Below, piece by piece: positions 1 through 64,000 of a stretch of DNA of 64,000 bases. The stretch comes from an uncultured Candidatus Saccharibacteria bacterium. GTDB lineage: Bacteria > Patescibacteriota > WWE3 > 9FT-COMBO-53-11. The first letter of the stretch is position 1, and each line of letters opens with the position of its first letter. The position numbers were made by a program, and so were the translations under genes. The notes below the pieces were generated by a model. That model was given only the letters and a program-made list of their open reading frames with translations. It was not told where the DNA came from and searched no databases. The DNA lies in contig CAZEID010000006.1 in assembly GCA_964512075.1 (NCBI GenBank), forward strand, positions 1,024 to 65,023. The letters are read 5' to 3'.

Positions 1-356
1 AGATCTACCGCTCTCTTTCCGGATTAACCAAGGATGCCGAAACTTGGGCTGCAGATTCCTATCAAAAAGCCGTTGCCCTGGACCTATTCAATCCCCTCAC
101 CCGAATCGGCTTTGGAGGCTTCTATTACCAGATGGGGGATTTTGCCAAGGCGGCGGAGCAGTTCCGCGCCGCCGTGAATCTAAAGCCGGACTACGCCAAT
201 GCCCACTACAACCTCGGCCGGGCCTACAAAGAACTGGGGGAAAAGGATTTGGCGATTCAGGAACTGGAAACCGCCCTCCGGCTTTCCAATCCGGAAGTTT
301 CTGGGTACGAAGAGGCCCAACAGATCCTAGAAGAACTCAAGTCTTCAAAATAGCCC
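1..356 (+). CDS. TPR-repeat protein, C-terminal part (5' end lies before the window; frame open from nt 3)
   Basis: The frame containing ORF 132..353 stays open back to the window start. Translation shows TPR-like motifs (AxxAxxNLGxAY, KPDYANAHYNLGRAYKELGE). Confidence 0.5.
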
Positions 357-436
357 CGCGCAACTTTCCTCCCGATTTTCCCCCGGCGACTTGAAACCTT
401 TCGTACGAAAGGTGCTACAGGAATGGTGAGTTAGTA

Positions 437-724
437 CTAACCTTTCCCCAGAACAGTCTCAATGATTCTTCTGACCGGGGCGGAAAGTCTCGGATTTAAA
501 AAGTAGAAAGTTTCCCCCTTCCTTTCTTCTCGCTCAAGGATTCCGGCATTAAACATTCGCCACAAATGCTTCGAGGTCGACCTAAAAGCCAACTCGATCT
601 TTCGGGACAACTCTCCAACGCTCAGCTCTCCTTCAGACCGAAGAAGCGCCACAATCGTAAGCCGGCGCTTGTTGGCGAGCGCCTTCAGGATTTTCTCCCA
701 ATCGCTCTTAGACACCTCAACCAC
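437..724 (-). CDS. ArsR/SmtB-family HTH transcriptional regulator
   Basis: 95 aa. HTH segment LSVGELSRKIELAFRSTSKHLWRMFNAGIL and an ...ERKGETFYFLN tail are typical of ArsR-family winged helix proteins. Confidence 0.5.
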   Translation of the reverse strand: MVEVSKSDWEKILKALANKRRLTIVALLRSEGELSVGELSRKIELAFRSTSKHLWRMFNAGILEREERKGETFYFLNPRLSAPVRRIIETVLGKG

Positions 725-763
725 TGGACCATTCGTACGAATGGTACATCAACCAAATCGGTT

Positions 764-838
764 TGGTGGACCCGGGGGGAATCGAACCCCCGATCTCCGC
801 AATGCGAGTGCGGCGCTCTACCGCTGAGCTACGGGCCC
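764..838 (-). tRNA. tRNA-Ala (anticodon CGC)
   Basis: Reverse complement folds as a 75-nt cloverleaf: acceptor GGGCCCG/CGGGTCC with the G3:U70 Ala identity pair, anticodon loop CTCGCAT, T-loop TTCGATT, encoded CCA. Confidence 0.8.
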
Positions 839-843
839 CAGAG

Positions 844-919
844 TGGTGGAGCGTAGCGGAGTCGAACCGCTGACCTCCTGCATGCCATGCAGGCGCTCTA
901 CCGACTGAGCTAACGCCCC
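844..919 (-). tRNA. tRNA-Ala (anticodon GGC)
   Basis: Reverse complement folds as a 76-nt cloverleaf: acceptor GGGGCGT/ACGCTCC with G3:U70, anticodon loop ATGGCAT, T-loop TTCGACT, encoded CCA. Confidence 0.8.
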
Positions 920-923
920 CATT

Positions 924-984
924 TGGTGGAGCCGGGAAGAATTGCACTTCCCCATTAAAAGTTCCCGTCAAGCGGGACAGCCCC
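924..984 (-). other. degenerate tRNA-Ala-like element (acceptor stem with G3:U70, D-arm and T-arm, CCA end, but no anticodon arm)
   Basis: Reverse complement GGGGCTG-TC-CCCG-CTTGA-CGGG-(12 nt)-GGAAG-TGCAATT-CTTCC-CGGCTCC-A-CCA. The acceptor pairs 7/7 including G3:U70. Only 12 nt sit where a 17-nt anticodon arm is expected. Confidence 0.3.
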
Positions 985-1015
985 GTACGGTAATTATAGC
1001 AACCTTCTCTCTGTT

Positions 1016-2308
1016 CTAATCCTCCAAGTAGGGAAGGGGATTAACTCGCTGGTGAGCGCTGCCGCAGTAAATCTCAAAGTGGAGGTGCGGACCAAAAGTC
1101 ACTCCGGACTCCCCCGATTGGGCAACGACCTGGCCCCTAACTACGCGCTCTCCAATCCCCACCAACGGCCGGCTAATATGACCGTAGCGGGCTTGGAGAC
1201 CCGTCGGGTTGCCGTCCTTGTCCAAAAGATCAATGAAGACCAACCCGCCGTATCCGTAGTTGCACCCCGGACCAAAGCTCATGCACCGCTGGGAAAAATT
1301 CGCCACCGCGGACACAACCCCATCTCCGATAGCGTACAAGTCCTCGTAGTCCGCAGCTAGATCAATCCCTCGGTGAGAGTAGGTATAGTCACCAATCTTA
1401 ATCTTGGACTTGGTTGGCCAACCGAACTTCAGCCCCACATCGCAAGCCCCCACCGGGGCCAGAAAACTCCCGGCGAGGTAGGAACTTTCGACCGGAACCA
1501 AAATCTCCAACCCCGGCTTAAGGTCAGCGGAAGACATAATGTAGTTGAACTCCACAATCTGTTGAGCATTCGAGCCGAACTTGCGAGCAATTGAGTTTAG
1601 AGTGTCCCCTGCCCGAATCACGTAGTTAACCCCCTCAATTGGGGGAATTGTGATCTCTTCCCCCACCGCCACGTGATAAGACATCACGCCATTCTTACCG
1701 AACGACTCTTGAATCTGTTTAGGATTGGCCGAAACCAGGGCGTCCACGGTTCGGCGGAAGCGCTCGGCAATCTTATAGACATCGTCTCCTTCCCGCACGA
1801 CATAGGTGAAGGCCTCGGTCCTGGTCAGGTCGGACTTCTCCGTCGTGAGAGTAGTACTGCTATCCAAAATCAGGGTATTCGCCAAAGAGTCCGGCTTTGG
1901 CTTCTGGAAAATAATTCCGCTCAGCGCCGCGGTAGCCACCAGCAGGGTAACAGAAAAAGCCACTAAAGTAGCGTGGGCGAAAGGAAAGGCCAATTGCCCT
2001 TTTCGGCGAACAAACCTTCGGGAGAGCCAAAACTTGAACTGCTCGGCGAGAGCAAAACCCGAAAAAACAAACCGCACTAACCCGGCGAAAAACTGGGAAA
2101 AGCGGTGGTAAAGGTAAACGATCAAACCAACCCCGAAGGACAGGAGGTCCTCCCCGAGGGTTTCTTTTTTGCTTTCCTCCCGCAATCCCCACTTGAGCTG
2201 CCCGCTCGAAAGGGATAAGGGAGGTTGCGCTGCCCTATCCATAAGCTGCCCCCTGAAGCACCTGTCCGCTTCTAGCGGAACAAAAAAGGACGGGACCCAA
2301 GATCCCAT
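1016..2308 (-). CDS. LysM-domain M23-family peptidase, N-terminally membrane-anchored
   Basis: Two LysM-like segments (YVVREGDDVYKIAERF and YVIRAGDTLNSIARKFG). C-terminal M23 motifs HRGIDLAA ... GPHLHFEIY. True start may be an internal Met. Confidence 0.7.
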   Translation of the reverse strand: MGSWVPSFFVPLEADRCFRGQLMDRAAQPPLSLSSGQLKWGLREESKKETLGEDLLSFGVGLIVYLYHRFSQFFAGLVRFVFSGFALAEQFKFWLSRRFVRRKGQLAFPFAHATLVAFSVTLLVATAALSGIIFQKPKPDSLANTLILDSSTTLTTEKSDLTRTEAFTYVVREGDDVYKIAERFRRTVDALVSANPKQIQESFGKNGVMSYHVAVGEEITIPPIEGVNYVIRAGDTLNSIARKFGSNAQQIVEFNYIMSSADLKPGLEILVPVESSYLAGSFLAPVGACDVGLKFGWPTKSKIKIGDYTYSHRGIDLAADYEDLYAIGDGVVSAVANFSQRCMSFGPGCNYGYGGLVFIDLLDKDGNPTGLQARYGHISRPLVGIGERVVRGQVVAQSGESGVTFGPHLHFEIYCGSAHQRVNPLPYLED

Positions 2309-2418
2309 CCCCGAGCTTTTTGCGCCTAAAATAGGCGCAAAAAGTGGGCAGGGAGAATGCTTAGGGACAGAATTAGACTAGCAAAAATCGGCTTAAAAAG
2401 CAAGCCAACTCGCCAAAG

Positions 2419-2439
2419 GCTAAAAGCTAAACGCTAAGG
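2419..2439. repeat. tandem heptamer array GCTAAAA-GCTAAAC-GCTAAGG
   Basis: Read directly. Lies about 110 bp upstream of the peptidase start and downstream of the rho stop. Confidence 0.5.
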
Positions 2440-2479
2440 AAAAATACCTTTTGCCTTCCGCTTTTCGCGCCGGGCTGGT

Positions 2480-3673
2480 TTACTTAGCTTCCTTAAGGGT
2501 CGCCAAAAACTCCTTGTTGCTCTTAGTGCGCCGAACGCGGTCCACGACCAACTCGGTCGCCTCATCTCCCAGAGTATCGACCATCCGGCGCAGGGTGTAA
2601 ATCTGCTCCAGGGTGGCTTTGTCAAAAAGCAGTTCTTCGTGCCGGGTCCCCGACTTTACGATATTAATCGCCGGAAAGATTCGCCGCTCTGCCAAGCTAC
2701 GATCCAGGTGCAATTCCATATTGCCGGTCCCCTTGAACTCCTCATAGATTAGATCGTCCATCCGAGAACCCGTGTCGACCAAAGCCGTGGCGATAATCGT
2801 CAATGACCCGCCCTTCTCAAAGTTCCGGGCGGCCCCGAAGAAGTGCTTCGGGGGGTAAAGAGCGATCGGATCGAACCCCCCGGTAAGAGTCCTTCCAGAA
2901 GGCGGGACGACCAGGTTGTAAGCCCGAGCAGCCCGAGTAAGGGAATCCATCAGGATTAAAACATCCTCACCCATTTCAGCAGCGCGCTTCGCCTTCTCCA
3001 AGCACATTTCGGCGATTCGAACCTGATCTTCGGCCGGTTCGTCAAAGTTAGAGGAGAAAACTTCTCCCTTCACCGACCGGGAGATGTCCGTAACTTCCTC
3101 TGGTCGCTCTCCGATCAAAGCCACCATGATCTTGACTTTAGGATGGTTAGTAGTGACACCATGGGCAATATCTTTGAGCAGCCAGGTTTTTCCGGCCTTC
3201 GGAGGGGAAACAATCATTCCCCGCTGGCCTTTCCCAATCGGAGCGAACAAGTCAATTAGCCGGGTAGAAATGATGTCGGGCTTGGTCTCGAGCGGCAGCC
3301 ATTCGTTCGGAAAGATCGGCACCAACCGCTCAAATCGGGGGCGCTTTTGCGCCTCTTCGGGGGTAAGGCCAGCCACTTTGGTAACCTTCAGAAGCGAAAG
3401 GTAGCGCTCACCTTCTTTCGGCGGCCGCGCTACTCCTTCAATTAAATCTCCCATCCGCATATCCAGCCGGCGGATTTGGGAAAGGGAAACATAGACATCC
3501 GAGGGCAGATCACCTTCCTGGGCCACTTCCGAGCGAAGAACCCCGTAATCGGGGAGAATTTCCAAAGTCCCCGATACCGGGATGGTTTCACCTCGATAAG
3601 GACCTTCGTTGCGATTTTCTCCGTTGGACCGGTAAGGTCGGGGGGAGGAAGATCTCGTTGCTTCTTCAATCAT
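2480..3673 (-). CDS. rho: transcription termination factor Rho
   Basis: 397 aa. N-terminal RNA-binding region followed by a RecA-like ATPase with Walker [11 protein letters not shown], plus a conserved Rho C-terminal region. Confidence 0.9.
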
Positions 3674-3821
3674 TAGAAAATAGCAAACGGCTTGCAGCTT
3701 ACGACGAACAGCGAAAGACCAAATCGCTGTTAGCGGTTAGCTTTATGCTGTTAGCTAGGTGGAATCGGGTAGACGACCACTGCCCCTAGTCGCCTACCCA
3801 ACCAACAATATAGCATATCTT

Positions 3822-3857
3822 GCTAAGAGCTAAAAGCAAAATGCTAAAAGCTAAACG
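3822..3857. repeat. tandem heptamer array (5 units: GCTAAGA GCTAAAA GCAAAAT GCTAAAA GCTAAAC)
   Basis: Read directly. About 150-185 bp upstream of the rho start and overlapping the 3' end of the four-helix-bundle pseudogene. Confidence 0.5.
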
Positions 3858-4206
3858 TCGTTCAGAGACTTTTGGAACGAACGCATCTTTCGAATAAGCA
3901 CCTCATATTCAGCGTAGTATTTTCCTCTGTCAGATGCAGACAGAATATTTTGCCGAACTGTAATCTCAACCAGAGGAATACACTCGTAACAGGAACCAAC
4001 CGCGATACCGACGAATCTCGCAAACTCTTTCTTGTTTCTTCCGCTTCCTTCAGCTATATTCAAAGCCGCGGAAAGCGATGCCCTCTCCTTATTTGCGAGG
4101 TGAGATCCAACAAGTACTCTTTAGGCCAATCCTTGGTAAGAGTGTAAATTTCGTGAGCTAACCCGAGAGAATCTTTATAGATATCGAGGCTTTTAAAACT
4201 AAGCAC
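3851..4206 (-). pseudogene. four-helix-bundle protein (23S rRNA intervening-sequence protein family), disrupted by a single-base frameshift
   Basis: One frame gives (GTG)LSFKSLDIYKDSLGLAHEIYTLTKDWPKEYLLDLTSQIRRGHRFPRL-stop. The frame offset by 2 nt continues ASLSAALNIAEGSGRNKKEFARFVGIAVGSCYECIPLVEITVRQNIL... Joined, they give a full-length family member. The shift sits in a GGG/CCC run at about 4081-4083. Confidence 0.55.
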
Positions 4207-4209
4207 GGC

Positions 4210-4238
4210 TTTTCGCCTTTAGCTTTTAGCCTTTCGCC
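4210..4238. repeat. heptamer array in inverted orientation (revcomp GGCGAAA GGCTAAAA GCTAAAG GCGAAAA GCC)
   Basis: Read directly. Inverted relative to the 3822-3857 array, so the two bracket the four-helix-bundle gene. Confidence 0.45.
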
Positions 4239-4241
4239 AAA

Positions 4242-4850
4242 TTACCAATACTTGGTAATTTTGATTCGACGGACGAGGAACCCGAGGTAAGCCAGAAAGA
4301 GAGAAGTGGCAATCACATCGGCGGAGCCAGTTTCCGGCAAAACTTTTCCCAAAACCTCACCCTTAACCGTAGTCCGGGCTGCGCACTGGAACCACTCATT
4401 TCCTTCCTTCCAGGTTTTCTTAATCTGAAGTACCGACTCAATCAAGTCCCCCGCCGTTACTCCGGCCTTCACCCTCGCCTGGAAAGTCACTTTGACCCAC
4501 TCTCCCGGATTAAGAACTCCTAAATTAAGGCCGTCAGTTAGCCAAGCGTCGGTTACGGAAGCACCCCCGCCCAGACTATCCGACCAGGCGGTAGAACCCG
4601 CGACATAAGTCAGATAGGGAGAAAGGGTCTCGGAAATGAAAACCGGATCAATCTTGGTATCGCCCACATTGGTAATTTGAATCGTATAGGTGAGGGTATC
4701 GCCGACCGAAGCCGTCGCCTTATCAACGGTTTGCTTGGCATCGATTTGGTAAGTCTCCGCCATGGCATTAAAAAGCGGCGCTAACGAGAGCGCAAAGCCG
4801 ATTAAGACTGTTGCAACTAGAATCTTCAAACCACTCATGCTTTTAATCAT
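4242..4850 (-). CDS. LPXTG cell-wall-anchored surface protein with a DUF11-type conserved repeat domain
   Basis: Signal peptide MIKSMSGLKILVATVLIGFALS. DUF11-like motif VGDTLTYTIQITNVGDT. C-terminal sorting signal LPETG plus a hydrophobic stretch plus RRIKITKYW. Start taken at an internal Met; the longest ORF extends to 4952. Confidence 0.6.
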   Translation of the reverse strand: MIKSMSGLKILVATVLIGFALSLAPLFNAMAETYQIDAKQTVDKATASVGDTLTYTIQITNVGDTKIDPVFISETLSPYLTYVAGSTAWSDSLGGGASVTDAWLTDGLNLGVLNPGEWVKVTFQARVKAGVTAGDLIESVLQIKKTWKEGNEWFQCAARTTVKGEVLGKVLPETGSADVIATSLFLAYLGFLVRRIKITKYW

Positions 4851-4979
4851 AGCATCAGCCCTATAAAAGTCAAGTATAGGGCTAAACTCTCCCAAAGACT
4901 CCAGATACGAACTGAAGTTTTTAGGAAAGCCCCTCACCTTTTTGAATTGCAAAGGTGAGGGGTCGCACCACTCTCGCTC

Positions 4980-5966
4980 TTACCTCACTGGCGTCGGAGT
5001 CGGCACACTCGGCGGATATTCCGTCGGGGTGGCTACCGGCGTCAGGGGAGGCAAACAATCCGGCCCGCAACTTTCCGTCGGGGTTGGCGGCGGAGTGGTC
5101 GGGGTAGGAGGAGGCAAAGTTGGCGTGGGCGTCGCCCGGGGCGGCTCCGTGGGCGGAGTCGTCGAGGGGACTGCCGGCGTCGCGGTCGGCGAGACCGGCA
5201 GACCGCAGACGATCTGAAACTTCACGACCGTCGCGTTCAGACGGGGATAAGCGTCTAGCCGAACCGCTACCCAAGAGGGTTCGGAACCGAAGCGGATCCC
5301 GTCCTCCTCGTCCGTTTCGAGCCGAGGAATCCAGACCGCACACCCGGCCGGCAAAGCCTTCTCGTCTACGCCCACCCAATAGGTCCCCGGAGGAACCTCA
5401 AAGGTTGTTGCGGCGATGAGAAATTCGTCGATGGTAACCATTTCTTCGGTTACCTGCCGCAGCGTCTCCCGAAGCTCTCCGTCCTCCCCGAAGGGAGAGA
5501 GGAGAATTGGGACCCCCGGCATCCGGCGCCAGATCCCGTAAGCGGTATCTAACCGAAGCGTTTCTACCCGAAGGTAGACGCGCTCGCTCTCCGCCACTGA
5601 CTCGGTCGCCGCGACCGCAGGAGCGGTCGCCGCCACTGCCGTCGGGGGCATTGCGGTCGGAAAGCGGTCGGAAGCAACCTCGCGCTCTCCTTGCGAAGCG
5701 AGAAAAACGTAGGCCGCCGTCAGAGCGACCGCCGCAAAACCCAGGATGCCCAACAGAAACAGCAAAAACTCCAGCGTCCGCGTTCTAGACACCGAAGGCG
5801 GCGCTTTCGCCTTCTTGGGCTGGGCTCGCTTCTTGGCGCTCCGGGCGGGCTGGCGACGGCTCTTCCACCGCTTTCGCCATCCCTCGAACTTGGCCTTTGC
5901 CCTCGAAACCAAGGACAAAAACCGATTCACTACAGCCCGGCGGGCAGACTTGGCCTTTTTGGCCAT
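4980..5966 (-). CDS. membrane-anchored protein with a Lys/Arg-rich N-terminus, one TM helix and a Pro/Thr-rich C-terminal tail
   Basis: N-terminus MAKKAKSARR...KKAKAPP, TM FLLFLLGILGFAAVALTAAYVFLA, tail PTPTLPPPTPTTPPPTPT. Strong RBS AAAGGAGG before the ATG. GC about 63-75%, with many spurious antisense ORFs. Confidence 0.5.
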   Translation of the reverse strand: MAKKAKSARRAVVNRFLSLVSRAKAKFEGWRKRWKSRRQPARSAKKRAQPKKAKAPPSVSRTRTLEFLLFLLGILGFAAVALTAAYVFLASQGEREVASDRFPTAMPPTAVAATAPAVAATESVAESERVYLRVETLRLDTAYGIWRRMPGVPILLSPFGEDGELRETLRQVTEEMVTIDEFLIAATTFEVPPGTYWVGVDEKALPAGCAVWIPRLETDEEDGIRFGSEPSWVAVRLDAYPRLNATVVKFQIVCGLPVSPTATPAVPSTTPPTEPPRATPTPTLPPPTPTTPPPTPTESCGPDCLPPLTPVATPTEYPPSVPTPTPVR

Positions 5967-6078
5967 CGCAACCTCCTTTTAGATTTGGTTTTTAAGCGAG
6001 ACATCAATCCACCGGAAGTGGACTGATTTCCCTCCTAAAAAGTTGTAACCCTCCTGATCACGAGCTTTCTATCGCCAC

Positions 6079-6113
6079 AAAAAGAGAGCGAGCCCCTGCC
6101 CAAAGCTCGCTCT
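6079..6113 (-). terminator. rho-independent terminator downstream of radA
   Basis: Minus-strand reading gives AGAGCGAGC-11 nt loop-GCTCGCTCT followed by a T-run (9-bp stem). Confidence 0.5.
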
Positions 6114-6345
6114 GATTGACAATCTAGCAAGCTTAGAAGGCCTTGTCAAGTCTTATAGTTTTAAGGTCCGCTGACTGACAGTATACCTCATAGTTAATAG
6201 TTATGCAAGTGGAATTAGAGCTCATAGCATAATAGGGGAGATTGGATCGTAATTCCCGCGGAGGCGGGTCGGGCGCTTAATGGGTTAACGGAGTCAACGG
6301 GAAAGAAAGCCGTCTAATATCTCGATATCCAGTATCTTAATATCT

Positions 6346-7647
6346 TCAGCTGAAAAGCTTGGCCAAAAGTTCCGAGATCGTAGAAAACTCCCTTGCAGTA
6401 ATTACCTCAAGCCCCAATTTTTGGGCATGTTTTAAGCGCTCCTCTTCCCCCGCTACCGCGCGAATTTCCCCGTTCAGACCCACCTCTCCAAAGAAACAAA
6501 GTTTCGCCGGAATCGGCTTCTTAAGGCGCGCCGATGTTACCGCTACCGCAATTGCTAAGTCCGCGGCCGGCTCAAATACCCGCATCCCGAAAGAGCTTTT
6601 CACAAAAATGTCCGAGCGGGAAAGATTCACCTTCCCAAACTTCTCCACCACGGCCAAGATCAGGAGGGCCCGCTTGGAAGAGAGGCCTTGGGTAGTTCTT
6701 TTCGGGTACGGGTAGGCGGTCGCGGAGGTGAGGGCTTGAATCTCCAGCAGAAGGGGGCGGGCGCCCTCCAGTGCAATTGTCAGTGCTGATCCCGGAGAGG
6801 CGCGGTGCTTTTTGAGGAAAACCGCCGAAGGATCTTTAACTTCTTCCAGCCCCTTCTTTCCCATCTCAAAGATCCCCACCTCTGAAGTTGCTCCGAACCG
6901 ATTTTTCTGCGACCGCAGGACCCGCAGCGAGGAGAATTTATCTCCTTCGAAAGTCAAGACCACATCGACGATGTGCTCCAGAAACTTCGGCCCCCCGATC
7001 GCAAAGGTTTTGGTAACGTGCCCCGTCATCACTACCGGCACCCCTTTGGCCTTGGCAAAGCCGGTCAGCTGGGCGGCCGCGTATTTGAGCTGGGAAGGGG
7101 AACCGGCCGAGCCGGCTACATTATCGGAAGAAGTCGTCTGGAGGGAATCCACCACTACCAACCCCAGCTTATCCATCTCGGAAATTTCGGCGAGAATTAA
7201 ATCCAAATCGGTCTGGGAGAGAAAATAAAGATTGTCGGCAGCGATCCCTAGCCGCTCCGCCCGCCCCGCGATCTGCTCTTCCGACTCCTCGCCCGAAACG
7301 TAAATGACAGGGGTTTTTTGGCCAATTCTTTCCGCCGCCTGCAGGAGTAGGGTAGATTTCCCAATTCCGGGAGGGCCGGAGAGCAGGATGGCCGAGCCGG
7401 GAACAATCCCCTCACCCAGGACTCGGTCAAACTCGCCAATTCCTGTCTTGATTCGGGAGACAGACCTCTGGGAGATTTCGGACAGCTTTTTCGGTTTCCT
7501 TGCTTCCCCACCGCCGGCGCCGGACTTATGAGTACTGACTTCTTTTAAGGTATTCCACTCCCCGCAGAACTGGCACTTTCCCTGCCACTTCAGATGCTCG
7601 CCGCCGCACTCGCCGCAGATAAAAAGGACTTTTGACTTTGGCATCAA
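6346..7647 (-). CDS. radA: DNA repair protein RadA
   Basis: N-terminal C4 zinc finger CGECGGEH...CQFCGEW. RecA-like Walker A GPPGIGKSTLLLQ. C-terminal Lon-protease-like domain. Confidence 0.9.
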   Translation of the reverse strand: MMPKSKVLFICGECGGEHLKWQGKCQFCGEWNTLKEVSTHKSGAGGGEARKPKKLSEISQRSVSRIKTGIGEFDRVLGEGIVPGSAILLSGPPGIGKSTLLLQAAERIGQKTPVIYVSGEESEEQIAGRAERLGIAADNLYFLSQTDLDLILAEISEMDKLGLVVVDSLQTTSSDNVAGSAGSPSQLKYAAAQLTGFAKAKGVPVVMTGHVTKTFAIGGPKFLEHIVDVVLTFEGDKFSSLRVLRSQKNRFGATSEVGIFEMGKKGLEEVKDPSAVFLKKHRASPGSALTIALEGARPLLLEIQALTSATAYPYPKRTTQGLSSKRALLILAVVEKFGKVNLSRSDIFVKSSFGMRVFEPAADLAIAVAVTSARLKKPIPAKLCFFGEVGLNGEIRAVAGEEERLKHAQKLGLEVITAREFSTISELLAKLFS

Positions 7648-7674
7648 TTCAGTTTACAGCAACCGAACAAATTC

Positions 7675-7770
7675 GAAATCCTAAGCACGAAATCCTAAAC
7701 AAGCCCACTTCAACCTTCGAGGTTAACGGGATCAATTACCGCAAGTTTAGGATTTAGGTTAGGATTTGCG
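7675..7770. repeat. four copies of AAATCCTAA arranged as two direct plus two inverted copies, forming a long imperfect hairpin between rpsA and radA
   Basis: 7675-7700 GAAATCCTAAGCACGAAATCCTAAAC. 7745-7770 GTTTAGGATTTAGGTTAGGATTTGCG. The two are reverse-complementary over 11 + 9 bp. An adjacent 12-bp palindrome GCGCCTAGGCGC sits at 7767-7778. Confidence 0.45.
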
Positions 7771-7780
7771 CCTAGGCGCC

Positions 7781-8848
7781 TCAGCGCCAAGCGGCCCCGA
7801 CGGCTTTGAGGGAAAGGGCGATCTTTTGCTTGCTTGGATCCACTTCCAAAATTCGGGCTTCCACCTCATCCCCTTCCGCCAGGGGACCGGTGGTTTCGGT
7901 GACGTGAATCAGCCCCTCAATCCCCGGTTCCAGCTCCACGAACGCCCCGAAATCGGCGATTTTGGTCACTTTCCCTTTGACTTTAGCCCCGATCGGATAC
8001 TTTTCGGCGATTTTGCTCCAAGGGTTAGGAAGAGTTTGGCGGTGGGAGAGCACTACTCGCCCATCCTCCGGCGAGACCTCCACCACAGCGACCTTCAAAC
8101 TATCCCCGACCTTCACAACCTTAGTCGCATCGGCCACTTTCTCCCAGGAAAGCTCCGAAACGTGGACCATTCCCTCCAGGAAATCCTCGGTCTTAGCGGG
8201 ACGAAACTGGACGAAAGCGGCAAACGGCGTCACTGAAGTCACCACTCCCTCGTACTGCTCACCTTCCTTCACCTTGCTCAAAGCGTAAAGTTCCGCCGCT
8301 CTTTCTCCCTCGCTAAGAGCCTCCCGCTCAGAAAGGACTAAGCGATCCAAGTTTCGATCGAGCTCAATAATCTTAACCCTGACAATCTTTCCCCCCAGCT
8401 TTCCGGAGTTAGCCAGCATTTTATTCGCCAAAGAAAGGTGGGAAAAAGGGATAAATCCTCGGAGGGAACCCCAACGAGCGACCACTCCGCCCCGGTTCGG
8501 CCCCACAATCTCCACTTCCAGAACTCTCTCCTCGGCGTAGGCCTTCGCCGCTTCCCGCCAGTCCCGTTCCGCCTCCGCCTTCTTGAGAGAAAGCAACACT
8601 AACCCCCGGCTGTCTTCGGATTGGACCACGGTCGCCAACACTTTGTCCCCCATTTTCAATTTGGAGAAAGTTTCCGCTTCGTCCTCGAGCTCCCGCCCCA
8701 TCACAATTCCCTCGGACTTGGCCCCGATGTCTAAAATCAACTCCTCCCGGCTTTTGGCCAGAACGGTCCCTTCCACTACATCCCCGGGCCGAAGGCGTCT
8801 CACTTCGACCTTCGATTTCTCCAACAACTTACCCATATCTCCACTCAT
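7781..8848 (-). CDS. rpsA: 30S ribosomal protein S1 (short, about four S1 domains)
   Basis: 355 aa with repeated S1-domain signatures (G.V.G.V......G.FV.L..G..GL.H.S). Confidence 0.85.
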   Translation of the reverse strand: MSGDMGKLLEKSKVEVRRLRPGDVVEGTVLAKSREELILDIGAKSEGIVMGRELEDEAETFSKLKMGDKVLATVVQSEDSRGLVLLSLKKAEAERDWREAAKAYAEERVLEVEIVGPNRGGVVARWGSLRGFIPFSHLSLANKMLANSGKLGGKIVRVKIIELDRNLDRLVLSEREALSEGERAAELYALSKVKEGEQYEGVVTSVTPFAAFVQFRPAKTEDFLEGMVHVSELSWEKVADATKVVKVGDSLKVAVVEVSPEDGRVVLSHRQTLPNPWSKIAEKYPIGAKVKGKVTKIADFGAFVELEPGIEGLIHVTETTGPLAEGDEVEARILEVDPSKQKIALSLKAVGAAWR

Positions 8849-8904
8849 AACAGTAAATTAGCCGCGATTAATACGCTAATAGTTGCTCGCGTCTAACGCT
8901 CGTA

Positions 8905-8932
8905 ATTATAGCAGGCAAAGAAAGGGTGACTA
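8905..8932 (-). promoter_or_regulatory. candidate sigma70-type promoter for rpsA (TAGTCA-16-TATAAT)
   Basis: Perfect -10 TATAAT on the minus strand about 55 nt upstream of the rpsA start. The -35 is weak (4/6). Confidence 0.35.
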
Positions 8933-8957
8933 GCCCAAAGACTAGCCACCCTCAAAA

Positions 8958-9701
8958 TCAAACTAACTCCGAGTAGCGCTCCTGGATCTCCCCGAGTCGC
9001 TGGAGCCGAATGGTCCCCTCGGGAACCTCATTAACCAGCTGACCATGGTCCCAAACCGAAGGGTGGGGAACAAAAACCGGCCGGTAACCGGCCCGCGCGG
9101 CCGGAACCAAGTCCGAACCAATCGAGTCCCCCACCATCACGAGGGGTTGGTCACGGTGGACTTTCCGGATCCGCCGAAGGGTCGGAAACTTGTCCCACTT
9201 AACCACGCGATACTCCCGTTGGCCGGGAAAGAACCGACCCAGATTATAACCTCGCCATTTCATCCACTGCACCACCGGATCGCCGGCAGTCACGCAGTAA
9301 AGAACGTCCCCCCGTCCCTGAAGAAACCGGAGGGTTTCCTCCGCCCCTGGAATCATTCCGCGACTCCGGTAAGTTTCCTCAGAGATCGCGGACATCCCGA
9401 TCTCCCACGTCCGGCGCTCCATCTCCGAGTCAACTTCCATCCCAAAGTGTTGGCAGATGGCTCGGTAGGCCTCTACCATTGACCCTGGCCAACGCTCCCG
9501 GTGCGCCCGCATCGTTTTGAAGCGCTCTTTGTCAATATCCCGAAGAAATTCAATGAACTTCAACAGGAACACTTCGTAGTGGGGAGCCTGATGCTCGAAG
9601 GCCGCAATAAAGGCCAGCCCCCAGCGCAGAACGGCCCGAGCGTAATCAACTCCCGAAGTAATCAGCGTTCCGTCAAGGTCAAAGACCCAAACGGCGCCCA
9701 T
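8958..9701 (-). CDS. HAD-superfamily hydrolase
   Basis: N-terminal motif VFDLDGTL (HAD motif I) and an overall HAD-like pattern. Confidence 0.6.
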   Translation of the reverse strand: MGAVWVFDLDGTLITSGVDYARAVLRWGLAFIAAFEHQAPHYEVFLLKFIEFLRDIDKERFKTMRAHRERWPGSMVEAYRAICQHFGMEVDSEMERRTWEIGMSAISEETYRSRGMIPGAEETLRFLQGRGDVLYCVTAGDPVVQWMKWRGYNLGRFFPGQREYRVVKWDKFPTLRRIRKVHRDQPLVMVGDSIGSDLVPAARAGYRPVFVPHPSVWDHGQLVNEVPEGTIRLQRLGEIQERYSELV

Positions 9702-9788
9702 GCCTCCTCCTTCCGCGAATTTAGTTACCTAAATTCTAGTGGGAGCAGTGAAAAAAGCAAGAGCCGTGTTAAACTAAAACCAAGAGAA

Positions 9789-9865
9789 GGGCGAATAGCT
9801 CAGCCGGTTAGAGCGCTGTCCTGATAAGACAGAGGTCCGTGGTTCGAATCCACGTTCGCCCACCA
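9789..9865 (+). tRNA. tRNA-Ile (anticodon GAT)
   Basis: 77-nt cloverleaf. Acceptor GGGCGAA/TTCGCCC, anticodon loop CTGATAA, T-loop TTCGAAT, encoded CCA. Confidence 0.85.
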
Positions 9866-9872
9866 TAGCATC

Positions 9873-9902
9873 AAAAAAACCTCCGGGAACGGAGGCTTTT
9901 TT
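9873..9902. terminator. bidirectional rho-independent terminator
   Basis: AAAAAAA-CCTCCG-GGAA-CGGAGG-C-TTTTTT. The A-run and T-run flank a 6-bp GC-rich stem. It serves tRNA-Ile on + and the convergent 16S transcript on -. Confidence 0.6.
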
Positions 9903-10004
9903 GTTTTTCTTAAGCAAGAGCAAGGAAGGAACTGGCCGGTGGTTTTTCCGCCAAGGGCGGGTCAGCCAGAGCTGATATAGCAAACCACCAAACTTAACCA
10001 ATGG

Positions 10005-10028
10005 GGTTTTAGCGTGAGGGCTAAAACC
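10005..10028. other. 9-bp hairpin in the 16S trailer (GGTTTTAGC-GTGAGG-GCTAAAACC)
   Basis: Read directly. The stem sequence matches the GCTAAAA heptamer motif found in the 16S leader and elsewhere. Confidence 0.3.
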
Positions 10029-10130
10029 TAGCGTATCTTCCCTCATCTCCTTTTGGCCGGTTATGCCAAAAGGCCTTATCTTCCGCCAAAGAAAGGCGGA
10101 AGAACGGAAGCTACGAAGTAACTCCTTAGA

Positions 10131-11690
<1,560 letters not shown>

Positions 11691-11716
11691 ATAAACGCGA
11701 AGCGTTTATAGCTTGT

Positions 11717-11757
11717 GGCTAAAGGCAAAGCCTTTTGCTTTTCGCTTTTAGCTTCTT
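11717..11757. repeat. heptamer-type repeat and hairpin in the 16S leader (GCTAAAGGCAAAGCC / TTTTGCTTTTCGCTTTTAGC)
   Basis: Revcomp reads GCAAGAA GCTAAAA GCGAAAA GCAAAAG GC..., the same 7-nt periodic motif as at 2419, 3822 and 4210. It lies 30-70 nt upstream of the mature 16S 5' end. Confidence 0.4.
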
Positions 11758-12284
11758 GCTAGTGCTTTCGCGCTGTGTTCCTTCCTTGCTCTTGCTCTTT
11801 ACTGAATTGTTGTTTCTTGACAGAAACACCACAGTGCTCCTTACGTGTTGCACTATGGTCTGGAAAAAATTTACTTGTTAAAGTTCTCGCGATCGGGGTG
11901 GAAATTAAAAAACCCCCGTGCGGGGGCCCCAAGGGTCTACAGAAAATTGTGATTTCCTATTCCCGCATCGCTGGTGTTAATTTAACCGGTCTGAACACAA
12001 AAGTCAAGGGGGCCCCCAACTTCACCTCGGGAAGGACTAACGCCGATTAACTGGATCAAAAGCTCCCCAAACCGGCCTAAGGGCTGTCAAACAATAGTTC
12101 GGTTTTGCCAAAACAAAAGTTGACTAAACGCCAATCTCCTTTCTCCACGAAAAGGGATTAAAAATAAACAAGGTCGCAAAAACTACTCGCGGGGTAGCAA
12201 AGCTGGTAAGAAAACGCTTTTACTGGTTTGAAGATGTCTTAACAGTTGATACAGCAGCGTATAGTCCAGAATTAATTCTGGAAA

Positions 12285-13352
12285 CTACAGGACTGGCAAA
12301 CTTTTAATAATCGCCCCTCCCAAAACCTCATTCTGCTTGTAAAAAACGGCGGACTGACCAGGGGCAACCCCAAAAACAGGCTCTCGCAGAACCACCCTCC
12401 GACCCAAAAGCCGCGCTGGCAACAACTCCCCTAAATGCCGAATACGAACTTGCAAGCCGGGCAGTTTCGAGGTCCTATAGCTCCTGGAGATCCAATGCGG
12501 TTCACCAATCAAAAACTCTCGCACTTCCGCTTCTTTCCCCCGTCCCACAACCAAAGTGTTTGAGGGCACATCCTTGCCAACAACATAAAGCGGCAAACCA
12601 GTGGGATTAAAGATTTTAAAACCGTGGCGTTGACCCTCCGTGAAAAACCAAGCTCCGTCGTGTTCACCCACTACCTCACCCTTAGTATTGACCACGGCCC
12701 CCCGCCGAATTGGCAGATTCTGGCGCAGAAACTTGGCAATCGGAATCGGTCCAATGAAGCAAACCCCCATACTCTCCCTTCGGGAGTAATTTGGTAATCC
12801 GAACTTCCTTGCTAAGGAACGGACGGTCGCTTTTCGAAACTCTCCAACTGGAAACAAAATGTGTTCAAGCTGCCTCTCATTCAATCCGTAGAGGAAGTAG
12901 GACTGGTCCTTACTTTCATCGGCGCCGCGAAGAAGGTGAAAGCCATCTCTATCACGTCTAATCCGCGCATAATGACCCGTAGCAATGTAGTCAACGCGAA
13001 GATCCTTAAGCGCTTTTTTCATAAAAATCCCAAACTTAATTTCGCGATTGCAGACCACATCGGGGTTCGGCGTCCGGCCCGCCTGGTACTCCTCAAAAAA
13101 ATAACTTATAACTTTTTCTTGGTACTCCCGACGCAAGTCCCAAACTAGGAGGGGAATCTCCAGATGCTTAGCCACTCGCACCGCCGAAACCCGATCTTCC
13201 TTGGCCGTGCAGTAAGGACCCTCATCGTAGCAGTAGAGGTGGACCCCAATCACGTCGTAGCCCTGCTGCTTCAGCAAAGCGGCGGCCACCGCCGAATCCA
13301 CTCCTCCCGAAACTCCCACTGCCACCTTCGTTTCTCGGTTTTTTGCAGACAT
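12285..13352 (-). CDS. mnmA: tRNA 2-thiouridine(34) synthase MnmA
   Basis: PP-loop SGGVDS, CNREIKF, ATGHYAR, KDQSYFL motifs. Confidence 0.85.
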   Translation of the reverse strand: MSAKNRETKVAVGVSGGVDSAVAAALLKQQGYDVIGVHLYCYDEGPYCTAKEDRVSAVRVAKHLEIPLLVWDLRREYQEKVISYFFEEYQAGRTPNPDVVCNREIKFGIFMKKALKDLRVDYIATGHYARIRRDRDGFHLLRGADESKDQSYFLYGLNERQLEHILFPVGEFRKATVRSLARKFGLPNYSRRESMGVCFIGPIPIAKFLRQNLPIRRGAVVNTKGEVVGEHDGAWFFTEGQRHGFKIFNPTGLPLYVVGKDVPSNTLVVGRGKEAEVREFLIGEPHWISRSYRTSKLPGLQVRIRHLGELLPARLLGRRVVLREPVFGVAPGQSAVFYKQNEVLGGAIIKSLPVL

Positions 13353-13425
13353 ATTTTCAGAATATCACGCCCCCAAACCTGGAAAAAAGAAAAGGACTCC
13401 TGGAAAACCAAGAGTCCCAACCGGC

Positions 13426-13665
13426 CTATTCCGGCTCGGATTCAAACCCCCCGCCTCTAGGGAGAAAGGCCTCCTCTTCATCTTCGGAGAGATCAAAAAA
13501 AGAGAGGTTCAGAAGGACACCTGCGATTTGGGCGGCGGCCGCGGCCGCTCCTACCTTCAAATCATCCGCAAAGCTGTCCCGCGCAACCGCCGTCACATAG
13601 CGAAAAAGCCCTTCTAGGGTTGATCGGATCTCCCCCAAAGTCAACGGTCTCGGCTTCCTAGTCAT
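13426..13665 (-). CDS. hypothetical protein (79 aa), translationally coupled to the upstream ORF
   Basis: ATGA start/stop overlap with 13662..14084. No recognisable motif. Confidence 0.35.
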   Translation of the reverse strand: MTRKPRPLTLGEIRSTLEGLFRYVTAVARDSFADDLKVGAAAAAAQIAGVLLNLSFFDLSEDEEEAFLPRGGGFESEPE

Positions 13666-14084
13666 GGCTCCCCTCCTGTGGTAAGCTCCTCCACCAACCC
13701 GGCCAAGCGGAAGACCCGCAGATGCCGAAAGATCCCCGTCGGCAAACTGAAGAAGCTATTTCCCGAGAAACTGATAATCTCTCCGTTCTCGGGAATGCAG
13801 AGCAGATCCGCATCCTTCAATTCCTGGAGAGCACGTTTCAGCCAGGGAGTTTCCAAAAAGGAGGCGGAAGAACTATCCGATTGGAAACGGGCAGCGGAAT
13901 CAATCAACTGGCGGTTTTGAGCCACAAAAATCAGATTGTCCAAGAAGAAAGACTCCACCAACGCCTCCCGCCCCCGCTCCCGATTCTGCTGGGCGGCAAT
14001 CCAAACCAGACCGAGCAGAGTCTCCTGGTGGGGAGAGAGGTACCAAGGCCGGTAGATCACCGTGCGGCCTTTCTCAAGAAACAT
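13662..14084 (-). CDS. hypothetical protein (140 aa)
   Basis: ORF with coding-like composition between mnmA and trxB. No recognisable motif. Confidence 0.4.
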   Translation of the reverse strand: MFLEKGRTVIYRPWYLSPHQETLLGLVWIAAQQNRERGREALVESFFLDNLIFVAQNRQLIDSAARFQSDSSSASFLETPWLKRALQELKDADLLCIPENGEIISFSGNSFFSLPTGIFRHLRVFRLAGLVEELTTGGEP

Positions 14085-14151
14085 CGGCGTCTCTCCTTTC
14101 CGAAGTCAATGGTTGTTACCAACTATAAGGCAGGAGGAGAACCAAGTCAAA

Positions 14152-15108
14152 TTAGGAAACGGAAGGTTGCCGGCGTAAAAACTGGTAAACGCCTGTGGCC
14201 GCTCGAGCGCCGTCGGCCGCCGCGGTCACAATTTGCCGAAAGGGAATTGCCCCGGGAAGGCGAGCTAAGTCACCCGCTGCGAAAACCCCCGGAACGCTGG
14301 ATTGCATATTCGGATCAACCGTAACGTAACCGTTCGCATCTAGCTCCACCCCCAAGGAATCGGCGATGGCACTGGCCGGCACCAGGCCAATCTCAATAAA
14401 GATCCCTTGCACCTCGAGGGTATCGCTCCCCCGGTAGGGAGAAGAAAGTTTGACTCCGGAAACCGCTTCTTGGCCGATAATCCCCTCCACAGTGGTGTTC
14501 AAAATCTCTTCCACGTTCCCGAGAGAACGCATCTTGGCCAGTTCGTGGGGGGCCGCCCGGTACTGATCACTGCGGACAATGATGAAAACCTTTTCCGCAA
14601 AAGCGGCCAGATGGATCGCCGCCGTGACCGCCGAGTCTCCCCCGCCCACCACCGCCACGGTTTTATCCTTAAAGAACGGGGCGTCGCAGACGGCGCAGTA
14701 GGAGACGCCGCGTCCCACCAGCTCTTTCTCCCCTGGAACTTCCAGCTGGCGGTGGTGGGCCCCCAAGGCCAAAATCACGGTCCGGGTTCGGAACTCTTCA
14801 CCCCGATCGGTTTTTAGCGCAAAAACCCCCTCCTCCCGGCGCAACTCTTCCACGCGGCTAGGGAGAATCTGGACCCCGTAGGACTCCACGTGCTTTCTGA
14901 AGGCGGTGGCCAACTCCGGGCCCGAAACCGAAGGAAAACCGGGGTAATTCTCCACCGCGGAAGCATCCAAAAATTGTCCCCCTGGAACGATCCCGAAAAT
15001 TAGGTGGTTTAACTTATACCGGGAGAGATAGATCGAAGCCGCCATCCCGGCGGCGCCGGCTCCCACTACGATGCAATCGTAAACTATTCCTTTGGCGGAC
15101 TCCTTCAT
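14152..15108 (-). CDS. trxB: thioredoxin reductase
   Basis: FAD-binding motif GAGAAG, redox-active CAVC, second dinucleotide motif VVGGGDSA. Confidence 0.85.
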   Translation of the reverse strand: MKESAKGIVYDCIVVGAGAAGMAASIYLSRYKLNHLIFGIVPGGQFLDASAVENYPGFPSVSGPELATAFRKHVESYGVQILPSRVEELRREEGVFALKTDRGEEFRTRTVILALGAHHRQLEVPGEKELVGRGVSYCAVCDAPFFKDKTVAVVGGGDSAVTAAIHLAAFAEKVFIIVRSDQYRAAPHELAKMRSLGNVEEILNTTVEGIIGQEAVSGVKLSSPYRGSDTLEVQGIFIEIGLVPASAIADSLGVELDANGYVTVDPNMQSSVPGVFAAGDLARLPGAIPFRQIVTAAADGARAATGVYQFLRRQPSVS

Positions 15109-15179
15109 TGCTAACTAAACAGTAACAAAATTGACAATTCCCCCCACCCGGGAAGAACCGAATCTTGTAAAATGGCCCT

Positions 15180-15872
15180 GTGGAACAACCATTGCTAAAA
15201 GTTTCCCATCTCTCGGTAGGATTCGAACGGCATATCGTTCTGGAGGATATTAGTTTTGAGGTTCAGCCAGGAGAAACCCTCGCCGTCATTGGGCCCAATG
15301 GAGCTGGAAAGACCGTCCTCTTCCGCACCCTTTTGGGACTTCATCCCTATCAGGGGAAGATCGAGTGGCAACCGGGAGTCAAGATTGGTTACGTCCCTCA
15401 GCGGTTCTCATTAACCCCCGACCTTCCTCTCACGGTGAGAGAATTTCTCCAGCTCAAGAGCCGAAACCCTCGAGAAATTGAGGAAGAGTTGACTGGAGTG
15501 GGTTTCGAGAAAGGATTCCTGAAACATCCTCTCGGAGTTCTGTCAACGGGGCAGCAACAAAGGGTTCTGATCGCTTGGGCGCTACTGGGGAAGCCGAACT
15601 TGCTCCTTTTCGACGAGCCCACCTCCGGAGTGGACCCCGCCGGGGATGAAACGATCTACCATTTACTCCACAAACTCCAAACCCAGCGGGGATTGACAAT
15701 CATTCTTATCTCCCACGAGCTCCAGATTGTCTTCCAACACGCCACCAAAGTACTCTGTCTGAACAAGACTACGATGTGCTACGGCCCGCCGCGGCAAGCT
15801 CTCGATACTACCACTCTCGCGAAGTTATTCAGGGTAGAGACGAAACACCACCAAGGAGAGCACCGTGATTGA
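15180..15872 (+). CDS. ABC transporter ATP-binding protein (metal/zinc importer type, ZnuC-like)
   Basis: Walker A GPNGAGKT, signature LSTGQQQR, Walker B LLLFDEP. GTG start as listed. An alternative TTG start 12 nt downstream is possible. Confidence 0.75.
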   Translation: MEQPLLKVSHLSVGFERHIVLEDISFEVQPGETLAVIGPNGAGKTVLFRTLLGLHPYQGKIEWQPGVKIGYVPQRFSLTPDLPLTVREFLQLKSRNPREIEEELTGVGFEKGFLKHPLGVLSTGQQQRVLIAWALLGKPNLLLFDEPTSGVDPAGDETIYHLLHKLQTQRGLTIILISHELQIVFQHATKVLCLNKTTMCYGPPRQALDTTTLAKLFRVETKHHQGEHRD

Positions 15873-16647
15873 AACTAACCCTCTCTTTATTCTCTTGGTC
15901 GGAATCTTTGTGGGCGGGGCGGCCGGATTTATCGGCTCATTCATGGTATTAAAGCGGATGGCCCTCGTAGGGGACGCCTTCACCCACGTCGCTCTTCCCG
16001 GAATGGCGATCGCTCTGCTTCTGCAGCTCGACCCGATGACCGGGGCCTTCGCCGCCCTCACTCTCGCCGCCCTCGGAATCTGGTACCTTGAAGAAACCTC
16101 CCGCATTTACCCCGAGGCACTAGTGGGAATTTTCTTCGCGACAGCGCTCGCGATCGGAATTCTCATCACTCCCGAAACTGAATTACTGGAAACGCTGTTC
16201 GGAAGCATTGAGAAGATCAACCTTCTCGAGGGATTCTTAACCATCATTCTCGCCGTTCTTGTCTCCGCCAGCGGCTACCTAATCTCCAAGAAGTTGGTCC
16301 TGGGAATACTTTCGGAGGAGCTAGCGACCTCGGTGGGCATTTCCCGCAAAAAGATTAACCTAATCTACTTACTCTTAGTCGCGGTCACCGTAACCATTGG
16401 AATTCGCTTTGTGGGAACGCTATTGATGGGAGCCCTGGTAATTATCCCGGCCGCGAGCGCCAAGAACATTAGCACTAGCCTGGGCAGCTACTACCGACTC
16501 TCCATCCTATTTGGGATAGCCTCGGCTGCCGTAGGAGTCGGGATAGCTGCGACTTACGGCATCCTTTCGGGGCCGGCCGTAGTCCTAACCAGCACGTCCC
16601 TTTTCCTAGTCACCTTCGTCATCAAAAAACTGGTAGGAAGGGTTTAA
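15865..16647 (+). CDS. ABC transporter permease (ZnuB/MntB-like, 8-9 TM)
   Basis: Highly hydrophobic, overlaps the ATPase stop, typical metal ABC-3 permease pattern. Confidence 0.7.
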   Translation: MIETNPLFILLVGIFVGGAAGFIGSFMVLKRMALVGDAFTHVALPGMAIALLLQLDPMTGAFAALTLAALGIWYLEETSRIYPEALVGIFFATALAIGILITPETELLETLFGSIEKINLLEGFLTIILAVLVSASGYLISKKLVLGILSEELATSVGISRKKINLIYLLLVAVTVTIGIRFVGTLLMGALVIIPAASAKNISTSLGSYYRLSILFGIASAAVGVGIAATYGILSGPAVVLTSTSLFLVTFVIKKLVGRV

Positions 16648-16662
16648 GTACCGCCGCGGCTA

Positions 16663-18270
16663 TCAGTAGACCTCCTCCTTCTTCTCACGAGCAAAGCTAA
16701 TCCACTCTTCCAAAACCTCCAGTACTACTTGGAAGGGCGCTTCCACCAGTAGCGTAACAATCAAAGCTAGGACGTTGAAACGGGAAAGGCCGGCCGAGAT
16801 AATACTCCCCGCCCGGAGAAAAGGCAAGGCGAAAAAATCAAAAATCACGGTCCCAACCGTTTCTTTTCCTCCAACCATCACCAACTCCCGGGAGGACTCC
16901 CGCACCCGAAGCCCAAAATAGGTCACGATTGAAGTGTAGAAAAGAAAGAGCGCAACTGCGAAGGGAGTAAACCCCAGCCGAGTTAAATACAAGGAGACAA
17001 AACCAAAAATCGCAACAAAAGCGAGGAGATAAATTAGAAATAAAGTCAGGGCAATTCCCCCGCTCCGCCTTTTTACCTCCACCCGATTCTGCTCGGAAAA
17101 AACTCCCCGGCCGGCACCGTTGGGAGAAAAAATTGCCTCTTGAGCCGCGGCAACTACCCGCTCCTCGTTTTCCCGCTCCGGGGTACCTAGAGAAGAGGTC
17201 AGCAAGAAAAGCAGCAAGGGAGGAAAGAAGAAGTTAATCGCCAGGGGAACCAAGTGGACTTTTCCGTAAATAATTCGCTCCGCAGGAAGTTCCAGGGCAA
17301 AAGTTAAAAGAATTTTGGTTAGGAAGATATAAATCAAGGCGCGCGTCGTTGTAGTGGTTAACCGCTCCCGCTCGCGGGCCATTTTCCGCCGGTAGGAATC
17401 AGATACTTCTTGAGCCAATCGGGCACGGTTCTCCAAGATTCCAATCCCTGCGCGCTCCAAGGCATCTCGCAACATCACGAACGGGGAAGTGTAACGGCGT
17501 ACCAATGCCGAGAGCGCTCCGCCCAACCGGTAACTGGAGATCTTACTAATAGCCGCCTTAATCTGGGGCAAATTACTGATCACCTCCCCAATGTGAGCTT
17601 CTCCATTCGTCTTCCAATCCGGGTAGAAGAGTTCGAAGAGATTAAATTCCAACATCGCCCGATCCAGCTTAAGGAGATTGCGGTAAATCGCCACTTGGAG
17701 CTGAATCAAGGCATAGCGCTCATCCAGCTGAGGGTCGGAGAGAATGATGGCCTTCTTTAGATTTGCCAGCATCAAATCAGCCAGGGCATCCTCCCGAGTG
17801 GGCGGGGCAAAGAACTCTTCGATCTCCGAAGAAGCAAGCCGAATCACCAAAGCAAAATCGTCGTCAGTCGGGTTGAGCTCCCGCCCGTGCAAAACTTGGC
17901 GGTACTTCTCCAAAATTCGAACCACGTTCCCAACCACACTCTCCGGGTAGTAATCATTCTTGAGATAGCGGCCCCGGATTAACTCCTTCAGTAGTCCTTC
18001 CGCTACCAGCTGGGAATTAGATTCTGCCCGCAACCGGCGGGAGAGAATTCGCTCGATTGAAGCGCGGCGGAAAAGATGGGGCTCGGTATACTCCATTGCC
18101 CGCCGAACCCTTTCGTAGATGGAAGCTAAGGTAGCCACGGCATGCGGCACCTTAATCCGGGGACCCTCACCGAAAGTGGGTTCCAAATCTTGGGAGTAGG
18201 CCTGCGCTAAAGCTTGGACAGCGATCTGTCGCTCGGAACTGGAAGCGGCCGAATCTTCGCTACTGTGCAT
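16663..18270 (-). CDS. hypothetical protein with a ~300-aa soluble N-terminal domain and a C-terminal multi-TM region
   Basis: 535 aa. Hydrophobic helices after residue ~300. Immediately downstream of, and co-oriented with, the large ATPase. Confidence 0.5.
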   Translation of the reverse strand: MHSSEDSAASSSERQIAVQALAQAYSQDLEPTFGEGPRIKVPHAVATLASIYERVRRAMEYTEPHLFRRASIERILSRRLRAESNSQLVAEGLLKELIRGRYLKNDYYPESVVGNVVRILEKYRQVLHGRELNPTDDDFALVIRLASSEIEEFFAPPTREDALADLMLANLKKAIILSDPQLDERYALIQLQVAIYRNLLKLDRAMLEFNLFELFYPDWKTNGEAHIGEVISNLPQIKAAISKISSYRLGGALSALVRRYTSPFVMLRDALERAGIGILENRARLAQEVSDSYRRKMARERERLTTTTTRALIYIFLTKILLTFALELPAERIIYGKVHLVPLAINFFFPPLLLFLLTSSLGTPERENEERVVAAAQEAIFSPNGAGRGVFSEQNRVEVKRRSGGIALTLFLIYLLAFVAIFGFVSLYLTRLGFTPFAVALFLFYTSIVTYFGLRVRESSRELVMVGGKETVGTVIFDFFALPFLRAGSIISAGLSRFNVLALIVTLLVEAPFQVVLEVLEEWISFAREKKEEVY

Positions 18271-18308
18271 CGCTGTCTATGATAACACGGCCGATCGGAA
18301 GCGGGGAT

Positions 18309-20885
18309 TTACAATCTTGCCCGGAGCCGGATCTCCTCCTCCACCTCCGCGGCGGGGCGAGTGTATTTCATCCGAGACTCCTCTTTAATCTGGGCAGCCC
18401 GGCGGGGATCTCGCGCAATGGCTTGAATCTGGGACCAGTCCGTCCGCATCCTAAACGGGATCGAGGGAACCCCATTAATCAACAAGCGGACGTAGGCTTG
18501 CCCGATGGCCGCATTGAGCAAATCCATCCGAGAGAAATCGGGGGAAACCTCGCTCTCAAGAAACTCGGCATCTTCCGCCCCAACTCGGAAAAGAATCTTG
18601 GTTCCCACGTTCCCAAAAACTGCCCGCTTGATATCTTCAGTCAGCTGACCAATAAACTGATTCGCCACAATTAGATTCAGCCGGTATTTCCGGGCCTCGG
18701 ATAGGATTTGGACGAAGTCGGGCGTCGCAAAGTTTTGGAATTCATCCACGTAAAGGTAGAAGTCCGGCCGCTGCTCTTCGGGTATCTCTACCCGCCCCAT
18801 GGCTGCTGTCAAAATCCGCGGCACTAAAATCAGCCCCAAAAAGTTGGAATTTTCCTCCCCAATCCTCCCTTTGGAGAGGTTCACTAATAGAACCTTTCGC
18901 TGATCCATTACCTCCCGGAAGCTGAAGGAGGATTTCCCCTGGCCGATGATGTTGCGCATCAGCTTTTCCGTCACAAACCGGTCGAACTTGGAGACGAAGT
19001 AGCCCAAGGTTTCGCTTTTGTGAAAGTCGGAAGTTTGAGCAAGCTCGTCAGTCCAATATTTCTTCACAATCGGATCCGTAATTAACGGGACCTTGCTAGC
19101 GGCAAAAACCGGGTCGGTCAGCAGGCGGAAAACTTCCACCAAGGTATTTTCCTTCTCGCTCATCGCTGTGAGCATCACATTCCGCACCGCCCGCTCCAAG
19201 CGGGGGCCCAAAATTCCGGTTCGGTTTGGATCATAAAGCTTGTAAAGGAGAGAAATAAAGGAGTTAATTACGAGATGTTTTCCTTCTTCTGTCTCCGCTT
19301 CCAAGATGTTGAGAGCCGGCGGCCGTTCTAAATCACCGGGATCGAAGTAAATTACATCGGCCTGGCGTTCTTTCGGGATCATTTGGAGAAGATCCTCCAC
19401 CGCGTCGCCATGCGGATCTACGAAACAAAGCCCCTCACCGGCGACGATATCTTGATAAGCCATAAACTTGAGCAACTCGCTTTTACCGGTTCCGGTCTGA
19501 CCGATGATGTAAGTATGCCGCCGGCGATCGTTTCGCTGCAGATAGACCGGTACTTCTATCCCCCGCGAGGACGCTCGACCAAGGTAGAGACCCGCAGTCG
19601 GCAGATCTAAGGGAATCGCCCCGGTTTTGGCCCCCAACCACTTAATGTTCGGCGTTGCTACCCACTTGTTGGGCAGGTGGAAAAGCGTCGCCAGCTCCTC
19701 GCTCGAAAAGACCGTCCAGTGCATAAAGCGCGGAACATGCCGGTAGAGAAAATCCACCATAAAGGACTTTTTAAAGAGGGCTTTCTTAACAGCAAAACCC
19801 GCTAGCTGTGGCGCGGAGAATTGGCTCAAACTGGTCACAATGCTGGAGAGTTGGAGATCGGCCGAAGCTTTCGTCGGCGCGACGGTCACAATCCTGATCA
19901 GCGCATAAAATCCGGGTTTATTGACCTTCCGGGCAATCGCTTCCTCAGTTTCCTTTCCCAGAACAACCCGACTCTCTCCCTCCGGCTTTCTCTCCATTTC
20001 TTTCGCCTTTAAAATGAAGGCCTGGCCTTGGCGCTGCCAGCTGGCGTCAGCCGGAGAGACCACAATTTGGATCACCGCCGCCTCGCCTTGGGCCAGCTTG
20101 GTTAAAGCGGAGGTAATGGTGTTAAGGGAATCGGTCTCTTCGCCCAAATCTACGTACGTCCTAATTGGGTAATACTTTGGTCCAGTTGTTACAAGCTGAT
20201 TAAAAGAAACGTACCCTTCTTTTTGAAAAATGTCATACTCCTGAACTTCCTTAATCTCGGCACTGGGATAAGCCGCGTGCAGCTGTTTCTCCACTAAAGA
20301 ACAAACCTCGCGAGGAGAAACTACCACAAAATGGATATGCTCGTGGTCCGCTATAATTTCGAAACTTAAATTAATCTGGGGGACCCCCAAGGACAGCGGT
20401 CCTCCACCCCGGTGGAGCCCCGCAAGGGAAGTGAAAAATTGCTCGGCGGCACCCGCCCGAATCTCGCTGTCCCGCGGCACCAACACCTCCAAAAAGACTA
20501 AATCGGGTCCGCCTTTCCGAGAAGCAACGGGGCCCGCCAGTTTCTGCCACTGCCGCTTCCACCATTCCCCCAACCAGCGGAAGGCACTCGTAATCGGAAG
20601 CTTCTGAGATTCCTTTACCTCCTGAACAGTTAAGGGTGGGGCAACCAGCCCCGGCTCAATCGGGGAACCGGGAAGAGAAGGCGGAGTTGGCGAGACTGGG
20701 GACGGCGAAGCTGGAAGGGAGGGCGGAGGAACGGAAGAGGAAGGTAAGGCCGCGGGACTCTCAGGAGCGGTTTCGGCCTCCTTGCCTACCTCCGACGGGG
20801 AGGGCTTTTCGGGAGCAGGAAAACCGGGGATTTTTTCGGGAGTACCGGAGATTGGCTCTGTTTCCACACCTCTATCCTGCCACAA
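18309..20885 (-). CDS. FtsK/HerA/VirD4-superfamily P-loop ATPase (type IV coupling-protein-like) with a Pro/Ser-rich N-terminal region
   Basis: 858 aa. N-terminal ~90 aa is low-complexity PAPEKPSPSE...PPSLPGSP. Walker A IIGQTGTGKSE, Walker B LYVDEFQNF, then LNLIVANQ. No TM helices are evident. Confidence 0.6.
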   Translation of the reverse strand: MWQDRGVETEPISGTPEKIPGFPAPEKPSPSEVGKEAETAPESPAALPSSSVPPPSLPASPSPVSPTPPSLPGSPIEPGLVAPPLTVQEVKESQKLPITSAFRWLGEWWKRQWQKLAGPVASRKGGPDLVFLEVLVPRDSEIRAGAAEQFFTSLAGLHRGGGPLSLGVPQINLSFEIIADHEHIHFVVVSPREVCSLVEKQLHAAYPSAEIKEVQEYDIFQKEGYVSFNQLVTTGPKYYPIRTYVDLGEETDSLNTITSALTKLAQGEAAVIQIVVSPADASWQRQGQAFILKAKEMERKPEGESRVVLGKETEEAIARKVNKPGFYALIRIVTVAPTKASADLQLSSIVTSLSQFSAPQLAGFAVKKALFKKSFMVDFLYRHVPRFMHWTVFSSEELATLFHLPNKWVATPNIKWLGAKTGAIPLDLPTAGLYLGRASSRGIEVPVYLQRNDRRRHTYIIGQTGTGKSELLKFMAYQDIVAGEGLCFVDPHGDAVEDLLQMIPKERQADVIYFDPGDLERPPALNILEAETEEGKHLVINSFISLLYKLYDPNRTGILGPRLERAVRNVMLTAMSEKENTLVEVFRLLTDPVFAASKVPLITDPIVKKYWTDELAQTSDFHKSETLGYFVSKFDRFVTEKLMRNIIGQGKSSFSFREVMDQRKVLLVNLSKGRIGEENSNFLGLILVPRILTAAMGRVEIPEEQRPDFYLYVDEFQNFATPDFVQILSEARKYRLNLIVANQFIGQLTEDIKRAVFGNVGTKILFRVGAEDAEFLESEVSPDFSRMDLLNAAIGQAYVRLLINGVPSIPFRMRTDWSQIQAIARDPRRAAQIKEESRMKYTRPAAEVEEEIRLRARL

Positions 20886-20900
20886 AATTGACCCGGGAAG

Positions 20901-21710
20901 CTACTTGACTAAACCTCGAACCCAATCTAGGAACTTGCTAAGCCCGCTGCGGGCCGCGGCCTGCTCCTCTTCAATCACTTGCTGAAAGGATTCAAATGGC
21001 AGGGCACCTTGGACAACTTTGGCAGTAATGGTTCCGGAGGAGCGCGTTTGGCCAATAAAGAAGGTGGGCGTCCCAATCCCTTGAGAAAAAACACTTGAGT
21101 AATTCTGGGCGATTTCGGTAATGTAGGCCAAATCCGCAGCCACCTCGTCTCTGAATTCCTCGGTGGAGAGGCAGTGGTTAAACGCGGCCGCATCCAACCC
21201 GATCTTGGTGGCGGCGGCGGCGTAATCCGCCTCCTTCATCCCCTCCCCGTTGGAGGCGGTTCGGGCAAAGATTTCGTCGTGGTAAGAGAAATATCCCTCA
21301 TCTCCCTTTTGATCGCGGGCGCAATTGGCCGCCAAGGCCTCTTTGGTCGCGACTGGATCATGGAAAGACAAGGGAAGATCGCGGTAGACAAACCTAACCT
21401 TGCCGGTGTCGATGTACTGTTCCTTGATCTTGGGAAGAGTTTCCGCAAAGAAGCTCTTGCAGAACGGGCACTCGTAGTCAGAAAACTCAATTATCGTAAC
21501 TGGGGCATTAGGATCACCGAGACCGGGGTCGTCGTCCACCGAAATTTCCACCTCTCCCGCCACCGCGCCCGTGGGGAAACTGTCGGAAATTCTCCCCAAG
21601 CCACCGGTGGTAAGAATCGCGGCGGCCACTATCATCCCACTCAACAAGATCGCGGAAGGCAAAAAAAGGGGCCGGTAACGGGTGATCCAGTCGGAAGGCG
21701 CTTTAGCCAT
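20901..21710 (-). CDS. DsbA-like thiol:disulfide oxidoreductase (membrane-anchored, thioredoxin fold)
   Basis: N-terminal TM helix. Active site SDYECPFCKSF. Confidence 0.7.
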   Translation of the reverse strand: MAKAPSDWITRYRPLFLPSAILLSGMIVAAAILTTGGLGRISDSFPTGAVAGEVEISVDDDPGLGDPNAPVTIIEFSDYECPFCKSFFAETLPKIKEQYIDTGKVRFVYRDLPLSFHDPVATKEALAANCARDQKGDEGYFSYHDEIFARTASNGEGMKEADYAAAATKIGLDAAAFNHCLSTEEFRDEVAADLAYITEIAQNYSSVFSQGIGTPTFFIGQTRSSGTITAKVVQGALPFESFQQVIEEEQAAARSGLSKFLDWVRGLVK

Positions 21711-21732
21711 TGCGACAGTATAACAAAACTGG

Positions 21733-22764
21733 TCAGGCGGAAGGTGCTAACTCCTTGTTAACCAGATTCACCGGAGGTTTTCCTGCCAATACATCTAACA
21801 CCGCTTGGGCCGCCAGTACCGCCATTGCGCCCCGGGCCTCGATCGTCGCCGAAGCAGTGTGGGGCGTCAGCACGACATTGGGAAGCTCCGCTAATCCCGG
21901 CGCCAGGTTGGGCTCATTCTCGTAAACGTCCAGCGCGGCTCCTTTAATCGTGCCCGCCTTGAGGGCTCCCACCAACGCGGCTTCATCCACAATTGGCCCC
22001 CGCGAAGTATTGACAAGATAAGCCGTCGGTTTCATTAGTTTTAGCCGGTCAGCATTGATTAAGTGGCGGGTCTCTGGAAGGAGCGGAACATGGATTGAAA
22101 CGAAGTCCGCCTCCTTCAGCAGAGCGTCTAAGCCCCGAAACTCTGCCCCAAACTCCTGCTCAAACTCGGTGGAGGGTTGAATATCATAGTAGAGTACCTG
22201 CATCCCCATCCCTTTGGAAGCGATCTCGGCCACCCGGGAGCCGATTCGGCCCAGCCCGACTACTCCCAAAACCTTTCCCTGGAGCTCGGTTCCCAGCAGC
22301 AGCTCCGGCTCCCAGCCCCGATACTTCCCTTGGCGGGTGAACTGATCGGATTCCGGAATCCGGCGGGCAATTGCCAAAAGCAGGGCGAAGGTGTGCTCCG
22401 CCACCGCTTCGGTCAGTACCCCCGGAGTGTTAGAAACGTAGATCTTGCGCTGAGTCGCGGCCGGAACGTCAATGTTGTCGTAGCCGACGGCGTAGTTGGA
22501 GATCAGCTTGAGTTGGGGACCGGCGGCGTCCATCACTTCCCCATCGATCTTGTCGGTCAGGAGGGAGAGGATCGCTTCCGCTCCCTTAACCCGTTCCAGC
22601 AGCACCTCGCGAGGAATCACCCGATCCTCTTCCCAAACCGAAAAATCGGTCCCTTTTAGGAGATCCAAACCAGCCCGGGGAATTTTGCGAGTGACGAAAA
22701 CCTTGGGCATCAGAACTAGAATAACAGAATTACCAGAGCCAGAATAACAGAATTTGGTAGCCAA
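21733..22764 (-). CDS. D-isomer-specific 2-hydroxyacid dehydrogenase (glyoxylate/hydroxypyruvate reductase or glycerate dehydrogenase type)
   Basis: NAD-binding GVVGLGRIGSRVA. Catalytic R...E...H pattern (TPHTAS). Confidence 0.75.
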   Translation of the reverse strand: MATKFCYSGSGNSVILVLMPKVFVTRKIPRAGLDLLKGTDFSVWEEDRVIPREVLLERVKGAEAILSLLTDKIDGEVMDAAGPQLKLISNYAVGYDNIDVPAATQRKIYVSNTPGVLTEAVAEHTFALLLAIARRIPESDQFTRQGKYRGWEPELLLGTELQGKVLGVVGLGRIGSRVAEIASKGMGMQVLYYDIQPSTEFEQEFGAEFRGLDALLKEADFVSIHVPLLPETRHLINADRLKLMKPTAYLVNTSRGPIVDEAALVGALKAGTIKGAALDVYENEPNLAPGLAELPNVVLTPHTASATIEARGAMAVLAAQAVLDVLAGKPPVNLVNKELAPSA

Positions 22765-22800
22765 TCTCTATCGATACCCACATCAAGCCGCATTTTACTG

Positions 22801-22820
22801 TTTTACAGAAAACTGTAAAA
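22801..22820. promoter_or_regulatory. 20-bp palindrome TTTTACAG-AAAA-CTGTAAAA (copy 1), preceded by an extra half-site TTTTACTG
   Basis: Read directly. Downstream of the TrpR/YerC-like gene. Confidence 0.5.
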
Positions 22821-22887
22821 CGGTAGAAACTAACCGAATAATCGATTACAACCTAATAAATCGGGTTAAAATTGGGTTAAAACCAAG

Positions 22888-23298
22888 TCAACGGGAAACG
22901 TCTTTGCGGGTAAAACCGGTGTAGACTTTCTTTTTAAAAACTTTCATTGAGGAGCCGACTTGACGGTAAGTTTTTGATTTTGCCTCACTCTCAACCTTCT
23001 CCTCCCGTTTGTCAATCAACTCAAAACAACGGGGGTGCTGGTCCATACTCTTCTGGACAGAGGAAATTGTACTGTAGCCGACTTTAAGCTCCCGAGCTAG
23101 GTCACTTACTAACTTCCCTTGGGAAAGAAGTTGGGCGATCTTGATCCGGCGGCCAAGCCGCAAACGCTCGTCGGAAGTCAAAATCCCGTTCATAATTTCT
23201 TCCACGTCATAACCGTCCTTAGCCGCCAGAAGCGCCGCTCGAAGTTTATTGAGCGCGTCAAAGATTTCCTCCCTGGAGAGAAACTGATATCGCCGCAT
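22888..23298 (-). CDS. TrpR/YerC/YecD-family DNA-binding protein
   Basis: 136 aa. Trp-repressor-like helix-turn-helix region RLRLGRRIKIAQLLSQGKLVSDLARELKVGYSTISSVQ. Confidence 0.6.
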   Translation of the reverse strand: MRRYQFLSREEIFDALNKLRAALLAAKDGYDVEEIMNGILTSDERLRLGRRIKIAQLLSQGKLVSDLARELKVGYSTISSVQKSMDQHPRCFELIDKREEKVESEAKSKTYRQVGSSMKVFKKKVYTGFTRKDVSR

Positions 23299-23335
23299 TT
23301 GCGCTAATTTTACACCCCCATTTCCAAATTTCCAG

Positions 23336-23355
23336 TTTTACAGAAATCTGTAAAA
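23336..23355. promoter_or_regulatory. 20-bp palindrome TTTTACAG-AAAT-CTGTAAAA (copy 2), in the promoter region of the TrpR/YerC-like gene
   Basis: Read directly. 38 bp upstream of the start codon, in the divergent intergenic region. Confidence 0.5.
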
Positions 23356-23518
23356 CAGTAGAGAATTGCTAAGGAGAAGGGTTTAGAAACCGAAGTAGGT
23401 TAGAATCAAAATCCACCCGAGGGAATTTTGCGGGTCACGAAAACTCTCGCCATCAAGAGCAGAACATCGGATACGGGGTATCAGAGGCAAGCAGATTTCT
23501 AATTGACGAGAATCTTCC

Positions 23519-23546
23519 TTGACTTTACCAAACCTAAACCTATACT
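23519..23546 (+). promoter_or_regulatory. near-consensus sigma70-type promoter TTGACT-16-TATACT
   Basis: Read directly. About 85 nt upstream of the ATG at 23630. Confidence 0.5.
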
Positions 23547-23629
23547 TAGGGTAAGGGCTAATTCAGGAAACAGAAAGGAGAAGAGGATCGCCGCCAAGCC
23601 CAAATCCTCCTGTTCATACGGAGGGAGAG

Positions 23630-23821
23630 ATGCCTCCCAAAGAGTACTGGTACGATTCGCATGGGAACTACCACGAAGATTGGAAGCGGGCGGTCGAGGC
23701 CGAAAGAGCCAACGAAGAGGCGGCCGGCCGGTCAGACTGCCGCGCGGGCTTCGACGAACGCAGTGGCTCCAGTGAGAATGATTCTGACAAGAATGACTCC
23801 AGTAAGAGTAGTGGGAAATGA
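23630..23821 (+). CDS. small acidic Ser/Asp-rich protein (63 aa)
   Basis: Good RBS GGAGGGAGAG before the ATG and a consensus promoter upstream. Low-complexity C-terminus SENDSDKNDSSKSSGK. Confidence 0.4.
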   Translation: MPPKEYWYDSHGNYHEDWKRAVEAERANEEAAGRSDCRAGFDERSGSSENDSDKNDSSKSSGK

Positions 23822-23876
23822 CTCCAGCGTGGGTAAACCGAGTTTTGGTTTACCCTCTTTTATTGTAGTCTGAACA

Positions 23877-24896
23877 GTGGCAATAAAAATGGTCCCCACA
23901 ACTAAAGACCCAGAACTGGAGAGGCTAGGCAGGGCTTATGAAGCTTACTTCGACGTGGCTGATCCAAGGAAGATCGGAGAGATTCGCAGAGATATTTTCT
24001 TCTTCCGCAAACCGTTTTTGGAAAGGGAAAAAGCCTACCTCCAGCATAAAAAAACAATCGGGGAGCTAAAGCCGCTCTACAAAGACCTGGTCAAGGCAAG
24101 AAATAAATACGCCCAATCGAAAGGCCCCTATCGAAACTTCCTCCATTTTGCCCTCAATGATGATGGTGTACCAGAAAAAAGTTTTGAAAAATTCCTTGAA
24201 CAAATCGATTCACTGATAAATAGGATCAACAAAAACCTCCCCAAACCAAAAAACAGCGGACAGTTCTATTCTCCCCTCAACATGCCAGACTTTATCGACG
24301 AGATTAGTAGCAAAAAATACTCGCTACCAGAATATGTCATAAGAAGATTGGGCGAATACTCTCCCGAAATTGGGCAAATGCTCCCAAGGATAAGATTTGA
24401 GGATGCGGATAAAAATCACGGTTTTAACGAGGCTCTTTTCCGGCCCGTTACGGGAACTGTCGTAGTTCGAACTTGGCCAAGCTCCGATCTTCAACACGCA
24501 ATCTCCCTAGCTCACGAAGTAGGACACGCTGTAGCATACCTCCGATTAATAAAGGAAGGGATAGATCCCAAAGACAAACCAAAGTACTGGCACGAAAAGC
24601 AGGCTATCAGAATGGAGTTAACTTTTATTGGAACACTCCCCCAGGATCTGCGAAACGCTGCTATCGGAAACATCCTTTGGCAGTTTACTATTGCTTTGTT
24701 TGAAGTGGAAACATACGCCAAGCCCAATCTAAATTTCGATCGAGTGTTTGCCCAGTCTTTTAACCGCTGTTATAAAGAAGCTCAACAAAAAGAAAATCCA
24801 TTTTATGTAGTAATGGAACCGCTTCTCCGCCGCCCCTGCTCCGCCGTTACGCAAGGAATAGTTCACACCGGGGAACTTTCTCAAGTACTCAATTAA
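23877..24896 (+). CDS. putative zinc metallopeptidase-like protein (HEXXH motif)
   Basis: 339 aa. Contains LAHEVGHAVAY (HEXXH) and a downstream Glu-containing segment. Family is not assignable by eye. Confidence 0.45.
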   Translation: MAIKMVPTTKDPELERLGRAYEAYFDVADPRKIGEIRRDIFFFRKPFLEREKAYLQHKKTIGELKPLYKDLVKARNKYAQSKGPYRNFLHFALNDDGVPEKSFEKFLEQIDSLINRINKNLPKPKNSGQFYSPLNMPDFIDEISSKKYSLPEYVIRRLGEYSPEIGQMLPRIRFEDADKNHGFNEALFRPVTGTVVVRTWPSSDLQHAISLAHEVGHAVAYLRLIKEGIDPKDKPKYWHEKQAIRMELTFIGTLPQDLRNAAIGNILWQFTIALFEVETYAKPNLNFDRVFAQSFNRCYKEAQQKENPFYVVMEPLLRRPCSAVTQGIVHTGELSQVLN

Positions 24897-24940
24897 TCCA
24901 AAAATTTAGCAGACCTTGGGAATCTTGCGGGCCAACTCAA

Positions 24941-26281
24941 TTATTCCTCAGCTTCCGGCGTGGAGCGGATCTTGAACCCGACAAACCCTTGCCCGAAATC
25001 CTCGATCATTAAGGTCTCGAGAATCTTCTCCCCCTCTTCGGGAGAAAACCACTCGACAAAGAACCGGTTCCAGAGCGCTTCCCGAACGTGATAGGTGTAT
25101 TGTCCCCCTTCGCTGAAAGATCCGGAAGGGCTGGCCGCGAGGGAGAAGACATTGTCCTCGAAGTTGAAAGAGACCAATTCCCCAGAGAAAAAGCCACAAA
25201 GGTGGGTTTTGCCCCTCCAGAAGGACAGTCCCCCCTTCGCTAAAGCTCCGGAGGGCAGGCCCGGAGTGTTGTCGGCGAGGGCGGCAAGATTGGCGGAAGC
25301 CCGGGCCCAATGCAGCGCTTCCGGAGAAATGTGGGGGATCTGGAGGCGCGGGTCATTCGGATTCTCCTTCGCCAAATAGCGCTGCATAATTACCCAGGAA
25401 ACAATATTCTCCAGCTCCGGCGCCGATTCCCGCACGTCTCCCCGCAGGGCGGAAACAAACTTGCCGGAAAAGGTGCCCGGATCTTCCGCGATCATCCGAA
25501 AATATTTCGCGTAAAACATCACTTCGTTGAGGTAGTGGAACATCATCGAAAACATCCGGGTGAGCGCCCCTTCGGTGTATTCCACCGGAATGATGATCAC
25601 AACCCCCAGCTCCTTGAGGTGGGTAGCATTGTGGAACTTTTTCTTGGTAAAATTCCGGGCTTCCGGTCCCCACTTCTTGGGATCGAGCACCCGCATCACA
25701 ATCGGCCGCTCCTCGAAGTCGTCGGGGGTGAGCTGGGAGAACGGGGCGAAGAAGACTTCATTTTGCCACTTCCGGTCCTCTAAAAACCGGAGGGCCGAAA
25801 AAACCTCGAAAAGGTCCTCCTTCGCCAACAGCTCTTCGGCACTACTGTATTTAAGTTGGGCGAGGATGTTTTTCGGCGGGTTCTGGCGGAAAAGTTCCTT
25901 CGCTTTCTCTTCCTTCAGGAAAAAACCCTTCGCGGGCTGGAACCCCGTTTTTAGCGGGGTTGCGCCGGAGGCAGCAACAATCTCCGCCGCCCGAGCAAAG
26001 AGCTTCTTGATGTAGTTGTGGTCCAACATTGCCGGCTCGCCCAACGCCTTCTTCGCCTCCTCCTCCAAGAGAGCCACCCGCTCCGCCAAGGCCGCCAAGA
26101 TCTCCTTTCGAGGAGAACTTCCCGAAAGCCCCAGCTCGTCGAGGACCCGCGATCTCTCTTCCCTTATTTTCTCTACCAACTGCTCGGGAACCTCTCTCTT
26201 TCCCGTAAACTCCGCCATTTCGTCGGTTAATTCTTCAAGTTTCTTTTTAGTTGTACCAAGGAGTTGCGCCAGTTCTTCCAT
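24941..26281 (-). CDS. hypothetical protein (446 aa), convergent with the HEXXH gene
   Basis: Long ORF with coding-like composition and a coiled-coil-like N-terminus. No recognisable catalytic motif. Confidence 0.5.
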   Translation of the reverse strand: MEELAQLLGTTKKKLEELTDEMAEFTGKREVPEQLVEKIREERSRVLDELGLSGSSPRKEILAALAERVALLEEEAKKALGEPAMLDHNYIKKLFARAAEIVAASGATPLKTGFQPAKGFFLKEEKAKELFRQNPPKNILAQLKYSSAEELLAKEDLFEVFSALRFLEDRKWQNEVFFAPFSQLTPDDFEERPIVMRVLDPKKWGPEARNFTKKKFHNATHLKELGVVIIIPVEYTEGALTRMFSMMFHYLNEVMFYAKYFRMIAEDPGTFSGKFVSALRGDVRESAPELENIVSWVIMQRYLAKENPNDPRLQIPHISPEALHWARASANLAALADNTPGLPSGALAKGGLSFWRGKTHLCGFFSGELVSFNFEDNVFSLAASPSGSFSEGGQYTYHVREALWNRFFVEWFSPEEGEKILETLMIEDFGQGFVGFKIRSTPEAEE

Positions 26282-26366
26282 AGACTATCGTAAAATAAAA
26301 GCACCAACGGGACGGAAACTTAATTGGACTGACTTAACGGGCTTCACTGATTTAACCGCCTTTCCT

Positions 26367-27347
26367 TTACTTCAAGCGCTTGACTAACTCCTCTAATTTT
26401 CTGCGCTTAAGCAACCCGGCCTGCGCCCCAACCTTCTGAGTAACCGACTCGGCGTTGAGGGTCCCCCATTTCAAGGCTTCTCTCAAAGATTTGCCCAGGA
26501 CCAGCGCGCTAGTCAAACCACAGGAGAAGGCATCTCCTGCTCCCGTCCGTTCCTTCGCCTTGACCTTCGTCGCGGCCTGAAAGATAAACTCGTAGCCGTC
26601 AAAAGCATACGCCCCTTGCGGTCCATCCGTCACCACCACGATCCGCGGACCCAAATCGCGCAGGCGGAGGAGCATCTCTCGCTCGCTCTTAAAAGCGTGA
26701 TCCAGCCCCAACAACCTTCCCGCTTCCTCTCGGTTAAGAATCAACACCTCAGTAATCTTAAGGAGCTGCCCGTAAGCTGCTAGCCCCTCTTTGATCTGGT
26801 AAGAACCGGGGTTGAACGCCAGCTTCACCCGGTTCTCGTGGACGTAGTGGACGAAGGGGGCGTGGAAATAATCGTGGCCGGGAGCCAAAGAAGAAAAGTA
26901 GACCCAGGGAGCGTAGACTTCCGGAATTAGATAGTGGCGGGGCTGGTGAGCGGAAAGGATCGTCCGCTCGCCTCTTGAAGAAATAATCACATTAACATTG
27001 GTGGGCTGATCCCGATCTACCTCCACCAACTCGGTGCTGACTTTCTCCTTTTTAAAATTCTCCAGAACCTCTTTCCCAAAAAGATCATCTCCAACGTGAG
27101 TGTAGATACCGGTCTTGAGCCCCAACCGAGAAGCACCAACGGCGACATTGGCGGCATTGCCGCCGAAAGTTAGTTCCAACCCTTTACTGGAAACTTTGTC
27201 GGCCGCGGAAAGGCATAGCTCGCACTTCTCGTCGCCGTGCAATTGGCAGTGAATATCGGCTTTTTCGGGAAAAGTAAAAATATCGACCGTGCAGTCGCCG
27301 ATCGTCAAAAGATCAAACTTTGCCGTCACGCCTTCTGGGGAAGACAT
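26367..27347 (-). CDS. PfkB-family carbohydrate kinase (ribokinase-like)
   Basis: Signature TGAGDAFSCG (DTxGAGD anion hole) near the C-terminus. N-terminal GG dipeptide region. Confidence 0.75.
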   Translation of the reverse strand: MSSPEGVTAKFDLLTIGDCTVDIFTFPEKADIHCQLHGDEKCELCLSAADKVSSKGLELTFGGNAANVAVGASRLGLKTGIYTHVGDDLFGKEVLENFKKEKVSTELVEVDRDQPTNVNVIISSRGERTILSAHQPRHYLIPEVYAPWVYFSSLAPGHDYFHAPFVHYVHENRVKLAFNPGSYQIKEGLAAYGQLLKITEVLILNREEAGRLLGLDHAFKSEREMLLRLRDLGPRIVVVTDGPQGAYAFDGYEFIFQAATKVKAKERTGAGDAFSCGLTSALVLGKSLREALKWGTLNAESVTQKVGAQAGLLKRRKLEELVKRLK

Positions 27348-27378
27348 TGATTTAAAGATACCAGAAGCCCGTTATCAG

Positions 27379-29139
27379 TTACCAGCTTCCGCCCCCGCCG
27401 CCGCCGAATCCACCTCCCGAGAATCCGCCCCCACCGAAACCGCTTCCCCCTTGGGAAGCCGGCCGGGAAGGGAGGGTTGAAACCAAGGAGTTCTCCATCG
27501 CATGAATTGAGGAAGAGAAACCCCCAAGGTTGAACGGACCCGGCCCGACGTACCAAGTCGGCGGAGGCGGTTCAATCCCGAGCGCTTGGAAAGCTCTAAC
27601 CCATTTGTCCACCACCCCAAAAACCATTGCGTAGGGGAGAAACTCATCAAAGCGGTTGATGCGCTCGTTGAACTGCTGTTGATATTTTTGGGCCGTGGAA
27701 ATAAAGAGCTTGAACCCGCTCGCCCGCCGAACCGCTTCCGTCCCTTTCGCGGTCTTCCGCGGCATCAGCGGCGCCGCCAGCATTGTCAACCCCGCCAACA
27801 CCGCCAACGGCACCGGCACCCACCCGAGCCCCATGCCGCCAAAGAGATAGAACAACAACCCCGAAACAATCCCTACCGCTACACCCCGGATTAGGTGCTG
27901 CGAGAGCACTTGATTCGGCGGCTGAGGAAAGTACCCTTTCTTAGTGAGGTCGGTGTAAAGATGCTCCCGGATCTTCGCCAACCGAAGGTAGAACTTCTCC
28001 TGCAAATCTGCAAGCGCGACCCGCTCTTTACCCAACCCGTCCCGACCGAAAATTCCGCGCAGGATCTCCTTCTCCCATTCTCCCAACTTCGGATCGTCTA
28101 GGAACTCCTTCTTCCGTTCAAAGAAGTAAGCGGACCTCCGACCTTTCTTCTCTTCGACAATCTTTAAATATCCTCGAACTGCTAAATCGACGATTTGGGA
28201 GGAGATATCCTTGAGGCTGACGCGCTCGTCGATCAGCGTGCCAATTTCTCCCGGGCGGAGATTTTCGGGAGGGTCAAACTCCACCACCACGGTCTGACGG
28301 GCGAAAAGCGGTTTGGTTTCGGCTCCCGCTCTAGGATTCAGAATCACCTGATTGCGATACCAAAGATCCCGCCCATGTTTCCACCACTGTCGCACCACGT
28401 AAGCCACCGCCGCCAATGAGCCTAAAATCAACCAATAGGGCCGAATTAGGTCATCCCAATAAACTGGATCCCGCACTAATCCTTTGGGAAAAGAATTTAC
28501 AATTGTGAGTCCTTCGCCCGGACTAAGTGGGGCGGTGGTAGCGAACTCTCCCCGCGTAGCACGAACCCTCGCAGAACAAGCCTGCGCCTGGGACCCTAAG
28601 GCACCGGTAAAACAGAGCGTCTGCTGAATATCCCCATTCTCTAATGAAACCGCGGCCGTCGCTCGGCGAACCCCCACTTCCCAGTCGGCCCCGGTCACAT
28701 TCCAATAGAATTCGTCATGGTCGTCGAACCGAGTAATAACCTTACCCACTAAGTAGGAGATTTGGTAGGTATGTCGGCCCGTGACAGTTTGGTTCGGATC
28801 CCCAATCCTAACCGTGGTGAAACCATCGGACGAGGTAACTTTGGTCTTTACCCACCTTCCGTCCTGCCGAACTGTTTTAAGGTCAAATCTAATCCCGGCA
28901 GTTGGGATCGTCCGAAAGATCCCGTGCTTTTGCAAAGGGCCGAAATCCACCTCAATCGTCTCCGTCACCTGCACCTTGCCGCTTTGGGGAATAAAAACCT
29001 GGGAATCAAAACTCTCAATCACCCAACCCTCCTGAGCTAAGGCGGGGCGGGGAAGGGCCAGGAGCACCAGCGAAAGAAAAAGGAAAAAGAAGCGTTTCAC
29101 CGGACCCAGTCTAGCAAAAACAGGAGCAACCTGGTACAA
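27379..29139 (-). CDS. DUF2207-type membrane protein with a Gly-rich C-terminal tail
   Basis: Signal/TM at the N-terminus, a large extracytoplasmic domain, internal TM helices, and a C-terminus GGSGFGGGGFSGGGFGGGGGGSW. Confidence 0.5.
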   Translation of the reverse strand: MYQVAPVFARLGPVKRFFFLFLSLVLLALPRPALAQEGWVIESFDSQVFIPQSGKVQVTETIEVDFGPLQKHGIFRTIPTAGIRFDLKTVRQDGRWVKTKVTSSDGFTTVRIGDPNQTVTGRHTYQISYLVGKVITRFDDHDEFYWNVTGADWEVGVRRATAAVSLENGDIQQTLCFTGALGSQAQACSARVRATRGEFATTAPLSPGEGLTIVNSFPKGLVRDPVYWDDLIRPYWLILGSLAAVAYVVRQWWKHGRDLWYRNQVILNPRAGAETKPLFARQTVVVEFDPPENLRPGEIGTLIDERVSLKDISSQIVDLAVRGYLKIVEEKKGRRSAYFFERKKEFLDDPKLGEWEKEILRGIFGRDGLGKERVALADLQEKFYLRLAKIREHLYTDLTKKGYFPQPPNQVLSQHLIRGVAVGIVSGLLFYLFGGMGLGWVPVPLAVLAGLTMLAAPLMPRKTAKGTEAVRRASGFKLFISTAQKYQQQFNERINRFDEFLPYAMVFGVVDKWVRAFQALGIEPPPPTWYVGPGPFNLGGFSSSIHAMENSLVSTLPSRPASQGGSGFGGGGFSGGGFGGGGGGSW

Positions 29140-29149
29140 TTGCGCTATA

Positions 29150-29578
29150 ATGGGAGAAGGAATGGCCCCAGAAGAAATTCAAAAAGAGGCCGAAAGATTC
29201 AACGCGGAAAAGGCGGCGGCGCGGGAAGCCGTCCCGGAGCAAAAAATGGAAGCTCGATTGGAAGATGACAGCGTTGCCCAGATCGCTCCCGAGTTCGCGG
29301 GAACGGAAACCCCAGTCAAGCTGGAGTTTCGAAAAGAACCGGAGACGGGAACCCTGCTTTACCTGGAGAAGCCCGCCGAATTTACCTCCAAAGGAAGGAT
29401 TGGCTTCCGCAAATTCTTCCGCGCCCAAGAACCGCTGGGATTCGTTCAAAAGCGGGAAGGAACCGTTTACCTCCGAGCAGAACCAGTTGATCCGGAAGAA
29501 GTAGAAGCCCGAAAGACCGAAGCCGTCGACATGCGCGATTACCTCACCGCGGAAACCCGGGCGAAACTCGGAATTTAA
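29150..29578 (+). CDS. hypothetical protein (142 aa)
   Basis: ORF with a charged N-terminus. Overlaps the next ORF by 1 nt. Confidence 0.4.
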   Translation: MGEGMAPEEIQKEAERFNAEKAAAREAVPEQKMEARLEDDSVAQIAPEFAGTETPVKLEFRKEPETGTLLYLEKPAEFTSKGRIGFRKFFRAQEPLGFVQKREGTVYLRAEPVDPEEVEARKTEAVDMRDYLTAETRAKLGI

Positions 29579-29904
29579 TGTTGTTCGGTAAAGAAAAAAC
29601 CTCCCTGAAGCAAAAGGGGTTTCTCCAGGCGCTAGGAGTGGCTGTCTATTGCACCCTTGTCGGTTTGCTCTTGGGAAACGGCGACCTCCTCTTCGGTCAG
29701 GCGAACCTGATTCTCGGCTCGATTCTAATGCTGGTTCTTTTCAGTGTCTCGGTGCTGGTTTGCGGCTTGCTGGTTTTCTTCCAACCCTACCGGCTCTTCT
29801 CCGACGGAAAAAGAAAAGAAGCCGCCGATCTGGTAATCTTTACCGCGATTTGGCTAGCAGCCTTCTTATTCCTCTCGCTCATTCTGACCATTCTTATAAG
29901 ATAG
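29578..29904 (+). CDS. small membrane protein (3 TM)
   Basis: Hydrophobic 108-aa ORF coupled to the previous one. Confidence 0.4.
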   Translation: MLFGKEKTSLKQKGFLQALGVAVYCTLVGLLLGNGDLLFGQANLILGSILMLVLFSVSVLVCGLLVFFQPYRLFSDGKRKEAADLVIFTAIWLAAFLFLSLILTILIR

Positions 29905-29922
29905 AGTAAAGAAGTGGGAGAA

Positions 29923-30561
29923 TTAACGGGACGGGTGGCGAAACTCCAAATAGGAGTAAACCGTCAAATAAATTGCCGCGAGTAACACCGGAATAATGGC
30001 GAGGTAAAACGCCCAATCCTGAAAGAAAACCCCCAGAACGGCGATCGCTCCGGCAATCTTAAATAGTTTTCCGCCCAGCCGGTGGGTCTTATCCCAAACC
30101 GCATCGCTACTCAATGTCCAAGGAGTCCGAATCCCAATAAACCAATTCCGCTTAGCCTTCTCGATCAGAATTCCGCAGTAGTAAAAGAGGATTCCAATCG
30201 CGACCGGCAGGAAGATCCGAATGTCGAGTTGAACCCCCAAATTCCAAAGGAGACTGAAACTGTAGATCCCCAACAGGAACAGCGTAATCAGAACAATAAA
30301 CCAATCAAAGTACTTCCGAAATTTGGCGATATTGGCCTTGAGCGGATCAATTCGCGGAATCAAAAGGAAGAACAGAAACATCACCAGCGCAACCGCCGGC
30401 ATCAGGAAAACGCCCCAGAACCGGGAGACGAAACCATCCACCTCGCCTCGGATATTCCAATGACCGACCATCGGATCGGGTAGCTGGGGGTAAAAATAAA
30501 CTCCCACCGCCGTCGCCAGCAGAACCAAGAGCAAAATGACCCACTCGCTTTTCCGCATCAC
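29923..30561 (-). CDS. SdpI/YhfL-family membrane protein (DUF1648 + SdpI)
   Basis: Motifs HWNIRGEVDG and GIRTPWTLSSDAVWDKTH. Confidence 0.65.
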   Translation of the reverse strand: MMRKSEWVILLLVLLATAVGVYFYPQLPDPMVGHWNIRGEVDGFVSRFWGVFLMPAVALVMFLFFLLIPRIDPLKANIAKFRKYFDWFIVLITLFLLGIYSFSLLWNLGVQLDIRIFLPVAIGILFYYCGILIEKAKRNWFIGIRTPWTLSSDAVWDKTHRLGGKLFKIAGAIAVLGVFFQDWAFYLAIIPVLLAAIYLTVYSYLEFRHPSR

Positions 30562-30647
30562 AGCTTGAGTATACTCTATTTCTTCCGAAGGCGCGTTATA
30601 ATTGGGTCACAGCTCCCGAGAATCAAACTGGAGAGAAAGGAGACGAC

Positions 30648-30893
30648 GTGCCCCCAACGGACCCCCGCCTAAAAAGGGCTGCGGTTGAAAGCATTCAGAG
30701 CTCGATTCGACATTATCTGGACGAGGCCGCTCGCATCCAGCCCGATGTGGTGGATCCCAACGCCCGCCGGGCGCTGGTTTCACTCAAAGTGGCGGTAGAT
30801 CAGATGTTCACCCTTCTTCAACTCGCTCTGGCTAACTACCTTCGAGAAGCCAGCGAACGCTCCGACCAGGATTGCGGGGAGAGAAAAAGATGA
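30648..30893 (+). CDS. hypothetical protein (81 aa)
   Basis: ORF whose stop overlaps the next start (ATGA). Confidence 0.35.
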   Translation: MPPTDPRLKRAAVESIQSSIRHYLDEAARIQPDVVDPNARRALVSLKVAVDQMFTLLQLALANYLREASERSDQDCGERKR

Positions 30894-31192
30894 AGAAAAT
30901 TATGTCCATCCGGTTCCTGCGCACCGGAGTCTGGGTTGGAAGCTTAGGGGGAGGAATACTCCTCTCTCTCCTGCTCAATTACCTCTGGCCCGGCCGGGGA
31001 CTGACCTTCCTCGGAGCTACGTCCTACCTTGTCTCGGGCTACATTCTTGATCGAACGGTGCGAACCTACAGCGATTGGGACCGGCGGTTCTTCACTCGGG
31101 AATACGGCCGGAAGATGCCGTTTCTGCTGGGTCTCGGCGGACCGTTCTACCTGGCGGGAGAGTTCTTTCGCGACCTGTGGCGGTACCCCTGA
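30890..31192 (+). CDS. small membrane protein
   Basis: MKKIMSIRFLRTGVWVGSLGGGILLSLLLNYLW... Two hydrophobic helices. Confidence 0.4.
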   Translation: MKKIMSIRFLRTGVWVGSLGGGILLSLLLNYLWPGRGLTFLGATSYLVSGYILDRTVRTYSDWDRRFFTREYGRKMPFLLGLGGPFYLAGEFFRDLWRYP

Positions 31193-31209
31193 ATGAGACC
31201 GAAATCCTA

Positions 31210-31242
31210 AGCGGTGGGACACCCATCCCGCCGCTTTTTTTT
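31210..31242 (+). terminator. rho-independent terminator
   Basis: AGCGGTGGG-ACACCCAT-CCCGCCGCT followed by a TTTTTTTT run. Confidence 0.55.
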
Positions 31243-31250
31243 ACGACCAC

Positions 31251-31281
31251 AAAAAGGCGGTGCGCTTTGCGCAACACCGCT
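31251..31281 (-). terminator. rho-independent terminator for the convergent minus-strand gene
   Basis: Minus-strand reading gives GCGGTG-loop-CACCGCC followed by TTTTT. Confidence 0.5.
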
Positions 31282-31290
31282 TTTGTTCTA

Positions 31291-31809
31291 TCATCGGATT
31301 CGCTCCCCCAGATGTCCGAAGAACCGTCTCCACAAAACCCCGAATCGCTCGCGAGAGAAGAGCAGATGTAAAAACCCTAATAGCGCAATCCCGATGAGGT
31401 AGGTTGGATCTTGAAGAGTGGCAACCACGAAATAAAGGACAATCCAAGCGAAGGTGATAATCCCCTGAAAAATCAGGAAATCCACTCGGACCAGAATGAA
31501 GGCGCCGACCACTGCCAATGCGTAAACTCGGAAGTCTACGAATCCGGTCAGGGCCAGCAGGGTGAAGCTTCCCAGCCCGAGCAACAAGTCCACCCAGCCA
31601 TCATTTCTCCCGAAGAATCCCTCTCCGGCATGGCCGCTCCGGCGCGCCAATTGGCCGTCAAACAAGTCCGTTAACCAGAGCAGGAGCAACAGCCAACCGG
31701 CGGTCCCCGCCACCGCGGGAGCACCGCGGATTAAGCCGATTACCGGAATCAGCCCCGCTCCCAAAAGTCGGACTGCCGTCAGAATATCCGCCGCCCGTTT
31801 CAGCGTCAT
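31291..31809 (-). CDS. CDP-alcohol phosphatidyltransferase family protein
   Basis: Motif DLFDGQLARRSGHAGEGFFGRNDGWVDLL (D-x2-DG-x2-AR...G-x3-D-x3-D). Multi-TM. Confidence 0.7.
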   Translation of the reverse strand: MTLKRAADILTAVRLLGAGLIPVIGLIRGAPAVAGTAGWLLLLLWLTDLFDGQLARRSGHAGEGFFGRNDGWVDLLLGLGSFTLLALTGFVDFRVYALAVVGAFILVRVDFLIFQGIITFAWIVLYFVVATLQDPTYLIGIALLGFLHLLFSRERFGVLWRRFFGHLGERIR

Positions 31810-31925
31810 CTCCCTTCCCTCCGAGATTTTTTGATTTGCTTAGATTCTACCCCCGAATTCTATAACGTCAAGGGAAAAAAATCCTTGCTATTATTTGGGC
31901 GGAAAACGAAGAGAGGAGAAGAGAA

Positions 31926-32261
31926 ATGGCCGACCAGCATATCCGCGCTTGGAAAGCCTTTCGCTTGGACAAGCAAGGGCGTCTTCGGTTTCTGTTCCAT
32001 GGTCATGCTGGAACAACCCTGGTACCCGTAGGAACTTGGCTGGAAGCCAAAGCCCACTGGGTCCGAGACTCGGGAGATAGGAACCAAAAGGCCTACCGCG
32101 CCGGGTTCCACTGTTTTCCCCGCCGGGAAGATGCGGATAGGTTTGAGAAGCGGATCCGGGGGAAGTACTTTATCCTGCCGGTTCTGGTTTCGGCCGCGCG
32201 ACCCAAACCACGGACAAACGTCGGTTCTTGGCTCGCCCGGTACTTGCTTGTTCCCACCTAA
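31926..32261 (+). CDS. hypothetical protein (111 aa)
   Basis: RBS GAGGAGAAGAGAA before the ATG. A terminator follows. Confidence 0.45.
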   Translation: MADQHIRAWKAFRLDKQGRLRFLFHGHAGTTLVPVGTWLEAKAHWVRDSGDRNQKAYRAGFHCFPRREDADRFEKRIRGKYFILPVLVSAARPKPRTNVGSWLARYLLVPT

Positions 32262-32301
32262 CGCTAACCTCCGCCAGAGGCGGACAGGCGTTGGGTTTTT
32301 T
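32260..32301 (+). terminator. rho-independent terminator
   Basis: AACGC-TAACCT-CCGCC-AGA-GGCGG-ACAG-GCGTT-GGG-TTTTTT nested stem. Confidence 0.5.
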
Positions 32302-32411
32302 CTTTCGTGCTATACTGGGAAGTTCTGTTTCCTCGTTTGGTAAATAAGGTACCCCAAAGGCACTCTCTATTCACCCAGCAGAAACAGCAAAATAAAGGTG
32401 GTGATATAAGT

Positions 32412-32684
32412 ATGGCAAAAAGACTATTTGTCGGGGGACTCTCTTACAGTATCTCCGACCAGAAACTGGAGGAAATCTTCTCCGTGATTGGAAACGTCAG
32501 CTCCGCCAACGTAATCACTGACCGGGAAACCGGCCAGAGCAAGGGTTTTGGCTTTGTGGAGTTTGAGAAAGATGCGGACGCCGATGAGGCGATCGCAAAA
32601 CTCAACGGTACCGAAGCAGAAGGAAGAAAAATCTCCGTCAGCGTCGCCCGACCGCGGGAAGAACGCTCCCGAAGAAGCTGGTAG
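32412..32684 (+). CDS. RRM-type RNA-binding protein (glycine-poor, Arg-rich tail)
   Basis: RNP-2 LFVGGL and RNP-1 KGFGFVEF. RBS AAGGTGGTG upstream. Confidence 0.75.
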   Translation: MAKRLFVGGLSYSISDQKLEEIFSVIGNVSSANVITDRETGQSKGFGFVEFEKDADADEAIAKLNGTEAEGRKISVSVARPREERSRRSW

Positions 32685-32788
32685 CTCGCTTCTCCTGCCG
32701 GAAGGAATAACCTGGTTCTCGTGCCGACCCCGGGTGGAATTCCGCCCGCGGCATTGAATTACCCCAGTCAAAGAAAGATAATGGAGGC

Positions 32789-35323
32789 GTGCGATCCTTC
32801 CCAAAGATCGAAAAGCCGTTCCAGACTTCCCCCGCGACTCTGTTCGAGGTCCTGCAAACCAGTCCGCAGGGGCTGACGGAAGCGGAAGCGCGGTCCCGTT
32901 GGGAAGAGCTTGGCCCCAACCAAATCGAACTCAAAAAGCGGCGGACCGCCGTTGCGATTCTGTTTTCCCAACTTCAAAACTGGCTAATGCTGGTACTGAT
33001 CGCCGCCGCGTTGGTTTCGTTTTCACTGGGCGAAAGGGTAGACTCCTTGGTAATCCTGGGAATTGTCCTTCTGAGTATCCTTTTCGGTTTCTTCCAAGAA
33101 TATCGGGCCGAAAGAACTCTCGAAAGTTTAAAGAAATTCATCTCCCATCAGGCCCGAGTCCTCCGGGACGGGCAGGTAAAGAAGATTAATGCCGCTCTTC
33201 TTACCGTCGGGGATATCGTTCTCGTACGGTTAGGTGACCGCATCCCGGCCGATCTCCGGCTGCTGGAAGCGCATAATCTTACGACCGACGAGATGCTTAT
33301 CACAGGAGAATCGCTCCCGGCGGTAAAAGCGCCGGGGCCGCTACGGCTCACCGATCCCGCCGTGGCCGAGCAGAAGAACATGCTTTTCGCCGGCAGCACG
33401 GTCTCCTCCGGGGAGGGCCGGGGAGTCGTAGTCGCGGTCGGAGCCGCCACTTACCTGGGCCAAACCGCAAAACGCCTAGAACAACCGGAACCCCCTACCG
33501 AGTTTCAGAAACAACTCCGGGCCTTCAGCCGCTTTCTCCTAGGGATAATCCTGGCTCTAACGGTCTTTGTCTTTCTCGCTAACGCCCTTCTCGGAAAAGG
33601 CTATCTCAATTCCTTCCTGTTCGCGGTCGCCTTGGCAGTGGGGGTTACTCCGGAACTGCTCCCAATGATTATCACCGTCACCCTTTCTCAAGGAGCTCTT
33701 CAAATGGCCCGCCTCAAAGTCGTGGTAAAGAAGCTGGTTTCCGTGGAAGACCTCGGCAATATCGACACTCTCTGCACCGACAAAACCGGAACTCTAACTA
33801 TCGGAAAGTTCACTCTTAAGAACTATTTGGACGATCACTTCGCAACCAGTGAGAAGGTTCTTCTCGATGCACTAGCGTGCGTTAACGCGGGGCGGGCGGG
33901 GGCGTTGCCCCCCAGTGACTTAGACCGGGCAATCTGGGAAGCACCGGTCAGCAAACGCCTCCGTCCGCAGTTGGAGAAAACAGAGATTTTGGGCGAAAAC
34001 GAATTTGATTTTGACCGTCGGAGGGAAAGCGTTCTCCTTCAAGTTGGGGAAAGCCGCCGCCTAATTGTAATGGGAGCACCCGAATCGGTCTTCGCCCAAT
34101 GCCAATTTTCTTCCTCTGCCGAGAAAAGAAAGGCCTGGAATTGGATTGAGAAAGCCGAGAATCAAGGGAATCGGATAATCGCCTTGGCTACCAAGGAAAC
34201 TACCAAAACCCGAGTTACCTCCCGCGATGAGACGAATCTCTCTTGGGAGGGTTTATTGGTCTTCACGGACCCGATTAAAGGGACCGCGCAGAAGTCTTTG
34301 GACCTTTTCCGCCAGCTGGGGGTCAACATTAAAATCATCAGCGGCGACAGTCCGCGAGTAGTTAAGCGGGTGGCGATGGCGGTCGGATTGGCCCGAGAGA
34401 ACACCCCGGTCGCGCTCGGCAGCGAACTGGAGAAGCTTAACCCCGCCCAATTTGAAGAATGGGCGCGGAAGTACACCCTCTTTGCCCGAACCACTCCGAC
34501 CCAAAAGGAACGGCTGATCGCCAGTCTAAATCGGGAGGGACATATCGTCGGTTTCCTCGGCGACGGGTTTAACGATGCTCCCGCGCTGAAATCTGCCGAT
34601 GTCGGAATCGCAGTCGACAACGGCTCGGAGACTGCCAAAGAAGCAGCGGATATCGTTTTACTAGAGAAGGATCTTGCCGTTCTGGCACAAGGAATTGAAG
34701 CGGGGCGAAAAATTTTCGGCAATATCAACAAATACATCTTCAACACTATTAGTGCCAACTATGGAAACATGTTCACGGTCGCAATCTCCTCACTGTTCCT
34801 AAAATTTATTCCTCTCCTCCCAACCCAGATTCTGCTGAACAACTTCATCAGCGACATTCCCTTGCTGGCGATTGCAACCGACAACGTGGATGAGGATTTT
34901 GTAAAAAAGCCGAAGCGTTGGAATATCCCGCTGATCGGGCGCTTCATGGTCTACTTTGGTTCTCTTAGCTCAATCTTTGACTTCGCCACCATTCTCCCCC
35001 TGCTCTACGTAAGCCAACTAAGCCCCGGACCCTTCCGAACCGCCTGGTTCATCGAGTCCGCTATCTCCGAAATCATCATCACTTTTGCCATCCGCACCCG
35101 AAAACCGTTCCAGAAGAGCCGCCCGAGCGGGTGGTTGCTGGGATTAAGCCTCGGCTCCCTTGCAGCGGTTTTAGCCCTTCCCTACACCCGGGCGGGAAAA
35201 GTGCTCTTCAACTTCTCCTCCCTCTCTCTACCGGTTCTCGGGTGGATCGCTCTCGTCCTGCTGACTTACTTTACTGCGGCCGAAATTGGCAAAAAGCGGT
35301 TCTTCCGCAAGTTTGAGATATAG
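32789..35323 (+). CDS. mgtA: magnesium-transporting P-type ATPase (MgtA type)
   Basis: DKTGTLT phosphorylation site, LGDGFNDAPALK hinge, TGES actuator motif, 10 TM. GTG start is uncertain. Confidence 0.8.
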   Translation: MRSFPKIEKPFQTSPATLFEVLQTSPQGLTEAEARSRWEELGPNQIELKKRRTAVAILFSQLQNWLMLVLIAAALVSFSLGERVDSLVILGIVLLSILFGFFQEYRAERTLESLKKFISHQARVLRDGQVKKINAALLTVGDIVLVRLGDRIPADLRLLEAHNLTTDEMLITGESLPAVKAPGPLRLTDPAVAEQKNMLFAGSTVSSGEGRGVVVAVGAATYLGQTAKRLEQPEPPTEFQKQLRAFSRFLLGIILALTVFVFLANALLGKGYLNSFLFAVALAVGVTPELLPMIITVTLSQGALQMARLKVVVKKLVSVEDLGNIDTLCTDKTGTLTIGKFTLKNYLDDHFATSEKVLLDALACVNAGRAGALPPSDLDRAIWEAPVSKRLRPQLEKTEILGENEFDFDRRRESVLLQVGESRRLIVMGAPESVFAQCQFSSSAEKRKAWNWIEKAENQGNRIIALATKETTKTRVTSRDETNLSWEGLLVFTDPIKGTAQKSLDLFRQLGVNIKIISGDSPRVVKRVAMAVGLARENTPVALGSELEKLNPAQFEEWARKYTLFARTTPTQKERLIASLNREGHIVGFLGDGFNDAPALKSADVGIAVDNGSETAKEAADIVLLEKDLAVLAQGIEAGRKIFGNINKYIFNTISANYGNMFTVAISSLFLKFIPLLPTQILLNNFISDIPLLAIATDNVDEDFVKKPKRWNIPLIGRFMVYFGSLSSIFDFATILPLLYVSQLSPGPFRTAWFIESAISEIIITFAIRTRKPFQKSRPSGWLLGLSLGSLAAVLALPYTRAGKVLFNFSSLSLPVLGWIALVLLTYFTAAEIGKKRFFRKFEI

Positions 35324-35409
35324 GTTGGAAAAGGAAGGCAACCCCTCAGAACTGCGGTGACTGAAGAAGTCAGAGCCAACCGCTATTGATCTCGCCGCTT
35401 CCTAACCCC

Positions 35410-35442
35410 TTGACAATATCTCATTATGAATATATATTCATA
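35410..35442 (+). promoter_or_regulatory. near-consensus promoter TTGACA-17-TATATT overlapped by an 18-bp perfect palindrome TATGAATATATATTCATA (35425-35442)
   Basis: Read directly. Followed by RBS GGAAGGAGGTG and the ATG at 35471. Confidence 0.55.
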
Positions 35443-35470
35443 TTAATGGGGCTGGAAGGAGGTGAAAATA

Positions 35471-35719
35471 ATGCCAGGATTAGATAGAACTGGACCGTTC
35501 GGAGCGGGTCCGGGGACCGGAAGAAGGTTTGGACCTTGTTTTGGCTTTGGCCTGGGTTATTTCCCGCACCATACCCGCGGGCTAGGCCGCTACTTCCGCT
35601 GGAACTGGCCGCAGGCAAAGGAGGACCAGAAGAAAGCCCTCCAAGAGTACCGAAAGGCACTCGAGGAAGAGCTGGAGGACGTTAAAAAAGCGGAAGAGGA
35701 TCTGGAAAAGAAGGAATAA
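35471..35719 (+). CDS. DUF5320-like small protein
   Basis: N-terminus MPGLDRTGPFGAGPGTGRRFGPCFGFGLGY, C-terminal coiled-coil/acidic tail. The family typically precedes DUF134. Confidence 0.55.
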   Translation: MPGLDRTGPFGAGPGTGRRFGPCFGFGLGYFPHHTRGLGRYFRWNWPQAKEDQKKALQEYRKALEEELEDVKKAEEDLEKKE

Positions 35720-35736
35720 ATCCTCTCCAAGACCTT

Positions 35737-36015
35737 ATGCCGCGCCCCCGAATTCCCCGGTGCTTGCGACTGCGACCCAGCGTTCACTACTTTAAGCCCC
35801 GAGGGACCCCTTTGCGGTCCCTGGAAGAAGTAGTTCTCCTCCCTGACGAGCTGGAGGCCCTCAACCTCTACGAGGTGGAGAAGCTGAAACAAACCGCCGC
35901 GGCCCAGAAAATGGGCATCTCTCAACCCACTTTCGCCCGCACCCTGGACCGCGCCCACAAAAAGATTGCGGAAGCCATTATCGGGGGGAAAGCGATTCGA
36001 ATTGAGAAAACTTGA
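35737..36015 (+). CDS. DUF134/UPF0251-family predicted DNA-binding protein
   Basis: MPRPRIPRCLRLRPSVHYFKPRGTPL...LNLYEVEKLKQTAAAQKMGISQPTFARTLDRAHKKIAEAIIGGKAIRIE matches the DUF134 pattern with a sigma-70-region-4-like HTH. Confidence 0.65.
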   Translation: MPRPRIPRCLRLRPSVHYFKPRGTPLRSLEEVVLLPDELEALNLYEVEKLKQTAAAQKMGISQPTFARTLDRAHKKIAEAIIGGKAIRIEKT

Positions 36016-36022
36016 GGACAAG

Positions 36023-36895
36023 TTAAGCTTTACCCTCGGAACCGAATAGTTTAATCTTGCGCTCAATCACCTCCTGGACAGCCGCAATCACGGGAGGCAT
36101 GATCTTGTAGATGGCAACTTCGTCGGTTGCCTTCAGGGTTTCCTCCAGTGTTTTTCGATAAGCCATCCGTAGCTCCGTATTGACGTTGACTTTAACGATC
36201 TTCCCAACCCGGATCGCATTCCGCACCTGCTCCTCGGAAATCGTACTCCCGCCGTGGAGACTGAAGAAGCAGGAAAGGCGTTCCCGCAGCTTCGCTAGCA
36301 AACCTAGGTCGAGACGCTTCTCGCTGGAGTAAATCCCGTGGACGTTCCCAATCGAAACCGCAAGGGTGTCAATCTCCGTTCTTTTCACGAAATCCTCGGC
36401 CTGATCCGGATCAGTCAACTCTTCCTTCGCTACTGCTTCTTCCGCTTTTTCGGCGTGGGGCGCACTAGTCCCGCCGATCGGCGTCAACTCCGCCTCAACC
36501 AAAAGCCCTCGCGCATGAGCTTCTTTGACAACTTCAGCTGTAGCCGCGACGTTCTCCTCATAGGGAAGCTTAGAGGCGTTAATGTGAATCAAATCGTAAC
36601 CGGCGGCAATTCCTGCCTTAGCCGCCTCCACGGACGGAGAATGGTCCAAATTAATCAAGATTGGGACACCAAATTCCTGACTAAGGTTGCGGACTACCGC
36701 CACTAGATTCCTTGCCCCAATGAATTTGGTCTCGCCGTGAGAACTTTCGGCAATCACAGGCGCCCTTAAGGACCCGGCCGCTTGCGCAATCGCCTTTAAA
36801 GTCTCCAAATTGGCAGCGTTGAAAGCCCCAATTGCATAACCCTCATTTTGCGCTTTTTCAAATATTTCCCTTGAATTTATCACCGATTGCTTCAC
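36023..36895 (-). CDS. class II fructose-bisphosphate aldolase family protein
   Basis: ILINLDHSPS and SLHGGS motifs of class II (metal-dependent) aldolases. Confidence 0.75.
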   Translation of the reverse strand: MKQSVINSREIFEKAQNEGYAIGAFNAANLETLKAIAQAAGSLRAPVIAESSHGETKFIGARNLVAVVRNLSQEFGVPILINLDHSPSVEAAKAGIAAGYDLIHINASKLPYEENVAATAEVVKEAHARGLLVEAELTPIGGTSAPHAEKAEEAVAKEELTDPDQAEDFVKRTEIDTLAVSIGNVHGIYSSEKRLDLGLLAKLRERLSCFFSLHGGSTISEEQVRNAIRVGKIVKVNVNTELRMAYRKTLEETLKATDEVAIYKIMPPVIAAVQEVIERKIKLFGSEGKA

Positions 36896-36983
36896 CTTAC
36901 TATAGTATATTAGTATACTATAATAGAGTAACTAAAGTACCCATTAGCAGAGAGCTATTCAGTGCCCGCTGCTAATCCCTGCC

Positions 36984-37991
36984 TTATTTACTCTTTAAAG
37001 ACTTCGCCTTCTTGGCCGCCTCCACCACGTTCTTGGCAACCAAGCCGAACTCCACCATCAGCTCCTCCGGCTTACCGGATTCTCCGAAACGGTCCCTTAC
37101 CCCCACTTTAACTACGGGAACCGGATAGTTTTCACTTAGGAACTCCGCGATGGCTCCCCCCAATCCTCCTGCCACTTGGTGCTCCTCCGCCGTCACAATT
37201 GCTCCCGCCTTTTTCGCGGCGGCCAAAACCATCTTCTCATCCAGCGGCTTAACCGACGGACTATTGTAAACCTCGACTCCCCAACCCGCCTTTTCGAGCT
37301 CCGCCGCCGCCAAAATCGATTCGTAAACTAAGGGACCGCAAGCAAAAATGGCAACATCCCGTTTCTCCTTGGCCGAATTCCAAAACAGCGGGGCTTGACC
37401 AATTGCAAAAGGTGTCTCCTCCGTCGTAAAAACGGGCGTTTTCTCGCGAGCGAAGCGCATGTAACATGGACCGTAAACCCTGGCGATCTCCATCACGATC
37501 TTTTTCGCCTCCCAAACATCGCAAGGGGCAAAAACCTTCATGTTGGGAATCACTCGCATAATTGTCATGTCTTCCAGTGCCTGGTGAGTCGCCCCATCCG
37601 GCCCCACCGATACTCCCGCGTGGGCTCCCATAATCTTGACATTGGTGTTCTGCAAAGCCGCGGTAGTTCGAATCTGTTCATTGTTTCGACCCGGGGAAAA
37701 AGCAGCGTAAGAGGCGATGAAAGGAACCTTTCCAGCCAAGGCCATTCCAGCTGCCAAGGCAGCCATGCTCTGCTCGGCAATTCCCGTCTCAATAAACCGC
37801 TCGGGGAAAGCTTTCCGAAACATCTCCGCCTGCGTAGAGACCGAAAGATCCGCGCAAAGGACGACTACGTTGGGATCGCTCTTCCCCGCCTCCACTACTC
37901 CCAAGCCAAAGCCATCCCGGGTAGGCCGTTGCTCCAGCTTGGCCTTGTCTAGAATGCTCGAAACCAATTTTGCCGAACTCGCAATAGGCAT
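36984..37991 (-). CDS. transketolase, C-terminal (pyrimidine-binding/transketolase-C) subunit
   Basis: Split-transketolase architecture. Pyr-binding domain plus C-terminal domain. Confidence 0.8.
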   Translation of the reverse strand: MPIASSAKLVSSILDKAKLEQRPTRDGFGLGVVEAGKSDPNVVVLCADLSVSTQAEMFRKAFPERFIETGIAEQSMAALAAGMALAGKVPFIASYAAFSPGRNNEQIRTTAALQNTNVKIMGAHAGVSVGPDGATHQALEDMTIMRVIPNMKVFAPCDVWEAKKIVMEIARVYGPCYMRFAREKTPVFTTEETPFAIGQAPLFWNSAKEKRDVAIFACGPLVYESILAAAELEKAGWGVEVYNSPSVKPLDEKMVLAAAKKAGAIVTAEEHQVAGGLGGAIAEFLSENYPVPVVKVGVRDRFGESGKPEELMVEFGLVAKNVVEAAKKAKSLKSK

Positions 37992-38051
37992 CGGATAGAC
38001 TACTTGCCGACAGCAGGACCGGACGCTGTCCGCCGTTTACCGTGGATAAAG

Positions 38052-38918
38052 CTACTCATAGTCATTTCTAATCTTCCCCCCCAATGTTCGAATGTCATAA
38101 AGGGCTTTTTTAGCCTCTTCGGGATTGGGGGGTTTCCCGTGCCACTCAAACTTGCGCTCCATAAATCCCACTCCCTTGCCGGGGATCGTGCAGGCAATGA
38201 TCACTGTAGGCTTGCTAAAAACCGCTTTAGCGTGGTTGACCGCGTCAATCAGCTCTTCAATGTTGTGGCCATCGATGTCAATCACATTCCAACCAAAGGA
38301 CCGGTACTTATCCGCTAATGGTTCTAAAGGCATCACATCCTCGGTAAACCCGTCGATTTGGATTTGGTTACGATCAACAATGCCGATTAGATTCCCTAAC
38401 TTGTTTTTGCCGGCGAACATCGCCGCTTCCCAAATAATTCCGCAATTTTGCTCCCCATCCCCCATCAGGCAATAGGTCCACCAATTTTTCCCGTCCATTT
38501 TCGCCGCCAGCGCCATTCCCACCGCTTGGGGAAGCCCGTCGCCGAGAGGACCGGAAGTGGTTTCCAATCCCGGTAGGCGCTCCCGCTCGGGATGCCCCTG
38601 CAAGCGGGAACCAAACTGCCGCAGAGTCCAAAGCTCTTCGTGAGGAAAATATCCGGCGTGGGCCATCACTACGTAGCGGGCCGGACAGTAGTGGCCGCAG
38701 GAAAGGATAAACCGATCCCGCTCCGGCCAGTCGGGCTCCTTCGGCCGGTGGTTGAGGATCCGGAAGTAAAAAGCGGTCCAAAGCTCCATCGTACCTAAAG
38801 GTGCTGCCGAATGGCCGCTCCCCGCCTTGACGAGCATCTTAATCAGGTCCGTCCGCATCTCATTCGCCATCTTATAGAGCTCGTCGATGGTGTAGTGTTT
38901 TTTCCTAGGAAAGATCAT
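38052..38918 (-). CDS. transketolase, N-terminal (TPP-binding) subunit
   Basis: SGHSAAPLG... and GDG...N TPP-binding motifs. 288 aa. Confidence 0.8.
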   Translation of the reverse strand: MIFPRKKHYTIDELYKMANEMRTDLIKMLVKAGSGHSAAPLGTMELWTAFYFRILNHRPKEPDWPERDRFILSCGHYCPARYVVMAHAGYFPHEELWTLRQFGSRLQGHPERERLPGLETTSGPLGDGLPQAVGMALAAKMDGKNWWTYCLMGDGEQNCGIIWEAAMFAGKNKLGNLIGIVDRNQIQIDGFTEDVMPLEPLADKYRSFGWNVIDIDGHNIEELIDAVNHAKAVFSKPTVIIACTIPGKGVGFMERKFEWHGKPPNPEEAKKALYDIRTLGGKIRNDYE

Positions 38919-38920
38919 TT

Positions 38921-39496
38921 TTAATAAACGGCCTGCTCGCCGATCTCCCCATCCAGCTTCCGCAGCTGCTCCAGCACCCCCTCGGGAGTGTTGGCAATCC
39001 GGTAAACCCTTAACTCCTCCCCTCTAATATACATATTTCTTTCGAAGGCTGCCAGCAGATCCCGCCAAAAATCACCGAAAAGGATGAAGGGCTTGTGATG
39101 GCCAAAATACAGCCGGGCCAGACCCCAAGCCATTCCAAACTCCGAAAGCGTTCCGGTCCCACCCTTGAAAGTGACATAAGCGTCTCCCATATCCAACAGC
39201 TTCAGCGTCCGTTCCAAGTAGTGCTGGGTGATGATCTCCTCATCCACCTCATTAGTCTTATCCCGCCCCTCAAAGAGTGGGGCGTTCTTGGGATAAAAGC
39301 TAACCCCGATTACTCGGCCGCCGCCGGCGTGGGCGCCCAAAGTTGCGGCTTTCATCACTCCCGGCCCCCCGCCGTTGACAATCGTGTAACCATTCTCCGC
39401 CAAAAGCTTGGCAGTGGCGAACGCATCTTTCCAAACTTGGTCCTCCTCCTTGGCATCCGCGAAGCCGAAGATAGTAATTCTCTTAAACTTGGCCAT
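38921..39496 (-). CDS. LOG-family protein (TIGR00730; putative cytokinin riboside 5'-monophosphate phosphoribohydrolase / lysine-decarboxylase-like)
   Basis: GGGPGVM and PGGTGTLSEF motifs. Confidence 0.75.
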   Translation of the reverse strand: MAKFKRITIFGFADAKEEDQVWKDAFATAKLLAENGYTIVNGGGPGVMKAATLGAHAGGGRVIGVSFYPKNAPLFEGRDKTNEVDEEIITQHYLERTLKLLDMGDAYVTFKGGTGTLSEFGMAWGLARLYFGHHKPFILFGDFWRDLLAAFERNMYIRGEELRVYRIANTPEGVLEQLRKLDGEIGEQAVY

Positions 39497-39521
39497 AATT
39501 CAGTTGCTAAAAATTGTAACG

Positions 39522-40208
39522 CTAAAGTCCCTCGGCCGCATTTTGCTTTCCACCTTTCGCTCTCCGTAAGGATTCAATCGCCTCAACCGGATCCTCGGCA
39601 CCGTAGATCGCCGATCCAGCCACCAAGATTCCCGCCCCTGCCGCCACCATCGCCGGGGCGGTTTTCGAATTAACGCCAATATCAACCGAGATTGGTAGTT
39701 TGGGAAATTTGGCCCGCACCACCTTAACCGTTTCCAAAACTCGGGGATTAAACTCTTGTCCTCCAAAACCGCTCTTCCCCCCCATCGCCTGGAAACGGTC
39801 CACTTGGTTTAGGAGAAACTCATACTTAGCCAAAGGAGTGGTTGGCTCCACCGCCAGCCCTACCGCCAGCCCCGCCGCGTGGGTTTGAGCAAAAATTGCC
39901 TTCCAATCTGAAGCGGATTCAAAGTGAAAAATCAGCTGGTCCACCCCCGGGTGGTTCAGCCGACTAATCCAATTCGCGGGATCGGCAACCATCAAATCGG
40001 CTTCAATTTTAGGAGGGGGATTAAAACCTAAGGTATCAATCTCGTCCAAGATGGAGGGATCGGAAAATGTAACATTGTCGACAAAGATCCCGTCCATAAT
40101 GTCCCATTGAACCCGAGCCACATGGGGCGCAACTAACTCGAATCGCCGCAGAAACTCTTTCGAATCTTGAACCAAGAGTGCCGGAACAATTTCGGGCATT
40201 GCTCCCAT
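39522..40208 (-). CDS. rpe: ribulose-phosphate 3-epimerase
   Basis: TIM-barrel metal-site motifs (WDIMDG ... VD ... H). Confidence 0.85.
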   Translation of the reverse strand: MGAMPEIVPALLVQDSKEFLRRFELVAPHVARVQWDIMDGIFVDNVTFSDPSILDEIDTLGFNPPPKIEADLMVADPANWISRLNHPGVDQLIFHFESASDWKAIFAQTHAAGLAVGLAVEPTTPLAKYEFLLNQVDRFQAMGGKSGFGGQEFNPRVLETVKVVRAKFPKLPISVDIGVNSKTAPAMVAAGAGILVAGSAIYGAEDPVEAIESLRRAKGGKQNAAEGL

Positions 40209-40283
40209 TTTACCAACGTTAACAGAGCTAAAGGAACGGCCGGTGGTAGAATCAAATCAACCTATTCAGAAAGGAGGAGAATT

Positions 40284-40559
40284 ATGGGGGCGAACAAGGC
40301 AATGATGTCGGCCTGGCGCCACCACCGCAGAAGTGTTATCACCCTAGAAGAGGCCGTCATCTTTAAGTACTTTGGGCACCGTAAACTCTGCCGGAAATGC
40401 GGCGAGGAGTTCCTGCGGCGGAAAGCCGAGGAAGCACGAGGAAAAAGTGAACCTGTGGAAAGCCGTCCGGAGATGGCTGAGACTCCCCGAGAAGCCGCCG
40501 CCGAAAAGGCCGCGGCGCCCGAAGTATATGTGGAAGATCTTGAATATGATCCTTCCTGA
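40284..40559 (+). CDS. hypothetical small protein (91 aa)
   Basis: Strong RBS AAAGGAGGAGAATT before the ATG. A terminator lies downstream. Confidence 0.45.
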   Translation: MGANKAMMSAWRHHRRSVITLEEAVIFKYFGHRKLCRKCGEEFLRRKAEEARGKSEPVESRPEMAETPREAAAEKAAAPEVYVEDLEYDPS

Positions 40560-40660
40560 GGATCCCCCGCGGAAACGATGGCGAAATGATGATCCGTACA
40601 ACCAGATCGCCAACAAACGGTGGGCAAAGTCTTTCCCCCGGAGTAGCAGTCTGTCAACCA

Positions 40661-40685
40661 GCGAGGATTAAACCCCTCGCTTTTT
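40661..40685 (+). terminator. rho-independent terminator
   Basis: GCGAGG-ATTAAACC-CCTCGC-TTTTT. Confidence 0.5.
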
Positions 40686-40809
40686 GTGAAGCAAAACTAA
40701 CCCCGCATTCGGAGGTATTCTGGTGCGGGGCGTATTTTTGATCCCCAGAGTAATCTAGGAAGTCAGGCTGAAGCCAAGTTATCAGACACTGCGGAAGCCA
40801 AAATTACGG

Positions 40810-40829
40810 TTTTACAGAAAACTGTAAAA
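40810..40829. promoter_or_regulatory. 20-bp palindrome TTTTACAG-AAAA-CTGTAAAA (copy 3), followed by an extra half-site CTGTAAC
   Basis: Read directly. About 17.5 kb from the TrpR/YerC-like gene, between a small ORF and rpiB. Confidence 0.5.
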
Positions 40830-40911
40830 CTGTAACTTCCACTGTCGAAATTTGAAATGAAATTAGGGAGGGCAACCCAAAAGAAGTGGAAGGAAGGAGC
40901 AGAAGGAAAAG

Positions 40912-41367
40912 TTAGAGCTGAACTTCCAGATCGGCGATCTTTTGGAGGCGGCGGAGATGGCGCTCCTCGGAGGGGCCGGGGGTTTCGAGCCAGAGTTTAA
41001 TAATCCTTTGGGCCTGCTCTTCCCGGAGATGATCGGCGGGAAGGGAAAGGACGTTGGCCCCGTCGTGCTGGCGGGACTGTCGCACCAACCCCTCGTCATC
41101 AACCCAGATCACCGCCGAACGCACCCCCCGAAACTTATTGGCGACAATATCTACCCCCACCGCCGAACCGCAAAGCAGAATTCCCCGATTCTCGGCCGGA
41201 TTTTCTGCCACCCGCCGGGCCACCTGGGCCGCAAAATCGGGGTAATCATCGGTCGGGTCGTAAACAGCGTTGCCTAGATCCTCGCAGGGCTTCCCCCACT
41301 CCTCCAGCCACTGCTTAATCTTTTCCTTGAGCTCGAAACCCCGATGGTCGGTTCCCAAATAGATCAT
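40912..41367 (-). CDS. rpiB: ribose-5-phosphate isomerase B
   Basis: N-terminus MIYLGTDHRGFELK, RpiB/LacAB fold. Confidence 0.8.
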   Translation of the reverse strand: MIYLGTDHRGFELKEKIKQWLEEWGKPCEDLGNAVYDPTDDYPDFAAQVARRVAENPAENRGILLCGSAVGVDIVANKFRGVRSAVIWVDDEGLVRQSRQHDGANVLSLPADHLREEQAQRIIKLWLETPGPSEERHLRRLQKIADLEVQL

Positions 41368-41401
41368 CTTTCTTCCAGCTTAGCAAAGAACGGGCAATAA
41401 A

Positions 41402-42046
41402 CTACCTGAACGTAAACCCGTGCTCCCCAACCAGCGGGACGAAACGAAAGCCGGGATAGACCTTTTTTTCCAAGCCTGCGGGAGTTTTGACGGCTCTCAC
41501 CATCTCCTGCACCCCCACCCCCAGCGGAATCACTAACCGCCCGCCCACCTTCAATTGCTCAATCAACGGCGGGGGAATCTGAGGGGCCGCCGCGGTAACG
41601 ATAATCCCGTCAAACGGCGCTCTCTCGGGTAAACCCCGGCTTCCATCCCCGATAATCACCTCCACATTTTCATAACCCAGTCGCCTAAGCACCTCTTCCG
41701 CCTTACTGCCTAGCTCTTTGAACCGCTCAACCGTATAGACCTTTCGGACCAGCCGCGAGAGGATTGCGGCTTGGTAACCGGACCCCGTCCCCACTTCAAG
41801 AACCGTGTCCGCGGGTTGGGGATCCAGCAGTTGGGTCATGAAAGCGACGGTGTAAGGCTGGGAGATAGTTTGGCCACTCCCGATCCCAATCGGCGTATCA
41901 TCATAAGCTAGTTCACGGAAACTAGGTGGAACAAACTCTTCGCGAGGAACGGTGCGAAAGGCAGCCAGAACCCTACTATCAGAAATCCCCCGCGCGGCGA
42001 GGTGCTCCCGGAGCATAATTTCTTTTGCTCTTACCAAATCGGTCAT
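41402..42046 (-). CDS. pcm: protein-L-isoaspartate O-methyltransferase
   Basis: SAM-binding VLEVGTGSGYQAA motif. Confidence 0.8.
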   Translation of the reverse strand: MTDLVRAKEIMLREHLAARGISDSRVLAAFRTVPREEFVPPSFRELAYDDTPIGIGSGQTISQPYTVAFMTQLLDPQPADTVLEVGTGSGYQAAILSRLVRKVYTVERFKELGSKAEEVLRRLGYENVEVIIGDGSRGLPERAPFDGIIVTAAAPQIPPPLIEQLKVGGRLVIPLGVGVQEMVRAVKTPAGLEKKVYPGFRFVPLVGEHGFTFR

Positions 42047-42146
42047 CTTGAAGGGAGGAATTCAGAAAAGAAAGCGTCCCTTACCAACCCTCCCACCTCA
42101 ACCATTAAGCGGCGTACTTCTAACTCCCTTCGGAATTCCGCTCAAG

Positions 42147-42494
42147 TTAGACTTTAAGCTTTCCCAGCTGCTTGGCGGCAAATTCTCCCACCACGGGAAG
42201 CTTGTACTCCACCCCCTGGTAGGCTTGGTACATCAGGTAAAGCCAAACAATCAAAAGCCCGATTCCTAGCGGAATGGAGATAATAAACCAAAGCACATTG
42301 ATCACTGGAATGTAACCCAGTATCCAACTCAAAACGAAAGCTCCACCAAAAAGGATCGTGGACTGCATCGCATGAAAGCGCACAAACCGGTTCTCTTTTT
42401 CAATCAGAAGAAAAAGAATTCCCGTGATAAACCCTAGAAAGTAAGTTAGCGCCCCCGCGACATTTTGAGGTAAACTGCTGCTGCTCTTTTCCAA
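42147..42494 (-). CDS. DUF4870-family small membrane protein
   Basis: FHAMQS motif, 3 TM. TTG start preceded by GGGGGTGAGG chosen to avoid a 74-nt overlap with the ligase gene. Confidence 0.5.
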   Translation of the reverse strand: MEKSSSSLPQNVAGALTYFLGFITGILFLLIEKENRFVRFHAMQSTILFGGAFVLSWILGYIPVINVLWFIISIPLGIGLLIVWLYLMYQAYQGVEYKLPVVGEFAAKQLGKLKV

Positions 42495-42531
42495 AGTCCT
42501 CACCCCCGATCTTAATTTCAGTCTAGCAACT

Positions 42532-44319
42532 TTAGGGCTTCCGTTGCTGTTCGAAAAGCCGCCGAATCTCTGCCACCGTAGTGGCCTGCTCCGGGGTCTT
42601 GTCATCCCGAAAAGCCATCAAGCGGGGGAAGCGCAGGGCTAGCCCCCCCGCAGTGTGTAATGGTGATCGGGTGATCTCGTCCGCCCGAATCGCCACCACG
42701 ATCTGGGGCTCTGCCCAAACATCGGGAGTGTGCTCCTTGGCTACCGCGACATTCTTAGGCTTGGTCCCAACCTTTAGGGCATCCACTCGGCGCTTCAGCT
42801 CCCGCCACTCCTCATCCGTCAACCCCGAGCCGACCCGGGAAATCGTCTTGAAAGTATCGGTCTGATCATCGTAAAGCCCCACCAAAAAACCCCCAATTCC
42901 GAACTGGGTCCGCTTGCCGCGTCCCCGGTAGTAGCCAAGAATTACCCCGTCAATCGTATCTTCCAACTGGCCTCTCTCTACCCGCTTAAGCTTAACCCAG
43001 TTGAAGTTCCGCACTCCGGCTTGGTAAACCCCGTCCAAGCGCTTGGCCATAATCCCCTCTAACCCATGCTCCACCTGTTCCAGAAAGAACTTCTCTAATT
43101 CCCCGGCATCAGTGAAAACTCTTTCCTCCGCAACCAAAATCGTATCGGGCTCCCGCACCAGCTTCTCCAGCGCCCGGCGGCGAGCTTCGTAAGGTTCACG
43201 CGTTAAGTCCCGACCGTTTAGGTAAAGCAGATCGAAGGCAAAGACCTTCAGCGGCAGATCCGTCAACTTCTCCCTAATCCCGTATTTCCGCTTGCGCTTA
43301 GCAGTTTCCTGAAATGGTTCAAACTCTTCGGTCTCGGGGTTATAGGCGATTGCTTCCCCCTCAAAGATTGCCGATTCGGCGGACAGCTGTTGGGTCGCCC
43401 CTACGATCTCGGGGAACATTGAAGTGGTATCCTCCAAATTGCGGGAAAAAATCTTCACCCAAGGACCGGAGATTTTTTCACCCCCAATTAGGTCGAGCTG
43501 CTCATAATCCTCCTCCTTAAACCGGCGGGACTTATCCAGGTGGACCTGAACCCGAAAACCGTCATACTTCGGCTCGGCCGCTAATTTCCCGCCCATTTTC
43601 TCCAGAATCTCAACCGGAGTCGGCAGGCGCTCGGCTGAGGCCATTCGTACCGGCACCCCCACCTCCACCTGAATCCCTTGCAGCCCCCGCACCCCTTTCG
43701 TTCTCACCAGCCGGGCGATCCGACCAATATCGGCGGAAATGTTGTAGGCCCGTTCCAACACCGGACGGAGGGACTTGTCCCCGGCTTCCACCACCGAAAG
43801 AGCGTCGAGAATCGTCTTATCCGAAAACCCCAAGCGCAAGCGTGCCACAGGGATTCGAGCGACATATTTTGCAGAGAGCGAATCCAGGGATCGGAAGAGC
43901 TCGGCCATTCCCCGAACTTTCCGCTCCTGCGAACCCGGGCCGGAGGTCTCGGCGATCTCCCGAAGCTTCCTGTAAACCTCCGAGGTTGAAGGAGAAACCT
44001 CGGAGGTTTTGGCTCTGCTTTTTGCCAGCTCCTCCGCTGCATCTCCCAGATCCCCCTTTTCCTGGACGATTTTCTCGACTTCTGCGCTCGGAGCCCCGTA
44101 GGCCTCCGCCATCACCCGAATTAGCGTTTTGCTGGCAAGATTGAACTCAACACCTTCGTAAAGCGGAGCCAACTGGCCCAGGACGAGGTAGCAGATCTTA
44201 TCGATTTCCTCCGGAGAAGACTCTTTCAGGAGCTCCGCGAGAACGGCGGTAATCTCCAACCGCTTGGAAGTAGCTTCAATCCGCGAAAAGTACTGCGCCA
44301 GCTTAGAAAAAAGCATCAC
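42532..44319 (-). CDS. ATP-dependent DNA ligase
   Basis: Motif I KYDGFRVQVH with downstream adenylation/OB motifs. 595 aa. Confidence 0.8.
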   Translation of the reverse strand: MMLFSKLAQYFSRIEATSKRLEITAVLAELLKESSPEEIDKICYLVLGQLAPLYEGVEFNLASKTLIRVMAEAYGAPSAEVEKIVQEKGDLGDAAEELAKSRAKTSEVSPSTSEVYRKLREIAETSGPGSQERKVRGMAELFRSLDSLSAKYVARIPVARLRLGFSDKTILDALSVVEAGDKSLRPVLERAYNISADIGRIARLVRTKGVRGLQGIQVEVGVPVRMASAERLPTPVEILEKMGGKLAAEPKYDGFRVQVHLDKSRRFKEEDYEQLDLIGGEKISGPWVKIFSRNLEDTTSMFPEIVGATQQLSAESAIFEGEAIAYNPETEEFEPFQETAKRKRKYGIREKLTDLPLKVFAFDLLYLNGRDLTREPYEARRRALEKLVREPDTILVAEERVFTDAGELEKFFLEQVEHGLEGIMAKRLDGVYQAGVRNFNWVKLKRVERGQLEDTIDGVILGYYRGRGKRTQFGIGGFLVGLYDDQTDTFKTISRVGSGLTDEEWRELKRRVDALKVGTKPKNVAVAKEHTPDVWAEPQIVVAIRADEITRSPLHTAGGLALRFPRLMAFRDDKTPEQATTVAEIRRLFEQQRKP

Positions 44320-44356
44320 CTCTATGTTAACTTAAATCAAACGGAAAGGAGGAGGG

Positions 44357-44782
44357 ATGTTCAAGCGGCTCCTATCCGATTGCGAGGTAGAGAGACGCTA
44401 CCTTCGGGCCGGCCGAATTTCCGGCGCGGTCGTAAGCCTCATTTATCTGGGGGAACCCGTCGGTTTTGAGGAAATGCTCCGCGAATGGGAGAAATGGGAA
44501 GCGGAATATGCCCGCCGAGGGTACCGCACCATTTCGCTGGACGGGTTTATTGAAGCCGGCGGATACGGGAGACCACTTCTCAATATCGGCATCAAACGTG
44601 ACCAAGCCGAAGAACCGATCCTTCACGACCGAATCTATCGCGAGGATTACCTCCACAAAATTCGGCCAGTGATTAATCCCTTCGCCGGAGAGATCCAGAC
44701 GGGAACCTACGCCCAACCCTCCACTGAAGGGAAGAAGAACCGGAAAACGGCGAAGAGAAAGCCCAAAGCTCGGAAGCATTAG
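44357..44782 (+). CDS. hypothetical protein (141 aa) with a basic C-terminal tail
   Basis: RBS AAAGGAGGAGGG before the ATG. A terminator follows. Confidence 0.45.
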   Translation: MFKRLLSDCEVERRYLRAGRISGAVVSLIYLGEPVGFEEMLREWEKWEAEYARRGYRTISLDGFIEAGGYGRPLLNIGIKRDQAEEPILHDRIYREDYLHKIRPVINPFAGEIQTGTYAQPSTEGKKNRKTAKRKPKARKH

Positions 44783-44796
44783 CTCCGAGCTTTTTT
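44767..44796 (+). terminator. rho-independent terminator
   Basis: AGCTCGGA-9 nt loop-TCCGAGCT followed by TTTTTT. Confidence 0.55.
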
Positions 44797-44869
44797 ACTA
44801 CAACACTCTCCATGAGCACCTTACCACTGTAACAGCCAAAACTAACCCCATCCCTCTTGATGCTTAACC

Positions 44870-45901
44870 TCACAATTCGATGATCTGAAGGCCGCTTTGA
44901 AGTTCCGGAGGAATATGGTGTAAGTCGGTCGTGGTAATGATCGTTTGCCCCTCGCCGATCAGGTCGAAAACCTTCGCCCGATTCTCCTCATCCAGTTCCG
45001 AAAAGATGTCGTCCAAAAGCAGGACTGGGCGGGAGCCGATTCGCTGTTGAACATACGCCAGCTCGGCCGCTTTGAGCGCCAAAACCGCCCGGCGCTGCTC
45101 TCCCCGGGAACCGTAAGCAACTAAATCTCTCCCGTCCTGCTGGAAGACAAAATCGTCCCGGTGGGGACCAATCAAGGAAGTCTCGGCAACAATCTCCCGC
45201 GGCCGGTATTCCCGCAGGCGTTCGGCAGTCAGACCGGAAGGTAAGTAAACGAGGAGCAAACGGCTTGGAGCAAGCCGCGAGTTGATTTCATCGAAAAACT
45301 CTTTGCGCCGATCTTGAATCGCTACCCCGTACTCCAACAGTTTGGCATCCCAAAACTCCAATCCCCAACCTTCGAGGTTATCGGGATGGAATTGGGGATT
45401 TTTGTTTATTTCGCTTAGCAGACGGTTGCGGCGGCGGCGAACTTTATCGTACTCCGCCGAGATCCGGGCATAGACCGGTTCGACGCTCCCCAGCGCAAAG
45501 TCCAAAAACCGCCGCCGAAGATCGGGACTGCCAATCACCAGGTTTAAATCTTCGGGAGAGAAAAGCACGACGTGAAAATGTTGGGAGAAATCGGAAAGAC
45601 GCCGACCAACCCCGTTAACCCGAAACTTTTTTCCCGTTTCCGTCACGATCACTTCTAGGTCCCGCGGATCGCTGCCGTAAGCAGTCGCTCGAACAAAAGC
45701 CAACTTCTCCCCTTCCCGCAGCATTTCCCGATCTAGTTGCGCTCGGGGAGAACGACCAAAAGCCAGCAGAAAGATGGCCTCTAGAAGATTGCTTTTGCCA
45801 GCGGTATTCGGCCCCACCACCGCAGTGATGCCGGGAGAGAAACCGAAACTCTTCTTGGCGTAGCTCCGAAAATTCTCCAGAGATATCGTCTTTATCTGCA
45901 T
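44870..45901 (-). CDS. recF: DNA replication and repair protein RecF
   Basis: Walker A GPNTAGKSNLLEAI, SMC-like signature, Walker B. Confidence 0.85.
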   Translation of the reverse strand: MQIKTISLENFRSYAKKSFGFSPGITAVVGPNTAGKSNLLEAIFLLAFGRSPRAQLDREMLREGEKLAFVRATAYGSDPRDLEVIVTETGKKFRVNGVGRRLSDFSQHFHVVLFSPEDLNLVIGSPDLRRRFLDFALGSVEPVYARISAEYDKVRRRRNRLLSEINKNPQFHPDNLEGWGLEFWDAKLLEYGVAIQDRRKEFFDEINSRLAPSRLLLVYLPSGLTAERLREYRPREIVAETSLIGPHRDDFVFQQDGRDLVAYGSRGEQRRAVLALKAAELAYVQQRIGSRPVLLLDDIFSELDEENRAKVFDLIGEGQTIITTTDLHHIPPELQSGLQIIEL

Positions 45902-45909
45902 AAACTAGA

Positions 45910-46734
45910 CTATAGCTTCTGCTCCTTTGGACAGATAAAAGTCCCGCGTTGGCCCACTCTTAAATAGGCGATTGGGGCGCCACAGCGCGGACAGGGCTTT
46001 CCCGCCCGTTGGTAAACCCGTACTACCCTTTCGTAGTTTCCGCGCTCCCCATAGAGGTTGCGGTATTTCTCATCAGCAATCGTTGCTCCCCCCAACCGCA
46101 ACCCATCCTTCAACACCTTTAAGATAGCCTGGTACAGCTCTTGGACTTGCGGACTGGAAAGGGAAGAGGCTCTCGCCTTCGGGTGGATTTTCGCCAACCA
46201 AAGCGCCTCATTAGCGTAAATGTTACCTACCCCCGAGATCACTCTCTGATCAAGCAGGAGTTCCTTAATCCTCCGGCTCGAACCAGAAAGACTCGCTTTG
46301 AACTTCTCCAGAGTTAGATCGGTAAAAGGCTCGGGACCATAACCGGCAACAATCTCCTTAAGCTTGGCATCCGACGCCACCAAACTAACGTAGCCGAATT
46401 TGCGCTGGTCATTAAAACGTAGCTCTCTTCCGTCGGAGAGCTCGAGAATCACATGCAGAAACGGGTCCCGGGGATCGTTTGGCTTGCAGAGAAATAACTG
46501 CCCAGAGAGCCGAAGGTGGAGAACAATATTCTCCGTCCCCGCTAAGCGAATAATCAAAAGTTTCCCTCGGCGCTCCACTGCGACAATCCTCTGCCCCTTG
46601 ATTTGCTTCAGGAACTCGGTTGGGGAGGGCTGAACCATCTTCGGTGTATCCGTCCAAATATCCTGAATCGAGAGGCCGACAACTTCCTTTTGGAGCTGTT
46701 TTCTAATTGTTTCGACTTCCGGTAATTCAGGCAT
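45910..46734 (-). CDS. mutM: formamidopyrimidine-DNA glycosylase
   Basis: N-terminal MPELPEVE. C-terminal zinc finger CPRCG...C. Confidence 0.85.
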   Translation of the reverse strand: MPELPEVETIRKQLQKEVVGLSIQDIWTDTPKMVQPSPTEFLKQIKGQRIVAVERRGKLLIIRLAGTENIVLHLRLSGQLFLCKPNDPRDPFLHVILELSDGRELRFNDQRKFGYVSLVASDAKLKEIVAGYGPEPFTDLTLEKFKASLSGSSRRIKELLLDQRVISGVGNIYANEALWLAKIHPKARASSLSSPQVQELYQAILKVLKDGLRLGGATIADEKYRNLYGERGNYERVVRVYQRAGKPCPRCGAPIAYLRVGQRGTFICPKEQKL

Positions 46735-47827
46735 TCTTCGATAACTTTGATTCTACGAAATTTCGAAACTCTTTGAGGAAACGGTCTTTGGAGAACCTCT
46801 GCGCCTGAGCAATGCAATCCTTCGCTTTGTACTTGGAAGGATCAAAATTCCGCCACACCTCTGCCAACGATTCCGCCGTAGGCTCCCTGAAAAACTCGCC
46901 CGTTTTTCCTGCCAAAACCGTCTCCAGTGCACCCCCCTTCGCAAGCGCGAGGACTGGTTTGCCAAAGTACATCGCTTCCACCGGTACTATTCCAAAGTCC
47001 TCATTGGTGGGAAAAATTAGCGCCTGGCAACCACTATACAAGTCTGATAATTTCTGGTCGCTTACAAATCCTAAGAACTCTACGGTTGGCCCAGCCATTC
47101 TCTTTAGCCGAATTTCCTCCTTCCCCGTCCCCACAATCTTAAGGGGCACCTTGAGCAAATTGGCCGCTTGAATCGCCAGATCGATTCGCTTGTACGATAA
47201 GAGCCGAGAAACAACGAGGTAGTAAAACTGACGGTGGGAAGGTACAATCGCGGAGTAACTGGACTTTGGCAACTCCACCGGCGGATAGATCACCGTTGCC
47301 TCCCGAGCATAGAATTTTCTCACCCGCCGAGCCACCTCGTTTGAGTTGACTACTAGAAAATCGGGGCGCTGGGCCGCCTGGTAATCCCAAATCCGAAAGA
47401 AATTATCAAGCACCGCCAAGATTGGCCGGTAGAAGAAGAGCTCCCGCTTCCCCGTTTCGGCGGGGTAATGGTAAAGAAAGCGGGGTGGGGTGTGCACATA
47501 GGAGATGTGGATCGCCCCCGGCCGCACTTGAACCCCCTTAGCAAAAAAAGCCGTCGAAGAAATCACCAAGTCGTACCCGCGCAGATCGAGGTTCTCAAAA
47601 AGCAGGGGGTAGAAGGCGGTGTAGTACTTCAGAAAATGGGCTAGCGGTAGTTTCGGCAGCCGGAAAGAGCGGATATCCCAGTTGCGCATCCGCAAGGGTA
47701 GCTTAGTAGAATCGTAGAGGCTGGTATAGACGTGGGAGTAGGGAAAAACCTCATGAATCGCTTCCAGCACCCGCTCCGCTCCCCCGTACTGATTAAGAAA
47801 ATCGTGCACCAGCGCGACCTGCATCAC
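46727..47827 (-). CDS. glycosyltransferase family 1 (GT-B)
   Basis: C-terminal E-x7-E-type motif region (PTNEDFGIVPVEAM). Confidence 0.7.
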   Translation of the reverse strand: MMQVALVHDFLNQYGGAERVLEAIHEVFPYSHVYTSLYDSTKLPLRMRNWDIRSFRLPKLPLAHFLKYYTAFYPLLFENLDLRGYDLVISSTAFFAKGVQVRPGAIHISYVHTPPRFLYHYPAETGKRELFFYRPILAVLDNFFRIWDYQAAQRPDFLVVNSNEVARRVRKFYAREATVIYPPVELPKSSYSAIVPSHRQFYYLVVSRLLSYKRIDLAIQAANLLKVPLKIVGTGKEEIRLKRMAGPTVEFLGFVSDQKLSDLYSGCQALIFPTNEDFGIVPVEAMYFGKPVLALAKGGALETVLAGKTGEFFREPTAESLAEVWRNFDPSKYKAKDCIAQAQRFSKDRFLKEFRNFVESKLSKNA

Positions 47828-47855
47828 CTCCAGTTTAGCAGGGTAGTTGTGGTTA

Positions 47856-48803
47856 TCAGAACAACTTTAGTTGACTTTGGTCTTCTTGGGCTTCCGCGGG
47901 CGATCCTTCAATCTTTGCGATCAGCGACTTGAAATTCCACTTTCGGAAGAGCTCGCGAACCGCTGGCTGGTTAAACCCGCTAAACCTCAGATCACCGAGG
48001 TCAACCTGGAGCGGAACGGCAGTGACGATCTTGGCTAACTGACAGCTTAATTGGGCCTGTTCTTTCCCATCCGTCAGCCTCCGGGCGATCGCCGGCTTAA
48101 GATCCGGCAAATGCCGGTAGATCTCTTTCACCGTTCCGTACTTTCGCACCAACTCGCTGGCAGTTCTCTCCCCAATTCCGCGCACGCCCGGAATATTATC
48201 GGAAGGGTCCCCCCGCAGAGACTTATACTCCACCAACTGGGGAGGCCGAAACCCATATTCCTCTAAAAACTCCTTTTCGCTGTAGAGTTTAGCCTTCTGC
48301 TTTCCTACTGCGGGCAAGTAAAAGCGGACCGAACCGCCAATCAACTGCATTAAGTCTCGATCATTTGAGGCGACAATCACTTCCGCTTTCCTAGAGAGCT
48401 TTTCCGCAAGAGTCCCAATCACATCATCCGCCTCAAACCCTTCGGCAACCAGCCGGGGAATTCCGGCGGCGGTCAGGAACTCGCTCAACTTGGGTAGCTG
48501 AGCATCAAAAAGGGCCTGCTCTTCGGGAGTTTTCGGGACCCGCGTCCCTTTGTATTCGGCAAATTCGATCTGGCGGAAAACCACTTCCTTCTCGGATTCA
48601 TCGGCGGCGGCCAGATGAGTTGGTTGAAGATCCTGGGCTAAGGAGACCAACATCGAAGCAAAACCGTACACGGCGTTAATGGGTTCCCCCTCGGAAGTGG
48701 TTAATTCCATCGGATAAGCGTAAAAAGCCCGGTGGAAGAAGTTTTGAGTATCGACAAGGATGAGGCGATTCATGGCAAAAATAATAAAAACTCGGTAGCT
48801 CAA
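47856..48803 (-). CDS. stand-alone 5'-3' exonuclease (Pol I N-terminal/FEN-like domain only)
   Basis: 315 aa. Conserved acidic clusters of the 5' nuclease family. No polymerase domain. Confidence 0.75.
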   Translation of the reverse strand: MSYRVFIIFAMNRLILVDTQNFFHRAFYAYPMELTTSEGEPINAVYGFASMLVSLAQDLQPTHLAAADESEKEVVFRQIEFAEYKGTRVPKTPEEQALFDAQLPKLSEFLTAAGIPRLVAEGFEADDVIGTLAEKLSRKAEVIVASNDRDLMQLIGGSVRFYLPAVGKQKAKLYSEKEFLEEYGFRPPQLVEYKSLRGDPSDNIPGVRGIGERTASELVRKYGTVKEIYRHLPDLKPAIARRLTDGKEQAQLSCQLAKIVTAVPLQVDLGDLRFSGFNQPAVRELFRKWNFKSLIAKIEGSPAEAQEDQSQLKLF

Positions 48804-48843
48804 ACGGTCCGCCCCGACCCCAACCCGTTAGATATTACCAACG

Positions 48844-50709
48844 CTATGACCTAGTATTGCGGGCATCTTTGCCCGCGGCGATCAGCCGCTGAAACTCTTC
48901 CTCCTCCAGAGTTTCCTTCTCCAGGAGAGCGGCGGCAACCCGATCCAGCTTAACCCGATTCTTGCTCAAGAGCTTCTTTGCTTGAGCATAGGCGGCATTC
49001 AAAATCCGCATTACTTCTCGATCAACGCGGTTAGAAGTTTCCTCCGAAAGGTAGTTGCCCGGCTCCCGCAGAACTCCATACCACTCCATCTCACCAAAAG
49101 TGAGCGAAACTGGCCCCAAACTGGACATCCCAAGCTCGGAAACCATTCTCCGCGCGATCGCGGTTGCCTGGGCCAAATCGGAGGAGGCACCCGCACTAAA
49201 CTCGTTGAAGATTAGCTCTTCAGCCGCCCGACCCCCCAACAACCCCGTGATCCGCTCTAACAGCTCGGTCTGGGTGTGCTGATAACGATCGGCCGCGGGA
49301 GGGATCTCGGTATAACCCAATGCCAGCCCCCGAGAGACAATCGAAACGCGGTGGACTGGATCCATGTGGGGAAGAACCGAAGCCACGATCGCGTGTCCGG
49401 CTTCGTGATAAGCCGTCAACCGGCGCTCCTGGGGAGACTGCAGGCGCTTCTTCTCCGGCCCCAGCTTGACCTTAGTGGCGGCCTCCTCCAAATCCGGCAT
49501 TCCAATCGCCTTCTTGTTAAGCCGGGCAGCCAGAATCGCGGCCTCGTTAAGCATATTTTCAATGTCCGCCCCCGAGAAGCCAACCGTTCGTTTCGCCACT
49601 TTCTCGAGATCCACATCCGGCCCCATCGGCTTACCCCGCATGTGGATCTTGACAATGTCTTTGCGCCCCTCAATGTCCGGAAGGTCCAGCACCACCCGCC
49701 GGTCGAACCGGCCCGGGCGAGTCAAGGCGGGGTCCAAAAGCTCCGGGCGATTCGTTGCCGCTAACACGATTACGTTGTCAGAGGGGGTAAATCCATCCAT
49801 CTCGGTGAGAATTTGATTAAGAGTTTGCTCTCTCTCCTCGTGCCCGCCGGTAATCCCCATCCCCCGCTGGCGACCGATCGATTCAATTTCATCAATGAAG
49901 ATAATCGAAGGCGCGCTCCGCTTGGCGGTGTCAAAAAGGTCCCGTACTCGGGCCGCTCCCACTCCGACTAGCATCTCCATAAACTCTGAGCCCGACATCG
50001 AGTAGAACGGAACATGGGCCTCCCCCGCTACCGCCCGCGCTAAAAGGGTCTTCCCGGTTCCGGCCGGACCAACCAGCAACACTCCCTTCGGAATCCGCGC
50101 CCCCAAGGCACGGTACTTGCCCGGATTTTTGAGAAAATCCACCACCTCCAGCAGCTCTTGCTTAGCCTCGTCCACGCCAGCCACATCGTTGAAAGTCACC
50201 CCCGGCTTCCGCCCCCGCTCAAAAAGAACTGCCCGAGAGCGGCCGAAAGAAAGAATATCCGCCGTCCCGCCGCGGGCTTGCCGAATGAAATAGAAAAAGA
50301 TTAAAGCAATCAGAAAGACCGGAAGCAGACTTAACAGAATATCTCCCCAAGGCAACCCCTCGGCCACAACCACGCCGTCGGGGATGGAAGCGGGATCCGC
50401 CCCCGCCTGACTAAGAGTGGCGAGGAAGTCGGTCGCAACCTCCCGGCGGGAAACAATTTCTTCCCCCGAATTGAGCGTCACCGTTAGTTGGTTTCCGTTG
50501 ACCACGACTTGCCGAACCTCGCCGTTCTTGATTTTCGTAATCACTTGGGAGATCGGCAATTCGGTTGGTCGAGAAATAGGAACCAGAAAAGACCAAGCCA
50601 CTAAACCAATGAGCGCTAAAACTAGCAGAGTTTGCCAAAAATTGAATCGAGGCGGGGGCGGAGACATCGGGGCCGGCCGCATTTTTTGGGGGAACCGGTA
50701 TCGTTCCAT
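48844..50709 (-). CDS. ftsH: ATP-dependent zinc metalloprotease FtsH
   Basis: AAA Walker [18 protein letters not shown] zinc site. Start trimmed to an internal Met to avoid overlap with trpS. Confidence 0.85.
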
Positions 50710-50713
50710 AAAT

Positions 50714-51727
50714 TTACTCAATCCCAATTGCCTCCCTAACTTGGGACAATGTTTTTTGGGCAATTGGCAAAACTTTTCTCCTGCCTTCCTCCAGAATCTT
50801 ATCTAAGTTAGCATCTTTGGCAAGCTTTTGTCGCCGATCCCGAATCGGATCCAAGAAGTCGTTCAAAACCTGGGCGAGATATTCCTTCACTTCCACATCT
50901 CCAATCGCTCCCCTTTGGTAGCGCTCTTTTAGCTCTTCTACCCGAGGGTGATTGGGATCGAACGCGTCTAGGTAGGCAAAAACCGGATTCCCCTCCAGGT
51001 GCCCAGGATCGGTTGAGCGAATTCGGGAGGGATCGGTATACATTCGCCGGACCTTCTCCCGAACTTCTCCCTCGCTATCGGAGAGCATAATCGCGTTGCC
51101 GAGAGACTTGCTCATTTTGGCCTTCCCATCGATCCCGGGCAAAACTTCGCCTCGGATCAAAGCCTCCGGCACCGGAAAAACCGCACCAAAGTTCCGATTG
51201 AAATCCCGAATAATTTCCCGAGTTACCTCCAAGTGGGAAGCCTGATCCCTCCCCACCGGCACTAACTCTCCCTTAACCAACGCGATATCCGCCGCTTGAA
51301 GAACCGGGTAGCCCAAAAGTCCAAAGGAGGGCTGGGCAATCTTCTCATCGCGCATTACTTCTTTAAGAGTCGGAACCCGCCCGAGGCGGGGAACGGTCAC
51401 TAACATCCCGAAGAGGAGAGCGAGCTCGGCGACTTGGGGCACGTCGGATTGGCGGTAGAAAGTGGCCTTTTCGGGGTCGAGACCGACGGACAGGTAATCG
51501 AGCAGCAGCGCGCGGGTGTACTCTTTGATTCGGGCGGTTTTCTCCCGGCTGATTCCCCGAGTCAGGGTGTGGTAATCGGCAATTAGAATGAAAACCTCGG
51601 CCTGTCCCTGTAATTCCAAGCGGGCTTTCAGACTCCCAACATAGTGGCCCAAATGAAGGGGCCCGGTCGGTCGGTCGCCGGTCAAAACTCTTTTACCTAT
51701 CCCGAGAAAAGCCGAGGGATTAGCCAT
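50714..51727 (-). CDS. trpS: tryptophan--tRNA ligase
   Basis: HIGH-type motif PTGPLHLGH and KMSKS. Start at MANPSAF. Confidence 0.85.
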   Translation of the reverse strand: MANPSAFLGIGKRVLTGDRPTGPLHLGHYVGSLKARLELQGQAEVFILIADYHTLTRGISREKTARIKEYTRALLLDYLSVGLDPEKATFYRQSDVPQVAELALLFGMLVTVPRLGRVPTLKEVMRDEKIAQPSFGLLGYPVLQAADIALVKGELVPVGRDQASHLEVTREIIRDFNRNFGAVFPVPEALIRGEVLPGIDGKAKMSKSLGNAIMLSDSEGEVREKVRRMYTDPSRIRSTDPGHLEGNPVFAYLDAFDPNHPRVEELKERYQRGAIGDVEVKEYLAQVLNDFLDPIRDRRQKLAKDANLDKILEEGRRKVLPIAQKTLSQVREAIGIE

Positions 51728-51857
51728 AACAGAGAAATGATAACACTCATTTAATAGGCGGGAGAAGCGAACCGAGTGAGAAAAATAAAACAACGGGTGG
51801 TTTGCCGTCCGAAGCCCTGGCGAAGGGTGCTCACAAACGGAGCGATCGATCGGCGCT

Positions 51858-51932
51858 TGGTGGCGACGGGAGGATTCGAACCTCCGACCTAAGCTTTATG
51901 AGGGCTCCGCTCTACCCCTGAGCTACGTCGCC
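51858..51932 (-). tRNA. tRNA-Met (anticodon CAT), elongator-like with a G1:C72 pair
   Basis: 75-nt cloverleaf. Acceptor GGCGACG/CGTCGCC, anticodon loop CTCATAA, T-loop TTCGAAT, CCA encoded. Confidence 0.8.
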
Positions 51933-51990
51933 GACAGCCGGGTACCAGATCTACGAAGGCCGATCCTTCCGAAGCTTTGGCGAAGGAGAG

Positions 51991-52065
51991 TGGTTGCGGG
52001 CCCTGGAATTGAACCAGGTCCTCGTGGTTATGGGCCACGCGTGGTAACCGTTCCACCAGCCCGCT
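51991..52065 (-). tRNA. tRNA with anticodon CAT and a mismatched 1:72 position (candidate initiator tRNA; Ile2/lysidine type not excluded)
   Basis: 75-nt cloverleaf. Acceptor AGCGGGC/GCCCGCA with A1xA72, anticodon stem CGTGG/CCACG, loop CCCATAA, T-loop TTCAATT, CCA encoded. Confidence 0.7.
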
Positions 52066-52145
52066 ACGGCAACTTTATTATACCCCAGGTGGAAAAACCC
52101 GCTCCGAAGAGAGGGATCCAAGCCAAGAAAAAAGAATCCAATTTC

Positions 52146-52532
52146 TTAGTTTTCAAAGAAAAGCTGGCGCCACTGCTTCCAGTAAGGAGAAGGTTCCTCG
52201 GAGGCTGCTGCCGCTGGAGGAGCCGTTCCCTCCGAGCGAGATCCCTCGGCCGAAGTCTTCTCCTTCTCTACCCAGTCGGGCAAGACGGCGATAACCTCGC
52301 CCGGCCTAGTCAAACCCAACTGCTCCAGCGCCACTTTGTAAATAAAGTCGGCAGATTTGCGATAGGCCAGCTCCTCTTGCTTGTCTTTTAGTTTTTCCTC
52401 CAACTCGGCGACCTGCTCTCGGAGGAACCCCAGCTCATTGCTCCGCAAACGAATTTTCGAGTAGCTTAGAACGGATTGATAGAGAAAGAAACCCGATAGC
52501 AGTAGGAGGAAAAGAAAGGCAAGTTTTGTCAT
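52146..52532 (-). CDS. FtsB/DivIC-like septum formation initiator
   Basis: N-terminal TM followed by a coiled coil (EQVAELEEKLKDKQEELA). Confidence 0.55.
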   Translation of the reverse strand: MTKLAFLFLLLLSGFFLYQSVLSYSKIRLRSNELGFLREQVAELEEKLKDKQEELAYRKSADFIYKVALEQLGLTRPGEVIAVLPDWVEKEKTSAEGSRSEGTAPPAAAASEEPSPYWKQWRQLFFEN

Positions 52533-52727
52533 GGGCGGAAAAGAGCGCTGGAAAGCACTCGGTTGCTCGTTTGAACTAAATAAGGGCAGGGCATTGAAAT
52601 CATTTTAGCAGAGACCTCCGCGAACGCGGCCGCCTCCAATCGGGATGAGCTCCCCGCTAAAATCCGAGGCGCAGGGCTAGTTAGGATACTTGACTTCCCT
52701 ATGGGCCAGTGGTAATCTTCTTCTGAA

Positions 52728-53603
52728 ATGATTCCGCTGCGAGAAGCGCATCAAAAATTCATCGAGCATCTAAGAGAGAAAAATCGTTCCCAGTCCACAG
52801 TTCTAGCCTACGGCAAAGATATTGATCAGCTCATAGAGTTCCTTGAGGAGCTCGAAAAAGCGCACATCGCCGAGATCACTAAAGACGACCTGGAAGCCTT
52901 TCTGGCCAAGCTACTCAAAAATGGCTACACCCCCAAGTCGGTTTCCCGGAAAACGAACGCCGTCAAAACCTTCTTTCGCTTCCTAAAAGTCAACGAGTAC
53001 ATCACCGACGATCCCGCTCTCCTCGTCGCACATCCCAAATTTGAGAGCAAGCCTCCCCGAATCCTTTCAGAGACCGAGTACCGGGCCCTCCGAGATGCGG
53101 TCCAAAACGATACGCGGACCTACGCTATCGTGGAAGTTCTTCTCCAAACTGGTATCCGAATTGGAGAACTATCTCGACTGAAGATGAATGATATCAAGTT
53201 CGGCAGCGGCACTCGCGCTGGGGAAATTCGCATCGCTCCTTTTAACCGCCATCCCGAAAGAAGCGTACCCCTCAACCCCCGCGCCCAAAAAGCTCTCAAG
53301 GCCTACTTAGAGGAACGGCCCGAAGTAAAGAGTGAGAACGTCTTCGTCACCCGGACCGGCAAGCCCCTTCTGGTCCGGAACATCCGGGCTACCATCAAGC
53401 GCTACTTAGAATTGGTTGGGATTGAGGACGCCACCGTCAACGACCTCCGCCACACCTTCATCGCTCACCACCTCAAGCGAGGGGCTTCGCTAGTGTTAGT
53501 CAGCAAAATTGCTGGTCACCGCCGCCTGTCGACGACTGAGAAGTACTTAGAACACATTGATATTACTGCTCCCCAGGAGAAGATGGAGATAGCGGAGCTC
53601 TAA
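52728..53603 (+). CDS. tyrosine-type site-specific recombinase (XerC/XerD-like)
   Basis: N-terminal SAM-like domain. Catalytic R...HxxR...Y (RHTFIAHHLKRG...TEKYLEH). Confidence 0.8.
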   Translation: MIPLREAHQKFIEHLREKNRSQSTVLAYGKDIDQLIEFLEELEKAHIAEITKDDLEAFLAKLLKNGYTPKSVSRKTNAVKTFFRFLKVNEYITDDPALLVAHPKFESKPPRILSETEYRALRDAVQNDTRTYAIVEVLLQTGIRIGELSRLKMNDIKFGSGTRAGEIRIAPFNRHPERSVPLNPRAQKALKAYLEERPEVKSENVFVTRTGKPLLVRNIRATIKRYLELVGIEDATVNDLRHTFIAHHLKRGASLVLVSKIAGHRRLSTTEKYLEHIDITAPQEKMEIAEL

Positions 53604-53633
53604 AATCCTAAACTATCGCATGGAAAGGAGCTG

Positions 53634-53653
53634 GCCGCGAAAGCGGCTTTTTT
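53634..53653 (+). terminator. rho-independent terminator
   Basis: GCCGC-GAAA-GCGGC followed by TTTTTT. Confidence 0.5.
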
Positions 53654-53951
53654 AATTAATAAAGGGTTGGCTGGGTCAAAGTCGCCTAATGTGGGTGGAG
53701 AGAATCAGTATCCAGATCGAGACCAACAACCACTGCGTGGAGGCCAGCCAAATGTCACCGAAAAAAGCACCGTAGGTCGCTAATCCTAGTGCCACTAGAG
53801 AAAAAATGTCTAGGGCAACGTGAAGTTGGGAGCGATACGGATCAAGAATTTTCAATTGTTTTCACCACCTTTCTAATTTGGTAGACAGGAGAGGATTCGG
53901 GCCGCCGCCTTAAACGGCTATTCGCCTCCGGCGAATTCTCCCGCCCACCAA

Positions 53952-54027
53952 TGGTGGGCACCCCTGGATTCGAACCAGGAACCCCCAAGGTATAAGCTTG
54001 GTGCTCTAACCATTAAGCTAGGTGCCC
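53952..54027 (-). tRNA. tRNA-Ile (anticodon TAT)
   Basis: 76-nt cloverleaf. Acceptor GGGCACC/GGTGCCC, anticodon stem CCAAG/CTTGG with loop CTTATAC (UAU), T-loop TTCGAAT, CCA encoded. Confidence 0.75.
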
Positions 54028-54049
54028 TCTTCCTATATTCTACCAGCGG

Positions 54050-54376
54050 TCATCTAACCGTAGCTCCTGGCTTAACCTCTTCCTCGGGAACAATCAGGAT
54101 CGGGCGGCCATTCTCCTCCGCGGCCAGAAGCATTCCTTCGGAAGAGATTCCCCGAACCTCTTTCGGCTCCAGATTTGCCACCACGACCACGCTTTTTCCC
54201 AAGAGCTCGTAGGGCTGAAAAAACTCCTTTACCCCGGCCAGGATTGTCCGCGCTCTGCTCTCCCCCAGATCGACCTCCAATTTATAGAGCTTGTCGAGAC
54301 CTTCGACCTCTTCCACGTTCCTGACCTTCCCAACGCGCAATTCAATTCTCTTAAACTCCTCAAAAGAGACGCTCAT
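54050..54376 (-). CDS. tRNA-binding protein (CsaA/Myf-domain OB-fold)
   Basis: 108 aa resembling the MetRS C-terminal/EMAP domain (KLYKLEVDLGE...RTILAGV). Confidence 0.7.
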   Translation of the reverse strand: MSVSFEEFKRIELRVGKVRNVEEVEGLDKLYKLEVDLGESRARTILAGVKEFFQPYELLGKSVVVVANLEPKEVRGISSEGMLLAAEENGRPILIVPEEEVKPGATVR

Positions 54377-54405
54377 CTTTCATTACCGGCCGCAAACCAC
54401 CGCGC

Positions 54406-54615
54406 TTACCAGTCCCCCTGCTTTATGTGGTCGGCGATGTGATTCTTCAAGTTGCGAATGTCTTCCTCGTGGCGCTTGTGAAGGTCCTCCCAGAGAGCTG
54501 CACACTGCGGACAATCTTTGGAATCCTCCTTGTAGTACTTGTCGTAGCGCCAAACGGAGTCCATCAGCTCCGAAAGCTGCTGGATCAAGTTGTGGTGATG
54601 ATTAGGAGTTGTCAC
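54406..54615 (-). CDS. hypothetical small protein (69 aa)
   Basis: Strong RBS GAAGGGGGTGG before the ATG. His-rich, with one CPQC motif. Confidence 0.4.
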   Translation of the reverse strand: MTTPNHHHNLIQQLSELMDSVWRYDKYYKEDSKDCPQCAALWEDLHKRHEEDIRNLKNHIADHIKQGDW

Positions 54616-54688
54616 TATGGGAATCCACCCCCTTCCTATCTCTAGGATAACAAAAGGACGGCTTTTAATGACCGTCCTTAGGAAGAAG

Positions 54689-55219
54689 CTAGATTCCTAA
54701 CCAGCGCTCCAATCCCATCCGGATCAAGGAAAACACCCCTCCGTACAAAGGGAGAAACCAGGTTAGAACTTCCACCGCGCACCCGACCCAAACCAGCAAC
54801 AGGGCTCTCCCCCAGTATTTTCGGGAGTAAGCGAAGCGAATCACCAGTACTCCCGTAAGCACGCCCCCGACGACGAAGGTAACCAGCGTCCAAAGCGGGG
54901 AGACTTGGAGCAGATCCTCGTACCGCGAGAGCTTACTCTTGATCCAGTTGAGGACCCGGTACTCCTTCTGAGGCCGCAGGTGTGCCAGCCTCTCCCGCGC
55001 CCGATCGAACACCCTCCCCCGCAGGATCAGGAGGTAAAAGACCGTCCCCCAAACGCCATAGACTAGAAAGGCCGCCAACGCCGACCACCAGATTCCTCGG
55101 ATAGCAACGAGAGGAACGAAAACAAATGCCCAAAAGCCGCGGAAACCGATGAGGTAGATCGCCAGCCAAATCGGCAGCAGGATTCGCCCCAGTCCGATCC
55201 AGAATCGGAAGGTCTTCAC
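54689..55219 (-). CDS. hypothetical membrane protein (4-5 TM)
   Basis: Hydrophobic 176-aa ORF. Confidence 0.45.
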   Translation of the reverse strand: MKTFRFWIGLGRILLPIWLAIYLIGFRGFWAFVFVPLVAIRGIWWSALAAFLVYGVWGTVFYLLILRGRVFDRARERLAHLRPQKEYRVLNWIKSKLSRYEDLLQVSPLWTLVTFVVGGVLTGVLVIRFAYSRKYWGRALLLVWVGCAVEVLTWFLPLYGGVFSLIRMGLERWLGI

Positions 55220-55377
55220 CGATCTTCTCCTTCCTTTTTGGTTTTGAAGAGAATTATATGGTAACCGGGGGAAAGGAGCAACAGAACCGCCCCAGTGAGC
55301 GAACAGAGATCTGCGCGCTCAACGGGGCGGTCCATCAACCGCTCCCACCCGGACCGGATGGGGAACGGTAAGTGCGA

Positions 55378-55581
55378 TTACCCTCTCTTAAGATAAGGAA
55401 GACCGGTGCGAGGGTTCTCCTCAACCTTCATTCCGGCGGGAACCGCATCCAACGATCCGGAGCGAACATCCGGAGCGAAGTAGTAGATCGTCTGCTGCTT
55501 GCCGGTGTTCTTAAGAGTAACGGTCTTGCCGTGCAAGTAGTAGGTCCGACCGCTCTTCTTTGAAACGTGACTGTAGGCCAT
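55378..55581 (-). CDS. hypothetical small protein (67 aa)
   Basis: ORF with GRTYYLHGKTV...TIYYF. The RBS-like sequence lies inside the proposed 5' region. Uncertain. Confidence 0.35.
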   Translation of the reverse strand: MAYSHVSKKSGRTYYLHGKTVTLKNTGKQQTIYYFAPDVRSGSLDAVPAGMKVEENPRTGLPYLKRG

Positions 55582-55851
55582 TAATTTTCACCCCCTCTCA
55601 AAGAAATAAAAATGCCCCCAAGGACCCGAACCCTCCTCTGGAAGGGCAGCAATTGCAATTTACAGGAAAGATATCCTGATTGTCAAGTAAGCACCCGCAA
55701 TCCGCCTTGGGCGGGTGAGGCACTTACTTGCCCCCTCTCGCAAAACGAGGGCGAAACAAGAGTGCAGACGCAGGCGTTAGCCGAGGAGCACTCTCGTGGG
55801 GGCGAGCCACAAGCGGGGCCACAACAATAGCGCACTCGTAGAACTCGCCCA

Positions 55852-56763
55852 TTACTTAAACTTTAGCGGAACGGAAACCAGGTCCAGAATCGATCCATCC
55901 CTGGGAGAGGTGTGGTAAACCTCCAGTGTCCCAAGCGAACTGGAAGTGGAAAAAGTGATCGGAATATCAAAATACCCCAGTTCCCCTGGTTCAGAAGCAT
56001 TGTAGACAACGGAATCCTGGAAGAGGACCGTCCCTTCAGCCGTAACCAGCCGCACCACCAAAGTATTTTCAAAAGCGCCCCGCGCCGCACCCGCCAAACG
56101 GAAGGAGGCCTCCACCGCGTCCCCCGGCCAGGGGGTATCAAGGTAGATGTCTTTACCCCAAGGAGCCGCCGCCGTTCCTTCTATAAACTTCCAACTGGAG
56201 AGCAGCGCTTCGTAAAGGGAGAGATTTGTCGAATAGCCGTCCGGTGAGGAAAGCATCGTCACGCTGTAGGTTCGACCAAACTTCTCCAAGACCACGACCG
56301 CTTTCCGATAGTTAGGAAAAAAATTGTCATCGACTGGAAGAATCCCATCGATTCGTACGGCCGGGGAAGAATCGACCGTGGCAGTCGCGGTCACGGGATT
56401 CTTTAAGGACTGAAGCTGCTGAGCAATTACCGTCGCACTATCTTGCCGCGAAACCAAAATGGTAAAAACCCCGCCATACTCGCCTGCCTCGGGAATGGGG
56501 AAGGCATCAAACCCCACTTGGAGCTGGGAGTAGCCGAACTCCCGGTAATGCCAACCGGAGGGGTAGCAAACTTGATACCCTTGCCGAGAGTTCATATAGG
56601 TTTGACCAACACAGGTCTCTCCCTCTCCAGCCCCCTCTTTCGCTGGCCCGCCAGTAAGGGAACCCATCCACTTGGTAATCGAAGAGCGGAAATAGAAGAC
56701 GGCACCGACCCCCAGCGCCACCACTAAAACAATCAGAAGGAAAAGAAGAGCTCGCTTGGGCAC
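55852..56763 (-). CDS. secreted/membrane-anchored hypothetical protein
   Basis: N-terminal TM LLFLLIVLVVALGVGAVFYF followed by a beta-rich extracytoplasmic domain. Confidence 0.5.
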   Translation of the reverse strand: MPKRALLFLLIVLVVALGVGAVFYFRSSITKWMGSLTGGPAKEGAGEGETCVGQTYMNSRQGYQVCYPSGWHYREFGYSQLQVGFDAFPIPEAGEYGGVFTILVSRQDSATVIAQQLQSLKNPVTATATVDSSPAVRIDGILPVDDNFFPNYRKAVVVLEKFGRTYSVTMLSSPDGYSTNLSLYEALLSSWKFIEGTAAAPWGKDIYLDTPWPGDAVEASFRLAGAARGAFENTLVVRLVTAEGTVLFQDSVVYNASEPGELGYFDIPITFSTSSSLGTLEVYHTSPRDGSILDLVSVPLKFK

Positions 56764-56882
56764 GCCACTATTGTCCCAAAAAAGATCTTGGGGAGCAAGG
56801 GCTTAACCAGAGCGCCGAGCTATCCCTTAACCAATTCAAACCACGCGTTCCGCGCCCTCTCGGGTTGCTCTCGCAAAGAAGG

Positions 56883-59519
56883 CTACCTAGTAATTTTCGC
56901 AAGCAGGACGCGTTTTAAATTGCTGTATGCTTTGAGAGCGTCAAAGATGACAAGGATAAGGAGGCCCGCCAAGCCCGCTTCCAGCCAATGCCGATAATCA
57001 ATGGCAGCGGTCTCAAAGACACTTCTAGCCCCATCCCAATAGACGATAATGAGAGTCGCCGCTAAGGAAACCGCCGAAGCTCCGGCGAGATATGGATTTA
57101 CAAACGGCGACCTTGTCAGCGTCGGATACCTAAAAGACCTAAAGTTGAAAGCACTCGCAATCTCGATAACGATGAGGGTTACTAAAGCGGTAGTTCGGAC
57201 CTCCGAAACGCCGTAGCCCAGCAGATTAAACGAAATGTAGTAAACCGCCAGCGTAATCACCCCCATTAAAAGCCCGTTGAAAATCATCAGCTTAAAAAGG
57301 GGCCGGCTCAAGATGTGGGTGTCTTTTCTCGGCGGCTCGTCCATTACATCTTTCGAATAGGGGTTCAACCCCAGAGTAATGGCAGGAAGGTTGTCTGTGA
57401 TTAAGTTCATGAAGAGGATGTGCAGGGGAAGAAGGAGAGGCGTTGCCCAACCAAAAACGGGGGCGAGAGCCGCCCCAGTGAAGATAATCAACAACTCAGA
57501 GAAATTACAGGAGAGCTGGTAACTGGCAAACTTCCGAATGTTATTGAATATCGTTCTCCCCTCCTTAACTGCGGAAACGATGGTGGCGAAATTGTCATCT
57601 TTCAAAATAAGGTCGGATACCGAACGGGTCACATCCGTTCCGCTTTTCCCCATCGCCACACCGATATGGGCTTCTTTTAGAGCGGGGGCATCATTAACCC
57701 CGTCCCCCGTCATCGTCACCACCTCCCCAAGCTCCTTAAGCGCTCGAACAATCCTCAACTTATGCTCGGGACGGACGCGAGCGAAAATAACGGTATTTTT
57801 GATCACCTGAACCAACTCCTGGTCGCTCAACTCGTCGATCTGTGAACCTACCAACGCCGCGCCTTCCAGCCCGATCTGCTTGCCAATTGAGATCGCAGTC
57901 TCTTTGCTGTCCCCAGTTATCATCTTCACCGCGATCCCTGCCGACCGGCAATCCTCCAGAGCTTCCGCCACTTCCTCCCGAGGGGCATCTTCCATTCCCA
58001 CAATACCCAAGAGGACGAGATTATTCTCCGGGTACTCCTTAGTAGAGCCACTGGCGGGTTTGTAGGCTAGCATCAACGTCCTTAAAGTTTGAGAGTTCAA
58101 TTTTTGGTTGACGGCGATTATTTCATCTTTTCGCCCTTTGGTGAGCTTCTTCTCCTCTCCACCAACCTTTTCTTTAGCGCACCTTTCAAGCAAAATCTCC
58201 GGCGCCCCCGCGGCAAACACCAACCTCCGACCGTCAATTTCGACCAAGCAAGACATCATCTTCCTCTCAGAGCTGAAAGGAACCTCGTGCAACCTTTTAA
58301 CGTTTAGACCTTCCGGAAACACTCCCGCCTTTGCAGCGACGATCAAGAGCGCCCCCTCCGTAGGAGTTCCCAGAATTCTATACTCAGCATCCTGGCCAGT
58401 CCGCTGGATATGGGCGTTATTAGCGATTGCCGCCGCCTTTAGCAAAAAACTAAGATTTTCATCGCGGTGAGGGTCCACCTCCTCTCCCCGGTGAATAAAG
58501 CTCCCCCGTCCCACGTAACCAGAGCCAGTAACCTTATAAAACTTGTTGTTGGAAAAAATAGTCTTAACAGTCATTTCCCCTTTTGTTACTGTTCCGGTCT
58601 TATCAGCGCAGATAACGGTCGTTTCTCCTAAAGTTTCAATGATCGACATGCGGTTGACGATCGCGTTTTTTCGGGCCATTCTAACCATTCCGGTTGCCAA
58701 AGTCGTGGTCAGTACTACGGGAAAACCTTCGGGGAAAGCCGAAACAGAAAGAGCGATCGCCAAAACCATTACTTCGGTTAGCAATTGATAATTAACAATT
58801 TCGGCCCTAAAAATCATCAAACCGGCAGTCAAAAGAGAGACCGTTACCGCTACTGTCGCCATATATTTGGCAATTTGATTAACCTTTTTCTGCAAAGGCA
58901 TCTCTTTTTCGGCCCGGGAAATCATCGCAGCGATCTCTCCAAAACGAGCACTCATCCCGATGTGCTGCACCCGAGCCACACATCTTCCTCGAACAATAAA
59001 AGTACCCATAAATAGCTTATTGGCGTCCTCCTTTTCCGCCTCGGAAGACTTCTTAACCTCGACGGACTCTCCGGTCAACACCGACTCGTCTACCCTAAGC
59101 TCGTTCGCTTCAAGAACCACACAATCGGCGGGTACTCTTTCGCCGCTTCCTAGAATGACAATGTCCCCTGGTACCAAATCTCTTGAAAGGATATCTTTTT
59201 CTTTTCCGTCTCTAATAACAGTGGAGAAAGGCATCATCATTCCCCGCAGGGTTTCGATGGCTTTCTCGGCCTTATATTCTTGGATAAATCCCGAAAGCAC
59301 TACGGCCGCAACGACCGCAAGAATCGTACACGCAGTAACATCCTTACCGACAATAAAAGACAGGGCCGCGGCTACCAAAAGCAAATAAATAATGAAGTTC
59401 TTCCTTATTTGCCTTACCAAGATCGTGAAGGGGGTAGCCTTCCCGACCTCCTTGATTTCGTTATCGCCGTACTGCTCTTTAAGTTTTTGGGCTTCTTTCT
59501 CGGTCAAGCCTCGGATCAT
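56883..59519 (-). CDS. cation-transporting P-type ATPase (type II, Ca2+-ATPase-like)
   Basis: DKTGTVT, TGDGVNDAPALK and TGES motifs, 10 TM, 878 aa. Confidence 0.8.
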   Translation of the reverse strand: MIRGLTEKEAQKLKEQYGDNEIKEVGKATPFTILVRQIRKNFIIYLLLVAAALSFIVGKDVTACTILAVVAAVVLSGFIQEYKAEKAIETLRGMMMPFSTVIRDGKEKDILSRDLVPGDIVILGSGERVPADCVVLEANELRVDESVLTGESVEVKKSSEAEKEDANKLFMGTFIVRGRCVARVQHIGMSARFGEIAAMISRAEKEMPLQKKVNQIAKYMATVAVTVSLLTAGLMIFRAEIVNYQLLTEVMVLAIALSVSAFPEGFPVVLTTTLATGMVRMARKNAIVNRMSIIETLGETTVICADKTGTVTKGEMTVKTIFSNNKFYKVTGSGYVGRGSFIHRGEEVDPHRDENLSFLLKAAAIANNAHIQRTGQDAEYRILGTPTEGALLIVAAKAGVFPEGLNVKRLHEVPFSSERKMMSCLVEIDGRRLVFAAGAPEILLERCAKEKVGGEEKKLTKGRKDEIIAVNQKLNSQTLRTLMLAYKPASGSTKEYPENNLVLLGIVGMEDAPREEVAEALEDCRSAGIAVKMITGDSKETAISIGKQIGLEGAALVGSQIDELSDQELVQVIKNTVIFARVRPEHKLRIVRALKELGEVVTMTGDGVNDAPALKEAHIGVAMGKSGTDVTRSVSDLILKDDNFATIVSAVKEGRTIFNNIRKFASYQLSCNFSELLIIFTGAALAPVFGWATPLLLPLHILFMNLITDNLPAITLGLNPYSKDVMDEPPRKDTHILSRPLFKLMIFNGLLMGVITLAVYYISFNLLGYGVSEVRTTALVTLIVIEIASAFNFRSFRYPTLTRSPFVNPYLAGASAVSLAATLIIVYWDGARSVFETAAIDYRHWLEAGLAGLLILVIFDALKAYSNLKRVLLAKITR

Positions 59520-59581
59520 TAAAACAGTTTAGCAACAAAGACCGTTGGAAGGAACTGCTACCCATAATCCTATAGTGCCTA

Positions 59582-59610
59582 TTGACAGAAGGGAACCTCA
59601 CTGGTATACT
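59582..59610 (+). promoter_or_regulatory. near-consensus promoter TTGACA-17-TATACT
   Basis: Read directly. About 190 nt upstream of the GTG start at 59801. Confidence 0.5.
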
Positions 59611-59800
59611 TTCCTGCTGAACCTTAATAACCGAATCGGTTTGACCTCTAAGGTGGGAAGAGTTGGGCGCGGATTTCGCCGTACTCAACTCAACCCCTGA
59701 TTAGGGGAACCAAAACCAAAAAAAGAAGGGAGGATGGAAGAGGGTATTACTAGGCTTGCCCAGCCCGCGCCGTAACCGAGCATCTACCAAGGAGAAAGCT

Positions 59801-61423
59801 GTGAAAACGAAAGGACTGCGTTTCTTTCTGGTTTTGGGTGTGCTGGCGGCCCTGTTCGCCTTCGGCGCTACGAGCGCCGGAGCCACGGGGGGAGGCGGCT
59901 ACGACCTGAATGTGGACGTCGACGCCGAGTGTGAGACCTATACGGTCTCAGCCAACCCCGCGAACTGGGACGAAGACAACACCGGACAGAGCCGGATCCA
60001 GTGGCGGCCAGTTCCGGGAACGCTGACTGGAACCGGCACGTTCGCTTTCGGCGAATTCGATTCCTCCGCAAGTTGGGAGGTTTCGGTCCAATATCGCAAA
60101 TACACCAGCTCGAACTGGGGCTTCACCTGGACCGCTACCAGCGTCTACCACACCGAGACGGATAGCGGCAGTGTGAGCCGAAAAGGGCACTGCGACGTGG
60201 TGATTTGCCACGCTACCGGTAGCCAGAGCAATCCCTACATCCAGATCACGGTGGATGACCGCGCCGTGGATGGAGTTGGGAGCTCGGACCACAACCGGGA
60301 CGGGCACCAGAACGGTGAGGACATCATCCCGCCGGGCTTCTGGGATGCGGACGGCCGGAACTGGACGGCGGAAGGTATCGCCATCTGGGAGAACGGCTGC
60401 GAAATCCCCGAGCCTCCGCCGCCTCCGGTCGAGGGATGCACTGATCCGTTGGCGCTCAACTACAACCCTGAGGCCACGGTTGACGATGGCAGTTGCGAGT
60501 ACCCACCTCCGGTGCAGGTCTGCGAGGATCCCGCCGCGCTGAATTATGGCGAGGAGGGCGAGTGCCAATACCCGCCGCCAACCTACACCATCGAGGACCT
60601 TTCAGACTGTGATGGCTTCGCCTTCTTGTTTTACCAAGATGGCGAGCCGATCGGCGGTGGGAGCGGTCCCTGGAACGGGCGGACACTCCTGTACGTCGTG
60701 CTCCCGCCGGACAGTCTGGAGTTCTTCGCCACTGCAGCACCGCCGGACGATCATACGGTCGTGGGACAGGTGGTCAGGCCTGACTACTGCGAACCGGGCG
60801 AACCGCCGTGCCCGCAGTGCGTTTGCCCAACCTGCGGCCCACCCGTCCAGGAAACGATGGGTGAATCGATGGGCATCGCCTGGTTTTCGGACGTCCCCTG
60901 CGACGCCGGGACCTGTCCGCTCTTCGCGGGCCAGGACCACAACCCCTGGGTGAAGCTGTGGACAATGATCCCAAGCTTCTTCACCCACGAAGGTGTGACT
61001 GCCCCGCTAACGGCCGTCACGACTGCCAACGGGGAGGTCTGCTACGAAGCGTTCTTCCGGGATGGAGACTCCATTGGGGACTTCATCCTCTGGGGTCCGA
61101 ACGGGGAGGGCGATCGCATCCGGGGTCACTTCCCGGCCAGCGATCCGCAACCGCACAAGTACAGCGCCTGCTCGATCTTCCCGAGCTGGTGTGATACCCG
61201 CCTCGGGGAAGACGGCCAAGGCTACGCGCTCTGGCTGCCCGGACACACCGTGTGGGACTGGGCCCAGTTTCTGCTCCAGAACGGGTTCTTCCCGGGCGAG
61301 GAGAATCGGGCCACGCTGGCGCTGGGGTGGGCAATGGCCCTGCGCGAGAACGGCAACGCCGCCCTGCTCACTTGGAACGGCGACCTGAGGAACCTTCCGC
61401 CGTTTCCGCTTCCGCCCCGGTAA
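59801..61423 (+). CDS. secreted cysteine-rich protein with two tandem ~25-aa Cys-containing repeats
   Basis: GTG start with RBS AAGGAG 6 nt upstream. Signal peptide MKTKGLRFFLVLGVLAALFAFGATSAGA. Repeats CTDPLALNYNPEATVDDGSCEYPPP and CEDPAALNYGEEGECQYPPP (60437-60580). About 20 Cys in total. GC about 62-68% against a ~53% background. Confidence 0.6.
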   Translation: MKTKGLRFFLVLGVLAALFAFGATSAGATGGGGYDLNVDVDAECETYTVSANPANWDEDNTGQSRIQWRPVPGTLTGTGTFAFGEFDSSASWEVSVQYRKYTSSNWGFTWTATSVYHTETDSGSVSRKGHCDVVICHATGSQSNPYIQITVDDRAVDGVGSSDHNRDGHQNGEDIIPPGFWDADGRNWTAEGIAIWENGCEIPEPPPPPVEGCTDPLALNYNPEATVDDGSCEYPPPVQVCEDPAALNYGEEGECQYPPPTYTIEDLSDCDGFAFLFYQDGEPIGGGSGPWNGRTLLYVVLPPDSLEFFATAAPPDDHTVVGQVVRPDYCEPGEPPCPQCVCPTCGPPVQETMGESMGIAWFSDVPCDAGTCPLFAGQDHNPWVKLWTMIPSFFTHEGVTAPLTAVTTANGEVCYEAFFRDGDSIGDFILWGPNGEGDRIRGHFPASDPQPHKYSACSIFPSWCDTRLGEDGQGYALWLPGHTVWDWAQFLLQNGFFPGEENRATLALGWAMALRENGNAALLTWNGDLRNLPPFPLPPR

Positions 61424-61492
61424 GTAAAGGAGCTTGAGACCCAAGGTGCTTTTGAGCAATCAAAAGCACCTTTTTCATTTTCGGCGGAAATT

Positions 61493-62587
61493 TCAAACCA
61501 AACGAAGGGTAACAATAACACCAAGAACGGACAGGACGATACCGGCAATCAGGTGCAAGAGCCGAATATTTCGCTCCTTCCATTCGGCGGCTTTCTCGAC
61601 CGTGGAGTAACCCCAGAAAATCAGCCCCAAGATTAGCAAGAGCGGGAGGACGAAAAAGACGTTGTAGAGCAGGAGATATGGCACTGCCGCCATTAGCGTC
61701 AAACTTTTCGCCAATAGACCCAGAACAAAGAAGTAAGGACCACCGGTGCAGGGAAGCTCAAAAAGTATCACCACAAAACCCACCAGAAACGCCCCTAGCG
61801 GGGAGGTAGCTTTGTAGATGATGTCCTTAAGAGGGTGCCGCCAGCTCCGCGGAATCTCCATCGCAAATCCCCCGCCCCCGTACCAAAAGTAATCTTTGAT
61901 GTTCAAAAGCCCCAAGACAATCGCCAGAATTCCCACCAGCCGAGAAACGATGTCCGCCAGGCCCGATACCTGAATCGCCGAGAAGAGCCCCAAGCCGAAG
62001 AGGAAATAAGCCAAATAGATCGAAGCCGTAAAGGCCAACCCTGCCGCCAGCGCCCGCTTCCGGCTACCGGCACCGAGGAGAAACGCGGAAAGCAGAATCA
62101 GAAGCACGGCGATCGCACAGGGGTTGATTGAATCCACTAGCGCGGCCCCAATCACGGTTAAGAGAGTGGGAGCACCTAAAGTCTTCTCCGGAGGTGCCTC
62201 CCCCAACGGGCAGGCCACTTGAGGATGGGCGAGAACTTCACCTTCAAGTTCGGCAAGAATCGAAATATCACCAGTCAGATAACGGTCGCCGATAAAAACA
62301 GTTGGCACTCCCCAGGGCTGGGGAACATTATAGGCGGTTAAAACTTCTTGGAACTTCGCGGCGTTTTTTTGGTCATGCCAAACCTCAAAACGCCGGATTT
62401 TGAGACCCGGGTACCTTTGCTCCAGCTCTTCCAAAAAGGGTTTAACATTGGCACAGTGCGGGCACTCTTCACCATAGAAGTAGTAGACGCAAGCCGTCGG
62501 CTCTTGGGCCGAAACGGCACGCGCTCCCCGACCCAGGAAAACCGCGAGAAAAAGAAATAAAAGCAAACCCAACTTCCTTCGCATCAA
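61493..62587 (-). CDS. thioredoxin-like domain fused to a CcdA/DsbD-type transmembrane thiol-disulfide transporter
   Basis: Signal peptide, CPHC thioredoxin motif, then a multi-TM region with conserved Cys (CAIAVLL ... LPCTGGPYF). Confidence 0.65.
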   Translation of the reverse strand: MMRRKLGLLLFLFLAVFLGRGARAVSAQEPTACVYYFYGEECPHCANVKPFLEELEQRYPGLKIRRFEVWHDQKNAAKFQEVLTAYNVPQPWGVPTVFIGDRYLTGDISILAELEGEVLAHPQVACPLGEAPPEKTLGAPTLLTVIGAALVDSINPCAIAVLLILLSAFLLGAGSRKRALAAGLAFTASIYLAYFLFGLGLFSAIQVSGLADIVSRLVGILAIVLGLLNIKDYFWYGGGGFAMEIPRSWRHPLKDIIYKATSPLGAFLVGFVVILFELPCTGGPYFFVLGLLAKSLTLMAAVPYLLLYNVFFVLPLLLILGLIFWGYSTVEKAAEWKERNIRLLHLIAGIVLSVLGVIVTLRLV

Positions 62588-62606
62588 CTTATATTACCCT
62601 AAGGAG

Positions 62607-63488
62607 TCAAAGCCGCTTGAACCGTTTGAGGAGGTACCAAATGAAGGCGAGAATCGGAACCGTCACCACAGCATAAACTCCCACCCAGATCAACCCACCG
62701 GCGACACCGTAGACAAATGAGAGCAACGACCGTACCGCCTGTTTGAAAATTACCCCCGGCCGAAATCCTTCCGGCGGCTGGTAAGGAAGGGCAAACTCGT
62801 CAGTTGCTAGAGAAACCGTGATTCGGGAAAAGGCGGCTGAATCAGCAATGAATTTCTTCCGCCCCTTAAGGGCGTCGATTTGCTCCCGCAAAGTAATGAT
62901 CTGCTGGGTAATCGAAACCAGATCGGCAATTTTAGTGGCCCTGGACTTGATCGCCTCAAATTGAGCAACGGTCTCCTCCAGCGCTTTAATCCGAGAATCC
63001 AAATCCTGGAATTCCTCCGTTACGTCGGTCCCGACGATGTTTTCCTCCACCACTTTAACCGCTAGGGTTCGGTAATATTCAACCGCCGGGCGAAGCTTGG
63101 TGTTAGGAACTCGAACTACCACTGTCGCCACCGGTGATTCCTCCGGCGAAGTGATTTCGGAAGAAACTAGAAAACCGCCCTCTTTCTCGGCGTAGCGCAC
63201 CACTTCCTCCGCCGCCGCCGAAACGTCATTCACGACCAGCGAAAGGTTGGATTCCTCAATCACCACCCGCTCTTCGCTGGTTTCAGTTCCGGCAGCGCCT
63301 TTCTCTTCGTTCCCTCCTCCGACGAATTCGGGGACAGAACCACTCACGCCAGAAGACGAGGATCGGGACACCCACAACAGCTCGAACCAGCCAAGCAACC
63401 AAACCAAGACGAGAAGGAAGAAAATTGCAATCAAAACCGAGGCGAATTTGTGAGCTTTTACCCAGTTGAGAAAGGGCCTAAGAGCCAT
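62607..63488 (-). CDS. DUF4349-like membrane-anchored protein
   Basis: N-terminal TM, central coiled-coil region, C-terminal TM. The pattern resembles DUF4349. Confidence 0.45.
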   Translation of the reverse strand: MALRPFLNWVKAHKFASVLIAIFFLLVLVWLLGWFELLWVSRSSSSGVSGSVPEFVGGGNEEKGAAGTETSEERVVIEESNLSLVVNDVSAAAEEVVRYAEKEGGFLVSSEITSPEESPVATVVVRVPNTKLRPAVEYYRTLAVKVVEENIVGTDVTEEFQDLDSRIKALEETVAQFEAIKSRATKIADLVSITQQIITLREQIDALKGRKKFIADSAAFSRITVSLATDEFALPYQPPEGFRPGVIFKQAVRSLLSFVYGVAGGLIWVGVYAVVTVPILAFIWYLLKRFKRL

Positions 63489-63531
63489 TGGCTTAGTGTA
63501 GCAAACTAGCTCCCCGGGATGGTATCCTACG

Positions 63532-63849
63532 TCAGAGCTTTTTTAATAGCGAGAGATTACCGGCTATCAAAGCTTCTTTCTTTGCGCGAGTCCAACCTTT
63601 GAGCTGTCTTTCCCGTTTCATAGCCGCAGAACGGGATTCAAATTCCTCGGTGTAGACAAGCTTAAAATCACCAAAGTCTTTGATAAACTTTGCTCCGTGA
63701 CTAGTTTGATGATCAGACAACCGTTGCTCCAAGTTCTGAGTGTGCCCAACATAAAGTCGATTATGGATGTTACGAAGGATGTAAAGGTAAAACACGTATT
63801 GGCTATAGTCCTTCGACTGACGCTCAGGACATTCGACTCTGGAACTCAA
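63532..63849 (-). CDS. GIY-YIG nuclease family protein (small, stand-alone)
   Basis: YVFYLYILRNIHNRLYVGHTQNLEQRLSDH carries the GIY...YIG motif, with R and E further on. Confidence 0.65.
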   Translation of the reverse strand: MSSRVECPERQSKDYSQYVFYLYILRNIHNRLYVGHTQNLEQRLSDHQTSHGAKFIKDFGDFKLVYTEEFESRSAAMKRERQLKGWTRAKKEALIAGNLSLLKKL

Positions 63850-64000
63850 TGGCCTGCGGCCATGAGCGAACGAAGTGAGTCGAATGGTTCGCCATTGCGG
63901 ACGATGTTAGAACCTCTTGGAGAACTGCAGGACAGCCTGTTTATATCCCAAACTTTGCTTAAGTCAAGAAAGAAGTGGGAGGAAGCCCCTCCAATCGACG

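What the first reader, a model, noticed from the sequence alone, without database searches (positions are those of the whole stretch)
16663..20885. Two-gene module: Pro-rich FtsK/HerA/VirD4-superfamily ATPase plus a large multi-TM partner
The 858-aa protein has a ~90-residue Pro/Ser/Glu-rich low-complexity N-terminus, a ~350-aa domain I cannot assign, and a C-terminal P-loop NTPase. Its motifs (GQTGTGKS; hhhhDEFQNF; LIVANQ) fit the DNA-translocase/coupling-protein clade (VirD4/TraD, FtsK, HerA). Unlike canonical T4CPs it has no TM anchor. The next co-oriented gene, 38 bp downstream, encodes a 535-aa protein whose last ~230 aa are multi-TM, which could supply the membrane component in trans. 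No other conjugation, pilus or competence genes are nearby. This could be a minimal DNA-uptake or secretion motor, or an uncharacterised defence ATPase. It is the best candidate in the window for an undescribed system.
Basis: partly seen in the sequence, partly recalled or inferred. Interest (0 to 1): 0.55.

Follow-up and report, generated by a model that had tools for sequence, protein, structure and literature searches.

The report
Orphan coupling-type ATPase, fused adaptor, unrelated neighbour
The two genes are real, but they are separate, widely conserved genes of unknown function in ultra-small Patescibacteria that sit side by side only in this narrow lineage; the ATPase's usual companion is a small protein that has been fused onto its front end here, replacing its membrane anchor.

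Summary

The proposed two-gene module is not supported. The 535-aa membrane protein belongs to a separate family found in at least 277 species genomes. An ATPase lies next to it in only 3 of the 80 loci examined. A relative (L012) keeps the same gene order with no ATPase. Fused, TM-less ATPases also occur with no partner nearby.

Most family members have one N-terminal TM helix. In 28 related loci a small low-complexity gene ending in an amphipathic RWLAEWC helix lies directly upstream. In this lineage that gene is fused to the ATPase and the TM helix is gone: of 120 homologues, 77 have a TM and no fusion, 35 have the fusion and no TM, and none has both.

The function is unknown. A 2025 survey found VirD4-like homologues in 96% of Patescibacteria genomes, mostly far from virB4; this family is probably among them. 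Interest is moderate.

The parts
18309..20885 (-). DUF8128 / VirD4-like ATPase gene (858 aa; the likely true start is the GTG at 20867, giving 852 aa)
20601..20885 (-). Pro/Ser/Glu-rich low-complexity N-terminus (aa 1-95)
   Evidence: Composition is P 24, S 14, E 11 of 95. It aligns with the disordered part of the free-standing small upstream proteins of other lineages.
20514..20645 (-). Fused 'W-helix' module (aa 81-124: PPLTVQEVKESQKLPITSAFRWLGEWWKRQWQKL), homologous to the C-terminus of a small protein that other Patescibacteria encode as a separate gene just upstream of the ATPase
   Evidence: An HMM built from 13 upstream small ORFs hits this segment with E 4e-6 among 23,628 six-frame ORFs. 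Every other hit is an upstream ORF or the N-terminus of the TM-less L004 ATPase. See alignment A4. The helix is amphipathic: hydrophobic moment 0.71 against a shuffle 95th percentile of 0.63.
19611..20510 (-). DUF8128 domain (aa ~126-425), an alpha/beta domain of unknown function
   Evidence: Precomputed PF26449 on all homologues. AF2 confidence is mostly above 85. No PDB sequence match to a DUF8128-only profile. 4,769 representative proteins match, always near the N-terminus.
18312..19598 (-). C-terminal RecA-like P-loop NTPase (aa ~430-858) with a helical insertion (aa ~533-661). Walker A is at 19479-19502, Walker B/DEFQNF at 18729-18746, VANQ at 18657-18668.
16663..18270 (-). Neighbouring 535-aa polytopic membrane protein. 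It is a member of a separate Patescibacteria-wide family of unknown function and is not a conserved partner of the ATPase.
20901..21710 (-). TM-anchored DsbA-like thioredoxin; a synteny marker (ancestral neighbour of the 535-aa gene)
   Evidence: Pfam Thioredoxin_4 and DSBA. TM at aa 13-39. In L012 it directly precedes the partner homologue with no ATPase between them.
14152..15108 (-). Thioredoxin-reductase-like gene; a synteny marker on the other side of the partner (separated here by an inserted ABC transporter pair at 15180-16647 on the + strand)
   Evidence: Pfam Pyr_redox_2. In L012 and L010 it follows the partner homologue.

Best explanation
These are two unrelated, widely conserved Patescibacteria genes that were placed side by side recently in one WWE3 sub-lineage. 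They are not a two-component machine.

The 858-aa protein belongs to a large Patescibacteria family. Its usual build is one N-terminal TM helix, a cytoplasmic DUF8128 alpha/beta domain, and a VirD4/VirB4-type P-loop ATPase with a helical insertion. In many other lineages a small gene sits immediately upstream. It encodes a disordered, Pro/Glu/Gln-rich protein that ends in a conserved amphipathic helix (RWLAEWCxRxxK). In the lineage of this window that small gene has been fused in frame to the ATPase, and the TM helix has been deleted at the junction.

The following is inferred, not shown. By analogy with TrwB, VirD4 and DotL, the protein forms a hexameric ring at the cytoplasmic face of the membrane. 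It is held or recruited there by the amphipathic helix, which takes over the role of the lost TM helix. The ring uses ATP to engage and push a macromolecular substrate (protein or DNA) towards an envelope channel encoded elsewhere. That channel could be the Patescibacteria type IV secretion system or an unknown one. The disordered region would act as an adaptor or recruitment arm.

The 535-aa neighbour is an independent housekeeping-context membrane protein of unknown function.
For: Identity of the ATPase:
- Pfam cut-offs are passed.
- The best PDB sequence relatives are DotL and TrwB.
- Walker A, Walker B and the sensor motif are invariant in 58 homologues.
- The AF2 model shows a helical insertion between Walker A and Walker B.

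The family is broad and sits in core-genome contexts:
- 895 hits, of which the 120 listed are at least 50% identical.
- 4,769 DUF8128 representatives.
- The neighbours are ribosomal, NusA/NusG and DnaK-operon genes.

No linkage with the 535-aa gene:
- 3 of 80 partner loci have an adjacent ATPase.
- 4 of 62 ATPase loci have the partner downstream.
- The L012 and L011 gene order lacks the ATPase.
- L175 has four genes between the two.
- The partner's commonest neighbours are ThrRS, DnaE, Tgt and MiaA.

Fusion of the small upstream protein:
- The small-ORF HMM hits 28 ORFs, all immediately 5' of and co-oriented with an ATPase homologue (TM-bearing wherever its N-terminus was examined).
- Its only other hits are the N-termini of the window ATPase and the L004 ATPase.
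- Of 120 homologues, 77 have a TM and no fusion, 35 have the fusion and no TM, 8 have neither, and none has both.
- Alignment A4 has an invariant Pro and two invariant Trp.
- The helix is amphipathic.
Against: - No experiment exists for any member of the family.
- Hexamer formation, membrane association through the amphipathic helix, the substrate and the channel are all inferred by analogy.
- The helix has only modest AF2 confidence (pLDDT 55-72) and no confident docking.
- The Pfam T4CP scores are only just above their cut-offs, and the NCBIfam TraD models are far below theirs (51 against 366).
- A t4cp homologue was reported as non-essential in Southlakia epibionticum, although the T4SS is essential there. 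VirD4-like homologues are also more prevalent than VirB4 (2,918 against 2,417 of 3,035 genomes; PMC12102498). Both points argue against a simple T4SS-coupling role. I could not confirm that the homologues counted in that paper are of the DUF8128 type.
- Within the closest WWE3 relatives (L007-L009) the pair is adjacent, so a lineage-specific functional link cannot be excluded.
Confidence: 0.6

Rival explanations
1. The TM-less ATPase and the downstream 535-aa polytopic protein form a minimal two-gene DNA-uptake or secretion motor, and the membrane protein anchors the ATPase in trans.
For: The genes are 38 bp apart and co-oriented. The ATPase has no TM helix. The adjacency is kept in the three closest species-level relatives, L007-L009. 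From my own knowledge there is a precedent: pIP501 TraJ is a TM-less T4CP that a small membrane protein recruits to the membrane.
Against: The adjacency is absent from 77 of 80 partner loci and from 58 of 62 ATPase loci. L012 has the same synteny without the ATPase. L175 separates the two genes by four others. The fused TM-less ATPases in L004, L173 and L174 have no partner within 5-8 kb. The partner family is common in lineages whose ATPases carry their own TM helix. Long co-oriented, tightly packed gene runs are the norm in this window.
Confidence: 0.06
2. A genuine type IV coupling protein that serves, in trans, the Patescibacteria VirB4-based T4SS encoded elsewhere in the genome. It would recruit effector proteins or DNA through the disordered arm.
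For: Its sequence and fold affinities are with T4CPs. T4CP genes are often encoded far from virB4, and VirB4 is found in 80% of Patescibacteria genomes (PMC12102498). In DotL and TraD, disordered tails serve as adaptor platforms (my own knowledge).
Against: Only 148 of 5,713 T4CP homologues lie near virB4. A t4cp homologue is non-essential in a species where the T4SS is essential. T4CP homologues occur in more genomes than VirB4 does. Relaxases are rare, at 109 in 3,035 genomes. No T4SS gene is among the conserved neighbours in 88 loci. Canonical T4CPs have no DUF8128 domain.
Confidence: 0.25
3. An FtsK-like chromosome-handling translocase that works with the Xer recombinase in dimer resolution or segregation at division.
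For: An Xer-type tyrosine recombinase is the commonest neighbour. It lies downstream and convergent in 26 of about 60 loci with enough flank, and the ATPases of those loci are as divergent as 41% identity. A DivIC-like gene follows in some of them. The build of TM, linker and translocase recalls FtsK.
Confidence: 0.06
4. An uncharacterised anti-phage defence ATPase, HerA- or MADS-like.
Against: No other MADS, Dnd, Sir2 or nuclease gene is nearby. The gene sits among housekeeping genes in every locus examined. It is very highly conserved, with more than 100 invariant columns at about 50% identity, and probably near-universal. Both are the opposite of a patchy defence island. The window shows no compositional anomaly.
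Confidence: 0.03

Closest known systems
Type IV coupling proteins (TrwB of R388, VirD4, TraD, DotL/IcmO, Cag-beta)
   Different: A 300-aa DUF8128 domain lies between the anchor and the ATPase. The family has one TM helix and this protein has none, where T4CPs typically have two. No T4SS, relaxase or oriT context was found. The gene sits in the core chromosome. NCBIfam TraD models score far below their cut-offs. A conserved small disordered partner is either fused or encoded upstream.
VirB4 ATPases (C-terminal domain, e.g. Thermoanaerobacter VirB4, PDB 4ag5; TrwK)
VirD4-like 'T4CP homologues' of Patescibacteria (Quinonero-Coronel et al. 2025, PMC12102498)
   Same: These are orphan VirD4-like ATPases found in 2,918 of 3,035 Patescibacteria genomes. 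[quoted passage not shown] The present protein very probably falls in this set.
   Different: As far as I read it, that survey does not describe the DUF8128 domain, the small upstream gene, or the TM-less fused form. I could not verify protein by protein that their hits are DUF8128 proteins.
pIP501 TraJ with TraI (a Gram-positive T4CP that lacks TM helices and is recruited by a small membrane protein); from my own knowledge, not tested here
   Same: A TM-less coupling-type ATPase whose membrane localisation depends on a separate small protein.
   Different: Here the small protein has no TM helix, only an amphipathic one, and it is fused to the ATPase. No conjugation genes are present.
FtsK/SpoIIIE
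   Same: The same ASCE superfamily. Both have a membrane anchor, a low-complexity linker and a translocase. Xer recombinase is often a neighbour.

Membership tests
Type IV coupling protein (VirD4/TrwB/TraD) | P-loop NTPase with conserved Walker A, Walker B and sensor motifs | tested here: met
   GQTGTGKS at 462-469, DEFQNF at 714-719 and VANQ at 740-743; invariant across 58 homologues.
Type IV coupling protein (VirD4/TrwB/TraD) | Scores above the curated cut-offs of the T4CP profile models | tested here: inconclusive
   Pfam TrwB_AAD_bind scores 26.3 against 20.5 and TraG-D_C 28.0 against 22, both passing narrowly. T4SS-DNA_transf scores 13.6 against 20.1 and fails. NCBIfam SXT_TraD scores 51 against 366, conj_TOL_TraD 33.9 against 647, and CD1115 31 against 250; all fail.
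Type IV coupling protein (VirD4/TrwB/TraD) | All-alpha domain inserted in the nucleotide-binding domain | tested here: met
Type IV coupling protein (VirD4/TrwB/TraD) | N-terminal transmembrane anchor | tested here: not met
   No TM helix in the window protein; the maximum KD19 value is 1.42. 77 of 120 homologues have a single N-terminal TM helix.
Type IV coupling protein (VirD4/TrwB/TraD) | Genetic association with a T4SS (VirB4, VirB6, VirB8) and/or a relaxase | tested here: not met
   None was found among the 20 window ORFs scanned, among the conserved neighbour families of 88 loci, or in the annotated contexts. Whether the rest of the genome has one cannot be tested from the window.
Type IV coupling protein (VirD4/TrwB/TraD) | Hexameric ring, substrate recruitment and requirement for transfer | not testable with these tools
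   This needs biochemistry and genetics.
Pfam DUF8128 (PF26449) family | DUF8128 domain N-terminal to the ATPase | tested here: met
   PF26449 is precomputed on the identical database protein P0001 and on all 120 listed homologues, and is named DUF8128. The model is absent from the local Pfam copy. A profile of aa 126-425 recovers 4,769 representatives.
FtsK/SpoIIIE | FtsK_SpoIIIE motor domain with alpha and gamma domains | tested here: not met
HerA | HerA profile match, with a HAS-barrel and a partner nuclease | tested here: not met
   DUF87 passes only marginally (24.9 against 23.2). HerA_C scores 14 against 22. NCBIfam helicase_HerA scores 12 against 970. No NurA, Sir2 or other nuclease is nearby.
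MADS defence system (mad8) | mad8-like ATPase encoded together with the other mad genes | tested here: not met
   The mad8 profile hit (66 bits) covers the ATPase domain only. The neighbours are a DsbA-like gene, a dehydrogenase, an ABC transporter and a thioredoxin-reductase-like gene.
   3 of 80 partner loci. 4 of 62 ATPase loci. L012 and L011. L175. L004, L173 and L174.

The most novel reading that the evidence does not exclude
The DUF8128 ATPase and its small W-helix protein, which are separate in most Patescibacteria and fused here, form a phylum-specific and near-universal translocation motor that works independently of the T4SS. It could, for example, move host-derived or self macromolecules across the envelope of these episymbionts. 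On this reading the fusion and TM loss in WWE3 show that the small protein, and not the TM helix, is what positions the motor.
Probability: 0.3. Interest if true: 0.7.

Novelty: new variant of a known kind. Interest (0 to 1): 0.38.

Why it matters
Patescibacteria are a very large and mostly uncultured part of bacterial diversity. Their most conserved lineage-specific proteins are candidates for what makes their episymbiotic lifestyle work.

This ATPase family appears to be among the most widespread of those proteins, yet it has no known function and is only loosely connected to the T4SS. Knowing its constant companion is useful for three reasons:
- A small disordered protein with an amphipathic Trp-rich helix, fused to the ATPase in one lineage, gives a concrete two-component unit to express, localise and delete in genetically tractable Saccharibacteria, if they carry the same family.
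- It warns against reading function from adjacency in these compact, co-oriented genomes.
- It marks the 535-aa membrane protein as a separate Patescibacteria-wide protein with no recognisable fold relative.

Tried and rejected
- **Two-gene module.** Rejected by the co-occurrence statistics and the L012 synteny.
- **FtsK replacement.** Rejected, because L110 has a canonical FtsK as well as the ATPase.
- **Defence system.** The PADLOC mad8 hit covers the ATPase domain only, and the context is housekeeping.
- **Phage or mobile origin.** phrog_5156 matches strongly, at 224 bits. However, the five IMG/VR relatives are 411-432-aa ATPase-only proteins without DUF8128. The window shows no compositional island.
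- **Literature.** No paper mentions DUF8128.
- **Organism name.** The exact-sequence cluster look-up returned no names. The WWE3 placement rests on the names of the closest homologues.
- **Promoter and terminator scan.** It was uninformative: 6 promoter-like sites against 4.1 expected, and 11 terminator-like sites against 12.3 expected.


Full report
**1. What is in the sequence**

The two ORFs are exactly as reported. One is at 18309-20885 on the minus strand (858 aa, TTG start). The other is at 16663-18270 on the minus strand (535 aa). They are 38 bp apart. The identical database protein, P0001, has 852 aa and starts at a GTG six codons downstream.

The window is ordinary core chromosome of a Patescibacteria (CPR) bacterium. 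It carries a 16S rRNA gene at 10130-11694(-) and six tRNA genes. It also carries MnmA, a thioredoxin-reductase-like gene, a metal ABC transporter, RadA, ribosomal protein S1, FtsH, an ATP-dependent DNA ligase and two P-type ATPases. GC content is even, at 0.49-0.60. The closest named homologues come from candidate division WWE3.

Among the 20 ORFs I scanned there is no T4SS, pilus, competence, relaxase or defence gene. There is no paralogue of the ATPase in the window.

**2. The ATPase**

Pfam gives TraG-D_C (28.0 bits, cut-off 22), TrwB_AAD_bind (26.3, cut-off 20.5) and DUF87 (24.9, cut-off 23.2). T4SS-DNA_transf, HerA_C and FtsK do not pass. The NCBIfam TraD and VirD4 models hit only far below their cut-offs.

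A profile of 58 homologues finds DotL/IcmO (2.4e-7) and TrwB (1.5e-6) as the best solved relatives.

Every match runs through the C-terminal ~330-395 residues. Walker A (aa 462-469), DEFQNF (714-719) and VANQ (740-743) are invariant in the family. The model shows a helical insertion between Walker A and Walker B, as in T4CPs.

The closest branch is VirD4/VirB4. A DUF8128-only profile finds no solved relative. It does recover 4,769 cluster representatives in the 1.84-billion-protein library. In all of those listed the domain starts 1-115 residues from the N-terminus (the earliest starts are in short, probably truncated sequences), and the full-length proteins are about 780-1,100 aa.

**3. The neighbour**

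The 535-aa protein has no hit reaching a curated cut-off in Pfam (one sub-threshold DOG1 match, E 0.083) and none in NCBIfam, PADLOC or PHROGs. Its AF2 model (pLDDT 79) has an all-helical cytoplasmic half of about 300 aa, followed by about six membrane helices and a very conserved C-terminal helix, EEWISFAREKKEEVY.

The family is broad. One C-terminal peptide pattern alone recovers relatives in 277 species-representative genomes. These span Parcubacteria-type lineages (Portnoy-, Kerfeld-, Uhr-, Nealson-, Wildermuth- and Komeilibacteria) and Microgenomates-type lineages.

**4. Are the two genes a module? No.**

I searched the 80 best partner loci, each with up to 10 kb of flank on both sides, with tblastn. 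An ATPase homologue lies next to the partner only in L007, L008 and L009, which are the closest WWE3 relatives (partner at least 74% identical). One further locus, L021, has a 37%-identical ATPase 3.2 kb away.

The partner's recurrent neighbours are housekeeping genes. Threonyl-tRNA synthetase lies directly upstream in 22 of 81 loci. DnaE, Tgt, MiaA and a UvrD-like helicase also recur.

The converse test gives the same answer. Of 88 loci with an ATPase homologue, 62 have at least 1.8 kb downstream, and only 4 of those have the partner there (L007-L009 and L021). L116 has a 25%-identical partner homologue upstream.

The most telling case is L012, whose partner is 59% identical. Its gene order is 2-hydroxyacid dehydrogenase, DsbA-like, partner, thioredoxin-reductase-like. 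That is the window's order without the ATPase and without the ABC transporter pair. L011 also lacks an ATPase anywhere in its 21.5 kb. In L175, whose ATPase is 72% identical, four genes separate the two.

The adjacency is therefore a recent local rearrangement in one WWE3 sub-lineage.

**5. What the Pro-rich N-terminus is**

A hydropathy scan shows that most family members have one strong N-terminal TM helix directly before DUF8128. Examples are P0039, P0054, P0072, P0081, P0084, P0089 and P0108. The window protein and its WWE3-like relatives instead have 90-180 hydrophilic, low-complexity residues.

In many lineages with the TM helix, a small gene of about 100-250 aa lies immediately upstream. 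It is co-oriented, often overlaps the ATPase start, and encodes a Pro/Glu/Gln/Ser-rich protein.

I built an HMM from 13 of these small ORFs and searched all 23,628 six-frame ORFs of 167 loci plus the window. It gave 30 hits. Twenty-eight are ORFs directly 5' of an ATPase. The other two are the N-termini of the TM-less ATPases of the window (E 4e-6, aa 81-124) and of L004 (E 5.5e-8). There were no hits anywhere else.

The shared segment is PL(S/T)xxE(I/V)xxGLxxx(V/I)xxS(I/F)RWLAEWCxRxxK. In the window it reads PPLTVQEVKESQKLPITSAFRWLGEWWKRQWQKL. One Pro and two Trp are invariant.

Among the 120 listed homologues:
- 77 have a TM helix and no fused module
- 35 lack a TM helix and carry the fused module
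- 8 have neither (some of these are probably truncated or too divergent to detect)
- none has both

The helix is amphipathic, with a hydrophobic moment of 0.71 against a shuffle 95th percentile of 0.63. The small-protein family is unannotated and has no Pfam domain.

The simplest reading is a 'Rosetta-stone' fusion. The companion that recurs with this ATPase is the small W-helix protein. In the WWE3-like clade it was fused to the ATPase, and the TM helix was lost at the junction. The fused, TM-less forms in L004, L173 and L174 have no 535-aa gene nearby. The loss of the TM helix therefore does not depend on that neighbour.

**6. How it most likely works**

Shown:
- the protein is a conserved, presumably active VirD4/VirB4-type ATPase
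- it carries a family-specific N-terminal domain
- it is normally anchored in the membrane
- in many lineages a small disordered protein with an amphipathic helix is encoded immediately upstream
- it lies in a core-genome context

Inferred by analogy with TrwB and DotL:
- it forms a hexameric ring at the inner face of the membrane
- here the amphipathic helix positions the ring, in place of the TM helix
- the ring uses ATP to hand a protein or DNA substrate to an envelope channel encoded elsewhere

Whether that channel is the Patescibacteria T4SS is open. A 2025 survey found VirD4-like homologues in 2,918 of 3,035 Patescibacteria genomes, against 2,417 with VirB4. Only 148 of 5,713 homologues lay near virB4. 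A t4cp homologue was non-essential in a species where the T4SS is essential. [quoted passage not shown] Wang et al. 2023 saw no recognisable coupling protein in the T4SS locus. I could not confirm protein by protein that those hits are DUF8128 proteins.

**7. Alternatives considered**

FtsK-like role. An Xer-type recombinase is the commonest neighbour of the ATPase. It lies downstream and convergent in 26 loci, whose ATPases are as divergent as 41% identity. Against this, L110 encodes a complete canonical FtsK beside a DUF8128 ATPase. The fold is also closer to VirD4 and VirB4 than to FtsK. The window's Xer homologue is 32 kb away, at 52728-53603.

Mobile or phage origin. phrog_5156 matches at 224 bits. 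The five IMG/VR relatives, however, are ATPase-only proteins of 411-432 aa.

**8. Verdict**

The protein is a new variant, fused and TM-less, of a catalogued but uncharacterised Patescibacteria-wide T4CP-like family. The neighbour is a separate Patescibacteria-wide membrane protein with no detectable relative of known fold.

Interest is moderate. Nothing here is categorically new. The small-protein companion and its fusion do give a concrete handle on one of the most widespread proteins of unknown function in the phylum.

Noticed in passing
L088-L167 and others; window 52728-53603(+): An Xer-type tyrosine recombinase (~288 aa) is the commonest neighbour of DUF8128 ATPases. It lies downstream and convergent in 26 loci whose ATPases are only 41-92% identical to each other, and a DivIC/FtsB-like gene often follows. 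In the window the Xer homologue (51% identical to the example) is 32 kb from the ATPase.
   Followed up: partly
L110 214-2490(+) and 5633-7864(+): A complete canonical FtsK (4TM, alpha, motor and gamma Pfam domains) lies 3 kb upstream of a DUF8128 ATPase in one metagenomic Patescibacteria contig. The two translocases therefore co-exist in one genome.
   Followed up: yes
window 53952-54027(-): A tRNA-Ile with anticodon TAT (UAU), found by ARAGORN and Rfam. This is uncommon in bacteria, which usually read AUA with a lysidine-modified CAU tRNA. Two tRNA-Met(CAT)-type genes lie nearby at 51858-52065.
   Followed up: no
window 10130-11694(-) and 9789-9865(+): The 16S rRNA gene has no 23S or 5S gene anywhere in the 64-kb window, and the adjacent tRNA-Ile(GAT) is on the opposite strand. 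The rRNA genes appear to be unlinked.
   Followed up: no
window 16663-18270(-); L007-L086: The 535-aa membrane protein family has polar or charged invariant residues in or near its membrane helices (K319, E327, N346, N368, N499, E521) and an almost invariant C-terminal F(A)REKKEE(V) motif. Threonyl-tRNA synthetase lies directly upstream in 22 of 81 loci. A TM-anchored DsbA-like gene recurs within 1-5 kb in WWE3 and several Kerfeldbacteria-type loci (L015, L023, L035, L041, L047).
   Followed up: partly
window 18309-20885(-); L168-L172: PHROG phrog_5156 (unknown function, 824-position profile) matches aa 312-852 at 224 bits. IMG/VR viral contigs encode 411-432-aa ATPase-only relatives (28-42% identical) without DUF8128.
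   Followed up: partly
window 23877-24896(+), 24941-26281(-), 59756-61423(+): Three sizeable ORFs (339, 446 and 555 aa) have no Pfam hit at E<=0.001. The last lies in the only stretch of raised GC (0.60 at 60001-62000).
   Followed up: no
window 42532-44319(-): An ATP-dependent (archaeal/eukaryotic-type) DNA ligase with all three Pfam domains (DNA_ligase_A_N, _M and _C) is encoded in this bacterial window.
   Followed up: no
ATPase loci L004-L167: In 7 of the 88 ATPase loci, a second ORF that clusters with the ATPase family lies just downstream on the same strand. These could be tandem paralogues or genes split by frameshifts; I did not resolve which.
   Followed up: no

What the first reader, a model, noticed from the sequence alone, without database searches (positions are those of the whole stretch)
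22796..23360. TrpR/YerC-like regulator with its palindrome TTTTACAG-N4-CTGTAAAA present three times in the window
A perfect inverted repeat of 8-bp half-sites sits 38 bp upstream of the TrpR/YerC-like gene (23336-23355), the classic autoregulatory position. A second copy lies just downstream of the gene (22801-22820), with an extra TTTTACTG half-site. A third copy (40810-40829, plus an extra CTGTAAC) lies 17.5 kb away next to rpiB and a small unknown ORF. Three exact occurrences of a 20-bp palindrome in 64 kb are far beyond chance. The copy upstream of the regulator also lies in the divergent region facing the consensus promoter of the small-acidic-protein/HEXXH operon, so that operon is a likely target.
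Basis: seen in the sequence. Interest (0 to 1): 0.55.

Follow-up and report, generated by a model that had tools for sequence, protein, structure and literature searches.

The report
TrpR-like regulator bracketed by its operators
A small TrpR-family DNA-binding protein of an uncultivated (Patescibacteria/CPR) bacterium is flanked on both sides by copies of its probable binding site, an arrangement that recurs with lineage-specific site sequences in all ten related genomes examined; it is a real but fairly ordinary self-regulating switch, with one unusual feature in the second site placed right after the gene.

Summary
TTTTACAG-N4-CTGTAAAA occurs exactly three times (22801, 23336, 40810), with no degenerate copies, and 0 of 100 shuffles reach three. 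Each copy is really a ~30-bp array of four half-sites, TACNG-N3-TACAG-N4-CTGTA-N3-CNGTA.

The gene at 22888-23298(-) is a Pfam Trp_repressor member. It falls below the NCBIfam cut-offs for both YerC/HisR and TrpR and carries a conserved C-terminal extension. It belongs to a small CPR-specific clade.

Ten orthologous loci (54-79% identity) were examined. In every one a pseudo-palindrome lies 15-50 nt before the ATG, and again 0-60 nt after the stop codon. The site sequence differs between lineages but matches within a locus (0-3 mismatches per 20-mer in nine loci, 4 in the tenth; shuffles 5 or more). This strongly supports operator function and autoregulation.

In the window's lineage the downstream site overlaps a promoter-like TTTACA-16-TAAAAT in front of a conserved D-2-hydroxyacid dehydrogenase gene.

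The third site lies in a ~180-nt window-specific insert between the rpiB stop and its terminator. It is absent from three syntenic relatives, so it is not a conserved regulon member.

The proposed divergent target (small acidic protein/HEXXH) is not conserved and its promoter is ~155 nt away, so that claim is not supported. The effector is unknown.

The parts
22888..23298 (-). Regulator gene, 136 aa. It has a TrpR-family helix-turn-helix core (about residues 15-95) plus a clade-specific C-terminal helix and beta-hairpin ending in ...YTGFxRKDVxR.
   Evidence: Pfam PF01371 scores 38.8 bits against a cut-off of 27. NCBIfam YerC/YecD and TrpR are both below cut-off. The PDB profile search finds 3g1c, 3frw and 3kor at E~1e-9 and E. 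coli TrpR at E~5e-4. The AF2 model has pLDDT 92. Foldseek gives probability 0.96-0.98 to TrpR and 3frw. Family alignment is A3.
23331..23360 (.). Site B, the upstream operator: TCCAG-TTT-TACAG-AAAT-CTGTA-AAA-CAGTA. Its centre lies 47 nt before the ATG.
   Evidence: In the window/L001/L003 alignment this block and the promoter that follows it are the only conserved part of the upstream region.
23307..23334 (-). Promoter-like site of the regulator, TGGAAA-16-TAAAAT. The -35 overlaps the outer half-site of site B. The -10 ends 8 nt before the ATG with no Shine-Dalgarno sequence, so the mRNA is probably leaderless.
   Evidence: Scan. The element is conserved as TGGAAA/TGGAAT-16-TACAAT/TAAAAT-N8-ATG in L001 and L003.
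22796..22825 (.). Site A, the downstream operator: TACTG-TTT-TACAG-AAAA-CTGTA-AAA-CGGTA. It lies about 62 nt after the regulator's stop codon.
   Evidence: It is the best-conserved block of the regulator-dehydrogenase spacer in window, L001, L002 and L003.
22792..22819 (-). Promoter-like site TTTACA-16-TAAAAT (10 of 12 consensus positions) lying inside site A and pointing at the dehydrogenase gene.
   Evidence: Equivalent elements are ATTACA-16-TAACTT in L001 and TGGAAA-16-TAATAT in L003 (read from the sequence).
21733..22710 (-). D-isomer-specific 2-hydroxyacid dehydrogenase gene, the probable co-regulated target in this lineage.
   Evidence: Pfam 2-Hacid_dh_C at 1.3e-63. It is syntenic directly after the regulator in L001, L002 and L003 at 82-93% identity.
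40805..40834 (.). Site C, the third copy: TACGG-TTT-TACAG-AAAA-CTGTA-AAA-CTGTA. It is the most symmetric copy, with an extended hairpin over 40801-40838 and an RNA folding energy of -22 kcal/mol.
   Evidence: On the rpiB strand the simple scan flags it as terminator-like.
40732..40911 (.). Window-specific insert of about 180 nt between the rpiB stop codon and its conserved terminator hairpin (40701-40731). It carries site C.
   Evidence: In L139, L140 and L141 the rpiB stop is followed directly by that hairpin or by different sequence, and no regulator-type palindrome is present. The insert has no other copy in the window.

Best explanation
The three palindromes are DNA operators of the TrpR-family protein encoded at 22888-23298(-).

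Site structure. Each site is a ~30-bp array of four 5-bp half-sites spaced 8 bp apart within each arm, TACNG-N3-TACAG-N4-CTGTA-N3-CNGTA. That is enough for two dimers bound in tandem, the geometry described for E. coli TrpR (GNACT half-sites with 8-bp spacing).

Site B overlaps the -35 of the regulator's own, probably leaderless, promoter. The protein would therefore repress its own synthesis.

Site A lies just after the stop codon and inside a promoter-like TTTACA-16-TAAAAT. It would place the adjacent D-2-hydroxyacid dehydrogenase gene under the same control.

The 'operator - gene - operator' bracket is a conserved property of this CPR-specific clade.

Site C is a recent, lineage-specific extra copy in the rpiB 3' region. 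Its output is unknown; it could be a short RNA, an rpiB antisense transcript, or a termination aid.

Shown: the sites, their non-randomness, their conserved positions, the match of site sequence within a locus and its change between lineages, and family membership.

Inferred: that this protein binds them, the direction of regulation (repression), and the leaderless start.

Unknown: the effector.
For: Non-randomness:
- Three exact copies and no degenerate ones; 0 of 100 shuffles reach three.

Comparative evidence:
- All 10 orthologous loci have a pseudo-palindrome both 15-50 nt upstream of the ATG and 0-60 nt after the stop. The loci are window, L001/L002, L003, L004, L005, L135, L136, L137, L138 and L142.
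- Sites differ between lineages. Examples: TTTTCCAG-TTTT-CTGGAAAA in L001, TAATCCAG-TTTT-CTGGATTA in L003, ATCCGTGTACTAGTACACGGAT in L138, and TAAACCGTAGTCTAGTCCACGGTCT twice in L136.
- Within a locus the two sites match. The best 20-mer has 0-3 mismatches (mean 1.8). Across 270 shuffles the minimum is 5 and the mean 6.8; cross-locus pairs average 5.6.
- L001 differs from the window by the same base change in both half-sites (A to C paired with T to G), which keeps the dyad.
- Loci whose recognition helix reads T-V-N (L004, L136) share CTAG-centred sites.

Promoter context:
- Phylogenetic footprints show that the site plus the promoter are the only conserved upstream and intergenic blocks.
- Promoter-like hexamers overlap both sites.

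Known behaviour of the family:
- TrpR-family proteins bind 20-bp palindromes with lineage-specific consensus and are often autoregulated (PMC9413887).

Family membership:
-.
Against: - No binding or expression data exist for any member of this clade.
- In L004, L137, L138 and L142 the downstream gene is convergent. There the downstream site cannot be a promoter operator for that gene, so a single 'represses the next gene' explanation does not cover the whole clade.
- Site B lies upstream of, and only partly over, the -35. That position would also fit activation.
- Site C is not conserved and has no obvious target.
- The whole-genome regulon could not be defined. The genome-contig scan was swamped by chance hits.
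Confidence: 0.7

Rival explanations
1. The palindromes act as RNA or DNA hairpins that bracket the mRNA, as intrinsic or bidirectional terminators or as stabilising stem-loops. On this reading they are not protein operators.
For: - The window sites fold well as RNA. Energies are -11 to -22 kcal/mol with z-scores of -3.6 to -6.7.
- On the rpiB strand, site C is flagged terminator-like, a hairpin followed by CGTAATTTTG.
- The L138 downstream site is a perfect hairpin followed by TTTTT.
- In four loci the downstream site lies between convergent genes, where bidirectional terminators are usual.
Against: - Downstream sites in L136, L135 and L005 do not fold better than shuffles (z -0.2 to -1.2), yet they match their upstream partners in sequence.
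- Sites A and B have no T-run.
- Hairpin function does not require the upstream and downstream copies to share sequence.
- If the conserved -35/-10 is real, the upstream copy lies outside the transcript.
Confidence: 0.1
2. The site-gene-site unit is the remnant of a small mobile element or cassette. The HTH protein would bind terminal repeats, as IS1 InsA does, and site C would be a solo end or MITE-like insertion. Regulation of host genes would be incidental.
For: - Sites flank the gene at both ends whatever the neighbouring genes are.
- In L138 the gene sits antisense inside a glycosyltransferase operon.
- Site C lies in a ~180-nt insert absent from relatives.
- There are secondary Pfam hits to transposase-type HTH families HTH_23, HTH_28 and HTH_38.
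Against: - No transposase or recombinase, no target-site duplication, and no similarity beyond ~30 bp between copies.
- Synteny is stable within sub-lineages. Window/L001/L003 keep the regulator next to the dehydrogenase; L005/L135 keep DnaB, the regulator and peptidase M29 together.
- There is a single copy per locus, and no phage homologues.
- Trp_repressor is the best Pfam hit.
Confidence: 0.08
3. The motif is recognised by some other factor, or is simply a bidirectional promoter element (TTTACA on both strands with TAAnnT 16 nt away). Its association with this gene would then be coincidental.
For: - The palindrome carries -35-like TTTACA on both strands, with -10-like hexamers at 16 nt. 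These are TAAAAT at site A; TAATTT and TAACTT at site C; and TAACTT at the L134 site.
- An almost identical 36-bp site occurs in another organism with no regulator gene within 6.4 kb (L134).
Against: - Orthologous sites such as L138 (CCGTGTACTAGTACACGG) and L136 have no -35-like hexamer, yet they keep dyad symmetry and position.
- Site sequence changes in step with the adjacent regulator's lineage.
- No other promoter in the 64-kb window carries the motif.
Confidence: 0.07

Closest known systems
HisR (B. subtilis YerC; structures 3g1c, 3frw, 3kor), the histidine repressor of the TrpR family (PMC9413887)
   Same: - These are the nearest solved relatives by sequence profile (E~1e-9).
- Both are small all-helical HTH proteins.
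- Both use ~20-bp palindromic operators with lineage-specific consensus.
- Autoregulation through a site before the gene is frequent in both.
   Different: - The window protein is below the NCBIfam YerC/YecD cut-off (27 against 42.2 bits).
- It is 136 aa rather than under 100 aa, with a conserved C-terminal helix and beta-hairpin.
- The operator differs from cacTTTA-N6-TAAAgtg.
- No his genes lie next to any site.
- It has a second site directly after the stop codon. PMC9413887 mentions only candidate sites preceding hisR.
E. coli TrpR and its operators (1tro; TGTACTnGTnnACnAgTACA, GNACT half-sites 8 bp apart)
   Same: - The fold of the core matches (Foldseek probability 0.96-0.98, TM 0.55-0.59 on the target, rmsd 2.5-3.5 A).
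- Both autoregulate.
- Both use half-site arrays on an 8-bp lattice that allow tandem dimers.
- The orthologue in L138 even uses a GTACTAGTAC core.
   Different: - The window protein scores only 21.5 bits against the 67-bit TrpR equivalog cut-off.
- CPR genomes lack the trp regulon context.
- The half-site sequence here is TACAG/CTGTA.
- The effector is unknown.
Repressors with auxiliary operators that flank or lie inside the regulated unit (lac O1/O2/O3, gal OE/OI, deo)
   Same: Two like operators about 440-535 bp apart around one transcription unit could cooperate by looping (own knowledge).
   Different: Here the bracketed unit is the regulator's own gene. Spacing is not kept to a helical phase (442-535 bp across loci). 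Looping by a TrpR-type dimer has not been shown.

Membership tests
TrpR family (Pfam PF01371, Trp_repressor) | Sequence matches the family HMM above the curated gathering score | tested here: met
   38.8 bits against a cut-off of 27, covering residues 16-92. All 36 homologues carry PF01371.
TrpR family (Pfam PF01371, Trp_repressor) | All-helical TrpR fold with the HTH in helices D and E | tested here: met
   The AF2 model has pLDDT 92. The highest-probability Foldseek hits are 2oz9, 1tro and 3frw (0.96-0.98; TM on target 0.55-0.68), although Foldseek E-values are poor for this small monomer model.
TrpR family (Pfam PF01371, Trp_repressor) | Palindromic ~20-bp operator built of half-sites on an 8-bp lattice, often before its own gene | tested here: met
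   the positional conservation is. The family property is taken from PMC9413887.
TrpR family (Pfam PF01371, Trp_repressor) | Intertwined homodimer with amino-acid co-repressor-dependent DNA binding | not testable with these tools
   Only a monomer model was made and no ligand data exist.
YerC/YecD = HisR subfamily (NCBIfam TIGR02531) | Score above the curated cut-off | tested here: not met
   27.0 bits against a cut-off of 42.2.
YerC/YecD = HisR subfamily (NCBIfam TIGR02531) | Operator consensus cacTTTA-N6-TAAAgtg and a regulon of his biosynthesis or transport genes | tested here: not met
   The window site is TTTTACAG-N4-CTGTAAAA. Neighbouring genes are a 2-hydroxyacid dehydrogenase and rpiB, and no his genes lie next to any site. 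The consensus is from PMC9413887.
TrpR proper (NCBIfam TIGR01321) | Score above the curated cut-off | tested here: not met
   21.5 bits against a cut-off of 67.25.
Intrinsic (Rho-independent) terminator | G+C-rich hairpin followed by a T-run | tested here: not met
   Sites A and B are not flagged, being A+T-rich stems with no T-run. Only site C on the minus strand passes the loose scan. Several orthologous downstream sites do not fold.
Insertion sequence / MITE | Terminal inverted repeats with a target-site duplication, a transposase, and multiple copies | tested here: not met
   Copies share no similarity beyond 30 bp, and the site C insert has no other copy in the window. No transposase lies adjacent.

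The most novel reading that the evidence does not exclude
The conserved operator-gene-operator bracket is a functional unit in its own right. A CPR-specific TrpR-like protein with a novel C-terminal beta-hairpin domain would clamp both ends of its own gene, by looping or by a two-sided transcriptional roadblock. In very compact genomes this would insulate the gene from neighbouring transcription, or gate that transcription, whichever way the neighbours point. L138 is an example, where the gene sits antisense inside a glycosyltransferase operon. Alternatively, the unit descends from a minimal IS-like element.
Probability: 0.2. Interest if true: 0.55.

Novelty: new variant of a known kind. Interest (0 to 1): 0.4.

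Why it matters
Almost nothing is known experimentally about transcription control in Patescibacteria/CPR bacteria, which are mostly uncultivated and have very few regulators.

This work gives a concrete protein-site pair that can be tested in vitro. Ten natural variant pairs are available for specificity-swap experiments. There is also a clear conserved architecture, with sites at both ends of the regulator gene, that known TrpR/HisR biology does not explain.

If the bracket works by looping or roadblock, it would be a compact way of insulating genes in streamlined genomes. If not, this is simply one more autoregulated TrpR-family repressor, here controlling a 2-hydroxyacid dehydrogenase.

Tried and rejected
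1. Genome-wide regulon scan. Only the L001 contig was relevant, and tblastn found no regulator next to the others.

2. Metagenome scan with the 22-mer. It returned nine loci. Eight are chance palindromes without the outer half-sites. Only L134 has the full 36-bp site.

3. Known RNA families at site C and at the L134 site. Only sub-threshold noise was found.

4. A conserved rpiB-linked site. It is absent from L139, L140 and L141.

5. A conserved divergent target. The small 63-aa and HEXXH 339-aa proteins have no homologue in the L001 or L003 loci, whereas orf446, the dehydrogenase and DsbA are syntenic.

6. A longer repeat or MITE around the sites. There is none.

7. Phage origin. tblastn found no hit.

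8. A literature search for CPR TrpR-like regulators found nothing relevant.

9. A functional theme among downstream genes was considered. They are a 2-hydroxyacid dehydrogenase, a glyoxalase-fold protein, a cupin and an M29 aminopeptidase. A methylglyoxal/D-lactate theme is conceivable for two of them, but it is too weak to claim.

Full report
**1. Observation**

The 20-bp palindrome TTTTACAG-N4-CTGTAAAA is present exactly at 22801-22820, 23336-23355 and 40810-40829. Allowing up to three mismatches adds no further copy. Dinucleotide shuffles expect 0.27 matches, and none of 100 reaches three. All six CTGTAAAA octamers of the window belong to these sites. The relaxed core TACAG-N4-CTGTA with one mismatch finds only the same three.

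Aligning the three copies shows that similarity extends to about 30 bp and no further. The shared unit is TACnG-TTT-TACAG-AAAw-CTGTA-AAA-CnGTA. That is four 5-bp half-sites, 8 bp apart within each arm, arranged as a dyad.

**2. The gene**

ORF 22888-23298(-) encodes 136 aa and matches Pfam Trp_repressor above the gathering score (38.8 against 27 bits). It falls below the NCBIfam cut-offs for both YerC/YecD (27 against 42.2) and TrpR (21.5 against 67.25).

A profile of 36 homologues finds the YerC/HisR-type structures 3g1c, 3frw and 3kor at E~1e-9 and E. coli TrpR at ~5e-4. An AlphaFold model (pLDDT 92) has six helices followed by a C-terminal beta-hairpin. Its highest-probability Foldseek hits are TrpR and 3frw (0.96-0.98, TM on target 0.55-0.68).

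The last ~40 residues (...REEKVE...YTGFxRKDVxR) are conserved across the clade and lie beyond the ~88-residue TrpR and YerC family models. The clade is small. In 1.84 billion representative proteins only 16 clusters score at or below 1e-30 and 54 at or below 1e-10.

Named sources are Patescibacteria and Woesebacteria MAGs. The window's RpiB is closest to candidate division Kazan and WWE3. The window also carries a 16S rRNA gene.

**3. Comparative test of the operator idea**

I fetched nine further orthologous loci at 54-79% protein identity. In every one a pseudo-palindrome lies 15-50 nt upstream of the ATG, and a matching copy lies 0-60 nt after the stop codon. In L003 the downstream copy overlaps the stop codon.

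The sequences are lineage-specific:
- L001/L002: TTTTCCAG-TTTT-CTGGAAAA. Compared with the window the same position changed in both half-sites, which keeps the dyad.
- L003: TAATCCAG-TTTT-CTGGATTA.
- L005: CAGTAGTACAG-TCGA-CTGTACTACTG.
- L135: CTACAGTATTACAGTGTACTGTAGTACTGTAG.
- L004: ACAGTAGACTAGTTTACTGTAA.
- L136: TAAACCGTAGTCTAGTCCACGGTCT, identical upstream and downstream.
- L137: CCCGTAGACTGTACTACNG.
- L138: ATCCGTGTACTAGTACACGGAT, whose GTACTAGTAC core resembles the E. coli trp operator consensus quoted in PMC9413887.

The best 20-mer shared by the upstream and downstream regions of the same locus has 0-3 mismatches (mean 1.8). Across 270 shuffles the minimum is 5 and the mean 6.8. Pairs from different loci average 5.6, and only the close relatives window, L001 and L003 cross-match. 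The tenth locus, L142, has 4 mismatches but a clear TACAG array starting right at the stop codon.

Loci whose recognition helix reads T-V-N (L004, L136) share CTAG-centred sites. Conserved position, changing sequence and retained dyad symmetry are what is expected of an operator co-evolving with the adjacent regulator. TrpR-family proteins are already known to use 20-bp palindromes with lineage-specific consensus and to be autoregulated in many genomes (PMC9413887).

**4. Relation to promoters**

Upstream of the regulator, an alignment of window, L001 and L003 is conserved only from the site to the ATG. The conserved order is site, then TGGAAA/T, 16 nt, TAAAAT/TACAAT, 8 nt, ATG (the scan finds TGGAAA-16-TAAAAT at 23334-23307).

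The outer half-site overlaps the -35, so occupancy should block RNA polymerase. That step is an inference. The -10 ends 8 nt before the ATG and no Shine-Dalgarno sequence intervenes, so the mRNA is probably leaderless, which is also an inference. In L004 the site lies between a TTGAAC -35 and a TAATAT -10, and in L137 and L138 it lies 15-17 nt from the ATG. These are classic repressor positions.

Site A lies inside TTTACA-16-TAAAAT (10 of 12 consensus positions) on the minus strand, about 80 nt before the ATG (22710) of a D-2-hydroxyacid dehydrogenase gene (Pfam 1e-63). That gene follows the regulator in L001, L002 and L003 too (82-93% identity). The site is the best-conserved block of the spacer.

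**5. The downstream site is not explained by 'next gene' alone**

The gene after the regulator differs between lineages:
- Co-directional: M29 peptidase in L005 and L135; a glyoxalase-fold protein in L136.
- Convergent: cupin in L004; TerC in L137; a glycosyltransferase in L138; NUDIX in L142.

In L138 the regulator sits antisense inside a glycosyltransferase operon. In L004 a third copy at position 1532 lies in front of the convergent orf86-cupin pair.

A pure RNA-hairpin or terminator role is unlikely. The downstream sites of L136, L135 and L005 fold no better than shuffles (z -0.2 to -1.2), while the window sites do fold. Sites A and B also lack T-runs.

My reading is that the clade keeps an operator at each end of its gene. 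Where a co-directional gene follows, the second operator doubles as that gene's operator. Cooperative binding (looping over 442-535 bp) or roadblocking are possible additional roles. They are not shown.

**6. Site C**

In the window, rpiB (40912-41367, -) is followed on the same strand by rpe, a LOG-family gene and others. This synteny is kept in L139 (Kazan GW2011_GWB1_52_7), L140 and L141. L141 comes from the same assembly (GCA_040900215.1) as L001.

None of these loci has a regulator-type palindrome in the rpiB-rpe spacer. In L139 and L140 the rpiB stop is followed directly by the hairpin that lies at 40701-40731 in the window.

Site C therefore sits in a ~180-nt window-specific insert between the rpiB stop and its terminator. 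The insert has no other copy in the window and no Rfam match.

Promoter-like hexamers flank site C on both strands: TTTACA-16-TAATTT on the minus strand and TTTACA-16-TAACTT on the plus strand, read from the sequence. It might drive a ~95-nt RNA that ends at the rpiB terminator, or an rpiB antisense transcript. On the rpiB strand the simple scan also calls it terminator-like.

A nearly identical 36-bp site occurs in one metagenomic contig of another organism, between ybeY and pth, with no regulator within 6.4 kb (L134). Orphan sites therefore exist elsewhere. Site C is a real copy of the motif but not a conserved regulon member.

**7. The divergent operon**

The strong promoter TTGACT-16-TATACT (23519-23546) is about 155 nt from site B. 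The 63-aa and HEXXH 339-aa proteins it would express have no homologues in the L001 or L003 loci. By contrast, orf446, the dehydrogenase and DsbA on either side are syntenic there.

This is a variable insert, and nothing supports it as a target. A weak plus-strand promoter-like match inside site B (TTTACA-18-GAGAAT) leaves a small possibility open.

**8. Comparison with known systems, and verdict**

The system works like an autoregulated TrpR/HisR-type repressor. By Pfam and by fold it is a member of the TrpR family. It is not a member of the HisR/YerC or TrpR equivalogs, because score, operator consensus and regulon all fail.

Three features are new:
- a CPR-restricted clade;
- a conserved C-terminal extension;
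- the universal operator-gene-operator bracket.

I found no paper on such regulators in CPR. The effector is unknown. The case is solid but moderately interesting: a new variant of a known kind, useful mainly as a ready-made, testable protein-site pair in a group of bacteria whose regulation is essentially unstudied.

Noticed in passing
window 10130-11694 (-), 9789-9865 (+): The 16S rRNA gene has no 23S or 5S anywhere in the 64-kb window. The nearby tRNA-Ile(GAT) is on the opposite strand. The rRNA genes therefore appear to be unlinked.
   Followed up: no
window 53952-54027 (-): A tRNA-Ile with anticodon UAU (tat) is present alongside two tRNA-Met(CAT) genes at 51858-52065.
   Followed up: no
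window 23307-23312 and ATG 23298; L001 and L003 equivalents: The -10 box ends 8 nt before the start codon and there is no Shine-Dalgarno sequence. This is conserved in three genomes and suggests a leaderless mRNA for the regulator.
   Followed up: partly
window 23400-24900 versus L001 7000-9900 and L003 1400-7400: The segment between the conserved orf446 and the regulator is a variable island. The window has a small acidic 63-aa protein and a HEXXH 339-aa protein. L001 and L003 have unrelated small ORFs, a methyltransferase and EamA.
   Followed up: partly
L141 6450-6700 (same genome as L001): The rpiB 3' spacer seems to be an insertion hot spot. This relative carries a different insert there, a 55-aa AbrB/MazE-like ORF. 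That label comes from reading its sequence by eye and was not tested. The ORF is preceded by GTTATAAC repeats.
   Followed up: no
L134 4008-4043: An almost identical 36-bp four-half-site element (94% identical to site C) lies in an unrelated metagenomic contig. It is in an ~800-nt gene-poor spacer between ybeY and pth, with no regulator gene in the 6.4 kb available.
   Followed up: partly
L138 9379-10938: The regulator orthologue and its two sites sit antisense between two glycosyltransferase genes of a long minus-strand operon. The downstream site overlaps the stop codon of the convergent gene.
   Followed up: no
window 40660-40681 and equivalents in L139, L140 and L141: The hairpin AGCGAGG...CCTCGCT followed by T-rich sequence is conserved in four genomes. 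It lies after a small ORF that runs opposite to rpiB and rpe: orf130 in the window, with 48% identity to an 83-aa ORF in L139. It is probably that ORF's terminator.
   Followed up: no
window 18309-20885 (-): An 858-aa ORF with a Pro/Ser-rich N-terminus lies next to the DsbA-like gene. By eye it has a P-loop (GQTGTGKS). It was not analysed.
   Followed up: no

What the first reader, a model, noticed from the sequence alone, without database searches (positions are those of the whole stretch)
35410..36015. DUF5320-like/DUF134 gene pair behind a consensus promoter with an 18-bp operator-like palindrome
TTGACA-17-TATATT is overlapped at its -10 by the perfect palindrome TATGAATATATATTCATA. Downstream are a Gly/Pro-rich DUF5320-type small protein and a DUF134 (UPF0251) HTH protein. 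This looks like a tightly autoregulated unit, with the DUF134 protein the obvious candidate binder. The pair is conserved in anaerobes but functionally uncharacterised. Here the complete regulatory architecture is readable.
Basis: partly seen in the sequence, partly recalled or inferred. Interest (0 to 1): 0.5.

Follow-up and report, generated by a model that had tools for sequence, protein, structure and literature searches.

The report
Conserved operator of the DUF134 regulator
An 18-bp palindrome on a strong promoter is the deeply conserved operator of an uncharacterised small DNA-binding protein (DUF134) encoded just downstream, which gives this unknown protein family a concrete, testable function as a self-repressing switch.

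Summary
TTGACA(35410-35415)-17-TATATT(35433-35438) is overlapped by the perfect palindrome TATGAATATATATTCATA (35425-35442). A DUF5320 gene (35471-35719) and a DUF134 gene (35737-36015) follow.

- The core TGAATA-NN-TATTCA is exact in 65 of 80 related loci (66 sites; 0.14 expected). These come from CPR bacteria, TM6 and DPANN archaea.
- It lies at the promoter of the operon that encodes DUF134. In 59 of 65 loci a small MPxxDGTGP gene starts about 29 nt downstream.
- In bacteria the site abuts or overlaps the -10. In archaea it lies just downstream of a TATA box.
- Seven loci whose DUF134 recognition helix reads HQSTFQR instead of SQPTF(A/H)R carry TGCAT-N4-ATGCA at the same place. Protein and operator therefore co-vary, which points to DUF134 as the binder. 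It argues against ArgR, whose ARG box has the same consensus.

Natural DUF134-DUF5320 fusions link the two proteins. Longer operons in relatives carry NifX-like, MinD/4Fe-4S, CDF, ZIP and EncFtn genes.

Most likely mechanism: a DUF134 dimer auto-represses the operon, and an unknown, possibly metal or Fe-S related, signal acts through the Gly-rich or Cys-rich partner. No binding experiment exists. I found no functional literature on either family.

The parts
35410..35415 (+). -35 hexamer TTGACA
   Evidence: Relatives also have TTGACA, but 11 bp further from the operator, at positions -28 to -23 of the position matrix.
35433..35438 (+). -10 hexamer TATATT, 17 nt from the -35. It lies inside the right half of the palindrome. 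The predicted transcription start is near 35445 (inferred).
   Evidence: 11 of 12 matches. The same geometry is seen only in L058.
35425..35442 (.). Operator: perfect 18-bp palindrome TATGAATATATATTCATA, with the conserved core TGAATA-NN-TATTCA at 35427-35440. The family consensus is TATWA-TGAATA-YR-TATTCA-wTAT.
   Evidence: Conservation. Covariation with the DUF134 recognition helix.
35458..35464 (+). Shine-Dalgarno sequence GGAGGTG, 6 nt before the ORF1 ATG.
   Evidence: GGAGGTG is present at the same place in most relatives.
35471..35719 (+). ORF1, 82 aa, DUF5320. The N-terminus carries the Gly-rich motif MPGLDRTGPFGAGPGTGRRFGPC and the C-terminus is a charged coiled-coil-like tail. It is the proposed partner or sensor of DUF134.
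   Evidence: Pfam PF17253, E 7.6e-14. It is the first gene after the operator in 59 of 65 loci. It occurs fused to DUF134 in L123, L136, L061 and many DPANN proteins.
35737..36015 (+). ORF2, 92 aa, DUF134 (UPF0251). It has an Arg/Pro-rich N-terminal arm, a small beta-sheet and a three-helix HTH. The recognition helix is I61-S-Q-P-T-F-A-R68. It is the proposed operator-binding repressor.
   Evidence: Pfam PF02001, E 4.1e-20. AlphaFold2 mean pLDDT 80, with helices 36-47, 52-59 and 63-83. The fold is closest to sigma-70 region 4 and the DeoR HTH. Homologues are 58-79% identical across CPR and DPANN.

Best explanation
The palindrome is the operator of the DUF134 protein encoded about 300 bp downstream.

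A DUF134 dimer is proposed to place its two sigma-4-like helix-turn-helix units on the half-sites TGAAT and ATTCA, whose centres are 9 bp apart. In this window the site covers the spacer and -10 of a near-consensus sigma-70 promoter, about -20 to -3. A bound dimer would therefore exclude RNA polymerase and repress the two-gene operon DUF5320-DUF134, giving negative autoregulation.

In most relatives the same operator starts inside the -10 and covers the transcription start. In DPANN archaea one or two copies lie just downstream of a BRE/TATA element. All three layouts are positions typical of repressors.

The Gly-rich DUF5320-type peptide is proposed to be the partner that conveys a signal to DUF134. 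In other lineages it carries a Cys6 ribbon or is fused to DUF134. The gene content of the longer operons suggests the signal relates to metal or Fe-S status.

Shown here: the sequence features, the domain assignments, the conservation and position of the operator, the helix/operator covariation, the fusions and the gene neighbourhoods.

Inferred: direct binding, the dimer, repression, the role of DUF5320 and the nature of the signal.
For: 1. Conservation. 66 exact TGAATA-NN-TATTCA sites occur in 65 of 80 loci (579 kb) that were fetched by DUF134 similarity only. Markov simulations give 0.14. With rare exceptions there is one site per locus, always upstream of DUF134. In 59 of 65 loci an MPxxDGTGP gene starts a median of 29 nt downstream.

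2. Symmetry beyond promoter needs. The distal half-site TATTCA and the flanking A and T at +16/+17 are nearly invariant (74-76 and 71/54 of 76), although they have no promoter role.

3. Promoter context. The bacterial consensus is TTGACA-N17-TATWA|TGAATA. Archaeal loci have TTTATAAA or TTTATATA about 6-10 nt upstream, usually followed by two sites 23-25 bp apart (one exact site in L210/L211).

4. Reverse test. Of 120 arbitrary exact hits of ATGAATANNTATTCAT in the metagenome collection, 18 have DUF5320 and/or DUF134 next to them, with the site upstream of the small gene.

5. Covariation. Loci chosen by protein alone were compared. DUF134 with helix SQPTFHR has TGAATATATATTCA (L210, L211, L213). 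DUF134 with helix HQST(F/Y)QR has TGCAT-N4-ATGCA directly before the gene in 7 of 7 distinct loci (L201/202, L203, L204, L205-207, L208, L209, L215). No cross-type site occurs in any of these loci, in L001-L080 or in the window. SQSTFQR and SQPTFQR proteins keep the A-type site, so the residue that tracks the base change is Ser62 to His.

6. DUF134 is the only DNA-binding-type protein always encoded in cis. Its model is a confident three-helix HTH.

7. DUF134-DUF5320 fusions occur in both orders.

8. Cargo genes of longer operons, confirmed by Pfam, are Nitro_FeMo-Co, MinD/ParA+Fer4, CDF and EncFtn, with ZIP genes alongside.
Against: - No binding or expression data exist.
- The HQSTFQR class may be one clade. 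The covariation may then represent a single evolutionary switch rather than many independent ones.
- Two CPR loci (L002, L010) carry a hybrid site TGCAT..ATTCA with an unchanged helix.
- A third helix class (SRTTFLR, L216) gave only an imperfect candidate site.
- The same DNA consensus is an ARG box, and it lies upstream of argR genes in four unrelated high-GC contigs. The sequence alone therefore does not identify the binder.
- The central YR and the left flank are also explained by promoter and start-site constraints.
- In this window the operon holds only the two small genes, and no second site exists in 64 kb. What the switch controls here, apart from itself, is unknown.
- DUF134 has no invariant metal ligand. 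Cys9 is conserved only within the CPR set.
Confidence: 0.75

Rival explanations
1. The palindrome is an ARG box bound by the arginine repressor ArgR, or is the site of some other regulator encoded elsewhere. The linkage to DUF134 would then be incidental.
For: The site fits the E. coli ARG-box consensus wnTGAATwwwwATTCAnw (own knowledge). In the metagenome scan the same 16-mer lies directly upstream of argR-like genes in L104, L188, L189 and L191, and upstream of TetR-like genes in L092, L142 and L162.
Against: - No ArgR-like gene is in the window or in L001-L080 (tblastn). This is a limited test.
- The site is single here rather than a tandem pair of boxes, and it is not next to arginine genes.
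- It is equally conserved in DPANN archaeal loci, where ArgR is not expected (own knowledge).
- It co-varies with the DUF134 recognition helix. A regulator encoded elsewhere would not predict this.
- 65 of 80 loci selected by DUF134 alone carry it.
Confidence: 0.05
2. The DNA is bound by DUF5320 or by an obligatory DUF134-DUF5320 complex. Alternatively, DUF134 acts positively, as an activator or a sigma-region-4-like promoter-recognition subunit, rather than as a repressor.
For: The DUF134 fold is closest to sigma-70 region 4, the -35-binding domain. DUF5320 has a Gly/Arg-rich segment, which one paper flagged by motif search as a possible nucleic-acid-binding sequence in Methanosarcina DUF134 and DUF5320 proteins (PMC7565180). 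The two proteins are fused in many genomes. The promoter is already near-consensus, so a role other than simple repression cannot be excluded.
Against: - The site overlaps the -10 or the start site in bacteria and lies downstream of the TATA box in archaea. These are not activator positions.
- The DUF5320 segment is predicted disordered, with pLDDT below 50, and its tail varies among coiled coil, Cys ribbon and short forms, while the operator stays constant.
- The residue that tracks operator specificity lies in DUF134.
Confidence: 0.12
3. No protein binds the site. The palindrome would be only an AT-rich promoter or initiation-region feature, or an RNA hairpin in the 5' leader.
For: The left flank doubles as the -10 and the central YR fits a start-site preference. 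AT-rich palindromes are easy to form in AT-rich intergenic DNA.
Against: - The distal half-site is invariant without any promoter role, and is kept in archaeal promoters as well.
- The promoter has shifted 11 bp relative to the palindrome in the window and L058, while the palindrome is unchanged.
- With either geometry at most half of the palindrome is transcribed.
- The leader fold is not unusual (z = -1.0) and there is no Rfam match.
- Covariation with the protein.
Confidence: 0.03

Closest known systems
Autoregulated helix-turn-helix repressors with a palindromic operator over their own promoter (for example ArsR/SmtB-type, or DeoR of Bacillus subtilis)
   Same: A small HTH protein is encoded behind a promoter that carries a dyad-symmetric site over the -10 or start site. 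The operator is single-copy and local, and metal-transport genes are often nearby. The HTH of the model superposes on the DeoR DNA-binding domain (7bhy, 35% identity over 40 residues).
   Different: There is no sequence membership in ArsR, Fur, DtxR, MerR or SorC/DeoR families. Only PF02001 passes its threshold. No solved structure exists. The protein has an Arg/Pro-rich N-terminal arm and a three-stranded sheet around the HTH. It has an obligatory small Gly-rich partner gene. It operates in both bacteria and archaea.
Sigma-70 region 4 / ECF sigma -35-binding domain
   Same: These are the best structural matches (2h27, 3vfz, 3hug and others; probability about 1, TM-score 0.5 on the query). Weak Pfam and NCBIfam hits also point to Sigma70_r4_2 and ECF sigma factors.
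   Different: The protein has no sigma region 2 and is only 92 aa long. Its target is a dyad at the -10 or +1 rather than a -35 element. The Foldseek E-values are weak, at best 0.011.
ArgR / ARG box
   Same: The DNA consensus is identical, TGAAT-wwww-ATTCA within an 18-bp palindrome. The same 16-mer lies in front of argR genes in L104, L188, L189 and L191.
   Different: The protein is different and no ArgR was found locally. The box is single here. There are no arginine genes nearby. The site is present in archaea and co-varies with DUF134.
orp (orange protein complex) gene clusters of Desulfovibrio vulgaris
   Same: The longer DUF134 operons of relatives carry the same cargo types: NifX-like Nitro_FeMo-Co proteins (Orp8-like) and MinD-type ATPases with two 4Fe-4S motifs (Orp3/4-like) (PMC6345978).
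   Different: In D. vulgaris these operons are driven by sigma-54 with OrpR and IHF (PMC8359166, PMC3897727), not by a DUF134 operator. The window itself has none of these cargo genes.
Archaeal repressors that bind just downstream of the TATA box
   Same: In the DPANN and Methanosarcinaceae loci the DUF134 operator follows a TTTATA(A/T)A element by about 6-10 nt and covers the expected start site or the start codon.
   Different: The same protein family and the same operator are used with bacterial sigma-70 promoters in CPR genomes.

Membership tests
Pfam PF02001 DUF134 (UPF0251, COG1342) | Match to the family HMM above the gathering score | tested here: met
   72.6 bits against a cut-off of 27, E 4.1e-20, residues 3-90. 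NCBIfam PRK04217 scored only 48 bits against a cut-off of 115, so the protein is not an equivalog of that model.
Pfam PF17253 DUF5320 | Match to the family HMM above the gathering score | tested here: met
   53.1 bits against a cut-off of 27, E 7.6e-14, residues 1-74.
Sigma-70-type promoter | -35 and -10 hexamers close to consensus with a 16-18 nt spacer | tested here: met
   TTGACA-17-TATATT, 11 of 12 matches.
Sigma-70-type promoter | A mapped transcription start site | not testable with these tools
   No transcript data are available. A start near 35445 is inferred from the position of the -10.
Autoregulated repressor-operator pair | The operator is conserved upstream of orthologous regulator genes | tested here: met
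   65 of 80 loci carry the exact core against 0.14 expected. Position matrix.
Autoregulated repressor-operator pair | Operator sequence co-varies with the regulator's recognition helix | tested here: met
   S-Q-P-T-F goes with TGAAT..ATTCA, and H-Q-S-T-F goes with TGCAT..ATGCA in 7 of 7 loci, with no cross-type site. Caveat: this may be a single evolutionary event.
Autoregulated repressor-operator pair | Direct binding of the protein to the site, and repression | not testable with these tools
   This needs EMSA, footprinting or a reporter assay.
ArgR regulon / ARG box | An 18-bp site matching wnTGAATwwwwATTCAnw | tested here: met
   aTGAATATATATTCAt at 35426-35441. The consensus is from own knowledge.
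ArgR regulon / ARG box | An ArgR gene is present and the site is linked to arginine metabolism, usually as tandem boxes | tested here: not met
   No ArgR-like ORF is in the window or in L001-L080. The box is single and the neighbours are a P-type ATPase and an aldolase. The whole genome is not available.
orp-like NifX/MinD-Fer4 cluster | Nitro_FeMo-Co and MinD+4Fe-4S ATPase genes in the operon | tested here: not met
   These genes are absent from the window locus. They are present in relatives L003, L006, L009, L012, L024, L063, L069, L070, L203-L210 and L213.
Known metalloregulator families (ArsR/SmtB, Fur, DtxR, MerR, CsoR) | Sequence or fold membership | tested here: not met
   No such family reaches its threshold in Pfam or NCBIfam. 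MntR and MarR hits are far below their cut-offs. The PDB sequence search found nothing with E below 0.1.

The most novel reading that the evidence does not exclude
DUF134 with its Gly-rich partner (DUF5320, or the Cys6 ribbon) may be a previously unrecognised two-part metal- or Fe-S-responsive switch shared by CPR bacteria and DPANN archaea. In this reading one regulator and one 14-bp operator work unchanged with bacterial sigma-70 promoters and with archaeal TATA/TFB promoters. The partner peptide senses the signal and releases or strengthens DUF134 binding. A one-residue code (Ser62 for A, His62 for C at half-site position 3) sets operator specificity. The near-identical module in both groups of ultra-small, host-dependent organisms would reflect gene exchange between them or a shared ancient core regulator.
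Probability: 0.3. Interest if true: 0.8.

Novelty: new member of a known kind. Interest (0 to 1): 0.6.

Why it matters
DUF134/UPF0251 and DUF5320 are widespread families with no assigned function. DUF134 alone has 2,681 cluster representatives at 50% identity. In the paper library searched here, nothing functional has been published on either family.

This work predicts four things for them:
- a DNA target: TGAAT-N4-ATTCA, or TGCAT-N4-ATGCA in a sister class;
- a mode of action: auto-repression at the promoter;
- a specificity-determining residue;
- a physical or functional partner.

CPR bacteria and DPANN archaea have very few recognisable regulators and cannot easily be grown. A regulator-operator pair that can be tested entirely in vitro or in E. 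coli is therefore useful. It also offers a handle on how orp-like NifX/MinD Fe-S gene clusters and the adjacent CDF and ZIP transporters are controlled outside Desulfovibrio.

Conceptually it remains an ordinary design: an autoregulated HTH repressor.

Tried and rejected
- RNA element. There is no significant Rfam match and the leader fold is unremarkable (z = -1.0). Rejected.
- ArgR site. This was considered seriously because the motif equals the ARG box and precedes argR genes elsewhere. It was rejected as the main explanation because of the covariation and the archaeal distribution.
- Further regulon members. There is no second site in the window. One-mismatch sites in relatives lie before an ArsR-type gene (L009 5720) and a Fur-like gene (L053 3641), and are probably other regulators' sites or chance. 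Metagenome hits before CbiM (L086), a NifX-like gene (L156) and a His/Cys-rich P-type ATPase (L192) could not be tied to a DUF134 genome.
- Cultured organisms. The tblastn search against plasmids found nothing. The two further homologue searches returned DPANN and Methanosarcinaceae MAGs only.
- Third helix class (SRTTFLR, L216). It gave only an imperfect TGGAC-ATAT-GTTCA candidate plus an unrelated 28-bp palindrome. Inconclusive.
- Solved structures. None exists for DUF134, and Foldseek against the PDB gave only generic HTH matches.
- A conserved metal ligand in DUF134. None is invariant, so the sensor role is assigned to the partner by inference only.

Full report
**Observation**

- TTGACA is at 35410-35415. 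A 17-nt spacer follows, and TATATT is at 35433-35438. This matches 11 of 12 consensus positions and is the only strong promoter-like site in 34800-36600.
- The perfect 18-bp palindrome TATGAATATATATTCATA spans 35425-35442 and overlaps the spacer and the -10.
- GGAGGTG (35458-35464) precedes the ATG at 35471.
- ORF1 (35471-35719, 82 aa) matches Pfam DUF5320 (E 7.6e-14). ORF2 (35737-36015, 92 aa) matches DUF134 (E 4.1e-20) and has weak sigma-70 region 4 and HTH hits.

The 16-mer core occurs once in the window even with three mismatches allowed. On its own an 18-bp perfect palindrome is only mildly unusual here: 0.32 are expected per window, and four are present. The case therefore rests on comparison with relatives.

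**Organism and context**

The closest DUF134 proteins are 70-79% identical and come from CPR/Patescibacteria such as Gottesmanbacteria.

Upstream on the same strand is a P-type cation ATPase (32789-35323). Downstream, on the opposite strand and converging on the pair, are a class II fructose-bisphosphate aldolase, a split transketolase and a LOG-family gene. Here the operon therefore consists of the two small genes only. No other DUF134 or DUF5320 gene is in the window.

Eighty loci were fetched from one-genome-per-species contigs by similarity to the DUF134 protein alone. They come from many CPR lineages, from TM6 and from DPANN archaea (Aenigmatarchaeota).

- The exact core TGAATA-NN-TATTCA occurs 66 times in 65 of these 80 loci (579 kb). 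First-order Markov simulations give 0.14.
- With rare exceptions it occurs once per locus, always upstream of DUF134.
- In 59 of 65 loci an ORF beginning MPxxDGTGP starts within 260 nt downstream of the site (median 29 nt).
- Loci without a site are mostly of two kinds. Some have long operons whose head lies outside the fetched 4 kb (L003, L012, L019) or loci cut at the contig end (L011, L033). Others have a one-mismatch site (L021, L031, L045, L071, L075).

The palindrome is therefore conserved, and the stated refutation fails.

**Anatomy of the conserved region**

A position matrix over 76 loci gives TTGACA (-28 to -23), 17 nt, then TATWA|TGAATA-YR-TATTCA|wTAT.
- The -10 (TATWAT) ends on the first T of the core.
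- The expected start site falls on the central YR.
- The distal half-site, which has no promoter role, is as invariant as the proximal one (74-76 of 76).

The window and L058 differ. Their TTGACA is 11 bp closer, so the -10 becomes the TATATT inside the right half, and the operator covers roughly -20 to -3.

In the archaeal loci there is no TTGACA. Instead a TTTATAAA or TTTATATA element, with a BRE-like cgaaag, lies about 6-10 nt upstream of the site. These loci usually carry two sites 23-25 bp apart (one exact site in L210 and L211).

All three layouts place the site where a bound protein would block RNA polymerase.

**Reverse test**

The metagenome collection was scanned for exact ATGAATANNTATTCAT, and the scan returned 120 arbitrary hits from all kinds of organisms.
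- Eighteen have DUF5320 and/or DUF134 next to the site, with the site upstream of the small gene.
- Four sites lie directly before argR-like genes in high-GC contigs, and three lie before TetR-like genes.
- 26 lie inside long ORFs.

The DNA sequence is thus also used as an ARG box by unrelated bacteria, and the motif alone does not name its binder.

**Who binds the site**

The two further homologue searches showed that in DPANN archaea and Methanosarcinaceae DUF134 is commonly fused to the DUF5320 N-terminal motif and to a Cys-rich tail. These proteins fall into two recognition-helix classes, SQPTFHR and HQST(F/Y)QR. Loci were fetched by protein identity only.

| Recognition helix | Loci | Site found |
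|---|---|---|
| SQPTFHR | L210, L211, L213 (3 of 3) | TGAATATATATTCA at the operon head |
| HQST(F/Y)QR | L201/202, L203, L204, L205-207, L208, L209, L215 (7 of 7 distinct) | TGCAT-N4-ATGCA directly before the gene, behind a TATA box |

No locus has the other type of site, and the C-type site is absent from L001-L080 and from the window. Proteins with SQSTFQR or SQPTFQR keep the A-type site, so Ser62 to His is the residue that tracks A to C at half-site position 3.

This covariation, plus the constant linkage in cis, makes DUF134 the likely binder. It argues against ArgR, which was also not found in the window or in the 80 loci.

Three caveats apply. The His class may be a single clade. Two CPR loci carry a hybrid site with an unchanged helix. 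A third helix class (L216) gave only an imperfect candidate.

**The protein**

AlphaFold2 gives mean pLDDT 80. The model has:
- a disordered Arg/Pro-rich arm (residues 1-15);
- three short strands (16-19, 31-34, 86-90);
- a confident three-helix HTH (36-47, 52-59, 63-83).

The best PDB matches are sigma-70 region 4 domains and the DeoR DNA-binding domain, all with weak E-values. No solved structure matches by sequence.

**The partner**

The gene after the operator always begins with the motif MPxxDGTGPxGxGPxTGRGxGxC, but its tail varies:

| Tail of the partner ORF | Count |
|---|---|
| Charged coiled coil (DUF5320 proper, as in the window) | 43 |
| Short | 20 |
| Cys-rich ribbon | 6 |
| Fused to the N-terminus of DUF134 (L061) | 1 |

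C-terminal fusions to DUF134 are common in archaea. Their Cys tail has six invariant cysteines. In the model the Gly-rich segment is disordered and the Cys domain is a separate small fold. The same Cys ribbon is also attached to the C-terminus of CDF transporters in L006-type operons. These fusions argue that DUF134 and the Gly-rich or Cys-rich module act together.

**Gene neighbourhood**

Longer operons behind the same operator carry several cargo genes, all confirmed by Pfam:
- NifX-like Nitro_FeMo-Co proteins;
- MinD/ParA ATPases with 4Fe-4S motifs;
- CDF transporters;
- EncFtn-like ferritins;
- PEMT/ICMT-like membrane proteins.

ZIP transporters often lie alongside. Archaeal loci add radical SAM and CMD genes, with FeoAB/DtxR, rubrerythrin and ArsP genes nearby.

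The NifX-like and MinD-Fer4 genes are the types that form the orp clusters of Desulfovibrio. There they are controlled by sigma-54 with OrpR (PMC6345978, PMC8359166). This suggests, but does not show, that the signal relates to metal or Fe-S status.

**Mechanism proposed**

A DUF134 dimer binds the dyad and represses its own operon. The Gly-rich or Cys-rich partner modulates this in response to an unknown signal. Binding, repression and the signal are all inferred.

**Rivals**

- ArgR or another regulator encoded elsewhere: confidence 0.05.
- DUF5320, an obligatory complex, or a positive sigma-4-like role for DUF134: 0.12.
- A pure promoter or RNA feature with no protein bound: 0.03. There is no significant Rfam match and the leader fold has z = -1.0.

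**Novelty**

Full-text searches for DUF134, UPF0251, COG1342, PF02001 and DUF5320 found only incidental mentions. The design is ordinary: an autoregulated HTH repressor. The following appear to be new:
- the family's function;
- its operator;
- the specificity residue;
- the partner;
- the shared use by CPR bacteria and DPANN archaea.

I rate it a new member of a known kind, with interest 0.6.

Noticed in passing
window 396-413 and 728-745, flanking minus-strand ORF 437-724: Two near-identical perfect 18-bp palindromes, ACCTTTCGTACGAAAGGT and ACCATTCGTACGAATGGT, bracket a 95-aa ArsR-family HTH gene (PF01022). One lies directly upstream of its start and one just past its stop. They look like a second autoregulated operator pair.
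   Followed up: partly
window 764-838 and 844-919 (minus strand): Two tandem tRNA-Ala genes (anticodons CGC and GGC) lie just upstream of the ArsR-family gene on the same strand.
   Followed up: yes
window 12265-12282: A perfect 18-bp palindrome TCCAGAATTAATTCTGGA lies immediately 3' of the minus-strand ORF 12285-13352. It may be a terminator hairpin or another operator.
   Followed up: no
window 36984-37991 and 38052-38918 (minus strand): Transketolase is encoded as two separate genes, one for the N-terminal TPP-binding half and one for the pyrimidine-binding plus C-terminal half. They lie next to a class II FBP aldolase (36023-36895) and a LOG/SLOG-family gene (38921-39496).
   Followed up: partly
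L104 10936, L188 4281, L189 2819, L191 2370: The same 16-mer ATGAATANNTATTCAT lies directly upstream of argR-like genes in high-GC metagenome contigs. These are presumably autoregulatory ARG boxes, and they show that two unrelated regulators use the same DNA consensus.
   Followed up: partly
L006 2950-3999 (also L003, L009, L012, L019); L203 6558-7799 and L209 5141-end: Some CDF metal transporters carry a C-terminal Gly-rich segment plus Cys ribbon, of the same kind as the DUF134 partner. Others are fused to a NifX-like Nitro_FeMo-Co domain. Both are unusual cytoplasmic tails for CDF proteins.
   Followed up: partly
P0303 (262 aa): A triple fusion of DUF134, the DUF5320 motif and a Nitro_FeMo-Co domain in a single protein.
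   Followed up: no
L009 5720: TTGACA-17-TATAAT is followed by TGAATATGAATTCA, directly before an ArsR/SmtB-like gene, a thioredoxin-like gene and a permease gene. This is a similar but distinct dyad, probably the ArsR protein's own operator.
   Followed up: no
L216 193-220: A 28-bp perfect palindrome CACATATACCACGATCGTGGTATATGTG follows a TATA-like element, upstream of an ArsP-NifX-DUF134 operon whose DUF134 has a third type of recognition helix (SRTTFLR).
   Followed up: no
Record titles of L006, L007, L009, L012-L015 and others: Many loci whose DUF134 module is 70-79% identical to the window's are titled 'uncultured Gammaproteobacteria' or 'Pseudomonadales'. Their module matches that of the CPR-labelled loci, so these titles may be mislabelled taxonomy.
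   Followed up: no
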